DNA of 64,000 nt from Schmidtea nova (taxonomy: Eukaryota): the NCBI GenBank assembly GCA_044892505.1, contig CM097883.1:454522001-454586000 (forward strand). Direction: 5' to 3'. This document shows positions 1-64,000 of the stretch, one piece after another (positions within the stretch are counted from its first letter, which is position 1; each line of letters begins with the position of its first letter). Made by a program: the position numbers and the translations under genes. The notes beneath the pieces are model-generated. The model ran no database searches and had not been told where the DNA came from. It saw only the letters and a list, made by a program, of their open reading frames with translations.

Positions 1-278
1 AGAGCCTATTTTGAGAAGAAATTTATTTTCAGGGCCCGCCGAAAGCAGAATAGGCATAATAGAGCATCTAGTCAGAATATTATGAATTCAAATAGAAATA
101 GTATGACAGAATAAATTTGGATATACATATGTGAATGCACAATGGAATAAATGGGGACATGGATCTTTGGGACGAAGCATGAACTTATTGTATTTGATAT
201 TCAAGTTTGGTTTTCTATATAAATGTTTTTTTTAACTTTGCAATTTGTTACAATCATTTCAATTAATCAATATTTCAC

Positions 279-1262
279 CTGGTTGCCCTCGACATCCAAT
301 TTCAATCCATCCAATCCATCGCTCATATTCTTATCCGCATTCCTCAATGCCGGCATGTCCTCGTTCATTAATGCGATTTCTAGAGCGTGATCGTCACATT
401 TCCTCTGCAAATCTCCAATTTCAATCTTGATAATAATCGCAATTGATCAATAAATATCAATATTGCAATTTATTGACAAACTCGATTCCTTTGCCCATCT
501 GAAATCAATTTATCCATATTTTTTCTTATTGCAACATTTTCAGCATTCAAAGAAATTATATCCGCATTCAACTGGTCAATTTTTACGGTTTTCTCATCAG
601 ATTGGCACTGCAAATCAGAAATTTCCTCCTGAATTCTCATCATTTATCCACATCAAATCAAATATTGCATTTACTCGTCTTCTCTCGCCATCCAATTTCA
701 ATTTATTGATCTCAGTTTGCAATAAATTATTATTGGCTTTCACTATGTCCATCTCATTATTGAAATTGCCAATGAAGTCCATCAATAATTTTGTGTGCGT
801 CAATATTTCAGATTGCAAATGATCCGCAACATTATCCTGAGATATATTGCATGCGTCACATCCGATATTCGAATACGGACATGCAACTGATCGGTATTTG
901 CACATCCGTGAATGTTCTTCTATTTTTCTGATTTCATCAACAAACTCACAATTGCCATTCAGGCATTTCACTTTTAACTTTGATATTTTGCTATTAATTA
1001 CGTGATCCACTGCAATATTTTCATCCAAACTGAGCCTTTCCAGTTGACATTCGTCTGTGTTACCAGGACAAATTTTATTCTCGCCACCTAGAAAGCCTGA
1101 AATGCAAGTGAAACAAAACCTGCAACCGCACGGAACAGAGCGAGCATTGATCAATAATTTTTTACACAATAAGCATAACATATCATGCTCAATTTTTGAC
1201 ACAAATTCATAATTATTATTTGTCAATATTTGCCAAACATTTTCTAATTTTGAACCAGACAT
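279..1262 (-). CDS. TRAF: TRAF-family gene, 5' part of copy 1 (exons 1262-675, 628-482, 425-279; remainder lies before the window)
   Basis: RING (CLLC..CGCRFCFTC..CP) plus TRAF-type zinc finger. GT-AG introns of 46 and 56 nt; 147-nt phase-0 coiled-coil exons. Confidence 0.9.
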
Positions 1263-4200
1263 TTATCAGAAATATAATAATGGTAAAAATTTTTAAATCT
1301 TAAGATCCGTATTTTAAACAACAAAATATATATTTTATTAGACTAATATTATTAAGGTCAAACTTGATTAAATCATATTATTTAAACAAAGACAAAAAAG
1401 TTCAATTTAATTAAAAGTTGTCACAAGCGATGAGATTGGACAATAATTAAATGGTACTTTGTTTGCAAATTCTGTGATTTGGTATAGAATCCAAAAATCT
1501 TTTAGAGTAAAAATGCGGGGAAATGTATTGTTTACAGCGAAATGAGTTTATATGTTATTGGGATCCATAGGAACAACATAATATCGAGTAAACCTTTGCA
1601 TGATCTCAGTCGATTTTCTTTTATTTAGTCTGCCATAAAATATATACGTTCTTCCACTAAGTAGACATATTCACGAGTGTAAGTCAAACATTTTGGTAAT
1701 GGTGGGTTGTCCGTGGATATTTAATTTTGAATTTACATGTCAACGAATGATGTTAGAAGTCATCAGATGAGATTTCCTCAATTTCTCATTCGTTAATCAA
1801 CAAGATATGTACCCGTAAATGTGTGACTGGTCACGTTCACATTGGTACTGTAAATATGTAGTCAATAGGCTACTTCGGCAGTGATCACGCTTATTGCACT
1901 TTTAGGTCTTACGCTCATAACTACTCTTAAAGTCCTTTTAAATTTATCAACTCTTAACTTTTTATGGCATCGCTGTGTTCAATCTAACATATACACCTAT
2001 TTATTCACCAATTTTATCTTATTAACACCCGTCTATTCCTCCTGGTCTCTATTCCACTAAAATTCCCTTTTTTAGTCGGGTGGTTCTTATAATTATGTTC
2101 CTGACCTGTATGCACAATTGACTACAATTGACAAACACAAATTTGTCTAGCGATCTAGGGTCTTCCAAATCTTTTGGAACCCACAGCTGAATAACCGCAG
2201 AGTTCCGCAAAAAAACAAAATCTCTCCCTTTAATAAACTGTGCAATTGTTGGAAAGACGCAGTTCTCCTCTGGTCTTCTACCCATTGAGAACTTGCGGCC
2301 GGAGTGTCAACAGAGCTCTAAGTTGTTTTGAGACAATGTAATTTAGACTGTTGCTTACTTTTTAAAATAATATACTGCATCTTGCCATTGAGCAGCATGC
2401 CAAAATATTCCTAGATATTATTGGGCCCGGCGAATCGCAAAACAATCTTAAAAGGTATAAATTAAAACAAAAAAATGAAAAACAAACAATCAGCAAGCAC
2501 GGAAAACCTGAAAGAAACAGCATAACAATACAAATAATAATAATAACATAGAACTTACCGCTAGACCGAGATGAGAGAACTGTGTGATGAGTAACAAACC
2601 AACCAAGCGAAAATAAGACCTATCAAAATGTCATCAGATAAAATAAGCACAATAAACAATAATTACCAGTGATCAATTGAGAACCACCGAAGCCTGAAAT
2701 AGAAAGAATGATGAATAGTAAAAATTACAATAAAATAACCAGAGCGAGAACGACATTATGAACGGAACAAATGCGGAGGTGGACCGCTCGGACAAGATGT
2801 AGAAAATAAATATAAAATAAAAATCACTGGAGCATAAATAAAAGAATAAACATCAAACTCACCGGTCTAATAGAGAAAAACACAACAATCAAAATAAATG
2901 GATAGAAAAATAGACAACCGTGCTAAATTCTGATTGGCTGACAGGCAGCACAAATTAGTATAAATACTGAAGCAAAATCATTAGAAGTCAGTCATTTTTG
3001 CTGCGGTCATTTTTGCAGTCACATTTTACCAAGTGAACTATCTTACTAGTGTGAATTGGAAACTATTGAAATTGAAGAATTGTAACTGTGCAACTAATAA
3101 AAGGTATGTTCCATCTTGTTGTTTGTTATTAATTAAACCCTCTTGAACTTAAATTCTATAAGGTTTTGTCCTGAAGATCTAACGATCTGACGGGATTCTC
3201 GGCCTCTCGGCACAACATATTTTCATATGAGGTGCTGATGCGGCGAGACCATAGGTGTTATAAATAATTGGGAAGGGTAAGGGTGCACATAGCTCGTTCA
3301 TATCACTAACCAGCCGAGGAATTAAGTCAGATAATCAATAATAGTCGGAGCCAATATCAGTCTAGTTCAGCGTAAGCAACCTGACAATATAATTCATATG
3401 TAAGGGAAGGAGAACGTTAACAACTTGAGATGATGAACCTAATAACCAGGGAGTCAAGTTTCAGTTTCAGTCACATAAGACTAAGTCCCACAACCCAACC
3501 CAGTATATAAATCCATCTAATCGACTCGAATGTCTATAAATTGAGTATGAGTGAAAAGTTGCTTGATGCAGTAAAAAATTCAATGTGTGATGATGAAGAC
3601 CAACAATGCGTATGAGAATGAAATTCAATAAAACATAAATATTGTGATCAACCCACAATAATAGTCTACAGTCAACATCTAAATCTGTGTAGTAGTGTCA
3701 GCAACTTTAGTATGAAAACCAACCGCAACATCAGCGGGTAGGCAGGCCTATATATTGACCACTGATCAAGCAATGAATTATCTCGTGATTAAATTTTATA
3801 GAAACAGGAATGCATGGAATCAACCAGGTAATTAATTTGCTTATGCTCTAGGTGTGATGAAGGAATGCTGCTAGATTAGATTGACCTGATGAAAGGATGC
3901 ATGTTCAGGAGATATATCTGAATGATGATTGAAATACTCACGAATCTATATATCCATCTTTAGAAAATGATTTGCCGAAGGACGCGACGACAAGGCCATC
4001 CCGATCAGCGTTGACAAGCCATAGAATCCGCACTTATCCCTGGTGCCATAAAACAGTCGGCAGAACGACGTCTAAGAGCATGGATACGCGACACGTCGAT
4101 CCCGCCACCCGAATGGCCATCCAGTCCTTCCAATGGCGAGTACGTTGGGAAAGCGACCCGGAATGGTTGACACCAGCAGACAGGCCGAAGCGAGAAAAAC

Positions 4201-4754
4201 TCCGATGGTTCTTATAACTCGAAGATGCAGAACAACAACCCAAATGGATAATTAGCGATCCATCCGTACGAGGATCGGATTTCTATCGTCTCAGATACCT
4301 CCTCTCGGATCAGCCCAGAAGTAGAACAACCAGAGAGAGCCTTACCTACATGCTCCCGGAAATGTAGATATGAACCTCAAAAAATATGAACCCCTGTCCC
4401 GAAATATACCTGCCGGATGAAACCGGACGGGCGGATAGGCAACTCGATCAAGATCTCCTGGAATATTTGTAATGACTCCGAGCAGAACATTTGGAAGTTG
4501 CGTCGTGATCTATGTTTTGTTTAATAAATATCTAAACCCCTCTGTTATTTGAATCTGTCTGTGATGTGTGTATCGAGCGGTGAAAGTGTGAATGACGTAG
4601 GAATGATGAGAGAAATGTACTAGGTGGAGTATACGAGAGAAGGGTGAAGCCACAGACGGCAAGAACCACAACCATGTAAGGTCCCAAGGGATAAGGGGGA
4701 AATACAGGCCCGTAACAACCCCAATTCAGACGAAAATTAACCCTTTCCTTTTAG

Positions 4755-5312
4755 ATGAACCATACTAATCCTCGCGACTACAGGAGAGAGGCCAAGGAAT
4801 ATAAAGCTCGCGCTAAAGTCCTAGAGAGCAGATTACGTCAATTGAACGACGAACATCAGCGTATCAAAACCACCTGGTTTAACTCGGAACGAGTAAGGTC
4901 GATCTTACAGGCACGGCATAGAGCAGAGCGAATCGCCGAGGAGCAAACGAGGGAGACAGCAGCGGTGAGGCTGGAGTTACACAATTACCTGAAAGCCTCC
5001 ACCCAGGAATTCATCTCCCAACAACTACGCCCACTTATCAGAGCGAGTACGTTTAATCGCTGGGTAGATACGATATCTACGGCGACAAGTACTCAGACGG
5101 AGATGGAACCTAGTTCTACGACAACCTCTCCAGAGATGGTGAAACCAGTGGAAGGTTCAAAGAGGACAAAGCGCAGAAATCGCTTAGGGGCGAAAAGACG
5201 ACGGGAGCGCAGGGCGTACGCCGAAAGACTTGGTATTGAAGTGGATCTATTAAGCGGGCTGACCGAGGGACAGTTGTTGGATGTTATTAATCCCTCTGTG
5301 ATATTGAATTAA
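4755..5312 (+). CDS. Orphan 185-aa protein: coiled coil, Ser/Thr linker, Arg/Lys-rich patch
   Basis: Intact ATG-TAA ORF starting directly after the acceptor ccttttAG, followed by AATAAA and a GTATGT donor. No family recognised. Confidence 0.6.
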   Translation: MNHTNPRDYRREAKEYKARAKVLESRLRQLNDEHQRIKTTWFNSERVRSILQARHRAERIAEEQTRETAAVRLELHNYLKASTQEFISQQLRPLIRASTFNRWVDTISTATSTQTEMEPSSTTTSPEMVKPVEGSKRTKRRNRLGAKRRRERRAYAERLGIEVDLLSGLTEGQLLDVINPSVILN

Positions 5313-5437
5313 TAATAAATGTATGTTAGTTCATGGACTTGATTTGATTGATTGAGGAATGCATGTGGAAATATGTAAAGCCAATCAACACGAAACCGAT
5401 TCATTTTACGCTAGAGGTACCCCGAAATTGAACTTAT

Positions 5438-5665
5438 CTTAGAGTAACTAAAGCGAGCGTAGAAAGCAGGGACCGAAAGAAATCCACATAAACCTTCTAT
5501 CGGTAGTGGTGGACCCGTGAATAAACAAGGGAATAGTAGCCGCAAGGTTGCTCACCTGCCTTGTCATTTCACAACGTTGACACGGTACCAACATGATGAG
5601 TAGTTAGGGATACATCATGGGTGTCAGCGGGGGAGATATTTTTATGTTGGCGAGATCACTCTAAC
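5438..5665 (+). ncRNA. Conserved structured RNA motif, variant A (unknown family)
   Basis: Shares CTTAGAGTAA, CCTTCYATCGG, AGTAG..GCAA..GCTCAYCTGC, GTACCAACAT, TTAGGGA and ATGGGT with 8666-8877; stems show compensatory changes. Confidence 0.6.
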
Positions 5666-5709
5666 ATATAAAATCAAATTCGATCTCAGTTGAACAACTA
5701 ACCAACACA

Positions 5710-6240
5710 CCAGCAATATGATGTTTGTGACCATTGCAGTTGGTGTCGTTCTTTCAGGTGCTCTTCTGTGTTTTATTCTAAGACTTATATTGAAAATAAT
5801 TTTATTCGGTGAAAAATCTTCTTCGAGGTTTCAAACATTTTCTACATAAAATCTTCTCGTTGCAATAATATTTTCTTTGTGGAATTTGCTTTATCAGCTT
5901 CAATGATTAATGAAGATCTTGAAGGCACTCGTGAATAGATTAGATATGTTAATGCCAAAGTTAAAGTTATTCGATACAGCTGCTCCAATGCGTATTAACG
6001 AGAGGGTACAATCGTTGTCTACAAGATTTCTTATTTCCTTTACTGTGCCTTGATTCACCTCTTGGAATAGCAACAGTTCTTCCGGTCTTTTTAAAGGTAT
6101 CAATGGTGCTATATATGGTGCTATTTTGTAAACTTTCATATGCAGCTATTGACGCTACAGATTGTCTAGTGTTATAAGCTTGAATAATCCGCGATCTACG
6201 CCTTGCATCAAATTTATCATAGGATTGCCTTCTGTTTCTC
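5710..6240 (-). pseudogene. Tc1/IS630-like transposase remnant (HTH and N-terminal region; second copy at about 43520-44050)
   Basis: Frameshifted translation RRSRIIQAYN..SVASIA..STIYSTIDTFKKTG..IPRG / VKEIRNLVDNDCTLSL / SLKLIKQIP / NIIATRRFYV resembles IS630-Tc1 N-termini. Confidence 0.7.
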
Positions 6241-6569
6241 GCTGTTAGTATTTAAATAGACGTGTTTTCCTACTGATTTATTATATCATTTCCCGTATGG
6301 TTAGCAAGGTTTGTTTGACTAATATAAATTAGAAAATTGGATTTTTCATGGTTATCAAGTGATAAAAAACAAAATGTTTCTTGCCCTGAAATCATAACGA
6401 TGGGGTAGGATGCTTCACACAACTCTGGAATTTTACCAAATAAATTGTGAATAGAGGTTTTCATATTAATTAAATTATTTTACAGGTGAATTTTTTTTCT
6501 ATGAAATCATATTTAAAATAATAATACGGGAAAATGTATTCTGAAGTTAATTATCATGGTAGAAATGTA

Positions 6570-6810
6570 CCACATATTTCCCCCGGAGGTAAATCCTAGG
6601 GTCTATTAAATTTCTCATCATTAGCAATTGTTCCTTGGATACTTTTTCCATATAAATCATCTTTGTTACCAACAACGTAATTCGGTCCCATAATTCTGAC
6701 TTTTCTTTCAGCTCCTACCTTGTCTGCAATCGGTACCATTTTGCTGATGTATATCACTAAATTTCCATTGGAATCACAATTTTTCATTGAAATTGCAACT
6801 GCAGTAAGCC
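6570..6810 (-). pseudogene. EEF2: Elongation factor 2 domain II fragment (second copy at about 44380-44620)
   Basis: [45 protein letters not shown] / LMM / DLPPGEICG matches eEF2 [34 protein letters not shown]; internal deletion and frameshifts. Confidence 0.85.
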
Positions 6811-7099
6811 ATTTTCGTACGCTACATTTCAGTAACGGTTTTCTTCACTATTTAACTTTAAGCTCATTTTCGTTGCCAATCCAACATAATATTCCATTAA
6901 TTTGCTCATTACTTTGTTATGAGCCGAACGCGTCAATCAGTCAACGAGATATCAATGATATACCGACGCTCGGTTATATTCGTGTTAGTTCGGTCCATCT
7001 TGTTTCTTTCTCTGAAACTGTGTCTGTACCTTTCTAAGAAATATTCATACCCGCCTTTTGAGTTTAGTGGTTTCAATACTTTCTTTTAGTGTATTTATA

Positions 7100-7629
7100 G
7101 ACAATTGAAAATTATTGTTCTGGAGAAAGGTCATTTTCAAGGCTTAAAAATATCAAAAATGAATTAAGAAGCACAATGACCCAGACGAGTTTGTCTTCAT
7201 TGAGTATTTTGTGCATCGAAAATGAGACCTTCAGAAAAATTAATTTTGATGATCTTATAGAAGAATTCTGTGCAAAAAAAATTTAGAAAAAAATTCTTTT
7301 AATTTACTACTTCATTCGTCCTTAGCGTTTTATTATATTAGATTTTGTTTCCTTGTAATTGTTATGTGTTGTGTTGATTATTATTATTATTATTGTTATA
7401 TGATTAGTTATTGTTTTGGTTCTGAGAATAAATGTCTAAATAAATATTCTCAACTTTTTTTGTATTATCTTTGCCACATTGTACTAATCCTAACATATTT
7501 CATTAAACGTATATCACAGTATTAATGTATTTTATTATCTGTCATGTAATTTACAAACTGAAAAATAGGAGGTGAAAGGGCCTCATAAGTGTAATAGCCT
7601 AGGGCCTCTCTTCAGCTAAATCCGGCCCT
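7100..7629 (+). mobile_element. hAT transposon 3' end (second copy at about 44910-45439)
   Basis: GERSFSRLKNIKNELRSTMTQ..LSSLSILCIE is the hAT dimerisation domain; terminal CTAAATCCGGCCCT is a typical hAT TIR. Confidence 0.85.
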
Positions 7630-7879
7630 CTTTGTAAACATGATATTTTCCAAAATCATGTATTGTAATGATGGTGGTTGAAGCATGACGGAGTCGATTG
7701 TATGATATTTTAGAGCGTGTTATATTTTAGCTGGATTTTGGGGTGTTGAATAAATAAAAAGATCAACAGGTAACTAATTAATTTATGAGAATTGATACAC
7801 ATCGCTGATTATCTAATATGAATTTAAAAATGTATAAGAAAATGTATAAAATAGCAACAGAAAAATATTTTGGCTAATA

Positions 7880-8934
7880 CGTGCATGCAGTCTCGACACG
7901 AGCTTACACGTATTGTCCTAGCGACTGGTGTTGGGGGTCGGTAAGATGATAGAAACCGAGAGGAAAGCCGCTGCATACACCAACAGTTTTGCTAACCGTT
8001 GTATAGCAACCCCGCATCAGTAGTGGACACACAACCACTCAAAAATAGTATATAAAAACCATTGAAAATTCATAATTTTAACACTTTCTGAAATCAAAAT
8101 TTGCGGACAGTCGGTTTGAGTGATCCCACCAGCCAACTTTGGTCATTTTATTGGTTTATTCACGGAAACTAAACGTTTACGAGTTTACTCAAGTACTATT
8201 TTTATTTTTATAATGCGTAATTGGAAGTTTTTCTATAAATTGTTCATTGATGTTAATAAATATTTGGTATATCAGTTTTGAATTTGTTTTGAAATTGGAA
8301 GTTTTTCTATAAATTGTAAATTGATTTTAATAAATATTTGAAATATTAGTCTTGAGTTAATTTTTGATTTAGTAATCCCCGATTTAAATTTGGCTCATAA
8401 AGTAAATAGACGCATCTCTGTGGTGAAAATCGTGAAGGTGATTCCGTACGAGTGGCGCTGTTTATGGGACCCCGGTATGGTGAGTACATAATAAAATTAC
8501 TGACACTTAAATCAGGGGGATGGGAATCAGCAAATTACAGACACAAGTGTAAGGTAAACATGAGGCAGTTAACAGAGGTTAAATAGATAATTTTAAGGAT
8601 GAATAAGTGAAAATCGAAGATAGAATCAAGTAATAGAAAGTTAAGATTTAATCATGTGATAGGAGCTTAGAGTAAGCAGATGCGTAAGTCCTTCCATCGG
8701 CAGCAGAAACCCGAAAGAGAGAATATAGTGAGTAGTTTCGGCAACGGAGCTCATCTGCTCACTAGATTCTCACCACCGCGTATAGTACCAACATAGTTAA
8801 TTAGGGAATAACTATGGGTACACGAGTGAGGTAGCGTAATATTTATGAGGGGCAATGGGTTATATTAATCCCTAGTTTCAATAATAATTTTTACAACAAC
8901 ACCCATACAACCCAGCATTACTGTTTTATTTCAG
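7880..8934 (+). mobile_element. LTR-like element B with PBS-like site, splice donor and structured RNA (second copy at about 45690-46744)
   Basis: TATA at about 8050; 48-bp internal direct repeat (8219/8293); PBS-like TGGCGCTGTTTATGGGAC at 8452; donor GTGAGT at about 8480; acceptor TTTCAG at 8934. Confidence 0.45.
8666..8877 (+). ncRNA. Conserved structured RNA motif, variant B (unknown family)
   Basis: Stems AGCAGATG/CATCTGCT, TTCG-GCAA-CGGA and GTACC-AA-CATAGTT/AACTATG-GGTAC. Loop ATTAGGGA pairs with TCCCTAGT. Confidence 0.6.
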
Positions 8935-10179
8935 TCATTAGATATATATTTTTTTTATTTAATTTATTAATAGTATCATCTGATAATAAATTTCATCAAT
9001 AAAAATTGCAACCCGATCGGCGATAACTCTGGCCATTATTCAAATAGAGCCCACATGGGGAAAATTCTCAATAGTTAAACCAATATTGACTGCCAATTAG
9101 TGTGATATTTAAGGAAATAACTGTTTTCTGAAATTTAATAATTTTTTAAAGCAGGTTACTAAAAATTTAGGGTTTATTTTAGAGAAATTGCAGAATCTTT
9201 GAAGATTTCAAAATAAATTTTACACATTATTCTATATGATTTTTCTTCGATTAAAGAAAATCTTTCATTTCGAAACCAGGTCTCAAAAACATGTCTAATC
9301 AATCGAAAAGTAAATTAACATTCGATTTTATTTCTAGATTTAAATACACCTGATTGCTATTTGATTGTAAATATTGTTATAATTCCTATTTATAAGAATG
9401 ATAATTAAATGCATTCTTGAGTAACATTTGTTAAAATAAATTTTCATTCAAGTGAAATACACGCGAACTAGTATTATAGAAGGTGCTATTCAACGTTATA
9501 CATCAGGAGACTTTTCGTTACACTTATCGTTACACTATTCTATATCTTTGAAATATTAATTTGTGTTAATTCAGACTAATTTTTAATTTCAAGATGAAAA
9601 TTTATCTATTAAAACATAATAAATTTTCAAATAGAAATTATTTGGTTGTTCTTTAATTTAGTCTAAAATTTTGATGTTATTTACTTATTTAAGCGTAACG
9701 ATACATCGGTAGACTTGCAGAAATTTACTCTAATTCGAGTGGATGTTTTCAGGTGCTATACAAACAAATTTTAACTACTTTATCGCAGGGCATACTTTAT
9801 AAATAGAAATCTTATACTGGGTTTTTGTTGTTCTCAATGCTTATATTTGACAGGTCAGCAAAAGTTAATTGACTGAAACTGAAGAACTGATTATTCAAAA
9901 ATGTTCTACATTATTTTTTGGGTAAGTACGTATAATTAATTTAATTACTTTTGATATATTCTAATTGTAGATAAACTTTTGCAGAGATCAGTGGTGAAAA
10001 ACGCTATGGATAAAATTAACTAAATAAATTATATTGGAAATAATTATCCTTTCATGTGGAAATTAAATTCGCATTTAATTTTACTGAACATTGGGTAACT
10101 GTATTTTGTTAAATATAATTTATAAATCTAATATTCATAGTTATAAATTTTATTTTTTAGGTTTAAAAAAACTCTTATA

Positions 10180-11087
10180 ATGGAAAGAAAAAAACGTATT
10201 ACGGTAACGAATGAAATGCATCAATATGGCTAACTCTGCAAATAAGCCTTCAGTCAAGGACATTGCTTCTGCAGTTGGATTAAGCATCAGTTCGGTCAGA
10301 AATATGCTTAACAAGCAACAAGACGGAATTGGTTTTGTTTCATCTACTCAAAAGAGGAAAAAAACATAGGATAGAAAATATCCTATGTGATCCAGAAAAC
10401 GTCTTGTTTAATGCTCTTGCATGTAATAACGAACTTTTGCAGTCAGAGATGGCTTTCATAGTAGAAGAGAGTACAGATGTGTTTATGTCACAACCAACGG
10501 TGGTTCGCAAATTAAAAAAAATTAACATAACAAGAAAACGTCTCACTCTTGTGCCGGTGGAGCGTAATTCACCAGACAATTAAGATAAAAGAACAATTTA
10601 CGCAGGCAAAATTGTTAGATTAACCCCAGAAAAATTAGTTTTTATGGATGAATCTGAATTCAACAATCATTGCCGGCGCCGTTATGTTAATGAGAGTTAA
10701 TTACTGTACCGGTTAACCGTTATATTAATTAAATCTTGATTTGTGCTATTAACATTAATGGTTTCATTGCGTTCGAGTATAGATCAGGTGCTTATAATGC
10801 AGAGTTACTTACATCTTTTATTGACAGTAAATTGACACCTTACTTCGCTATGCATCCTGATCATACTTTAATTATGGATTGTAGTTGAAGCCTTGAGTAG
10901 GCGTAGGATAAGTAAAGAATACTTACCACCATGGTCCCCTCAACTTAATCCAATTGAGGAATTTTTCAGTATGATTAAATCGAAGTTCAGAGCCTTGAAA
11001 GCATCCAATAATGAAATAACAGTGGAGGAAGCATTATCTGATATTCTATCAGATATATATATGTTGAACAGTGCCTTTAGAAAATAA
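10180..11087 (+). pseudogene. Tc1/IS630-like DDE transposase pseudogene (second copy at 47990-48897)
   Basis: MERKKRI..KDIASAVGLSISSVR; TRKRLTLVPVERNS; LVFMDES; LIMD; YLPPWSPQLNPIEEFFS; several stops and frameshifts. Confidence 0.9.
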
Positions 11088-11398
11088 CCTTTTATTTGAA
11101 TAAAAAACCGTCAAGATATATTTCTTTATTTTAATAATATAATATTTTAATATTTACTTAAACATTTTTCATATTTTATAAAAATTAAATTTAAAACTCT
11201 GAATAACCCTAATAATTGAATAATTATTTGTTTCCTTATCATTTAGTTTCACACACCTACATCACATGATTTTAAGGAGGATGATAAAAGGTACTTTTCT
11301 TTTAAAACAATTTTTTATTGGCATCGAGGACGAATAAGTAAAAGGGGTTTTATAATTTATTAAATATAATTTAATAAATCAAATTATTGTTCTTTAAT

Positions 11399-11698
11399 CT
11401 AATTGATCGAGTCCACATTCCAACTCGACACTCCTACTTTCATTCGTACAATTGTAAATTTCGCTTCATATCGGAATAAGATCATTTCCATTCTCTCCAC
11501 TTTCCTTTTTAAAATCATGTCTTTTTGTTCCAGTTCATTTATTTTTCTATCCATCGATTTCATTTTCCTACGCATTTCCTCAATCGTGCTTCGGCATTCT
11601 TTCCAACATTGTGTTGCGTTTTCTGGCTTTTGCATTTCCCGAATTAAAATAATTAAGATTTTCTTATTTACACATTTTGTTACACAAAGCCCCGACAT
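11399..11698 (-). CDS. Short orphan coiled-coil ORF, 99 aa (second copy at 49209-49508)
   Basis: Heptad-like IEEMRRKMKSMDRKINELEQK; no family recognised. Confidence 0.3.
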   Translation of the reverse strand: MSGLCVTKCVNKKILIILIREMQKPENATQCWKECRSTIEEMRRKMKSMDRKINELEQKDMILKRKVERMEMILFRYEAKFTIVRMKVGVSSWNVDSIN

Positions 11699-11919
11699 CC
11701 CTCAGCAAATTCGATTTTGCATTTAAAACTTTTATACTGAAGTTTCGATCACACTGAAAGAATAAGGTGGTGGATTATCTACATTTGCTTGTCTCTTTTA
11801 GCACATAACGATTATTATTGTTACTAATATCAGAGATAAAATAAGAAAAGATGTCAGAAGGAGATACACTAAGTATTCACATATAATCATAGTTTGGTTA
11901 ATATCAGTTCGGAATAATT

Positions 11920-12760
11920 TGTTAGTTAAATAGTTGTTGTGTTGATTGCGACGTAGGATTGTAGTAAGAGTTGGACCCCCTATTTTTCTTTACTGTCCCA
12001 TTATCATATAATACATTTTCGTAGTAATTTGCCGTTACTGTGTAGTTAGAGTTCATTTTCAGATTACTATATCGAACAAAGGATTTTCTAACATTTAAGG
12101 TATCAACAAAGTTTTGAAATATTATTTGCACTTTTACTCTCTCTATTGCTGTCCATTACACATTTATTCCATTTATTACTGGATCCACTTCAACTGTGCT
12201 TCGTAATTCCTTGGTTTGCACTACAATTCAAATTTGATTGTTAAATTTTTCAGGAGAGAACGTCTCGTTTTGTTTAATCGTCCAAGGATATTTGTGCAAC
12301 AAAAATATTTCTGTCATAATTCAGAATAATGAGGGGTGTAAATGGATCTAGTAAGTTTGTGATTTCTATTTGTCCCGATATTTCGCAGTGATAGACCGAA
12401 ACAATATTAGTAAAAGTAGAACACACACACACATATATATATATATATATCGATTTTTCCCATAAGGGTATTTTACTTGTTGCATATGGTAAATCGATTT
12501 TTATGCTGTTCGCACTTGTCAATGTTATTAGAACAATTGATGTAAATAATACTTTATTAATATAGCTGATTAGAGCTGGATTATTGGTAAATTTTTGTTT
12601 GAGTTTTGTGTCCCCTTTTTCTTTGTTTTGTCTTTATCGTAATGAGTACCATGCTTCGTCATTGTCCGGAACTAATTTACATCGATTGGCATGTACTATC
12701 ACAAGGTTAGCTTTTTATCCTTGAAAGGTAGTAACTTTAAATTTGTTTCGGTTGTGTCGC
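11920..12760 (-). mobile_element. Gypsy integrase C-terminus and downstream degenerate ORF (second copy at about 49730-50570)
   Basis: NKFKVTTFQG*KANLVIVHANRCKLVP resembles the integrase C-terminal VH.NRLK module; interrupted by (CA)6(TA)9 at 12421-12450. Confidence 0.55.
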
Positions 12761-13616
12761 ACAGAAAAATATATCAATAAAAAATACAATAGAAGCAGCA
12801 GGGCACAGAATTGTTTTTTCCACACTATACATCTCAATTAAATCCATTGAAGTTTTTTCGCTTTGGAAAGGTAAAATCAAAAGTGCTAAGTGCTAAAGTT
12901 CCGAAAAAATATTGCCTGAACACTGTTTTGACTTTTATTTGCATAAACAGGAGTTTTGGCTAATGCATTGGCAAGAGAATAATTTTAAATAAAACAGTTT
13001 TTTAATTGTCTTTTATTTGTTAATTGTTATTGTGTATTTTTTTGATTTGTTATTGTTTTGTATTTTAATAAATTGAATTTTAGTGATTAAATATTTCGAG
13101 AAAAAGGATGAAATATTTAGATAAACCTGTATATAATTTACCGGGTGGATAATTTACAGTTTAAAGTTATATTGTACATAGGAATAATATTATGATGTGT
13201 GGTGATTTCTGGCTTTTGAATTTTATATCGCGTCTGTGTGCGCGTAGTTTAAATATTTAATTATCAGCGTCTGTGTGCGCTGCTATTGAGGGAATTTAAC
13301 GCGTCTGTGTGCATTTGGTAATTTTGTGGTTTGTTTTGTTAAATTGATTTTATTTCTTAGATTATTGGAGTTTGTTTTGTCAAACTATTTGGATTTTTTA
13401 GTGTTTTTAGAATTTTTTTAATTTGCTGAATTATTGGAAATTGTTTGATTATGTAAATCGCGTATCAATGACAAACGATATTGTTAGGATGTGTAATGGT
13501 TCAACGGGAAACGAGTTATCAAATGAAACCGATATCGGGACGGATTATGACAATATGAAAAAAGCCACCACAAGTTTCATTCGTAGATGCCATGGGAATT
13601 ATTTCAATTCAAATGA

Positions 13617-14076
13617 ATGTCCTCGTTTTCGCGTGACTCTGACGATAATCCACCTGAAAATCGCTTCAAAGTATATCTAAATGGAAATTTCCGTAGATTA
13701 ATGGCAAAAGAAAATCAGCTGCGATCGCTATTTTCTCACCATCAATTTATATCGTTCTCTAAATACAGTTCTGGCATTAAGTGGGTCGTTCTCATCCTAG
13801 TGAAGAAGCATTATTTGCAACAATTTACATTATTTGGATCGACTCATGTGACACTGCTAATAATAGGCGCTTCTTCGCATTTGATGATTGACAATTTATT
13901 CAATGGATTTTCAATGACAGTTTCTAGAAAGTTATGTAATCATATTATGACAAATATGGTTGGGTTTTTCATCGGAAGTAGTCCGCTAATTATATTTTAT
14001 TCATTGGGTTTTATTTATATTTTATCTCAAGCCTTGATCAACTGGCCTGGATCAAACATAATAGGCATATTAAAAG
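13617..14076 (+). CDS. Hypothetical hydrophobic ORF within the 750-bp unit (paralogue 17110-17574; copies at 51427 and 54921)
   Basis: Frame is open in both diverged units, but there is no recognisable homology. Confidence 0.25.
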
Positions 14077-16654
14077 GGCTCCTATTTATTCGCTATGTAT
14101 TTTTTACTAAACGCTATGTATTTTATTAGTGCCTTTATGTATTTTTTTCTAAGTAAATATTTATAAAATGCTAAGTATTATATTAATTATATAAGTAAAA
14201 AAAAGAATTCATTAGGTATTTAATTATTTAATTATAGGTAATATTTTTAATTTTTATAAGTAAAAAAAATACAAAAACTAAGTAAAACAATGAAAAATTC
14301 ATAAGTATAAACAAAAAGTGACACAATAAAAAAATCCATAAAAATACAAAGACTATTTCACGAAGATTATTATAAAAATATTTGAAATTATTGTTTTAAT
14401 AAGGCTTTTTTAGCTTTAGTTGGTCTTCCTCTTGGTAGTTTACTTCCAATAGAAGTATTCTTAGCTACTGCTGGTACTTTGCAATATTTAAGTCTGATTG
14501 AAATGCCGACAACATGCTTGCAAATAAATTTTTTATTAAATGCTGGACAATTGCACTGACTGTCGGCCCAATTGGCTTTATCGTTTGGTAAATTAATGCG
14601 CCAGACAGTAAAAGCTCGCTTCTTAAATTGATCGAATGTCTTCTTGAGTTATAGTTGCGTCACTAGCTGAAACATAGTAGTTTGTCGAAAGAATTGCTTT
14701 GTTTTCATTAGCCCATTGATAAGACTGTGTCCATAATGCTGTTTCGATTGATTGTTTTGTAATAAACTCCTTCAGACTTCGAGGATATGCTAGTGACCAC
14801 TTTTTAACAATATCTAAAGCTTGTTTGCTAAATCTAGATAATGGCGTGCGCTCTCTAATAGTTTCTTCGTCTTTAAGAACTCGACTCTAGATTATTGTTA
14901 GTACTTGGCGTGAAGGGCATGTATCCTTCATACCAAGTATTGCGTGTCGTAAGCCACATCATATTCATATAGTCTAAAACCTCAGTCGCTTTTTTTGTCT
15001 CCATTTTTTAACAAATAGAGAACTTGCTTTTTCAAAAATGACTTGGCTTTGTGACAATTGAAGTTGATCTACATCTTCAATTAATTCGTTTTGATCTTCT
15101 TTAGCTACTAAAGACTCGATTTTTTTGACACAATTTCTACGCATATGTGGCCAACACATCACAATTTCATTTTTATTAAAAACTTGTGAATAAGCTTTAC
15201 GTATAGCGTTAGAAGCATCAGAAATCAATACACGAGGATTGAATAATGATGCATTTATTTTTTTCAAGCCAATATTGATACTTGAAAAAATAAAATTAAA
15301 ATCAGCAGTTTTTTCATTGGTACATATACCTAGGCCAAACGAATGAAAATGCCTATCTAAATCGGTTGTACCAATGATTAAAATTGGATAGCCCTGCCAA
15401 ACCAGTTTATAAGTTGCATCAGCATTTAAAATTGTTGATGCTGAGGCTAGCTTAAGTAATCTTATTGTACTTATAAAAAATCTAAATTTAGAGCTGTGGT
15501 GTTCTTCATCTTCATCGCTTTCTTCATTACTCTCTTCACACTCATATTCATCGGAATAAGTTATTTTATAATTGACTACAAAGGCTTCATCTTCTAACTC
15601 TGGTATAGAAGATGATGATTGAAGCCAATTTTCAAGCTCACCTAAACTTATTACTGGTGGCCCGTAAACTTCATTTCTAATTTTGTTGAATTGATTTCTT
15701 AATTGTATGGTAGTAGGAACAGGCTTTATACCTCGTTCATGAAAGATTTCTAACATTCTCTTAGGTTTTATTTTAAGCTTAAACAACTCTTTAATTAGTT
15801 CTTTAGCTTCGTTAGATATTGCAGATTTAGACATGTTTTCTTCATGCTTATGCTCAGCTTCTGCCCTAAAAAGAATAACTTCGTCTGATCTTGAGTCGTA
15901 AAGTAAATGTAATGCAGAATCACATTGCTTGCCTTTAAATTTAACTTGATTGCATCGATAGTAAACTTTATTACCATCTTCAGTTTTGTTGGAATAAGAG
16001 TAACTCCATATCTTCTCTTCTTTAATTGCATTTTTTGCTTCTTCAGCACTTTTAAATACTTTTTCATGAGTCCAAACTTTGGACACTTTTTTGGCTCGTG
16101 GTTTCTTTAAACTTGTAACTTCAACATCAAACTCAAGATCAGACTGATAATCTTCAACTTCTCCAAAATTATTAGCCATTATAAGTTCAGTATTTGTTTT
16201 AATTTTGTTTATAATAAATAAATATTTGGGCTTATAAATATTCAGAAACTTGGATAATAAATTAAATCAGATCACATGAAAAAAAAGACTTAAACAAAAT
16301 GATTAGAGTTCTAAGACTTTACGTAGAAAACCATACCGCTTTATTGAAAGTTTGTAATAATTGTCGAAAAAAATAAGATCTAAGAACATCTTAGAAAAAA
16401 TTAAGATTTATTGATGGATTTTATTAATTGACATATCGTTTTTTTATTTTACTTATAACTTGTTTTCTTGACTTGGCATTTATTTATTTTACATAGTTTT
16501 TAATTAGTTACTTAGCGAATGTATTAAATATCTAGAATTAATTAATTAACATAGAAGTGTTTTACTCTACTGATACTGTGTATTTATCTACATAGAAAGT
16601 GTTTATAAAATACATAGCGTTTAGTAAAAAATACATAGCGAATAAATAGTTCTC
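14077..16654 (-). mobile_element. Complete MULE (Mutator-like) DNA transposon with frameshifted transposase (16179-14388)
   Basis: Inverted termini CTATTTATTCGCTATGTATTTTTTACTAAACGCTATGTATTTT; 9-bp TSD TATTAAAAG (14068-14076, 16655-16663). MULE motifs LNADATYKL, ISDAS..AI, MCWPH, TNNNLES and SWIM finger CNCPAF..FICKH. Confidence 0.95.
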
Positions 16655-16718
16655 TATTAAAAGGATTAACCTACTATTTGGAAATATCCATTAGCTATAA
16701 CTCATTAATAAATATCAA

Positions 16719-16946
16719 ATCAATTAAAATATCAATTAAAATATCAATTAAAATATCAATTAAAATATCAATTAAAATATCAATTAAAATATCAATTAAA
16801 ATATCAATTAAAATATCAATTAAAATATCAATTAAAATATCAATTAAAATATCAATTAAAATATCAATTAAAATATCAATTAAAATATCAATTAAAATAT
16901 CAATTAAAATATCAATTAAAATATCAATTAAAATATCGATTAAAAT
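16719..16946. repeat. (ATCAATTAAAAT)n minisatellite, 18 perfect units plus 1 variant
   Basis: Direct count. A shorter degenerate array lies at about 17625-17700. Confidence 0.97.
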
Positions 16947-18099
16947 ATAAATTAAAATAAAATATCAATGAAAATACAATTATTTAATACATTTAAAATT
17001 ATTTTTTCTTTTATTGTTCTAATTCATATTCAGCAACTCCTAATGATAATATTTATATTGGGTGATTAGAGCACTATCTTCCAGAATTACAGACATTCAA
17101 TTCAAATGAATGTCCTCGTTTTCACGTGACTCTGACAATAATCCACCTGAAGATCGCTTCAAAGTATATCTAAATGGAAATTTTCGTAGATTAATGGCAA
17201 AAGAAAATCTGCTGCGATCGCTATTTTCTCACCATCAATTTATATCGTTCTCTAAATACAGTTCTGGCATTAAGTGGGTCGTTCTCATCCTAGTGAAGAA
17301 GCATTATTTGCAACAATTTACATTATTTGGATCGACTCATGTGACACTGCTAATAATAGGCGCTTCTTCGCATTTGATGATTTACAATTTATTCAATGGA
17401 TTTTCAATGACAGTTTCTAGAAAGTTATGTAATGATATTATGACAAATATGGTGGGGTTTTTCATCGGAAGTAGTCCGCTAATTATATTTTATTCATTGG
17501 GTTTTATTTATATTTTCTCTCAAGCCTTGATCAACTGGCCTGCATCAAACATATTAGGCATATTAAAAGAATAAGTCTACTATTTGGAAATATCCATTAG
17601 CTATAACTCATCAATAAATATCAAATCAATTAAAATATCAATTAAAATATCAATAAATATATCAATTAAAATATCAATTAAAATATCGATTAAAATATAA
17701 ATTAAAATAAAATATCAATGAAAATACAATTATTTAATACATTTAAAATTATTTTTTCTTTAATTGTTCTAATTCATATTCAGCAACTCCTAATGACAAT
17801 ATTAATATTGGGTGATTAGAGCACTATCTTCCAGAATTACAGACATGGATTGGATATTTAAATTTTAATTTATTTAAAATCAATATTATTGATTACAATA
17901 ATTAATTAGTTTTACAAAATTTATATATTGCTTATAATAATCATACAATATTAGAGTCACTCACATTTGTTATAAAGACAACAAATGGAGGGTTTATATT
18001 TTAGTTTCCTTACTATGGGAAATAAGTTTAAGGACCTCTTAAGGGGTTTAAGGAGTAAACTAATTTACAATTATTGATTACCATTAATTTTAATAAATA

Positions 18100-18750
18100 G
18101 ACCATTCAACAATACCTTCAATGTTCTATCCTGACCACAAGATACAATGATGTTTAGATTTACCGACCAGTCGAAATCATTTATATTCCCTATGTGAGCT
18201 GCTAGAATGTGAGTTGGCACTGTTAATTTCTAAATTGCATAGTTTTTAGTCATCTAAAATCTCTATTGTGCTAACCCGTTCATCCCAAATACTGATTTAT
18301 CCGTTGAACGTTGTGGCAAAATAATTCGTTTTCACATTACTCCATTTCATTTGTGGGATGCCTTGTAAGTCGATTTTGTGAGAGGGAAATTTCGAATTTC
18401 GAATATCCCAAATGCAAAGAGATTTGCTGCTGTCATTCGATGTGGTAACAATTTGATTTTTATTGTCTGGGTGCCAATCTATGGAGTTGATGATTTTACT
18501 GTGGGCTTTTAGAGATTGAAATTTTTTCAATTCAATGTCGAATATTTTACAAACGTTGTTTTGCTTAATTTTCAAAGTTAATTTATCATATTTTTACCTA
18601 GCGCAAGTCTTACTGTAAGTGCAAAATACTCATTGCATGTTTTATTCCACTGGCACAAAGCTGGATCTGAAGATTTATTAATTGATTCTTTTCGTTTTCT
18701 CTTTGGGTCATCAAAACTCAATAGAAGGATTTCGTACTGGCTAATATTGA
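18100..18750 (-). pseudogene. WDR59: WD40-repeat gene 5' fragment, WDR59/Sea3-like (second copy at about 55910-56560)
   Basis: LLSFDDP..CQWN..YFA; SLKAHSKIINSIDWHPDNKNQIVTTSND..LCIWDIRN..QMKWS..YFATT..G*ISIWDER; stops present. Confidence 0.6.
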
Positions 18751-21344
18751 GACATTTTATAGGATTATTATAAAACGTAAAAAGATTTATTTATATACTT
18801 GAGGGGGATATTTTATCGAAAATTTGTAAAATAAAATATGATTGTTACTCAATTGACGAAATAAATGAATTCTTCACTGATTCCACAATATGTTGGAGGT
18901 GAAGAAGAATATGAGAAGATTAAAGAGATTTTCTTTCAAAGATATATTTTTGTGCAAATTGGCAAGGAGAGAAAGAAGCATAAAATAAAAAAGAAGTTAA
19001 ACAAGCAAGTAAATAAACTAAGAAAATAAATTTAAAGATTTCTCGGGGAAAAACAGGCTGTTCTAAAAGTACGAGAAGAAAATATTAAAGAATTGGCAAC
19101 ATTTTGTTTGACAATATGTTGTTTAAGAAGGATTACATACCCAATGTTTCATATTTGTCAATTCAGGTGAATGTGTTTAAATATAGTGAAATTAAATGCT
19201 TATTTAAATTATGTTAGATTCGAGATTTAATATGAAAACGTAAGAGAAAAAAATAATTTGTTTTGAAATAAAAATTGGACAAAAAAGAAAAAATGAAAAT
19301 AAAGAAAAAGATTACTGAAGTATAAAACACGCGGAGAATGACCGAAAACGATTTAAAAGAAACAGATACAAAATTCCTTTCTTTTGATCAAATGTTAGAT
19401 GAAAATTATTTATCAATCTTCCTCGTCTTTCATTTGTTATAAACTATTTCGCTAATTCACGTTTACAAATTAATACAAATTTCCAGCTGTATCTTTCAAT
19501 TATTGATAATAACTAATTATAGTTAACTAGGTAATTGTAAGGCGCCTAAGGCACCCGTTGACAAATCATAAAATAAATGAACAATTTGATGTACGAAATT
19601 TTTTCATTAAAAATTCAATTTCTTTTATTCTTAAGCAATTGAAAATTATTTCTGTTATATATTATATGGAATGGCAAAAAAAATTGTTTTATTGAAGAAC
19701 GTATTGAAAAACTACATTCCGTGTGAATTATCTTTGATAATTCAATAAATTTCCTTGCTGTGTATTCGATTCAATAAGCACCTTCACTTGACTTGCAACT
19801 CTTGATTAATTTTTAATTTTTATTTTGCAAAATAAACTTAGAAAGCGCTGTTTAAAACTTGTTAATCGTGTAAAAATCTATGTTAGTATTAGCGTTATAG
19901 AATCAGTGATGAGCGTAATTATATATAGTTAATATTGAATCACGATAAATATTAAATAAATTTATGCAATTTCAAATTCATTTATAAATTTATTACAACA
20001 TAAATATTCAAAACGAATTTGATTCAAGAGTCAAATCAAATTATTCTTTCACTTTCATATTGAATTTAAATTTTCATTATTTTCTAAAGTTAACTTATGA
20101 GAATATATTCATCCAATTTATTATAATAATTGTTGATTAATAAAAAAATAATTAAATATAGATTAAATATTGGAAATTCCAAATTTATATAAATATAAAA
20201 AACCAAATTCAAATAAAAATAATTATTATCACGTTCAAAATTAATATTTGTTTCTGTAATTTACCCGCAAAATAATCCTAGCGATCCATTACGGTTTAAA
20301 GCGACAGATGAGGCCTGAATAAAAAGAAATGGTTAAGAAAATATATATTATATTTCATAGAAATTTACTTGAATTTCTTTTGGTCGTTGGTCCTCTCGCA
20401 CGAGATTCATTTTGGATCTCGATTATAATTGAAATTGGAATAATATTTCAGTGACAAAATATTTTAAAATTACCTCTACCACTAATGATTATTTAAACAA
20501 TTACATAATAGTATATAAATATATAGGTTTTATTATTTCTATTTGTGTGACTTTTGCTTTAATTGAAGTTTGAGTTTAATATAATTATTTTATTTTATCT
20601 GTTTATTATTATTAAATATTTAAAATAAATTTTGATTAAAACTTTATCATATATCAATTAATTGTGGTGAGTTATAGGTAATACGCGAAAATTAATTACC
20701 GTTAATCTTTTCCAATAAACTCGCATATAATCAATAATTAAGCATATTGTTGCCCACTACAGTGTAACGTTGGGACTGCAATGGGTGAACTTTCGCAAAT
20801 GTGATCGTCAAATGAATCGAAACTATAATTGACCGAATGCCACGAGTGGGTTTAAAGGTGACCGATAGAAGGTACTTTTCCTATTTTCCTCCCTTCATTT
20901 ACTATCAACGTAACTAAACTTATCGAACTAATAACGACAATAACCCATTTACTAACACTAAGGTGACAATTAGTATAAAAGATCATATTTCTTTCACTAT
21001 TGTCAACATATAGATCGAAATTAATAAATTTATTATATATCTATTTGATAGATGTAATTAAACTAAATATGTTAAAATATAAACAAGGAAAAACGAGAAT
21101 CAATAAAATAATATAAAGACATATAATACTAAACAAAATATTACACTAAAATTTCAACTAAATATATTCAAATCAAAGTATTCGTTAAAAGAGAATTATA
21201 ATACAATAATTGAATTTCGGCACGTTAAGAATTCAAAATTATATCAAGGATTCAGATTCCTTCTATTTCTGGGGATTGATTGAGAAATATAGGTCATCTC
21301 ACAATCTCGCTTCCTGACGTCTCTTACGACGAGCTCGAATAACC

Positions 21345-21788
21345 TTACTTGGTTTGAATTTCTTTTTTTGGGATTGAATCTGAACTGGATGTGAGAGATT
21401 CGATTCTATATACAGGAAAACATTCTGCAATTGGTCTGGATTTGGATGAAGGCAACACTGCCATAGTAATAGCATAATCGACTTGTAAACGGGCAAATTG
21501 GACTTTCTCTTTCTTTAATGACCTATTTAGATCGCGAATTAAGGCTGCATCTCCTTCCGCTTGTTTAATAAACAATTGAGTTTGCTTTCGGCTGTATTCC
21601 AATTTGTAGAAATTTACACAAGTTGCTTCCATTTTTCTGCAACGCAACTTCAATTTTTCCAATCGCTCCTTTAGTGATTTGTTCTTTGACAGTAACTGTT
21701 CATTTATGTATTCGTTTTCTTTCGATCTTTTATCTATCATTTTGAAGTTTTCATCAATGCGGAGTATCGCGTTTCTTATTTCCTCCAT
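21345..21788 (-). CDS. Orphan 147-aa coiled-coil ORF with a basic tail in an overlapping frame (second copy at 59156-59599)
   Basis: ATG 3 nt after the acceptor catttAG; K/E-rich heptads; the alternate frame ends KKKFKPSKVIRARRKRRQEARL. Confidence 0.45.
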   Translation of the reverse strand: MEEIRNAILRIDENFKMIDKRSKENEYINEQLLSKNKSLKERLEKLKLRCRKMEATCVNFYKLEYSRKQTQLFIKQAEGDAALIRDLNRSLKKEKVQFARLQVDYAITMAVLPSSKSRPIAECFPVYRIESLTSSSDSIPKKEIQTK

Positions 21789-21853
21789 GATCTAAATGAA
21801 CAATCATTTTTCGTGGCCATCTTTACTCAAAAGCTTGATGTATTTTATGAAAA

Positions 21854-21994
21854 NNNNNNNNNNNNNNNNNNNNNNNNNNNNNNNNNNNNNNNNNNNNNNN
21901 NNNNNNNNNNNNNNNNNNNNNNNNNNNNNNNNNNNNNNNNNNNNNNNNNNNNNNNNNNNNNNNNNNNNNNNNNNNNNNNNNNNNNNNNNNNNNN
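21854..21994. other. Assembly gap (141 N)
   Basis: N run. The homologous position in copy 2 is 119 bp containing (AT)38. Confidence 0.99.
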
Positions 21995-22109
21995 ACTTAT
22001 ATATAATTAAATTAAAAATATATTATATAATATATATAATTAAATTAAAAATATCTACATTTTATAAACAGCTGTTTTAATAACAAAGGAGACTTTCAGA
22101 ATTCGAATT

Positions 22110-22205
22110 TAAATAAATGCAAGCAGCACTAGATAAAAGAAAATACACATTCAAGTAGATAAAAAGAAATGCACATTCAAGTAGATTAAAAGAAAATACA
22201 CATTC
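22110..22205. repeat. 26-27-bp tandem repeat, about 3.5 copies (second copy at about 59900-59995)
   Basis: TAGATAAAAGAAAATACACATTCAAG-like units. Confidence 0.85.
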
Positions 22206-22621
22206 AAGTAGATAAAAAGAAAACCCGAGAGAAGATGGAGTTCAAACATGTTAATGAAATGCGGCATCCAGCAACAATCTATTTTATGTTTATCTTTATT
22301 TGTTCAGCCACGATACATAGTAACGAGCAAAGTCTTTTGCATCACACAAAAGAACTATCATTAATTCCATTTATTTAACCCTTTTTCAACATACATTTTG
22401 CACGATTCAATTCGACGTTGTTGGGGTAAACAAAAACATTAGTCGTTTTAAGCGAAGTTATTCCTAAATTATTAGGATCACACCGGAATTTTGTGATTAT
22501 TACAAGTTGGATATTTTAATTAACTTGTGTTGAAATAATTGATTATTTGACACTTTTTATAAAGTTTTAATTAAATAAATTTATGACGGAATTAGTCTTT
22601 TAAAACTGAGTTTGATTTAGC

Positions 22622-24545
22622 TGGCGACCACGCCGAAAATCACAATGTCAATGCAGTTTCAAAATCAACAAAGTCGGTAATGGTAAAGTTACCAAAATCG
22701 GGCTAAGATAAGCTCACATTGAACATCAGACGATATGATAGACGACGATCAAAAGAAACAGAAGAATGCTACAAGGACATAGAAAAATAACTGTTAACAA
22801 ATGGAGAGTGATTGACAAGCACCTTCGATGTGTTATAAGTAGCAGAAACTAAGACATTATCGGGAAACTTCAGAGGAACAGAAACCACAGATGTGAAAAC
22901 CAAAACTTAGTTCTTAAATACGTTCACAATTACGAAATCAATACCTGTCAAAATCAGAGAATTGTCAGATCTGGAACAAGAAGATGATGAAAGCTTTGTA
23001 GCTTTTGAGAAACGATTAAGAAAACCTTTAGCTAAAGTTATTGGTTCAGGACGATCAGAAGAAGATATCGTTTGAGATCTCATAGCAAATAAAGCACGCG
23101 ATGCAAGACTGAGGGAGATATTATTGACGAAACCAGAAAAAAATTGAAGAAATTAGATCATTGGCGAAGATTTTTGAGAGCAACGAAAATGAAAGCAATA
23201 AAACTGAATTTTTTAAAACAATCAGTCAAAGAACATATGCAAGCGTGACTGAGGAGGGGCAGATGAGAATTAAACAGAATACTCAAGATAACAGACCTAC
23301 ATCATCACAAAGAAAACTGTCATAAAAGCCAATTAATCATCACAAATCAAGAAGAGAGATACATTTATACATGAATCAATACAATACGAAGAAAATACTC
23401 ACGATCAACGAGAACAATTTCCTAGAGAATAATGTTTGAGAAACGTGAGAATCTCATATGGCTCAGAAAGGAAACTGACAACAACCTTCTTTTTCCAAGA
23501 AGGCTTTTTAATAAATGAAGAGGACTACCACAAGCAAGGGATTTTTTTGCTGTGGCGAAAAAAGATAAAGAAGATATGAGTGCCCACTATGAAATAAATG
23601 CATGATATATGTGGCAAGGAGGGACGTGAATTCTGAGATTGGTTTTCGTTACGGAAAGAGGTTCCACGTCGATATCAAAGAAAAACGTGCATAGAAGAAG
23701 AAGATTTCAAATCTGAAAGAAGAGATTACACCGAGAACTGCCAGGAATTCAGAATGACTCATTGCGATATGGAAGATAGATACAATGTTCCTGAGAAATA
23801 TACTACATTAAAAGAAGACGGAAAAAATATCAGTGACTCCATAGGTTTCATTTCGTCGGTTGAGTCAAGACAATAAATTATGAAAGAAGAAATAAACGAA
23901 GAAGATACGAGGCAGAAGAAGAGATCTATTAGGCGAAAGATGGCAGAAGTTGGAGAAAATGGACAAACTAGACCTTCAACGTAGTACTATATTATTATGC
24001 GAGGTGTTTTCAACTGAATGTGAAAATGCAATGGGATATATGAATATACTGGCCACATGGAATCAGAAGACCAAACTTATCACAGTCATGGTTGTTAAAG
24101 AGTTCAAGGCCGAATTCATAGGGGTGTTGATACATTGAAAGAGTTTGGAGTAAAGTTAAAGAAGATCAATAATATAGAGACTTCATTTATAAACAAAATC
24201 CACACAGATGAAGAAAGAATTAATAAAACACTAATGGCGAGGGCAAGTGAGAATAATAAAGATATTGAAGGAATGATCAGGAAATACGGCTGAATCTTTA
24301 TCGCCTTGAAATTTTATCTAGGATTTACAAATTTAGTTCAACATGAGATGCGGATAACAGGAGGCCCAATAATGCAACATCCTCGACGTCAACCAATGCA
24401 TGGAGAGAAAATGTTTGAAGAGCTGATAAACGTGTTTATTAAAGCAAATGTTATTCGGTGTTCCAAGAGTCCTTGGAATGGCCCGTTAGTGATAGTAGGG
24501 AAGAAATATGGATTTATCAGGATGTGTATAGACTATCGTGGATTG
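22622..24545 (+). mobile_element. Degenerate Gypsy internal region: PBS-like site, gag with zinc-knuckle remnant, RT N-terminus
   Basis: TGGCGACCACG at 22622; EDDESFVAFEKRLRK; ICGKEG; GFTNLVQHEMRIT..QHPRR..SKSPWNGPLVIVGKK..RMCIDYRGL. Confidence 0.85.
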
Positions 24546-25299
24546 CCTAATCCAATGCCTAATACCAAATTCCTCAATTCGCTTTCCCAGTCGCAATTCA
24601 AATGGCTGGATTATACAATATGTTGTGTACAACCTAGTCACTGAGATGGTTGAGATAGTAGTATATTTGGTTCAGATTTAATATTTTCAATTGTTTATAT
24701 TATAACCTTTTATTTGTGTTGTGGAGGAATTGTAGAGTTCAGTAGAGTCTCCAGCAGGTGAATGCTGTATTCTTTTTTATGTTTGCGTGCGTGTGTGTGT
24801 TTGTAAGACTGTGATAATTAACAGATAACCAATTAACCAATTTTTATAATAATTTTATTTAAACAATTATAACCACAAGATAAAAAATATTTACTAACAA
24901 CTCTTCAATTTGTCCAATAATCATTAAATCAGTCATATAATTTTTCTTTAGTACGTAAAAGTTTCCTCTTTTTTCCTTTATTGTAGCTTCTTCTGTTTTC
25001 TTGGATATTTTCAATTCGTTTCAATTCTCTCTCGGTTTAATTCTTAATTTTTTGTAATTATTATTACATTTTGTAGTTTCTTTGGTTATCTTTTTAATTC
25101 TCTAATCAACTTTCTTATATTCTTTTGGCTTGGGTAATTTTTATCTAATCCAGCCGATGATATTGCTCAAATCTCTAGCGGTAAGAATTTTATTTATTTC
25201 ACCTGTGATTATTTTCCCTTCACTATAACATTTGAGCATGTGATGACTCATTTTCTTTGACTCCAGTGCGCACACTTCGTCCTACTAACGAAGTTTATA

Positions 25300-26230
25300 A
25301 TCATCGATTGAAAACGCTCTAACCCTTGAGTACAGAAAAGACGGTCAGTCTTCTTCAAGGTATGTGGCATTTTGCCCATGACATTTGAAATATAAAACGA
25401 GTATAGAATAAATACTAAAAGTAAAAATAAGAATCGTCAACAATCACATCAGTTAATTAACTTAAATTGTAAAAATTGAAGCAAACACAATCACAAAATT
25501 CTCACACTCTCATATTCACAAACATCAATATGATTGGAAACAACGGATAATCCCATTGAATTTTTAAATCCAATTCAATCCCATTCATCAACATCACTTG
25601 TCTCAATTTTATACCAGTAAGAAAAACATTGTACAGATATTAATAGATTCAATGACTTGGCAAAACCACAAAATACATAGAAAACGAACCAAAATAAACG
25701 TTGAAGAATTTCAAACCAAAAAAAATAAAAAAGGAAGTCATAATAATTTCAGATAGTTCTGAAGATGAAACGGTGACAATTATATCACAAAACTTGCAAG
25801 GGAATCAAGACAATATTATAGGTGATCACTCAAACCGACTGATTGGTGGTTAATTTGAACAAAAAGCAAGAATAATACAAGACCCCGATATCGAGTATGA
25901 CTTATATCGTAGTCATCAAATTATTAAAATAGATGTATCAAGCAACAATCATAATTACATATGCTTACCCGCATCAATAATACAAAAATAAACAAAGCTA
26001 TACAAAAATTGGGACAAGTCAAAATTAATTTCGGAATAAGTGTTGAATTTACAAAGGATGTTGAAATTGAATTACGTCGCATATCAAATAGTGCCATAAT
26101 TCCGAGCCTGTTATTTTTAGATGAAGGAATAAAATCATTAAATGAAAAAATTATTAGACTATTAGATTATTTTGGAAGGAAAATCTTGAAATTTTTTCTA
26201 AATCAGAATTAAATATTAAGTGACAAAACA
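25300..26230 (+). mobile_element. Polinton/Maverick-like fragment (N-terminal region of pPolB-type ORF); second copy at about 63090-64000
   Basis: QKLGQVKINFGISVEFTK..ISNSA..DEGIKSLNEKIIRLLDY.EGKS(*/W)NF resembles the region before the EGSGW motif. A diverged paralogue of 25300-25450 lies at 26755-26905. Confidence 0.5.
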
Positions 26231-26339
26231 CTTTGTGACTTACATAACATTTTAAGTACAATCAATCTGCAAGATTAATAAAGACAGTGTAAAGATAAGC
26301 AAAGAGTAGTCTAGAAATTTCATAATTAATTTGATTCTA

Positions 26340-26377
26340 ATAATAATAATACTGATACTACTAATACTAATACTAAT

Positions 26378-26425
<48 letters not shown>
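26340..26425. repeat. (TAA/TAC)n microsatellite
   Basis: Direct reading; it produces the poly-Ile ORFs in the track. Confidence 0.95.
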
Positions 26426-26911
26426 TAAAAACAAACGCCAATCCAAATATATATTTTGCACAATATATTTCGAGAACTTAATTCTCTTCATCAGGTGCTA
26501 CTTAATCTTACATTCAACTATAAATCAAATAAATCGATTTTTCAAACAAATTAATATTAATTTTTAAAATAAAATATATATTATAAATCTTATATATCAG
26601 TCAAAAAATTTAAAACAATTAAAAATTTTTTAATTTAAATAAATTAATCTTAAAAATATAATATACTTTTTATTACAAAAAAAATATTTTTTTAAAGAAT
26701 ATATTATAATATATTTCCATATTTATAAACAACAGAATGACTGAAAACAAAATCCACAATCCTCAATTGAAAATGTTCTAAAACTCGAGTACAGAAAAGA
26801 CGGTCAGTCTTGTCCAAAGTATGTTACATTTCGCCCATGACGTTTGAAAAATTAAACGAGTATAGAACACAAATCAAAAGAAGAAAATAAATATCATCAA
26901 CAATCTTCAAG

Positions 26912-27616
26912 CGGAAAGTTTCTGCAGTTAGAAAAATTAATGCCATTCAAGATATATTTCAAATTTTGTGGACACAAATAAGGATAATTTTTGATGTTAT
27001 AAACGAAATTAGTTTAAAAAATCTAAGAATACCAATGTCATTTTAATGAAACTGTTTATTTTGATTATATTGTCTTTTTCCGTTTATGCAGAATTTGGCT
27101 TTAAATTGAAAACATCATGGATTTTAATCACGAAGGATGTTTTGCTGGATAAAAGGCGCAGAAGAATGTTAGATGGATAATATTACCTTCAGCATGACAA
27201 TGCTAAGCCACATACCGCTCATCTAACTCAGACGAAGCGGGCTGAACTTCATCTCAACGTCGTACCACATCCACCTTACTCACCTGATCTAGCCCCATCA
27301 GACTTCTACCTCTTCTCCCCATTCAAATCAGCTCTACATGGCAAGACATTCAACGCACACAAGATGTTCAAGTGCAGCTAGAGTCGTGGATAGAGAATAA
27401 AAATGAAAATTTCTTCGCAGCTGGCATTAACAAGCTCCATGCACGTTGGCAACGTTGCATCCAGCATGGTGGAAACTATTTTGAGTTCCTCGATGATATG
27501 AATTTGCTTCATAAAATTATTTGTCTTTGTTAAATATATATTCATTGATCAATGTGACTGCAGAAACTTGAATGGCATTAATTTTTCTAACTGCAGAAAC
27601 TTTCCGGTCAAACCTA
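26912..27616 (+). mobile_element. Internally deleted mariner (DD34D) element
   Basis: Inverted repeats GGAAAGTTTCTGCAGTTAGAAAAATTAATGCCATTCAAG at both ends (left one clipped, right one ends AAACC-TA). QHDNAKPHTA, HPPYSPDLAPSDFYLF, GINKL..RWQRCI..GGNYFE. Confidence 0.95.
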
Positions 27617-27654
27617 TATGTGAGTCACAAAGTGCATTGTCACTTAATTTTTTA

Positions 27655-27875
27655 TTCTGACCTTAAAAATATTTGACCTACTTATTTTAACCTCATCGTG
27701 ATCTGAAATCTACCTACTTAATTCTGACAGAAAAATTTGAATATTAATATTGACTTACTTATTTTTTAAATTTATATCTGACCTATTTTATTTGACCTCG
27801 AATTTACCTTAAGAGTTACCTCAAATTGTCCTTAATCAGACCTTGACCTACTTTTTGATCTTAAAGTGACCTTGA
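27655..27875. repeat. Cluster of degenerate TGACCT motifs
   Basis: About 8-10 TGACCT/TTACCT/TGACTT-like words in 220 bp. Confidence 0.7.
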
Positions 27876-27879
27876 AGAA

Positions 27880-28193
27880 ATAAAAGTTAAACGAATTAAA
27901 ATGAAAAATTAAGCGAGTAAAGGGAAAGTTAAAATAAAATTTATCCTACTCAGCGTACGAGAAGGGGTGATCCTCCATTTAGAGACTTAGCCCCACGCTC
28001 AATCTGAAAGCAGTTTAAAAGTTATAGTGAATTTTTATTACAGAATTGTAGTTGTCAGAAATCGTATCAAAGATTTGTAATAACTGTAATTTCAAATAAA
28101 ATTTTCTGAATTGAGTTATTTTCATGAATCAATTATAAGAACACCAAGAAGTCAGATAAATAGTATCGACTTAAATTAAATAAATACCCAACA
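27880..28193 (+). mobile_element. Partial solo LTR related to 30652-31138
   Basis: Diverged alignment to the reverse complement of 30652-30950 (CACGCTCAATC, GTTGTCAGAAAT, AAGAACACCAAGAAG, TAAATAAATAC.CAACA); no PBS follows. Confidence 0.75.
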
Positions 28194-28313
28194 CTATCGA
28201 GTCATACAATTTTATAGTTTTATTCTTTATATTTTATTTACGAGAACCAGAAGTGAAAGAATAATTTTAAATATTTTAAAAATTTCTCTTTATCATCTAA
28301 TTAATTAATGAAT

Positions 28314-28625
28314 NNNNNNNNNNNNNNNNNNNNNNNNNNNNNNNNNNNNNNNNNNNNNNNNNNNNNNNNNNNNNNNNNNNNNNNNNNNNNNNNNNNNNNN
28401 NNNNNNNNNNNNNNNNNNNNNNNNNNNNNNNNNNNNNNNNNNNNNNNNNNNNNNNNNNNNNNNNNNNNNNNNNNNNNNNNNNNNNNNNNNNNNNNNNNNN
28501 NNNNNNNNNNNNNNNNNNNNNNNNNNNNNNNNNNNNNNNNNNNNNNNNNNNNNNNNNNNNNNNNNNNNNNNNNNNNNNNNNNNNNNNNNNNNNNNNNNNN
28601 NNNNNNNNNNNNNNNNNNNNNNNNN
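28314..28625. other. Assembly gap (312 N)
   Basis: N run. Confidence 0.99.
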
Positions 28626-28839
28626 AACTTTACAATTGATTTGCGAGTCACTAAATAAATCCATAAAATTATCTGTTTGTATTCTATCATTTTGAAATTT
28701 AATCTATCTGTTTAATATTGGTTTTAAAAAATTTATCGACATATCTCAGGCATGATCTAGCCATATGTCCATAAGTTTTACAGGAATGACATTAGATTTG
28801 GCCTTAAATGTTCACTCCATTTCTTTGGTGAAGATTTCG

Positions 28840-31138
28840 ATTTAGCGAAAAGATTCTGTGAAATACGTCCTTTTCCCGCAATTGTAGCATTGCACATTAT
28901 CATTGGTTTGTTGGTCCTTAATATTTTATTTATTAAATTCTTTCTCACTAATACCCCTCAGTCATTCTGGTCACATTCGTTTTTGGCTTTGTTGCACATT
29001 ATTTCTAGACCAGCATTGATTGCCACTGTGTCCCATCTTTTGACAATCATCACATTGAATTATAATTGGGCTTTTTTGAGATCGATTCTTGAACCAACTT
29101 CAATTAACCTGATGTCCCATACGTTGACAATGATTACAATGAATTGCCTGCTTTTTTTCATCAATTAGAACAATTGTTGGTTTTTTGACTCGAATTTTGA
29201 TCTAAATTTTGGTGATTGACTACTTGAGTGCTGAAGCCGATTGTTTCTGACTCGAGTTATGGATCTTTCTCTTGGTTCATTAATGATAGCAAGCGATTCT
29301 GATTTCAAATATTACTTTTTAAAATAAACTCGATTTTTATAGCCTTTTTGAATAATTCATCAAAAATATTGAAATTCACATAACATAAGGTGTTTTTAAT
29401 TTCATTTTTTACTCCCATTAAAAACTGATCTTGTAATAATTCCTTTACCTACTTTGCCTCTTCAATCTGTTCTGGTTTTACTTCAAATGTCTTTTTTGCA
29501 AACGATGTCAAAGGGTACGCTAATTCACTTACCGATTTGTTCGATATTTGCACTCGATTACAAAATTTCTGCCGCATTATCCGTTTATATCTTCTCCAAA
29601 TCACTTAGCGGCCAGTAGTATATAAACCACCCACACCCAGCACAGACCACCCCCAAACAGGCCAACACCTCTATAAAAACTAAAAAAACTGAAAAAACTG
29701 ATAATATAAAACTGAAAATTATATATAAAACTAATATAATATATATATAAAACTAATATAAAACTAATATAAAACTAATAATTACATGTTTCAAGTTTAT
29801 GGTTGATCAAGAATAAATGGTAAAAAATGTACTAGTCAAAATAGGGCGCTGGGTGGGTTATATACTACTGCGGCCAAAAAATCTTATAGTTGCGTCCAGT
29901 CACTGGAAATTCACCTTTTGCTTCTTTGTTGCCAGGCTTCTCTTGCTGCTCCTATAAATACAGTAATAGCCTTTGTACTATTGTCGCTTGGCTCCATCCA
30001 TAGGCTGTATCGTACATATAGTGATCTGCCATAAAGTCGACAAATTCCACCGGATCGCCTCCATATTGATTGATTGGTAATTTTTTGTAACTAGCATAGT
30101 CATTGCCATTTCATGTGGTCCTTGTGGACATGAGTGTATCATCATGACTGTTTGAATTGCTCATTTTTTTCTTGTTTCTTGTTATTTCTCAATTCGATGA
30201 ATGGTCGGGTTGGTACACCTTTAACTCTTCTAAATTTTATTATATCAATTATAAAATGTTACCTTTTGCTCTAATTTCTGACCACAACTTTATTTAAATA
30301 ACTTTTAAACTTTTAGAATAATTTACTTTTGCGTTTTTATCAATAGTTATTCAATTTGTTCTCTTTCTGCTAACTATGCTCAGGTCGGAATAAAATTTTT
30401 CAATCAATCTTTGACTTTTAATTTTTCGGTAAAATTTCACCCACTTTTAATCACTTTGCAAAATTTTAAACTTTTAATTTTCACAATTCACCAACTTGGA
30501 TTACGTTTGAAGTAAATAATAACTTTAAATTTCTTTTCCACAAATTTCACCGATTTTTATCAAGTAAACTTTTAATATTCTCTTTTCGACAAATTTAACA
30601 AAAACTTTTTAATTCCTTTCACCGTCTTTGATCACGTCGGGTTCACCAAAATGTTGAGTATTTATTTAATTAAAGTCGGTACTATTTATATAACTTCTTG
30701 GTGTTCTTAAGATTGTTTCACGAAAATAATCCAAAACAGAAAAAATTATTCGAAATTAGAATTAACACAAATCTTTGATACAATTTCTGACAACAACAAG
30801 TCTCTGTAATAAAAATTCACAATAACATTTGAACTGCTTTCCGATTGAGCGTGAGTATGTCTCCCAATATAAGATCTCCCTTTCTGATAAGCTATTAGGA
30901 ATAAATTCAACTTTTGACTCGTTTAATGTTTTCTTTCTGATACGTTTAAATTGTCTTCTCTTTGAAAATTCTTTACTCACCTTTTTGTCTTTGACCAATC
31001 CGGCAAATTCTGAGATTTTTTCCCCGTTTATTATTGCTCGTTTTAATGAATTTTCCCTACCAAGCTTTCCCAATTGACATTTCTTAATTATTTGAATTAA
31101 AAATAAAACATAAATTATCCTCATGTTTCCTTTTAACA
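28840..31138 (-). mobile_element. Gypsy 5' LTR (31138-30652), tRNA-Trp PBS (30648-30631) and degenerate gag with three CCHC knuckles
   Basis: LTR TGTT..CAACA; PBS TGGTGAACCCGACGTGAT (one mismatch to the eukaryotic tRNA-Trp 3' end). YGGDPVEF..YGWS..RLLLYL..AREAW; QDQFLMG; CNHCQRMGH, CDDCQKMGH, CYNCGK. Confidence 0.85.
29613..29870. mobile_element. 258-bp MITE inserted in gag, 4-bp TSD CGGC
   Basis: TIR CAGTAGTATATAA (13 bp perfect, imperfect to about 25 bp); CGGC at 29609-29612 and 29871-29874; internal AAAACTAATAT repeats. Confidence 0.85.
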
Positions 31139-31620
31139 TCAATTTTCTCAGGTCTAATTATCTCGTCCGGGCTTCGAACACTACCCGGGTTTCCCATTAG
31201 CCAATTAATTAAGGTTTATATTGTCTGAAAATTGTTATTTTGTGAATCAGATAAAGCACGCTTTGGAGTCAGAGAATTAATTTGTAAATTTCAAATTTCA
31301 CCAACAACCTAGAACATTTAAATCAAAATTTTGCACTCGTTTACATAACCACAACAACTTGCATTGTTCAATGTTTTCAATTGATGATAAATCACATTTG
31401 TTGTTGATTTCTATTCATTTCATTTCAACAATTATTTCCTACGTTTTGTTGCGTTCTTTTATTTAGTCTTTCCAAAGTCGGAAAACTGAACCTTACAAGT
31501 CAGTGATTTTATTTGGTGTTTGAAATTGACGGATATTTTTTTTCTCCATTAAGGTCTCCACTTATGAATACAAAATTAGCATAACCCTTCAAATTAAAAA
31601 AAACTGTTTCAACAATTAAA

Positions 31621-31721
31621 TATTAATATCAATATTTCTCATAATGGTAAGACTATAGATCAAAATCTTTTAACAAGTACACAATATAGTCTTACCGTTA
31701 TGAGAAATATTGATATTAATA
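31621..31721. repeat. Long inverted repeat (37-bp arms, 27-nt spacer)
   Basis: 31621-31657 is the reverse complement of 31685-31721 with one mismatch. Confidence 0.95.
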
Positions 31722-32099
31722 CTAAAAAAAGATCAAAGGTGAAACAAAAAATTAATTATGACAACAATTAAATGACAAGATTTATCACCATATTTTTATC
31801 TAGCACAATTTAAGCACCTGTTCTCTTATTTTTAAGCCATTTTGCAGTTATATATTTACATATTGAACAAATTTAGTTGACAAATTTTCGGTTCATTTAC
31901 TTTTTCATTAGAATAATCATTTTTTTCAATTACCAAACCTCCGATAATAACATAAAATCCGCGTTTGAAAACAAAATTACAACCAAAATTCAACAAAGCG
32001 ACAATTCACAAAAACAGAACCACACATAAAAACAAAAGTTTTTATTGCTATTTTAAATCTGCATTTTTTTCACAATTTTTCTGATTATTTTTGTGTTTT

Positions 32100-33250
32100 T
32101 TAACCCTATTTTGTACACTGATCGTTTACCGTCTTTCAACTTGTGTGCGAAAATGGTGCTTCTGGTGGTTTTGTGAATGTTAATGTTGGCAATAATGCTG
32201 GTAGTTCTGAGAATGATGTTTTTGTTGTTGGTGGTGTTGGTGTTTGTGTTGTGCGGGGTGTGCCGAGTGGTGTAGTGAGTGGAGCTGTGCGAGGTAATTG
32301 TCGTGTCTGGAGAGTTGCGGTCATGTCTGAAATGGTGTTTGCTGGTTGAGTTGATATTGTGTGCGTTGGACGTGGTTTGCTTTGAGAAAGATTGTTCACT
32401 GGCACGAAGTCATCGGAGCGTCCAAGAATATCTGATGACTCGATTAGTTTTTTGCATCATGGTGACTGCTCGTGTGCCATGTAAATCCTTCGAGGCATGA
32501 TTTGGCCTCGTTCTTGAAAAGGTTATGGTGAATGCACATTGGAATGATTGGGTTATGACGCGTAAGGAATTCGGAAGTGCAAACGATGCAGCATTTCTGT
32601 GCATGTTGTCTAAATCTGTTATGGTTAAAGCAGATTAGTTGTGGACCATTATTGGGTTGTATGTTTTATGTGTGTGTTCTTGGTGATTGGTTCGGATGTT
32701 GTACGTTATGCAAAGGCGGCGTGTGGTTGGCATATCTTTCGACGTTGCGAGCGTAGTGGTTTTCCTGGTGTATTTGTTGCGTTGACGATGGGAGATAGTG
32801 GTGGTAGTGTGTAATTATCGGTGCGCGGTTTATAAGGTTTATATGCGATCGGCTATTTTAGCAAGATGGTACGGGTCTTCAGAGTCTACCAATGCTAGGG
32901 AGGTCTGTAAATGGTATGGAAGTGCGGAAAGAAATTGGTATTTTAAGAGCTATGAGTTTTTGGAAAGATCAGGTATGGTGGTGTCTTTGGAGCGAGCAAT
33001 TTGCGCTAAGAAAATGCTGGGTTGTTGTCTAGCGTAATTTTGTGGTGCTAAAAGGGCAAGCTCGGCTATCAACTCAGAGATTAGGCTGTCAAGTAGGTAG
33101 TCTGCACGTGATTTCGGGAAGGAAGATGTACGCGACTCAAAAATGCGGAACCACGATGAGAGTATACCGTCGGGATCCAAAAAAACAAAATTGGACTGGA
33201 AGCGGGTGAGGAAATTGGTTCTGTTTGAGGTCGGACGCCTCCAAGAATAC
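32100..33250 (-). mobile_element. Degenerate non-LTR (LINE) ORF1-like region
   Basis: Decayed knuckle PQLICFNHNRFRQHAQKCCIVC followed by a Pro/Thr-rich tail; frameshifted; no ORF2 seen. Confidence 0.5.
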
Positions 33251-34799
33251 ATAAATGGACGTCTACGATCGAGTTTAGATTGATTTCAGAGGTTGTAGCG
33301 ATGCGAAAACCGTTGGTCGATAAACAAAACGATGTGTTGTATATGTGGTGAAATGTCATGTTAGGATCCTTGAAACTGTAATTCTGACTACAAGAGAAAT
33401 CGGCAGTAAAGGTTTTTCTGTAGGGTGCATGATCAGGTGTTCTGACACCATTTTTAGTGAACGCAACTAAATCAAAAATTGATAAAACGAGATATAAAAT
33501 ATATTTCATTAAAATATTCATTTTTAAACTATTATGAAACTTGTAGGATTTAAAACTGCTTCCAGAATTATTGATTTAAATTTCTTCTTTTAATACTGCT
33601 TTGAAAATTATTGCTTTTAAGTATACAGTGCTTAACAAATGGCTTGCTTTTTCGAACTTCTATTTTAAACTACTCTCCTTTTCTCTTCTTTAAAACAAAT
33701 CCCCTTTTTTAAACAACCACTATATATTGATATTTTATTTTAATCTATATATAATGAGATATAATTAAAAAATTTATATTTAATTAAATTTTAGTTGACT
33801 TTTAACATATAAATAATAGATAAATGAGGGAGTAACTACAGTCATGATAGTGTAATTGTGAAACCTGCTGTCATTTCAATAAAGGTTACTGTTGTTAATT
33901 GTTATTTTATTGATAATTAAAGCACGCTTTGGAGTCAGAGATATGATTGGTAACTTTTAAATTTCACCAACAACAAATTAACAGAGAAAGTAACAACCAA
34001 TCGGTAACATATTACAAAATAAATATTATTGTTCCGAAGAATTAAAAATTATCTTATCCAATCTTTGATTACAGATTTATTACAGTTTCCATGTAAAATA
34101 ACTCAAAACTTCCAATTGATATAAAATTTAAAAAATTTTTTATTCTGTTGATATTACGGGTCAACTTGAAAGCCTAAATGCATTATTCTCCCTTCAAAAT
34201 GAACATCAATCTTTAACTAGGCCATTTACTAGAATTGTTATATAAAATTATCTTATTTGTAATTGATAAAGCGTAATCATTTTTAATATTTAATTTAGAG
34301 TTTTGGATTATTTTGTTTAATTGCATCAATATACGCAAACTTGTTCGCAATTTTTATGTTAAAATTTATAATTTTTCATAATATTTTTATTTATTTCTAC
34401 TAATTATGATTAAATGATAAATTTATACATTTCCCCTGATTATGATTAGTTATTAAACGCCTCATTAATTGCTACAATGAAAGCAAATTCCGTGTAAAGT
34501 CAAAGTTTACCGCGGTTCGCTAAGTTTGCATTTCCCATAGTTTATATTTATCTCATTATAATATATCCCATGGGAACCGTGGATAAATTCCCCTGGTGCC
34601 TTAAATATTATTTTATAGAGCACACGGGTGAATGAATTAATCAATTGAATCAATCGGGTTATATATTGCAAGGGGAGCTCTTATTGGTTGAATGCTGGTG
34701 CAAGAGCTGCTGAATTATTATTGCCAGATCTAATGGCAATATTGGATGGGAGCTTGCTACTTCTAATAATATAAATATGAACAGATTTATTGATAATAA

Positions 34800-35270
34800 T
34801 CACAATTGGATGTCCACTGTACATTTTATATAGATTTCATCATTAATGGTCAGATCTGGATTGGCGGATAATTTTGATTGGCTTATAAATTTGTCATAGC
34901 CAATTCCATTATTTATATCTGTCGGTTGGATAAGTGCTTCACTATTGGGATATACTGCACATATAGCAGTCCTACTGACATGCGCCAGCCGCGTGCGCTG
35001 ATTGACCAATGCAAATGTGATGGAATGCCTGAATGGCCATCCCAAAATCCCATCACACGGGCCCTTCCTCAAGCAGAAGTACACAGATAAATGCATGCCC
35101 TTGCCACTGCCATCAGGATGCACACGTAAACACATTTTATAACCGTTTCTATGCGTGAGAAATGATTCGCTATAAATGATTGTGTTTCTTCCATTTCTTG
35201 CATCTGCCATTTTATCACTGAATTTGTCGAGCTTCCAAATAAATTCTCCATAATTCAGATTACTGTGCAC
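34800..35270 (-). pseudogene. TRAF: Second TRAF MATH-domain paralogue (last exon and 3' flank; no clear ATG or upstream exons)
   Basis: 156-codon open frame closely similar to the 36301-36780 MATH. The block 34597-35258 is homologous to 36097-36770 including the 3' flank. Confidence 0.8.
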
Positions 35271-35529
35271 CCGAGTTATTGGTTCATAAAATATACAAGC
35301 TTACTGGAATCAATATCGAACAATTGCTTAAGATTCACTATGATATGGTTCTCGGATCAAATGCTAAATGCGTTGAAAATTGTATAGTTTGCGAAGATTC
35401 AATGAGATTATCCTGTGTAAACGGATGTGCATGCTGTCACGATTTTAAGAGATCATTCGGTGCATATTTTAATGTCCGAAATGCGTAAAGCATATTATAA
35501 CGACATTTACAATTTATAATAAAGTTTTG

Positions 35530-36098
35530 TGATTTACTTGTCCTTTATTTTTAATTTCAAAATTTTTCTAAGTTTTTTCTAAGTTTGTTATTTTCAAAAT
35601 TTATAATTATTATTTTCCAAATTTTTCAAAGTTTTTATTATTTTTAGACTGAACCGAAAATATAAGATATTAAAAATTAACTTCCAAATTTTTCAAAGTT
35701 TTTATTATTTTTAGACTGAACCGAAAATATAAGATATTAAAATTAACTTCATTTATAAAAAATTAAAATAAATAATTTAAATAAATTAAGAAAAATAAAT
35801 TAAAATTAATTAAAAGTTAATTATTAAAAATTAATAAATAAATATAAATTAATAAAATATAAATTAAAAATAAAATAAAGACTTCATTTAAACAAAATAA
35901 TAAAATTAAATTGACTTCATTTAAACAAAAAATTTAAATTTAAAAATTCACTTCATTTACATAATAAAAAATTCACTTCATTTAAACAAAATTAAAAATT
36001 TTAAAAAATTTTAGGAGGGGGTAAAAAATTTTTTAGGGGGTTTAAATTTTTTTAGGGTGGGTCTATTTCTGTTCTTGGCTGCTCCCCCTACTATACTG
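35530..36098 (-). mobile_element. DNA-transposon-like end between the two MATH paralogues, with 66-68-bp and CTTCATTTAAAC subterminal repeats
   Basis: Terminal CAGTATAGTAGGGGGAGCAGCC (reverse complement of 36077-36098); tandem duplication 35617-35750; partner end not found. Confidence 0.45.
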
Positions 36099-36300
36099 CC
36101 TTAAATATTATTTTACAAAGAAAAAAGAGTGAATGAATTATTCAATTGAATCAATTTGGTTATATATTGCAAAGGGAGCCCTTATTGGTTGAATGCTGGT
36201 GCAAGAGCTGCTGGATTGTTATTGCCAAATCTATTGGCAATATTGGATGGGAGCTTGCCGCTTCTAATAATATAATTATGAACAGATTTATTGATAATAA

Positions 36301-39072
36301 TCACAATTGGATGTCCACGGAACATTTTATATAGATTTCATCATTAATGGTCAGATCTGGATTGGCGGATAATTCTGATTGGCTTATTATATTAAAGCCA
36401 ATTCCAATATTTCTATCTGTCGGTTGAATAAGTGATTTATTAAATGATTCATTATTTGGATGATCTGCACATTTCACAGTCCCACTGTCATGCGCCAGCC
36501 GCGTGCGCTGATTGACCAATGCAAATGTGACGGAATGCCTGAATGGCCATCCCAATATCCCATCACATGGGCCCTTCATCAAACAGAAGAACACAGATAA
36601 ATGCGTGCCCTTGCCACTGCCACTGCCATCAGGATGCACACGTAAACACATTTTATAACCGTTTCTATGCGTGAGAAATGATTCGCTATAAATGATTGTA
36701 TTGATTCCATTTCTTGCATCTGCCATTTTATCACTGAATTTGTCGAGCTTCCAAATAAATTCTGCACAATTCAGTTGATTTTGATTGGCTGCCATTTCCA
36801 ATAATTTGTTGTCAACAGTTTGCATTGATTTATCGATTTTATTTGACATTTCCGCGTGATCAATTTTATGTTTGTTTTCCATTTGATCGATTTTTATAAT
36901 AAATTCTTTCTGAAATTTTTGTTTTATTTATTTATTAATCAGAAATTTATTTTACTTCTTTATTTTCTCTCATCTGATTCGCATTGTCAAAATTGTTTTC
37001 TGCTTGCTGGCATTTGGTGGCGCATTGGGCAATTTGTTGCTGGAAATTGTTCTCACATGCTTGAATGGCCCGCTGGAATATTACCGCATCAAATAATCAA
37101 TTATTTCATCAATATTTAACCTGGTTGCCTTCGACATCCAATTTCAATCTATTCAATTCATCGCTTATATTCCTATTCACATTCCTCAATGCCGGCATTT
37201 CCTCGTTCAATAATGCGATTTCTCGAGCGTGATCGTCACATTTCCTATGCAAATCTCCAATTTCAATCTTGATAATAATCACAATTGATCAATAAATATC
37301 AATATTGCAATTTATTGACAAACTCGATTCCTTTGCCCATCTGAAATCAATTTATCCATATTTTCTCGTATCGCAACATTTTCAGCATTCAAACAAATTA
37401 TATACGCATTCAACTGGTCAATTTTGGAGGCGCATTGGGCAATTTGTTGCTGGAAATTGTTGAAATTATTATTAAATATGCAATCAAATAAATATTAGAA
37501 ATTATTTATTGACTTTTGCAAGTAAAATGAATATTTTAGCCTTCGTTTTAAGGTTAATTTAATTATTTAATTATTGTTTTATCGTAATATAAAAATAGTA
37601 AAATATAACGGCATTATAATAGAGATTGTTATAGCAAGCTGGATGTAGTTATTCGAAGTTAATGGAAGATAAATAACTAGAAGTGAGCAAAAATGAACCA
37701 CCGAAAGAAACTTAAATAATTATATGAAGTATGAATTCTCGATGAAATTTGGCTCAGAATCTGAACTTATTATGCAGTACATTGTTTGTTTGGATGTTTA
37801 TCAAGAGAGTAGAGCCTATTTTGAGAAGAAATTTATTTTCAGGGCCCGCCGAAAGCAGAATAGGCATAATAGAGCATCTAGTCAGAATATTATGAATTCA
37901 AATAGAAATAGTATGACAGAATAAATTTGGATATACATATGTGAATGCACAATGGAATAAATGGGGACATGGATCTTTGGGACGAAGCATGAACTTATTG
38001 TATTTGATATTCAAGTTTGGTTTTCTATATAAATGTTTTTTTTAACTTTGCAATTTGTTACAATCATTTCAATTAATCAATATTTCACCTGGTTGCCCTC
38101 GACATCCAATTTCAATCCATCCAATCCATCGCTCATATTCTTATCCGCATTCCTCAATGCCAGCATGTCCTCGTTCATTAATGCGATTTCTAGAGCGTGA
38201 TCGTCACATTTCCTCTGCAAATCTCCAATTTCAATCTTGATAATAATCGCAATTGATCAATAAATATCAATATTGCAATTTATTGACAAACTCGATTCCT
38301 TTGCCCATCTGAAATCAATTTATCCATATTTTTTCTTATTGCAACATTTTCAGCATTCAAAGAAATTATATCCGCATTCAACTGGTCAATTTTTACGGTT
38401 TTCTCATCAGATTGGCACTGCAAATCAGAAATTTCCTCCTGAATTCTCATCATTTATCCACATCAAATCAAATATTGCATTTACTCGTCTTCTCTCGCCA
38501 TCCAATTTCAATTTATTGATCTCAGTTTGCAATAAATTATTATTGGCTTTCACTATGTCCATCTCATTATTGAAATTGCCAATGAAGTCCATCAATAATT
38601 TTGTGTGCGTCAATATTTCAGATTGCAAATGATCCGCAACATTATCCTGAGATATATTGCATGCGTCACATCCGATATTCGAATACGGACATGCAACTGA
38701 TCGGTATTTGCACATCCGTGAATGTTCTTCTATTTTTCTGATTTCATCAACAAACTCACAATTGCCATTCAGGCATTTCACTTTTAACTTTGATATTTTG
38801 CTATTAATTACGTGATCCACTGCAATATTTTCATCCAAACTGAGCCTTTCCAGTTGACATTCGTCTGTGTTACCAGGACAAATTTTATTCTCGCCACCTA
38901 GAAAGCCTGAAATGCAAGTGAAACAAAACCTGCAACCGCACGGAACAGAGCGAGCATTGATCAATAATTTTTTACACAATAAGCATAACATATCATGCTC
39001 AATTTTTGACACAAATTCATAATTATTATTTGTCAATATTTGCCAAACATTTTCTAATTTTGAACCAGACAT
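36301..39072 (-). CDS. TRAF: Full-length TRAF-family protein, about 626 aa: RING, zinc finger, long coiled coil, MATH. Exons 39072-38485, 38438-38292, 38235-38089, 37449-37324, 37267-37121, 37072-36956, 36909-36301
   Basis: Manual splicing: all six introns are GT-AG and phase 0 (46, 56, 639, 56, 48, 46 nt) and the frame is open throughout. The C-terminus has MATH motifs FIWKL, GYKMCLRV, HLSVFF, WPF. Confidence 0.88.
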
Positions 39073-42000
39073 TTATCAGAAATATAATAATGGTAAAAAT
39101 TTTTAAATCTTAAGATCCGTATTTTAAACAACAAAATATATATTTTATTAGACTAATATTATTAAGGTCAAACTTGATTAAATCATATTATTTAAACAAA
39201 GACAAAAAAGTTCAATTTAATTAAAAGTTGTCACAAGCGATGAGATTGGACAATAATTAAATGGTACTTTGTTTGCAAATTCTGTGATTTGGTATAGAAT
39301 CCAAAAATCTTTTAGAGTAAAAATGCGGGGAAATGTATTGTTTACAGCGAAATGAGTTTATATGTTATTGGGATCCATAGGAACAACATAATATCGAGTA
39401 AACCTTTGCATGATCTCAGTCGATTTTCTTTTATTTAGTCTGCCATAAAATATATACGTTCTTCCACTAAGTAGACATATTCACGAGTGTAAGTCAAACA
39501 TTTTGGTAATGGTGGGTTGTCCGTGGATATTTAATTTTGAATTTACATGTCAACGAATGATGTTAGAAGTCATCAGATGAGATTTCCTCAATTTCTCATT
39601 CGTTAATCAACAAGATATGTACCCGTAAATGTGTGACTGGTCACGTTCACATTGGTACTGTAAATATGTAGTCAATAGGCTACTTCGGCAGTGATCACGC
39701 TTATTGCACTTTTAGGTCTTACGCTCATAACTACTCTTAAAGTCCTTTTAAATTTATCAACTCTTAACTTTTTATGGCATCGCTGTGTTCAATCTAACAT
39801 ATACACCTATTTATTCACCAATTTTATCTTATTAACACCCGTCTATTCCTCCTGGTCTCTATTCCACTAAAATTCCCTTTTTTAGTCGGGTGGTTCTTAT
39901 AATTATGTTCCTGACCTGTATGCACAATTGACTACAATTGACAAACACAAATTTGTCTAGCGATCTAGGGTCTTCCAAATCTTTTGGAACCCACAGCTGA
40001 ATAACCGCAGAGTTCCGCAAAAAAACAAAATCTCTCCCTTTAATAAACTGTGCAATTGTTGGAAAGACGCAGTTCTCCTCTGGTCTTCTACCCATTGAGA
40101 ACTTGCGGCCGGAGTGTCAACAGAGCTCTAAGTTGTTTTGAGACAATGTAATTTAGACTGTTGCTTACTTTTTAAAATAATATACTGCATCTTGCCATTG
40201 AGCAGCATGCCAAAATATTCCTAGATATTATTGGGCCCGGCGAATCGCAAAACAATCTTAAAAGGTATAAATTAAAACAAAAAAATGAAAAACAAACAAT
40301 CAGCAAGCACGGAAAACCTGAAAGAAACAGCATAACAATACAAATAATAATAATAACATAGAACTTACCGCTAGACCGAGATGAGAGAACTGTGTGATGA
40401 GTAACAAACCAACCAAGCGAAAATAAGACCTATCAAAATGTCATCAGATAAAATAAGCACAATAAACAATAATTACCAGTGATCAATTGAGAACCACCGA
40501 AGCCTGAAATAGAAAGAATGATGAATAGTAAAAATTACAATAAAATAACCAGAGCGAGAACGACATTATGAACGGAACAAATGCGGAGGTGGACCGCTCG
40601 GACAAGATGTAGAAAATAAATATAAAATAAAAATCACTGGAGCATAAATAAAAGAATAAACATCAAACTCACCGGTCTAATAGAGAAAAACACAACAATC
40701 AAAATAAATGGATAGAAAAATAGACAACCGTGCTAAATTCTGATTGGCTGACAGGCAGCACAAATTAGTATAAATACTGAAGCAAAATCATTAGAAGTCA
40801 GTCATTTTTGCTGCGGTCATTTTTGCAGTCACATTTTACCAAGTGAACTATCTTACTAGTGTGAATTGGAAACTATTGAAATTGAAGAATTGTAACTGTG
40901 CAACTAATAAAAGGTATGTTCCATCTTGTTGTTTGTTATTAATTAAACCCTCTTGAACTTAAATTCTATAAGGTTTTGTCCTGAAGATCTAACGATCTGA
41001 CGGGATTCTCGGCCTCTCGGCACAACATATTTTCATATGAGGTGCTGATGCGGCGAGACCATAGGTGTTATAAATAATTGGGAAGGGTAAGGGTGCACAT
41101 AGCTCGTTCATATCACTAACCAGCCGAGGAATTAAGTCAGATAATCAATAATAGTCGGAGCCAATATCAGTCTAGTTCAGCGTAAGCAACCTGACAATAT
41201 AATTCATATGTAAGGGAAGGAGAACGTTAACAACTTGAGATGATGAACCTAATAACCAGGGAGTCAAGTTCCAGTTTCAGTCACATAAGACTAAGTCCCA
41301 CAACCCAACCCAGTATATAAATCCATCTAATCGACTCGAATGTCTATAAATTGAGTATGAGTGAAAAGTTGCTTGATGCAGTAAAAAATTCAATGTGTGA
41401 TGATGAAGACCAACAATGCGTATGAGAATGAAATTCAATAAAACATAAATATTGTGATCAACCCACAATAATAGTCTACAGTCAACATCTAAATCTGTGT
41501 AGTAGTGTCAGCAACTTTAGTATGAAAACCAACCGCAACATCAGCGGGTAGGCAGGCCTATATATTGACCACTGATCAAGCAATGAATTATCTCGTGATT
41601 AAATTTTATAGAAACAGGAATGCATGGAATCAACCAGGTAATTAATTTGCTTATGCTCTAGGTGTGATGAAGGAATGCTGCTAGATTAGATTGACCTGAT
41701 GAAAGGATGCATGTTCAGGAGATATATCTGAATGATGATTGAAATACTCACGAATCTATATATCCATCTTTAGAAAATGATTTGCCGAAGGACGCGACGA
41801 CAAGGCCATCCCGATCAGCGTTGACAAGCCATAGAATCCGCACTTATCCCTGGTGCCATAAAACAGTCGGCAGAACGACGTCTAAGAGCATGGATACGCG
41901 ACACGTCGATCCCGCCACCCGAATGGCCATCCAGTCCTTCCAATGGCGAGTACGTTGGGAAAGCGACCCGGAATGGTTGACACCAGCAGACAGGCCGAAG

Positions 42001-42564
42001 CGAGAAAAACTCCGATGGTTCTTATAACTCGAAGATGCAGAACAACAACCCAAATGGATAATTAGCGATCCATCCGTACGAGGATCGGATTTCTATCGTC
42101 TCAGATACCTCCTCTCGGATCAGCCCAGAAGTAGAACAACCAGAGAGAGCCTTACCTACATGCTCCCGGAAATGTAGATATGAACCTCAAAAAATATGAA
42201 CCCCTGTCCCGAAATATACCTGCCGGATGAAACCGGACGGGCGGATAGGCAACTCGATCAAGATCTCCTGGAATTTTTGTAATGACTCCGAGCAGAACAT
42301 TTGGAAGTTGCGTCGTGATCTATGTTTTGTTTAATAAATATCTAAACCCCTCTGTTATTTGAATCTGTCTGTGATGTGTGTATCGAGCGGTGAAAGTGTG
42401 AATGACGTAGGAATGATGAGAGAAATGTACTAGGTGGAGTATACGAGAGAAGGGTGAAGCCACAGACGGCAAGAACCACAACCATGTAAGGTCCCAAGGG
42501 ATAAGGGGGAAATACAGGCCCGTAACAACCCCAATTCAGACGAAAATTAACCCTTTCCTTTTAG

Positions 42565-43122
42565 ATGAACCATACTAATCCTCGCGACTACAGGAGAGAG
42601 GCCAAGGAATATAAAGCTCGCGCTAAAGTCCTAGAGAGCAGATTACGTCAATTGAACGACGAACATCAGCGTATCAAAACCACCTGGTTTAACTCGGAAC
42701 GAGTAAGGTCGATCTTACAGGCACGGCATAGAGCAGAGCGAATCGCCGAGGAGCAAACGAGGGAGACAGCAGCGGTGAGGCTGGAGTTACACAATTACCT
42801 GAAAGCCTCCACCCAGGAATTCATCTCCCAACAACTACGCCCACTTATCAGAGCGAGTACGTTTAATCGCTGGGTAGATACGATATCTACGGCGACAAGT
42901 ACTCAGACGGAGATGGAACCTAGTTCTACGACAACCTCTCCAGAGATGGTGAAACCAGTGGAAGGTTCAAAGAGGACAAAGCGCAGAAATCGCTTAGGGG
43001 CGAAAAGACGACGGGAGCGCAGGGCGTACGCCGAAAGACTTGGTATTGAAGTGGATCTATTAAGCGGGCTGACCGAGGGACAGTTGTTGGATGTTATTAA
43101 TCCCTCTGTGATATTGAATTAA
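42565..43122 (+). CDS. Orphan 185-aa protein, duplicated copy
   Basis: Identical translation to 4755-5312. Confidence 0.6.
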   Translation: MNHTNPRDYRREAKEYKARAKVLESRLRQLNDEHQRIKTTWFNSERVRSILQARHRAERIAEEQTRETAAVRLELHNYLKASTQEFISQQLRPLIRASTFNRWVDTISTATSTQTEMEPSSTTTSPEMVKPVEGSKRTKRRNRLGAKRRRERRAYAERLGIEVDLLSGLTEGQLLDVINPSVILN

Positions 43123-43247
43123 TAATAAATGTATGTTAGTTCATGGACTTGATTTGATTGATTGAGGAATGCATGTGGAAATATGTAAAGCCAATCAACA
43201 CGAAACCGATTCATTTTACGCTAGAGGTACCCCGAAATTGAACTTAT

Positions 43248-43475
43248 CTTAGAGTAACTAAAGCGAGCGTAGAAAGCAGGGACCGAAAGAAATCCACATA
43301 AACCTTCTATCGGTAGTGGTGGACCCGTGAATAAACAAGGGAATAGTAGCCGCAAGGTTGCTCACCTGCCTTGTCATTTCACAACGTTGACACGGTACCA
43401 ACATGATGAGTAGTTAGGGATACATCATGGGTGTCAGCGGGGGAGATATTTTTATGTTGGCGAGATCACTCTAAC
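43248..43475 (+). ncRNA. Structured RNA motif variant A, duplicated copy
   Basis: Copy of 5438-5665. Confidence 0.6.
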
Positions 43476-46475
43476 ATATAAAATCAAATTCGATCTCAGT
43501 TGAACAACTAACCAACACACCAGCAATATGATGTTTGTGACCATTGCAGTTGGTGTCGTTCTTTCAGGTGCTCTTCTGTGTTTTATTCTAAGACTTATAT
43601 TGAAAATAATTTTATTCGGTGAAAAATCTTCTTCGAGGTTTCAAACATTTTCTACATAAAATCTTCTCGTTGCAATAATATTTTCTTTGTGGAATTTGCT
43701 TTATCAGCTTCAATGATTAATGAAGATCTTGAAGGCACTCGTGAATAGATTAGATATGTTAATGCCAAAGTTAAAGTTATTCGATACAGCTGCTCCAATG
43801 CGTATTAACGAGAGGGTACAATCGTTGTCTACAAGATTTCTTATTTCCTTTACTGTGCCTTGATTCACCTCTTGGAATAGCAACAGTTCTTCCGGTCTTT
43901 TTAAAGGTATCAATGGTGCTATATATGGTGCTATTTTGTAAACTTTCATATGCAGCTATTGACGCTACAGATTGTCTAGTGTTATAAGCTTGAATAATCC
44001 GCGATCTACGCCTTGCATCAAATTTATCATAGGATTGCCTTCTGTTTCTCGCTGTTAGTATTTAAATAGACGTGTTTTCCTACTGATTTATTATATCATT
44101 TCCCGTATGGTTAGCAAGGTTTGTTTGACTAATATAAATTAGAAAATTGGATTTTTCATGGTTATCAAGTGATAAAAAACAAAATGTTTCTTGCCCTGAA
44201 ATCATAACGATGGGGTAGGATGCTTCACACAACTCTGGAATTTTACCAAATAAATTGTGAATAGAGGTTTTCATATTAATTAAATTATTTTACAGGTGAA
44301 TTTTTTTTCTATGAAATCATATTTAAAATAATAATACGGGAAAATGTATTCTGAAGTTAATTATCATGGTAGAAATGTACCACATATTTCCCCCGGAGGT
44401 AAATCCTAGGGTCTATTAAATTTCTCATCATTAGCAATTGTTCCTTGGATACTTTTTCCATATAAATCATCTTTGTTACCAACAACGTAATTCGGTCCCA
44501 TAATTCTGACTTTTCTTTCAGCTCCTACCTTGTCTGCAATCGGTACCATTTTGCTGATGTATATCACTAAATTTCCATTGGAATCACAATTTTTCATTGA
44601 AATTGCAACTGCAGTAAGCCATTTTCGTACGCTACATTTCAGTAACGGTTTTCTTCACTATTTAACTTTAAGCTCATTTTCGTTGCCAATCCAACATAAT
44701 ATTCCATTAATTTGCTCATTACTTTGTTATGAGCCGAACGCGTCAATCAGTCAACGAGATATCAATGATATACCGACGCTCGGTTATATTCGTGTTAGTT
44801 CGGTCCATCTTGTTTCTTTCTCTGAAACTGTGTCTGTACCTTTCTAAGAAATATTCATACCCGCCTTTTGAGTTTAGTGGTTTCAATACTTTCTTTTAGT
44901 GTATTTATAGACAATTGAAAATTATTGTTCTGGAGAAAGGTCATTTTCAAGGCTTAAAAATATCAAAAATGAATTAAGAAGCACAATGACCCAGACGAGT
45001 TTGTCTTCATTGAGTATTTTGTGCATCGAAAATGAGACCTTCAGAAAAATTAATTTTGATGATCTTATAGAAGAATTCTGTGCAAAAAAAATTTAGAAAA
45101 AAATTCTTTTAATTTACTACTTCATTCGTCCTTAGCGTTTTATTATATTAGATTTTGTTTCCTTGTAATTGTTATGTGTTGTGTTGATTATTATTATTAT
45201 TATTGTTATATGATTAGTTATTGTTTTGGTTCTGAGAATAAATGTCTAAATAAATATTCTCAACTTTTTTTGTATTATCTTTGCCACATTGTACTAATCC
45301 TAACATATTTCATTAAACGTATATCACAGTATTAATGTATTTTATTATCTGTCATGTAATATACAAACTGAAAAATAGGAGGTGAAAGGGCCTCATAAGT
45401 GTAATAGCCTAGGGCCTCTCTTCAGCTAAATCCGGCCCTCTTTGTAAACATGATATTTTCCAAAATCATGTATTGTAATGATGGTGGTTGAAGCATGACG
45501 GAGTCGATTGTATGATATTTTAGAGCGTGTTATATTTTAGCTGGATTTTGGGGTGTTGAATAAATAAAAAGATCAACAGGTAACTAATTAATTTATGAGA
45601 ATTGATACACATCGCTGATTATCTAATATGAATTTAAAAATGTATAAGAAAATGTATAAAATAGCAACAGAAAAATATTTTGGCTAATACGTGCATGCAG
45701 TCTCGACACGAGCTTACACGTATTGTCCTAGCGACTGGTGTTGGGGGTCGGTAAGATGATAGAAACCGAGAGGAAAGCCGCTGCATACACCAATAGTTTT
45801 GCTAACCGTTGTATAGCAACCCCGCATCAGTAGTGGACACACAACCACTCAAAAATAGTATATAAAAACCATTGAAAATTCATAATTTTAACACTTTCTG
45901 AAATCAAAATTTGCGGACAGTCGGTTTGAGTGATCCCACCAGCCAACTTTGGTCATTTTATTGGTTTATTCACGGAAACTAAACGTTTACGAGTTTACTC
46001 AAGTACTATTTTTATTTTTATAATGCGTAATTGGAAGTTTTTCTATAAATTGTTCATTGATGTTAATAAATATTTGGTATATCAGTTTTGAATTTGTTTT
46101 GAAATTGGAAGTTTTTCTATAAATTGTAAATTGATTTTAATAAATATTTGAAATATTAGTCTTGAGTTAATTTTTGATTTAGTAATCCCCGATTTAAATT
46201 TGGCTCATAAAGTAAATAGACGCATCTCTGTGGTGAAAATCGTGAAGGTGATTCCGTACGAGTGGCGCTGTTTATGGGACCCCGGTATGGTGAGTACATA
46301 ATAAAATTACTGACACTTAAATCAGGGGGATGGGAATCAGCAAATTACAGACACAAGTGTAAGGTAAACATGAGGCAGTTAACAGAGGTTAAATAGATAA
46401 TTTTAAGGATGAATAAGTGAAAATCGAAGATAGAATCAAGTAATAGAAAGTTAAGATTTAATCATGTGATAGGAG

Positions 46476-46687
46476 CTTAGAGTAAGCAGATGCGTAAGTC
46501 CTTCCATCGGCAGCAGAAACCCGAAAGAGAGAATATAGTGAGTAGTTTCGGCAACGGAGCTCATCTGCTCACTAGATTCTCACCACCGCGTATAGTACCA
46601 ACATAGTTAATTAGGGAATAACTATGGGTACACGAGTGAGGTAGCGTAATATTTATGAGGGGCAATGGGTTATATTAATCCCTAGTT
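46476..46687 (+). ncRNA. Structured RNA motif variant B, duplicated copy
   Basis: Copy of 8666-8877. Confidence 0.6.
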
Positions 46688-49600
46688 TCAATAATAATTT
46701 TTACAACAACACCCATACAACCCAGCATTACTGTTTTATTTCAGTCATTAGATATATATTTTTTTTATTTAATTTATTAATAGTATCATCTGATAATAAA
46801 TTTCATCAATAAAAATTGCAACCCGATCGGCGATAACTCTGGCCATTATTCAAATAGAGCCCACATGGGGAAAATTCTCAATAGTTAAACCAATATTGAC
46901 TGCCAATTAGTGTGATATTTAAGGAAATAACTGTTTTCTGAAATTTAATAATTTTTTAAAGCAGGTTACTAAAAATTTAGGGTTTATTTTAGAGAAATTG
47001 CAGAATCTTTGAAGATTTCAAAATAAATTTTACACATTATTCTATATGATTTTTCTTCGATTAAAGAAAATCTTTCATTTCGAAACCAGGTCTCAAAAAC
47101 ATGTCTAATCAATCGAAAAGTAAATTAACATTCGATTTTATTTCTAGATTTAAATACACCTGATTGCTATTTGATTGTAAATATTGTTATAATTCCTATT
47201 TATAAGAATGATAATTAAATGCATTCTTGAGTAACATTTGTTAAAATAAATTTTCATTCAAGTGAAATACACGCGAACTAGTATTATAGAAGGTGCTATT
47301 CAACGTTATACATCAGGAGACTTTTCGTTACACTTATCGTTACACTATTCTATATCTTTGAAATATTAATTTGTGTTAATTCAGACTAATTTTTAATTTC
47401 AAGATGAAAATTTATCTATTAAAACATAATAAATTTTCAAATAGAAATTATTTGGTTGTTCTTTAATTTAGTCTAAAATTTTGATGTTATTTACTTATTT
47501 AAGCGTAACGATACATCGGTAGACTTGCAGAAATTTACTCTAATTCGAGTGGATGTTTTCAGGTGCTATACAAACAAATTTTAACTACTTTATCGCAGGG
47601 CATACTTTATAAATAGAAATCTTATACTGGGTTTTTGTTGTTCTCAATGCTTATATTTGACAGGTCAGCAAAAGTTAATTGACTGAAACTGAAGAACTGA
47701 TTATTCAAAAATGTTCTACATTATTTTTTGGGTAAGTACGTATAATTAATTTAATTACTTTTGATATATTCTAATTGTAGATAAACTTTTGCAGAGATCA
47801 GTGGTGAAAAACGCTATGGATAAAATTAACTAAATAAATTATATTGGAAATAATTATCCTTTCATGTGGAAATTAAATTCGCATTTAATTTTACTGAACA
47901 TTGGGTAACTGTATTTTGTTAAATATAATTTATAAATCTAATATTCATAGTTATAAATTTTATTTTTTAGGTTTAAAAAAACTCTTATAATGGAAAGAAA
48001 AAAACGTATTACGGTAACGAATGAAATGCATCAATATGGCTAACTCTGCAAATAAGCCTTCAGTCAAGGACATTGCTTCTGCAGTTGGATTAAGCATCAG
48101 TTCGGTCAGAAATATGCTTAACAAGCAACAAGACGGAATTGGTTTTGTTTCATCTACTCAAAAGAGGAAAAAAACATAGGATAGAAAATATCCTATGTGA
48201 TCCAGAAAACGTCTTGTTTAATGCTCTTGCATGTAATAACGAACTTTTGCAGTCAGAGATGGCTTTCATAGTAGAAGAGAGTACAGATGTGTTTATGTCA
48301 CAACCAACGGTGGTTCGCAAATTAAAAAAAATTAACATAACAAGAAAACGTCTCACTCTTGTGCCGGTGGAGCGTAATTCACCAGACAATTAAGATAAAA
48401 GAACAATTTACGCAGGCAAAATTGTTAGATTAACCCCAGAAAAATTAGTTTTTATGGATGAATCTGAATTCAACAATCATTGCCGGCGCCGTTATGTTAA
48501 TGAGAGTTAATTACTGTACCGGTTAACCGTTATATTAATTAAATCTTGATTTGTGCTATTAACATTAATGGTTTCATTGCGTTCGAGTATAGATCAGGTG
48601 CTTATAATGCAGAGTTACTTACATCTTTTATTGACAGTAAATTGACACCTTACTTCGCTATGCATCCTGATCATACTTTAATTATGGATTGTAGTTGAAG
48701 CCTTGAGTAGGCGTAGGATAAGTAAAGAATACTTACCACCATGGTCCCCTCAACTTAATCCAATTGAGGAATTTTTCAGTATGATTAAATCGAAGTTCAG
48801 AGCCTTGAAAGCATCCAATAATGAAATAACAGTGGAGGAAGCATTATCTGATATTCTATCAGATATATATATGTTGAACAGTGCCTTTAGAAAATAACCT
48901 TTTATTTGAATAAAAAACCGTCAAGATATATTTCTTTATTTTAATAATATAATATTTTAATATTTACTTAAACATTTTTCATATTTTATAAAAATTAAAT
49001 TTAAAACTCTGAATAACCCTAATAATTGAATAATTATTTGTTTCCTTATCATTTAGTTTCACACACCTACATCACATGATTTTAAGGAGGATGATAAAAG
49101 GTACTTTTCTTTTAAAACAATTTTTTATTGGCATCGAGGACGAATAAGTAAAAGGGGTTTTATAATTTATTAAATATAATTTAATAAATCAAATTATTGT
49201 TCTTTAATCTAATTGATCGAGTCCACATTCCAACTCGACACTCCTACTTTCATTCGTACAATTGTAAATTTCGCTTCATATCGGAATAAGATCATTTCCA
49301 TTCTCTCCACTTTCCTTTTTAAAATCATGTCTTTTTGTTCCAGTTCATTTATTTTTCTATCCATCGATTTCATTTTCCTACGCATTTCCTCAATCGTGCT
49401 TCGGCATTCTTTCCAACATTGTGTTGCGTTTTCTGGCTTTTGCATTTCCCGAATTAAAATAATTAAGATTTTCTTATTTACACATTTTGTTACACAAAGC
49501 CCCGACATCCCTCAGCAAATTCGATTTTGCATTTAAAACTTTTATACTGAAGTTTCGATCACACTGAAAGAATAAGGTGGTGGATTATCTACATTTGCTT

Positions 49601-51886
49601 GTCTCTTTTAGCACATAACGATTATTATTGTTACTAATATCAGAGATAAAATAAGAAAAGATGTCAGAAGGAGATACACTAAGTATTCACATATAATCAT
49701 AGTTTGGTTAATATCAGTTCGGAATAATTTGTTAGTTAAATAGTTGTTGTGTTGATTGCGACGTAGGATTGTAGTAAGAGTTGGACCCCCTATTTTTCTT
49801 TACTGTCCCATTATCATATAATACATTTTCGTAGTAATTTGCCGTTACTGTGTAGTTAGAGTTCATTTTCAGATTACTATATCGAACAAAGGATTTTCTA
49901 ACATTTAAGGTATCAACAAAGTTTTGAAATATTATTTGCACTTTTACTCTCTCTATTGCTGTCCATTACACATTTATTCCATTTATTACTGGATCCACTT
50001 CAACTGTGCTTCGTAATTCCTTGGTTTGCACTACAATTCAAATTTGATTGTTAAATTTTTCAGGAGAGAACGTCTCGTTTTGTTTAATCGTCCAAGGATA
50101 TTTGTGCAACAAAAATATTTCTGTCATAATTCAGAATAATGAGGGGTGTAAATGGATCTAGTAAGTTTGTGATTTCTATTTGTCCCGATATTTCGCAGTG
50201 ATAGACCGAAACAATATTAGTAAAAGTAGAACACACACACACATATATATATATATATATCGATTTTTCCCATAAGGGTATTTTACTTGTTGCATATGGT
50301 AAATCGATTTTTATGCTGTTCGCACTTGTCAATGTTATTAGAACAATTGATGTAAATAATACTTTATTAATATAGCTGATTAGAGCTGGATTATTGGTAA
50401 ATTTTTGTTTGAGTTTTGTGTCCCCTTTTTCTTTGTTTTGTCTTTATCGTAATGAGTACCATGCTTCGTCATTGTCCGGAACTAATTTACATCGATTGGC
50501 ATGTACTATCACAAGGTTAGCTTTTTATCCTTGAAAGGTAGTAACTTTAAATTTGTTTCGGTTGTGTCGCACAGAAAAATATATCAATAAAAAATACAAT
50601 AGAAGCAGCAGGGCACAGAATTGTTTTTTCCACACTATACATCTCAATTAAATCCATTGAAGTTTTTTCGCTTTGGAAAGGTAAAATCAAAAGTGCTAAG
50701 TGCTAAAGTTCCGAAAAAATATTGCCTGAACACTGTTTTGACTTTTATTTGCATAAACAGGAGTTTTGGCTAATGCATTGGCAAGAGAATAATTTTAAAT
50801 AAAACAGTTTTTTAATTGTCTTTTATTTGTTAATTGTTATTGTGTATTTTTTTGATTTGTTATTGTTTTGTATTTTAATAAATTGAATTTTAGTGATTAA
50901 ATATTTCGAGAAAAAGGATGAAATATTTAGATAAACCTGTATATAATTTACCGGGTGGATAATTTACAGTTTAAAGTTATATTGTACATAGGAATAATAT
51001 TATGATGTGTGGTGATTTCTGGCTTTTGAATTTTATATCGCGTCTGTGTGCGCGTAGTTTAAATATTTAATTATCAGCGTCTGTGTGCGCTGCTATTGAG
51101 GGAATTTAACGCGTCTGTGTGCATTTGGTAATTTTGTGGTTTGTTTTGTTAAATTGATTTTATTTCTTAGATTATTGGAGTTTGTTTTGTCAAACTATTT
51201 GGATTTTTTAGTGTTTTTAGAATTTTTTTAATTTGCTGAATTATTGGAAATTGTTTGATTATGTAAATCGCGTATCAATGACAAACGATATTGTTAGGAT
51301 GTGTAATGGTTCAACGGGAAACGAGTTATCAAATGAAACCGATATCGGGACGGATTATGACAATATGAAAAAAGCCACCACAAGTTTCATTCGTAGATGC
51401 CATGGGAATTATTTCAATTCAAATGAATGTCCTCGTTTTCGCGTGACTCTGACGATAATCCACCTGAAAATCGCTTCAAAGTATATCTAAATGGAAATTT
51501 CCGTAGATTAATGGCAAAAGAAAATCAGCTGCGATCGCTATTTTCTCACCATCAATTTATATCGTTCTCTAAATACAGTTCTGGCATTAAGTGGGTCGTT
51601 CTCATCCTAGTGAAGAAGCATTATTTGCAACAATTTACATTATTTGGATCGACTCATGTGACACTGCTAATAATAGGCGCTTCTTCGCATTTGATGATTG
51701 ACAATTTATTCAATGGATTTTCAATGACAGTTTCTAGAAAGTTATGTAATCATATTATGACAAATATGGTTGGGTTTTTCATCGGAAGTAGTCCGCTAAT
51801 TATATTTTATTCATTGGGTTTTATTTATATTTTATCTCAAGCCTTGATCAACTGGCCTGGATCAAACATAATAGGCATATTAAAAG

Positions 51887-54453
51887 GGCTCCTATTTATT
51901 CGCTATGTATTTTTTACTAAACGCTATGTATTTTATTAGTGCCTTTATGTATTTTTTTCTAAGTAAATATTTATAAAATGCTAAGTATTATATTAATTAT
52001 ATAAGTAAAAAAAAGAATTCATTAGGTATTTAATTATTTAATTATAGGTAATATTTTTAATTTTTATAAGTAAAAAAAATACAAAAACTAAGTAAAACAA
52101 TGAAAAATTCATAAGTATAAACAAAAAGTGACACAATAAAAAAATCCATAAAAATACAAAGACTATTTCACGAAGATTATTATAAAAATATTTGAAATTA
52201 TTGTTTTAATAAGGCTTTTTTAGCTTTAGTTGGTCTTCCTCTTGGTAGTTTACTTCCAATAGAAGTATTCTTAGCTACTGCTGGTACTTTGCAATATTTA
52301 AGTCTGATTGAAATGCCGACAACATGCTTGCAAATAAATTTTTTATTAAATGCTGGACAATTGCACTGACTGTCGGCCCAATTGGCTTTATCGTTTGGTA
52401 AATTAATGCGCCAGACAGTAAAAGCTCGCTTCTTAAATTGATCGAATGTCTTCTTGAGTTATAGTTGCGTCACTAGCTGAAACATAGTAGTTTGTCGAAA
52501 GAATTGCTTTGTTTTCTTTAGCCCATTGATAAGACTGCTGTTTCGATTGATTGTTTTGTAATAAACTCCTTCAGACTTCGAGGATATGCTAGTGACCACT
52601 TTTTAACAATATCTAAAGCTTGTTTGCTAAATCTAGATAATGGCGTGCGCTCTCTAATAGTTTCTTCGTCTTTAAGAACTCGACTCTAGATTATTGTTAG
52701 TACTTGGCGTGAAGGGCATGTATCCTTCATACCAAGTATTGCGTGTCGTAAGCCACATCATATTCATATAGTCTAAAACCTCAGTCGCTTTTTTTGTCTC
52801 CATTTTTTAACAAATAGAGAACTTGCTTTTTCAAAAATGACTTGGCTTTGTGACAATTGAAGTTGATCTACATCTTCAATTAATTCGTTTTGATCTTCTT
52901 TAGCTACTAAAGACTCGATTTTTTTGACACAATTTCTACGCATATGTGGCCAACACATCACAATTTCATTTTTATTAAAAACTTGTGAATAAGCTTTACG
53001 TATAGCGTTAGAAGCATCAGAAATCAATACACGAGGATTGAATAATGATGCATTTATTTTTTTCAAGCCAATATTGATACTTGAAAAAATAAAATTAAAA
53101 TCAGCAGTTTTTTCATTGGTACATATACCTAGGCCAAACGAATGAAAATGCCTATCTAAATCGGTTGTACCAATGATTAAAATTGGATAGCCCTGCCAAA
53201 CCAGTTTATAAGTTGCATCAGCATTTAAAATTGTTGATGCTGAGGCTAGCTTAAGTAATCTTATTGTACTTATAAAAAATCTAAATTTAGAGCTGTGGTG
53301 TTCTTCATCTTCATCGCTTTCTTCATTACTCTCTTCACACTCATATTCATCGGAATAAGTTATTTTATAATTGACTACAAAGGCTTCATCTTCTAACTCT
53401 GGTATAGAAGATGATGATTGAAGCCAATTTTCAAGCTCACCTAAACTTATTACTGGTGGCCCGTAAACTTCATTTCTAATTTTGTTGAATTGATTTCTTA
53501 ATTGTATGGTAGTAGGAACAGGCTTTATACCTCGTTCATGAAAGATTTCTAACATTCTCTTAGGTTTTATTTTAAGCTTAAACAACTCTTTAATTAGTTC
53601 TTTAGCTTCGTTAGATATTGCAGATTTAGACATGTTTTCTTCATGCTTATGCTCAGCTTCTGCCCTAAAAAGAATAACTTCGTCTGATCTTGAGTCGTAA
53701 AGTAAATGTAATGCAGAATCACATTGCTTGCCTTTAAATTTAACTTGATTGCATCGATAGTAAACTTTATTACCATCTTCAGTTTTGTTGGAATAAGAGT
53801 AACTCCATATCTTCTCTTCTTTAATTGCATTTTTTGCTTCTTCAGCACTTTTAAATACTTTTTCATGAGTCCAAACTTTGGACACTTTTTTGGCTCGTGG
53901 TTTCTTTAAACTTGTAACTTCAACATCAAACTCAAGATCAGACTGATAATCTTCAACTTCTCCAAAATTATTAGCCATTATAAGTTCAGTATTTGTTTTA
54001 ATTTTGTTTATAATAAATAAATATTTGGGCTTATAAATATTCAGAAACTTGGATAATAAATTAAATCAGATCACATGAAAAAAAAGACTTAAACAAAATG
54101 ATTAGAGTTCTAAGACTTTACGTAGAAAACCATACCGCTTTATTGAAAGTTTGTAATAATTGTCGAAAAAAATAAGATCTAAGAACATCTTAGAAAAAAT
54201 TAAGATTTATTGATGGATTTTATTAATTGACATATCGTTTTTTTATTTTACTTATAACTTGTTTTCTTGACTTGGCATTTATTTATTTTACATAGTTTTT
54301 AATTAGTTACTTAGCGAATGTATTAAATATCTAGAATTAATTAATTAACATAGAAGTGTTTTACTCTACTGATACTGTGTATTTATCTACATAGAAAGTG
54401 TTTATAAAATACATAGCGTTTAGTAAAAAATACATAGCGAATAAATAGTTCTC
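51887..54453 (-). mobile_element. MULE transposon, duplicated copy with an extra 11-bp deletion
   Basis: Same TIRs and TSD; TGTCCATAATG (14728-14738 in copy 1) is missing. Confidence 0.95.
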
Positions 54454-54517
54454 TATTAAAAGGATTAACCTACTATTTGGAAATATCCATTAGCTATAAC
54501 TCATTAATAAATATCAA

Positions 54518-54757
54518 ATCAATTAAAATATCAATTAAAATATCAATTAAAATATCAATTAAAATATCAATTAAAATATCAATTAAAATATCAATTAAAA
54601 TATCAATTAAAATATCAATTAAAATATCAATTAAAATATCAATTAAAATATCAATTAAAATATCAATTAAAATATCAATTAAAATATCAATTAAAATATC
54701 AATTAAAATATCAATTAAAATATCAATTAAAATATCAATTAAAATATCGATTAAAAT
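54518..54757. repeat. (ATCAATTAAAAT)n minisatellite, 19 perfect units plus 1 variant
   Basis: One unit longer than copy 1; the offset changes from 37799 to 37811. Confidence 0.97.
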
Positions 54758-57700
54758 ATAAATTAAAATAAAATATCAATGAAAATACAATTATTTAATA
54801 CATTTAAAATTATTTTTTCTTTTATTGTTCTAATTCATATTCAGCAACTCCTAATGATAATATTTATATTGGGTGATTAGAGCACTATCTTCCAGAATTA
54901 CAGACATTCAATTCAAATGAATGTCCTCGTTTTCACGTGACTCTGACAATAATCCACCTGAAGATCGCTTCAAAGTATATCTAAATGGAAATTTTCGTAG
55001 ATTAATGGCAAAAGAAAATCTGCTGCGATCGCTATTTTCTCACCATCAATTTATATCGTTCTCTAAATACAGTTCTGGCATTAAGTGGGTCGTTCTCATC
55101 CTAGTGAAGAAGCATTATTTGCAACAATTTACATTATTTGGATCGACTCATGTGACACTGCTAATAATAGGCGCTTCTTCGCATTTGATGATTTACAATT
55201 TATTCAATGGATTTTCAATGACAGTTTCTAGAAAGTTATGTAATGATATTATGACAAATATGGTGGGGTTTTTCATCGGAAGTAGTCCGCTAATTATATT
55301 TTATTCATTGGGTTTTATTTATATTTTCTCTCAAGCCTTGATCAACTGGCCTGCATCAAACATATTAGGCATATTAAAAGAATAAGTCTACTATTTGGAA
55401 ATATCCATTAGCTATAACTCATCAATAAATATCAAATCAATTAAAATATCAATTAAAATATCAATAAATATATCAATTAAAATATCAATTAAAATATCGA
55501 TTAAAATATAAATTAAAATAAAATATCAATGAAAATACAATTATTTAATACATTTAAAATTATTTTTTCTTTAATTGTTCTAATTCATATTCAGCAACTC
55601 CTAATGACAATATTAATATTGGGTGATTAGAGCACTATCTTCCAGAATTACAGACATGGATTGGATATTTAAATTTTAATTTATTTAAAATCAATATTAT
55701 TGATTACAATAATTAATTAGTTTTACAAAATTTATATATTGCTTATAATAATCATACAATATTAGAGTCACTCACATTTGTTATAAAGACAACAAATGGA
55801 GGGTTTATATTTTAGTTTCCTTACTATGGGAAATAAGTTTAAGGACCTCTTAAGGGGTTTAAGGAGTAAACTAATTTACAATTATTGATTACCATTAATT
55901 TTAATAAATAGACCATTCAACAATACCTTCAATGTTCTATCCTGACCACAAGATACAATGATGTTTAGATTTACCGACCAGTCGAAATCATTTATATTCC
56001 CTATGTGAGCTGCTAGAATGTGAGTTGGCACTGTTAATTTCTAAATTGCATAGTTTTTAGTCATCTAAAATCTCTATTGTGCTAACCCGTTCATCCCAAA
56101 TACTGATTTATCCGTTGAACGTTGTGGCAAAATAATTCGTTTTCACATTACTCCATTTCATTTGTGGGATGCCTTGTAAGTCGATTTTGTGAGAGGGAAA
56201 TTTCGAATTTCGAATATCCCAAATGCAAAGAGATTTGCTGCTGTCATTCGATGTGGTAACAATTTGATTTTTATTGTCTGGGTGCCAATCTATGGAGTTG
56301 ATGATTTTACTGTGGGCTTTTAGAGATTGAAATTTTTTCAATTCAATGTCGAATATTTTACAAACGTTGTTTTGCTTAATTTTCAAAGTTAATTTATCAT
56401 ATTTTTACCTAGCGCAAGTCTTACTGTAAGTGCAAAATACTCATTGCATGTTTTATTCCACTGGCACAAAGCTGGATCTGAAGATTTATTAATTGATTCT
56501 TTTCGTTTTCTCTTTGGGTCATCAAAACTCAATAGAAGGATTTCGTACTGGCTAATATTGAGACATTTTATAGGATTATTATAAAACGTAAAAAGATTTA
56601 TTTATATACTTGAGGGGGATATTTTATCGAAAATTTGTAAAATAAAATATGATTGTTACTCAATTGACGAAATAAATGAATTCTTCACTGATTCCACAAT
56701 ATGTTGGAGGTGAAGAAGAATATGAGAAGATTAAAGAGATTTTCTTTCAAAGATATATTTTTGTGCAAATTGGCAAGGAGAGAAAGAAGCATAAAATAAA
56801 AAAGAAGTTAAACAAGCAAGTAAATAAACTAAGAAAATAAATTTAAAGATTTCTCGGGGAAAAACAGGCTGTTCTAAAAGTACGAGAAGAAAATATTAAA
56901 GAATTGGCAACATTTTGTTTGACAATATGTTGTTTAAGAAGGATTACATACCCAATGTTTCATATTTGTCAATTCAGGTGAATGTGTTTAAATATAGTGA
57001 AATTAAATGCTTATTTAAATTATGTTAGATTCGAGATTTAATATGAAAACGTAAGAGAAAAAAATAATTTGTTTTGAAATAAAAATTGGACAAAAAAGAA
57101 AAAATGAAAATAAAGAAAAAGATTACTGAAGTATAAAACACGCGGAGAATGACCGAAAACGATTTAAAAGAAACAGATACAAAATTCCTTTCTTTTGATC
57201 AAATGTTAGATGAAAATTATTTATCAATCTTCCTCGTCTTTCATTTGTTATAAACTATTTCGCTAATTCACGTTTACAAATTAATACAAATTTCCAGCTG
57301 TATCTTTCAATTATTGATAATAACTAATTATAGTTAACTAGGTAATTGTAAGGCGCCTAAGGCACCCGTTGACAAATCATAAAATAAATGAACAATTTGA
57401 TGTACGAAATTTTTTCATTAAAAATTCAATTTCTTTTATTCTTAAGCAATTGAAAATTATTTCTGTTATATATTATATGGAATGGCAAAAAAAATTGTTT
57501 TATTGAAGAACGTATTGAAAAACTACATTCCGTGTGAATTATCTTTGATAATTCAATAAATTTCCTTGCTGTGTATTCGATTCAATAAGCACCTTCACTT
57601 GACTTGCAACTCTTGATTAATTTTTAATTTTTATTTTGCAAAATAAACTTAGAAAGCGCTGTTTAAAACTTGTTAATCGTGTAAAAATCTATGTTAGTAT

Positions 57701-59681
57701 TAGCGTTATAGAATCAGTGATGAGCGTAATTATATATAGTTAATATTGAATCACGATAAATATTAAATAAATTTATGCAATTTCAAATTCATTTATAAAT
57801 TTATTACAACATAAATATTCAAAACGAATTTGATTCAAGAGTCAAATCAAATTATTCTTTCACTTTCATATTGAATTTAAATTTTCATTATTTTCTAAAG
57901 TTAACTTATGAGAATATATTCATCCAATTTATTATAATAATTGTTGATTAATAAAAAAATAATTAAATATAGATTAAATATTGGAAATTCCAAATTTATA
58001 TAAATATAAAAAACCAAATTCAAATAAAAATAATTATTATCACGTTCAAAATTAATATTTGTTTCTGTAATTTACCCGCAAAATAATCCTAGCGATCCAT
58101 TACGGTTTAAAGCGACAGATGAGGCCTGAATAAAAAGAAATGGTTAAGAAAATATATATTATATTTCATAGAAATTTACTTGAATTTCTTTTGGTCGTTG
58201 GTCCTCTCGCACGAGATTCATTTTGGATCTCGATTATAATTGAAATTGGAATAATATTTCAGTGACAAAATATTTTAAAATTACCTCTACCACTAATGAT
58301 TATTTAAACAATTACATAATAGTATATAAATATATAGGTTTTATTATTTCTATTTGTGTGACTTTTGCTTTAATTGAAGTTTGAGTTTAATATAATTATT
58401 TTATTTTATCTGTTTATTATTATTAAATATTTAAAATAAATTTTGATTAAAACTTTATCATATATCAATTAATTGTGGTGAGTTATAGGTAATACGCGAA
58501 AATTAATTACCGTTAATCTTTTCCAATAAACTCGCATATAATCAATAATTAAGCATATTGTTGCCCACTACAGTGTAACGTTGGGACTGCAATGGGTGAA
58601 CTTTCGCAAATGTGATCGTCAAATGAATCGAAACTATAATTGACCGAATGCCACGAGTGGGTTTAAAGGTGACCGATAGAAGGTACTTTTCCTATTTTCC
58701 TCCCTTCATTTACTATCAACGTAACTAAACTTATCGAACTAATAACGACAATAACCCATTTACTAACACTAAGGTGACAATTAGTATAAAAGATCATATT
58801 TCTTTCACTATTGTCAACATATAGATCGAAATTAATAAATTTATTATATATCTATTTGATAGATGTAATTAAACTAAATATGTTAAAATATAAACAAGGA
58901 AAAACGAGAATCAATAAAATAATATAAAGACATATAATACTAAACAAAATATTACACTAAAATTTCAACTAAATATATTCAAATCAAAGTATTCGTTAAA
59001 AGAGAATTATAATACAATAATTGAATTTCGGCACGTTAAGAATTCAAAATTATATCAAGGATTCAGATTCCTTCTATTTCTGGGGATTGATTGAGAAATA
59101 TAGGTCATCTCACAATCTCGCTTCCTGACGTCTCTTACGACGAGCTCGAATAACCTTACTTGGTTTGAATTTCTTTTTTTGGGATTGAATCTGAACTGGA
59201 TGTGAGAGATTCGATTCTATATACAGGAAAACATTCTGCAATTGGTCTGGATTTGGATGAAGGCAACACTGCCATAGTAATAGCATAATCGACTTGTAAA
59301 CGGGCAAATTGGACTTTCTCTTTCTTTAATGACCTATTTAGATCGCGAATTAAGGCTGCATCTCCTTCCGCTTGTTTAATAAACAATTGAGTTTGCTTTC
59401 GGCTGTATTCCAATTTGTAGAAATTTACACAAGTTGCTTCCATTTTTCTGCAACGCAACTTCAATTTTTCCAATCGCTCCTTTAGTGATTTGTTCTTTGA
59501 CAGTAACTGTTCATTTATGTATTCGTTTTCTTTCGATCTTTTATCTATCATTTTGAAGTTTTCATCAATGCGGAGTATCGCGTTTCTTATTTCCTCCATG
59601 ATCTAAATGAACAATCATTTTTCGTGGCCATCTTTACTCAAAAGCTTGATGTATTTTATGAAAACATAGTGTAGTGCCTTC

Positions 59682-59684
<3 letters not shown>

Positions 59685-59760
<76 letters not shown>
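59685..59760. repeat. (AT)38 microsatellite
   Basis: Direct count. Confidence 0.95.
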
Positions 59761-59763
<3 letters not shown>

Positions 59764-60410
59764 AAATAATCTTAAGATGTATAACTTATATATAATTAAA
59801 TTAAAAATATATTATATAATATATATAATTAAATTAAAAATATCTACATTTTATAAACAGCTGTTTTAATAACAAAGGAGACTTTCAGAATTCGAATTTA
59901 AATAAATGCAAGCAGCACTAGATAAAAGAAAATACACATTCAAGTAGATAAAAAGAAATGCACATTCAAGTAGATTAAAAGAAAATACACATTCAAGTAG
60001 ATAAAAAGAAAACCCGAGAGAAGATGGAGTTCAAACATGTTAATGAAATGCGGCATCCAGCAACAATCTATTTTATGTTTATCTTTATTTGTTCAGCCAC
60101 GATACATAGTAACGAGCAAAGTCTTTTGCATCACACAAAAGAACTATCATTAATTCCATTTATTTAACCCTTTTTCAACATACATTTTGCACGATTCAAT
60201 TCGACGTTGTTGGGGTAAACAAAAACATTAGTCGTTTTAAGCGAAGTTATTCCTAAATTATTAGGATCACACCGGAATTTTGTGATTATTACAAGTTGGA
60301 TATTTTAATTAACTTGTGTTGAAATAATTGATTATTTGACACTTTTTATAAAGTTTTAATTAAATAAATTTATGACGGAATTAGTCTTTTAAAACTGAGT
60401 TTGATTTAGC

Positions 60411-62334
60411 TGGCGACCACGCCGAAAATCACAATGTCAATGCAGTTTCAAAATCAACAAAGTCGGTAATGGTAAAGTTACCAAAATCGGGCTAAGATAA
60501 GCTCACATTGAACATCAGACGATATGATAGACGACGATCAAAAGAAACAGAAGAATGCTACAAGGACATAGAAAAATAACTGTTAACAAATGGAGAGTGA
60601 TTGACAAGCACCTTCGATGTGTTATAAGTAGCAGAAACTAAGACATTATCGGGAAACTTCAGAGGAACAGAAACCACAGATGTGAAAACCAAAACTTAGT
60701 TCTTAAATACGTTCACAATTACGAAATCAATACCTGTCAAAATCAGAGAATTGTCAGATCTGGAACAAGAAGATGATGAAAGCTTTGTAGCTTTTGAGAA
60801 ACGATTAAGAAAACCTTTAGCTAAAGTTATTGGTTCAGGACGATCAGAAGAAGATATCGTTTGAGATCTCATAGCAAATAAAGCACGCGATGCAAGACTG
60901 AGGGAGATATTATTGACGAAACCAGAAAAAAATTGAAGAAATTAGATCATTGGCGAAGATTTTTGAGAGCAACGAAAATGAAAGCAATAAAACTGAATTT
61001 TTTAAAACAATCAGTCAAAGAACATATGCAAGCGTGACTGAGGAGGGGCAGATGAGAATTAAACAGAATACTCAAGATAACAGACCTACATCATCACAAA
61101 GAAAACTGTCATAAAAGCCAATTAATCATCACAAATCAAGAAGAGAGATACATTTATACATGAATCAATACAATACGAAGAAAATACTCACGATCAACGA
61201 GAACAATTTCCTAGAGAATAATGTTTGAGAAACGTGAGAATCTCATATGGCTCAGAAAGGAAACTGACAACAACCTTCTTTTTCCAAGAAGGCTTTTTAA
61301 TAAATGAAGAGGACTACCACAAGCAAGGGATTTTTTTGCTGTGGCGAAAAAAGATAAAGAAGATATGAGTGCCCACTATGAAATAAATGCATGATATATG
61401 TGGCAAGGAGGGACGTGAATTCTGAGATTGGTTTTCGTTACGGAAAGAGGTTCCACGTCGATATCAAAGAAAAACGTGCATAGAAGAAGAAGATTTCAAA
61501 TCTGAAAGAAGAGATTACACCGAGAACTGCCAGGAATTCAGAATGACTCATTGCGATATGGAAGATAGATACAATGTTCCTGAGAAATATACTACATTAA
61601 AAGAAGACGGAAAAAATATCAGTGACTCCATAGGTTTCATTTCGTCGGTTGAGTCAAGACAATAAATTATGAAAGAAGAAATAAACGAAGAAGATACGAG
61701 GCAGAAGAAGAGATCTATTAGGCGAAAGATGGCAGAAGTTGGAGAAAATGGACAAACTAGACCTTCAACGTAGTACTATATTATTATGCGAGGTGTTTTC
61801 AACTGAATGTGAAAATGCAATGGGATATATGAATATACTGGCCACATGGAATCAGAAGACCAAACTTATCACAGTCATGGTTGTTAAAGAGTTCAAGGCC
61901 GAATTCATAGGGGTGTTGATACATTGAAAGAGTTTGGAGTAAAGTTAAAGAAGATCAATAATATAGAGACTTCATTTATAAACAAAATCCACACAGATGA
62001 AGAAAGAATTAATAAAACACTAATGGCGAGGGCAAGTGAGAATAATAAAGATATTGAAGGAATGATCAGGAAATACGGCTGAATCTTTATCGCCTTGAAA
62101 TTTTATCTAGGATTTACAAATTTAGTTCAACATGAGATGCGGATAACAGGAGGCCCAATAATGCAACATCCTCGACGTCAACCAATGCATGGAGAGAAAA
62201 TGTTTGAAGAGCTGATAAACGTGTTTATTAAAGCAAATGTTATTCGGTGTTCCAAGAGTCCTTGGAATGGCCCGTTAGTGATAGTAGGGAAGAAATATGG
62301 ATTTATCAGGATGTGTATAGACTATCGTGGATTG
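60411..62334 (+). mobile_element. Degenerate Gypsy internal region, duplicated copy
   Basis: Copy of 22622-24545 (offset 37789). Confidence 0.85.
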
Positions 62335-64000
62335 CCTAATCCAATGCCTAATACCAAATTCCTCAATTCGCTTTCCCAGTCGCAATTCAAATGGCTGGAT
62401 TATACAATATGTTGTGTACAACCTAGTCACTGAGATGGTTGAGATAGTAGTATATTTGGTTCAGATTTAATATTTTCAATTGTTTATATTATAACCTTTT
62501 ATTTGTGTTGTGGAGGAATTGTAGAGTTCAGTAGAGTCTCCAGCAGGTGAATGCTGTATTCTTTTTTATGTTTGCGTGCGTGTGTGTGTTTGTAAGACTG
62601 TGATAATTAACAGATAACCAATTAACCAATTTTTATAATAATTTTATTTAAACAATTATAACCACAAGATAAAAAATATTTACTAACAACTCTTCAATTT
62701 GTCCAATAATCATTAAATCAGTCATATAATTTTTCTTTAGTACGTAAAAGTTTCCTCTTTTTTCCTTTATTGTAGCTTCTTCTGTTTTCTTGGATATTTT
62801 CAATTCGTTTCAATTCTCTCTCGGTTTAATTCTTAATTTTTTGTAATTATTATTACATTTTGTAGTTTCTTTGGTTATCTTTTTAATTCTCTAATCAACT
62901 TTCTTATATTCTTTTGGCTTGGGTAATTTTTATCTAATCCAGCCGATGATATTGCTCAAATCTCTAGCGGTAAGAATTTTATTTATTTCACCTGTGATTA
63001 TTTTCCCTTCACTATAACATTTGAGCATGTGATGACTCATTTTCTTTGACTCCAGTGCGCACACTTCGTCCTACTAACGAAGTTTATAATCATCGATTGA
63101 AAACGCTCTAACCCTTGAGTACAGAAAAGACGGTCAGTCTTCTTCAAGGTATGTGGCATTTTGCCCATGACATTTGAAATATAAAACGAGTATAGAATAA
63201 ATACTAAAAGTAAAAATAAGAATCGTCAACAATCACATCAGTTAATTAACTTAAATTGTAAAAATTGAAGCAAACACAATCACAAAATTCTCACACTCTC
63301 ATATTCACAAACATCAATATGATTGGAAACAACGGATAATCCCATTGAATTTTTAAATCCAATTCAATCCCATTCATCAACATCACTTGTCTCAATTTTA
63401 TACCAGTAAGAAAAACATTGTACAGATATTAATAGATTCAATGACTTGGCAAAACCACAAAATACATAGAAAACGAACCAAAATAAACGTTGAAGAATTT
63501 CAAACCAAAAAAAATAAAAAAGGAAGTCATAATAATTTCAGATAGTTCTGAAGATGAAACGGTGACAATTATATCACAAAACTTGCAAGGGAATCAAGAC
63601 AATATTATAGGTGATCACTCAAACCGACTGATTGGTGGTTAATTTGAACAAAAAGCAAGAATAATACAAGACCCCGATATCGAGTATGACTTATATCGTA
63701 GTCATCAAATTATTAAAATAGATGTATCAAGCAACAATCATAATTACATATGCTTACCCGCATCAATAATACAAAAATAAACAAAGCTATACAAAAATTG
63801 GGACAAGTCAAAATTAATTTCGGAATAAGTGTTGAATTTACAAAGGATGTTGAAATTGAATTACGTCGCATATCAAATAGTGCCATAATTCCGAGCCTGT
63901 TATTTTTAGATGAAGGAATAAAATCATTAAATGAAAAAATTATTAGACTATTAGATTATTATTTGGAAGGAAAATCTTGAAATTTTTTCTAAATCAGAAT

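Follow-up and report, generated by a model that had tools for sequence, protein, structure and literature searches.

Leaders that steer a primer tRNA are known from a few retroviruses and from yeast Ty elements, mostly through probing of single isolates, and their role is disputed. The 5′ TPsiC arm of the primer is bound by the primer activation signal (PAS) in HIV-1 and by U5 sequences in RSV and HIV-2, and a PAS is also predicted for HTLV-1, which is primed by tRNA-Pro (PMC3185550, PMC11251516). The role of the PAS in HIV-1 is itself under dispute (PMC3185550). In Ty1, boxes 0 and 1 extend the pairing with the tRNA (PMC3592414). Multi-stem cis-acting RNAs of a few hundred nucleotides, with possible pseudoknots or tertiary contacts, have further been described as export elements, among them the MusD MTE, the MLV PTE and the RRE (PMC4588558).

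The RNA analysed here, located in a window of 64 kb (the whole stretch of DNA under study), shares features with each of these systems. Like the HIV-1 PAS and its RSV and HIV-2 counterparts, it has, most likely in U5 and ahead of the PBS, a box of 7–8 nt that complements the 5′ T-arm and is set in a structured leader. Unlike the PAS, this box lies 200–250 nt before the PBS, within a three-arm fold with about 50 near-invariant letters in LTRs that are otherwise unalignable, and it is accompanied by a second box whose sequence matches the D-loop. As in the Ty1 leader, pairing would extend beyond the PBS, and a compact fold would be tied to reverse transcription; in Ty1, however, the boxes are part of GAG, 3′ of the PBS, and the primer is tRNA-iMet (PMC3592414), whereas here they lie wholly in the LTR, 5′ of an 18-nt PBS. 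The MTE, PTE and RRE are of comparable size and build but occupy other genome positions (PMC4588558), and no Rfam or sequence match to them was found here.

The RNA is a conserved three-arm fold of about 200 nt that is common to many distantly related giant LTR elements. That it is real, under purifying selection and well supported as a structure can be stated with high confidence. Its copies in the window, and their parts, are as follows.

5473–5670, + strand: structured RNA copy A (covariance-model match of 164.6 bits; a close relative, L007, is in the training set)
5493–5503, + strand: arm 1 of A, a CC/GG stem with the near-invariant 7-nt loop UUCUAUC; motif CCTTCYATCGG, also at 8690–8700 in B
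5511–5517, + strand: box 1 of A, here GGACCCG but GAACCCG in the majority of clusters; it complements tRNA-Pro at the 5′ T-arm and TPsiC
5517–5572, + strand: arm 2 of A, with a long helix, a 3-nt GAR bulge, the UAG/CUG helix, the CUCAC bulge and the GCAA hairpin (5537–5550)
5550–5558, + strand: motif GCTCAYCTG, also at 8749–8757 in B
5576–5628, + strand: arm 3 of A, with helices 5576–83/5621–28 and 5592–98/5613–19, an A.U.CCAA internal loop and a UUAGGG loop (5604–09)
5585–5592, + strand: motif GTACCAAC, also at 8785–8792 in B
5641–5646, + strand: conserved UUUAUG of A
5659–5664, + strand: box 2 of A, CTCTAA; the usual sequence is CCCTAA among A copies and CCCTAG among clusters
8670–8881, + strand: structured RNA copy B (165.3 bits; itself in the training set as L032)
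8690–8700, 8707–13, 8719–71 and 8777–8824, + strand: arm 1, box 1, arm 2 and arm 3 of B
8842–47 and 8870–75, + strand: UUUAUG and box 2 (CCCUAG) of B
8684–8689, + strand: donor-like GTAAGT directly 5′ of arm 1 of B, present in 24 of 31 B-cluster copies
20690–20892, − strand: third copy, decayed and of another lineage (20.3 bits, E 1.4e-4; 75.6% identity over 168 nt to L184)
43283–43480, + strand: identical twin of copy A, by 37.8-kb tandem duplication
46480–46691, + strand: identical twin of copy B, by the same duplication
58501–58703, − strand: twin of the decayed third copy, by the same duplication

All three copies are thus repeated 37.8 kb downstream; neither this repetition nor the third copy figured in an earlier note on this DNA, which had proposed the structure from copies A and B. 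The duplicated stretches (1–26209 and 37811–64000) are 99.9% identical and represent either a recent segmental duplication or an assembly artefact.

Across lineages, arm 1 is a stem of 2–4 bp closed by the loop UUCUAUC, and the linker that joins it to arm 2 bears GAACCCG. In arm 2, a long helix and a GAR bulge lead to the invariant UAG/CUG helix, beyond which lie a CUCAC bulge and a hairpin that carries a GNRA cap in 16.6 of 31 clusters; the register with UAG/CUG and a CUCAC bulge and an alternative one with AG/CU are indistinguishable by covariation. In arm 3, two helices flank the A.U.CCAA loop, and the terminal loop often contains UAGGG. UUUAUG follows 3′ of arm 3, and then CCCUAR. Some 50 columns are conserved at 85% or more, and most of these are unpaired or belong to invariant pairs. 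The clusters referred to throughout derive from 36 clusters (172 sequences), reduced to 32 by removal of four false anchors and to 31 by removal of that of L161, where a tandem repeat covers arm 1; many of them are decayed singletons and not separate families.

Covariation supports this fold in alignments of different origin. In a MAFFT alignment of 29 copies, the same sequences from which the structure was drawn, 88.8% of cells pair and 24 of 36 pairs change on both sides; none of 500 shuffles matches the real pairing, and slid controls pair at 36–41%. When all 18,576 column pairs of 52 copies were compared, in an alignment that had been fitted to the model, helix pairs made up 14 of the top 15. 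New loci matched the model without exception (30/30, at 69–135 bits, one of them, L224, duplicating a training locus). RNAalifold, applied to a plain MAFFT alignment of 22 unused copies, returned the same three arms; of their 33 pairs, 25 had changed on both sides. In held-out copies with preset registers, themselves taken in part from that RNAalifold result, 89.8% of positions were paired as against 32–37% in slid controls, and 24 of 33 pairs were compensatory. The individual copies also fold better than expected, with z-scores of −3.36 for A (equalled by none of 200 shuffles) and −2.37 for B (equalled by 5 of 200).

Much of the description in the earlier note is borne out by these data. The motifs CCTTCYATCGG, ACCCG, AGTAG, GCTCAYCTG, GTACCAAC, TTAGGG, ATGGGT and TTTATG do occur in the same order in A and B, which otherwise yield no blastn alignment and were both placed within LTRs, as had been stated. 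The GCAA hairpin and the helix CATGATG/CATCATG of A (CATAGTT/AACTATG in B) are genuine and covary across families, and further copies that match a covariance model of the RNA, the kind of check that had been suggested, retain the stems with covariation. Assignment of the RNA to the + strand is favoured by U.G pairs that are invariant on that strand (28/29 and 29/29), but folding energy alone argues for it modestly, with a mean z of −1.16 versus −0.62 for the other strand (31 clusters). The GTACC-AA base proposed for the bulged hairpin is one of two registers (CC/GG with an AA bulge, or a single internal loop), between which covariation cannot separate.

Other elements of that description did not hold when A and B were each compared with 28 other copies. 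The supposed shared motif CTTAGAGTAA is exact in one of 28 other A copies, in none of 28 other B copies and in 0.4 of 31 clusters, and on this comparison its instances in the window are a coincidence and not homologous. The long-range stem is not the covarying helix as which it had been presented: among the 27 scorable A copies, 3 retain all five pairs of GCAGG/CCTGC and 22 retain four, and among the 28 B copies, 4 retain eight pairs of AGCAGATG/CATCTGCT and 15 retain seven. A nested helix competes for one of its strands, and all six pairs of this helix are present in 26 A copies and 20 B copies, of 28 each. The long-range stem may nevertheless survive as an alternative fold, as pairing within families is stronger than pairing across families (−8.0 versus −7.5 kcal/mol, p 0.005).

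This own-family versus cross-family comparison covered 29 clusters (two were skipped, as anchors were missing), with arm 2 as positive control (p 0.0002). Four further contacts proved possible as pairings, with no own-family advantage or family-specific covariation in the same 29 clusters: a long-range closing helix between 5′ YAAG and UUUAUG (p 0.47), a loop-tail pseudoknot between the arm-3 loop and box 2 (p 0.49), upstream GACC with arm 1 (p 0.60), and box 1 with the GGG of arm 3 (p 0.69). The D-type lineages L216, L218, L229, L255 and L256 carry an extra hairpin, CACCC/GGGUG around GACC, 20–55 nt upstream of arm 1, whose 3′ strand GGUGAG is donor-like and also complementary to the CUCACC bulge. 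An upstream CACCCNAA box in D-type lineages, considered as a partner of the tRNA-Pro anticodon arm, was rejected, as it folds into a hairpin of its own locally and is free to vary at the middle letter.

Copies A and B form the 3′ ends, most likely U5, of two solo LTRs that belong to Burro-like giant Gypsy elements. The corresponding features of the window are the following.

2419–5715, + strand: solo LTR of family A, 3.3 kb, with TA..CA ends and the 4-bp target-site duplication ATAT
4755–5312, + strand: 185-aa ORF inside LTR A and outside the RNA, with no Pfam family above cut-off
5314–5319, + strand: AATAAA, the likely LTR poly(A) signal, which 27 of 28 A copies retain and behind which lies a U/GU-rich tract
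7716–8917, + strand: solo LTR of family B, with a 5′ end that is unrecognisable in this copy, ending CCCAGCA

Sister copies of LTR A begin with TGTTGGGC and end with CCARCA, many of them with 4-bp duplications. Homology between copies ends abruptly at CCARCA, and the sequence downstream is unshared among 60 loci, the window twins excepted. At one locus (L266) a B-type LTR is followed by the PBS. The 185-aa ORF of LTR A, which stops two bases before AATAAA, is matched by tblastn at 19 of 20 sister loci, at 15 of which the match is a single stretch of 185 residues, with 71–94% identity in sister LTRs; its only domain likeness is a weak bZIP-like score. Three spaced repeats resembling TAAWCCCTCT...TGAA were seen by eye in LTR A (3134–3150, 4533–4554 and 5288–5309), the last at the end of this ORF.

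The RNA is abundant in this animal genome of 1.25 Gb with three large chromosomes, whose host is, judging from the kind of element, probably a planarian. A three-motif pattern gave at least 1,000 matches (489 + 511) and a pattern for other lineages 456 more, i.e. at least 1,456 exact motif matches in total, while reversed controls gave none for either pattern; the RNA sequences fall in the 31 clusters described above. Identical matches spaced 12 and 24–25 kb apart mark whole elements. In one with A-type RNA, the LTRs are 99.8% identical over 1,556 nt and lie about 24.4 kb apart, and the element encodes a Gag zinc knuckle, a viral fusion glycoprotein, protease, reverse transcriptase, RNase H and integrase as well as ankyrin repeats and a RING-TRAF-MATH protein. 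At L131–L133, a length of over 20 kb and an env-like fusion protein between gag and protease, with ankyrin and MATH/TRAF domains, agree with the description of Burro. The likeness to Burro/GYPSM1, giant Gypsy-like elements of planarians, lies in this domain set and in the spacing of the twin LTRs by about 24 kb; in the account of Burro consulted here (PMC6431247), no LTR RNA structure is mentioned. Pfam searches of 10 ORFs of two elements found no BIR, BCL2-like, SUMO-like or dUTPase-like domains at E≤0.001. A 12-kb element with C-type LTRs (L134, 4424–9722) has a gag ORF, a 56-bp tandem array and an intact RNA (202 bits); the parts inspected contain no further long frame, pol included, and the element is possibly non-autonomous.

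Whole elements place the RNA with respect to the start of reverse transcription. Downstream of their 5′ LTRs, after about 6 nt, lies an 18-nt PBS with perfect complementarity to the 3′-terminal 18 nt, CCA included, of the tRNA-Pro of this genome; the earlier note could not see this PBS because solo LTRs lack one. The pattern of LTR end and PBS occurs at 98 places, and all 30 loci that were fetched, which are not independent given their shared ancestry, match the RNA model at 98–206 bits just upstream of the PBS. They span A-like, B, C, D and further lineages, and the distance from the end of box 2 to the PBS is 48–101 nt (36 loci). The spacer between LTR end and PBS is a conserved 6 nt, mostly TAAATT (L103, L105, L109, L125 and L251–L280), longer than the usual 0–3 nt. 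The tRNA-Pro genes occur in tandem arrays with periods of 308 and 713 bp (L196–L201, L245–L250; 899 matches to the 3′ pattern), which include a copy with changed anticodon that ARAGORN calls Ile. Covarying helices and the presence of the RNA in PBS-bearing LTRs together support the proposal that it is a functional cis-RNA of an LTR retroelement family.

An AATAAA lies 180–216 nt upstream of the RNA and is conserved in three of the five large clusters (kept in 24/27 A, 19/24 C and 10/17 F copies, at most 12/31 B copies, and with none above 30% in D). Because the RNA is downstream of this conserved AATAAA, it lies most likely in U5. The 5′ splice donors that had been placed upstream of the two copies are by comparison poorly kept: GTATGT at 5321 in 5 of 28 A copies, as against 27 of 28 for AATAAA at 5314, and the hexamer GTGAGT at 8481, proposed as a donor near 8480, in 6 of 28 B copies. 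A stable intronic RNA downstream of such donors is therefore unsupported at these positions, and the signal kept 180 nt upstream of A is of the poly(A) type. A different donor-like site, GTRAG, occurs no more than 30 nt 5′ of arm 1: 13.2 of 31 clusters have it, compared with 1.1 in upstream control windows; it is kept in 24/31, 22/24 and 17/17 copies of three large clusters and absent from A and 17 other clusters. In the GTRAG-bearing lineages an intron-borne packaging or export role is possible.

The explanation we put first, at slightly less than an even chance, is that the RNA serves as a docking and activation platform for the primer tRNA-Pro at the start of reverse transcription. Downstream of the poly(A) signal, it would be present once per genomic RNA, in the 5′ leader, and would be the first template copied after priming. 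Once the 3′ 18 nt of the tRNA had annealed to the PBS, the freed 5′ T-arm (CGGGUUC) could pair with box 1 (GAACCCG) and the D-loop (UCUAGGG) with box 2 (CCCUAGA). Without the tRNA, the arm-3 loop UAGGG might hold box 2 as a pseudoknot and so provide an off/on switch, and the invariant bulges and loops could bind Gag/nucleocapsid or reverse transcriptase, or form tertiary contacts.

Several observations favour tRNA docking. The reverse complement of nt 1–57 of tRNA-Pro contains both GAACCCG and CCCTAGA, which are among 28 conserved 7-mers, and both boxes lie outside the covarying stems. Against shuffles that keep the universal tRNA positions, the match has p 0.021 for 7-mers and 0.044 for 6-mers (0.014–0.021 against free shuffles), modest values for a match that was noticed before it was tested. 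Among the control tRNAs, only three of which are independent, Lys-TTT and Arg-TCG have no 7-mer, Arg-CCT has one and none matches both boxes; a “tRNA-Ile” control was discarded as a tRNA-Pro variant. Predicted duplexes with the tRNA reach −12 to −15 kcal/mol for box 1 in 11 of 12 leaders and −12 to −18 kcal/mol for box 2 in 9 of 12. GAACCCG is exact in 15.8 of 32 clusters, with each position kept in 24–32 of 32. In box 2, which in A could pair with either the arm-3 loop or the tRNA-Pro D-loop, CCCUA is kept in 27.9–31.0 of 32 clusters per position, better than its intramolecular partner, and in L143 and L191 the loop UAGGG is lost and CCCUAG kept. Retention of box 2 without its loop partner fits the existence of a second partner.

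Other observations count against docking. GAACC is complementary to any tRNA, and one primer is common to all families tested, which leaves no variation in the tRNA for the boxes to follow. The A-type CCCUAA makes a D-loop match of 5 bp only, position 6 being A in 9.3 of 32 clusters, and box 1 of copy B in the window reads AAACCCG. The greater part of the invariant letters (the UUCUAUC loop, the GAR and CUCAC bulges, CCAAC and UUUAUG) is left unexplained by tRNA pairing. Accessibility of the boxes in predicted folds ranges from 0.04 to 0.91, and box 1 has an unpaired probability of 0.04–0.64 in 12 leaders. It is tempting to speculate further that the tRNA is captured at three sites (PBS, T-arm and D-loop) by an RNA of riboswitch size with a tertiary fold, which carries its own tRNA-like decoy loops (UAGGG and the T-loop-like UUCUAUC) and stays off until the tRNA displaces them. 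This bolder version is doubtful; were it true, it would amount to an RNA-encoded primer-loading switch across a clade of giant env-bearing metavirus elements.

Of the alternatives to tRNA docking, a signal bound by protein, through which the unspliced genomic RNA would be packaged, dimerised or exported from the nucleus, fares best, although we consider it rather unlikely. With a major donor just 5′ of the fold, fold and PBS would be found only in unspliced RNA, as with Psi or with export elements of the CTE/RTE/MTE type, and GTRAG near arm 1 (13.2 of 31 clusters versus 1.1 in the control) agrees with this. Export elements use tertiary contacts (PMC4588558), for which the GNRA loop of arm 2 in 16.6 of 31 clusters would be suited, but the ones described occupy env or pol, the neighbourhood of the 3′ LTR or that LTR itself (PMC4588558). 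Invariant asymmetric loops and bulges on variable stems likewise suit a protein site. The loop UAGGG(A/U) resembles the hnRNP A1 site, which is counted in favour. On the other side, the candidate donor is missing from A and 17 other clusters, and Psi usually lies 3′ of the PBS. Primer docking and packaging or export are compatible and not exclusive.

A structural switch on the foamy-virus model (PMC3694450), with the choice of poly(A) site between the two LTRs set by whether a U1-binding site is exposed or hidden, is improbable. The arrangement invites the comparison: three clusters have a conserved AATAAA 180–216 nt upstream, and next to the fold lies a donor-like site, which in B, C and F types could pair with UUUAUG. 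However, more than half of the clusters lack the donor, its masking by such pairing shows no family-specific covariation (p 0.47), and the donor lies downstream of the poly(A) signal here but upstream in foamy virus.

Still less probable is constraint at the level of DNA (minus strong-stop DNA, integration end, enhancer or terminator) or functionless residual homology. The minus strand does fold somewhat (mean z −0.62) and has the lower z-score in 13 of 31 clusters. Compensatory changes in 24/36 and 24/33 pairs, pairing of 89–90% as against 32–41% when slid, and the invariant U.G pairs on the + strand nevertheless speak for RNA. So does conservation along the LTR, the RNA region being matched at 0.96 versus 0.79–0.80 in A and 0.87 versus 0.66–0.70 in B, values biased by the fact that copies were found with the RNA region.

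A new self-cleaving or capping ribozyme that processes the element RNA is the least probable of all and very unlikely: the size, the approximately 50 near-invariant letters and a GNRA loop with a possible CC/GG-AA receptor register would suit one, and ribozymes are present in other retroelements (PMC6765202), but the window, 5200–9100 and 16 loci contain no relevant Rfam family, no conserved C-R-A junction precedes a covarying closing helix, a cut between the cap-proximal repeat and the PBS would presumably break the strong-stop DNA template, and no tested feature points to a ribozyme. An HDV-like ribozyme was rejected in particular, with a loop that reads UUCUAUC, no conserved C before UUUAUG and a closing helix that does not covary. 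Ribozymes of that type form a nested double pseudoknot with a catalytic C in J4/2 and a G in L3, and the CC-UUCUAUC-GG hairpin, counted in favour, bears a loose likeness to P3/L3 of HDV. A dicistrovirus-type (type 6) IRES, in which the open frame begins right after the 3′ pseudoknot, was also rejected: stop codons follow within 5 and 10 codons after box 2 in L125 and L103, respectively (by eye).

The RNA family is absent from Rfam 15, in agreement with the earlier view that it belongs to no recognised family. The search gave no match at gathering score in the whole 64-kb window, three chance hits of no relevance in 5200–9100 (E 3.9–9 at a threshold of E≤10), and none at E≤1 in 16 related loci. 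A literature search found no description of this RNA; the primary Burro paper (2018), supplements and Repbase, which lay outside that search, could mention one. Patterns run against metagenomes returned 0 and 16 stretches, the latter scoring at most 14.9 bits, and viral contigs 13 pattern matches with no match to the model, all of which we read as chance. Dozens of diverged LTR lineages carry a covariation-backed fold together with candidate tRNA-pairing boxes, which offers a phylogenetic and biochemical system for primer selection and activation by retroelements. The model (R1) is also a sensitive marker for annotating these LTRs, given more than 1,000 copies in the genome.

Beyond the LTRs, the window contains TRAF-like genes with RING, zinc finger and MATH domains at 615–1262, 34800–35300 and 36301–36927, all on the − strand; the whole elements carry the same domains. 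An ORF for a MULE transposase lies at 14974–16266 (−) and an HTH fragment at 5967–6251 (−), and the stretch at 10200–11050 (+) is, by eye, presumably a decayed Tc1/IS630-like transposase. An array of 12-bp tandem repeats occupies 16590–17117 and 54389–54900.
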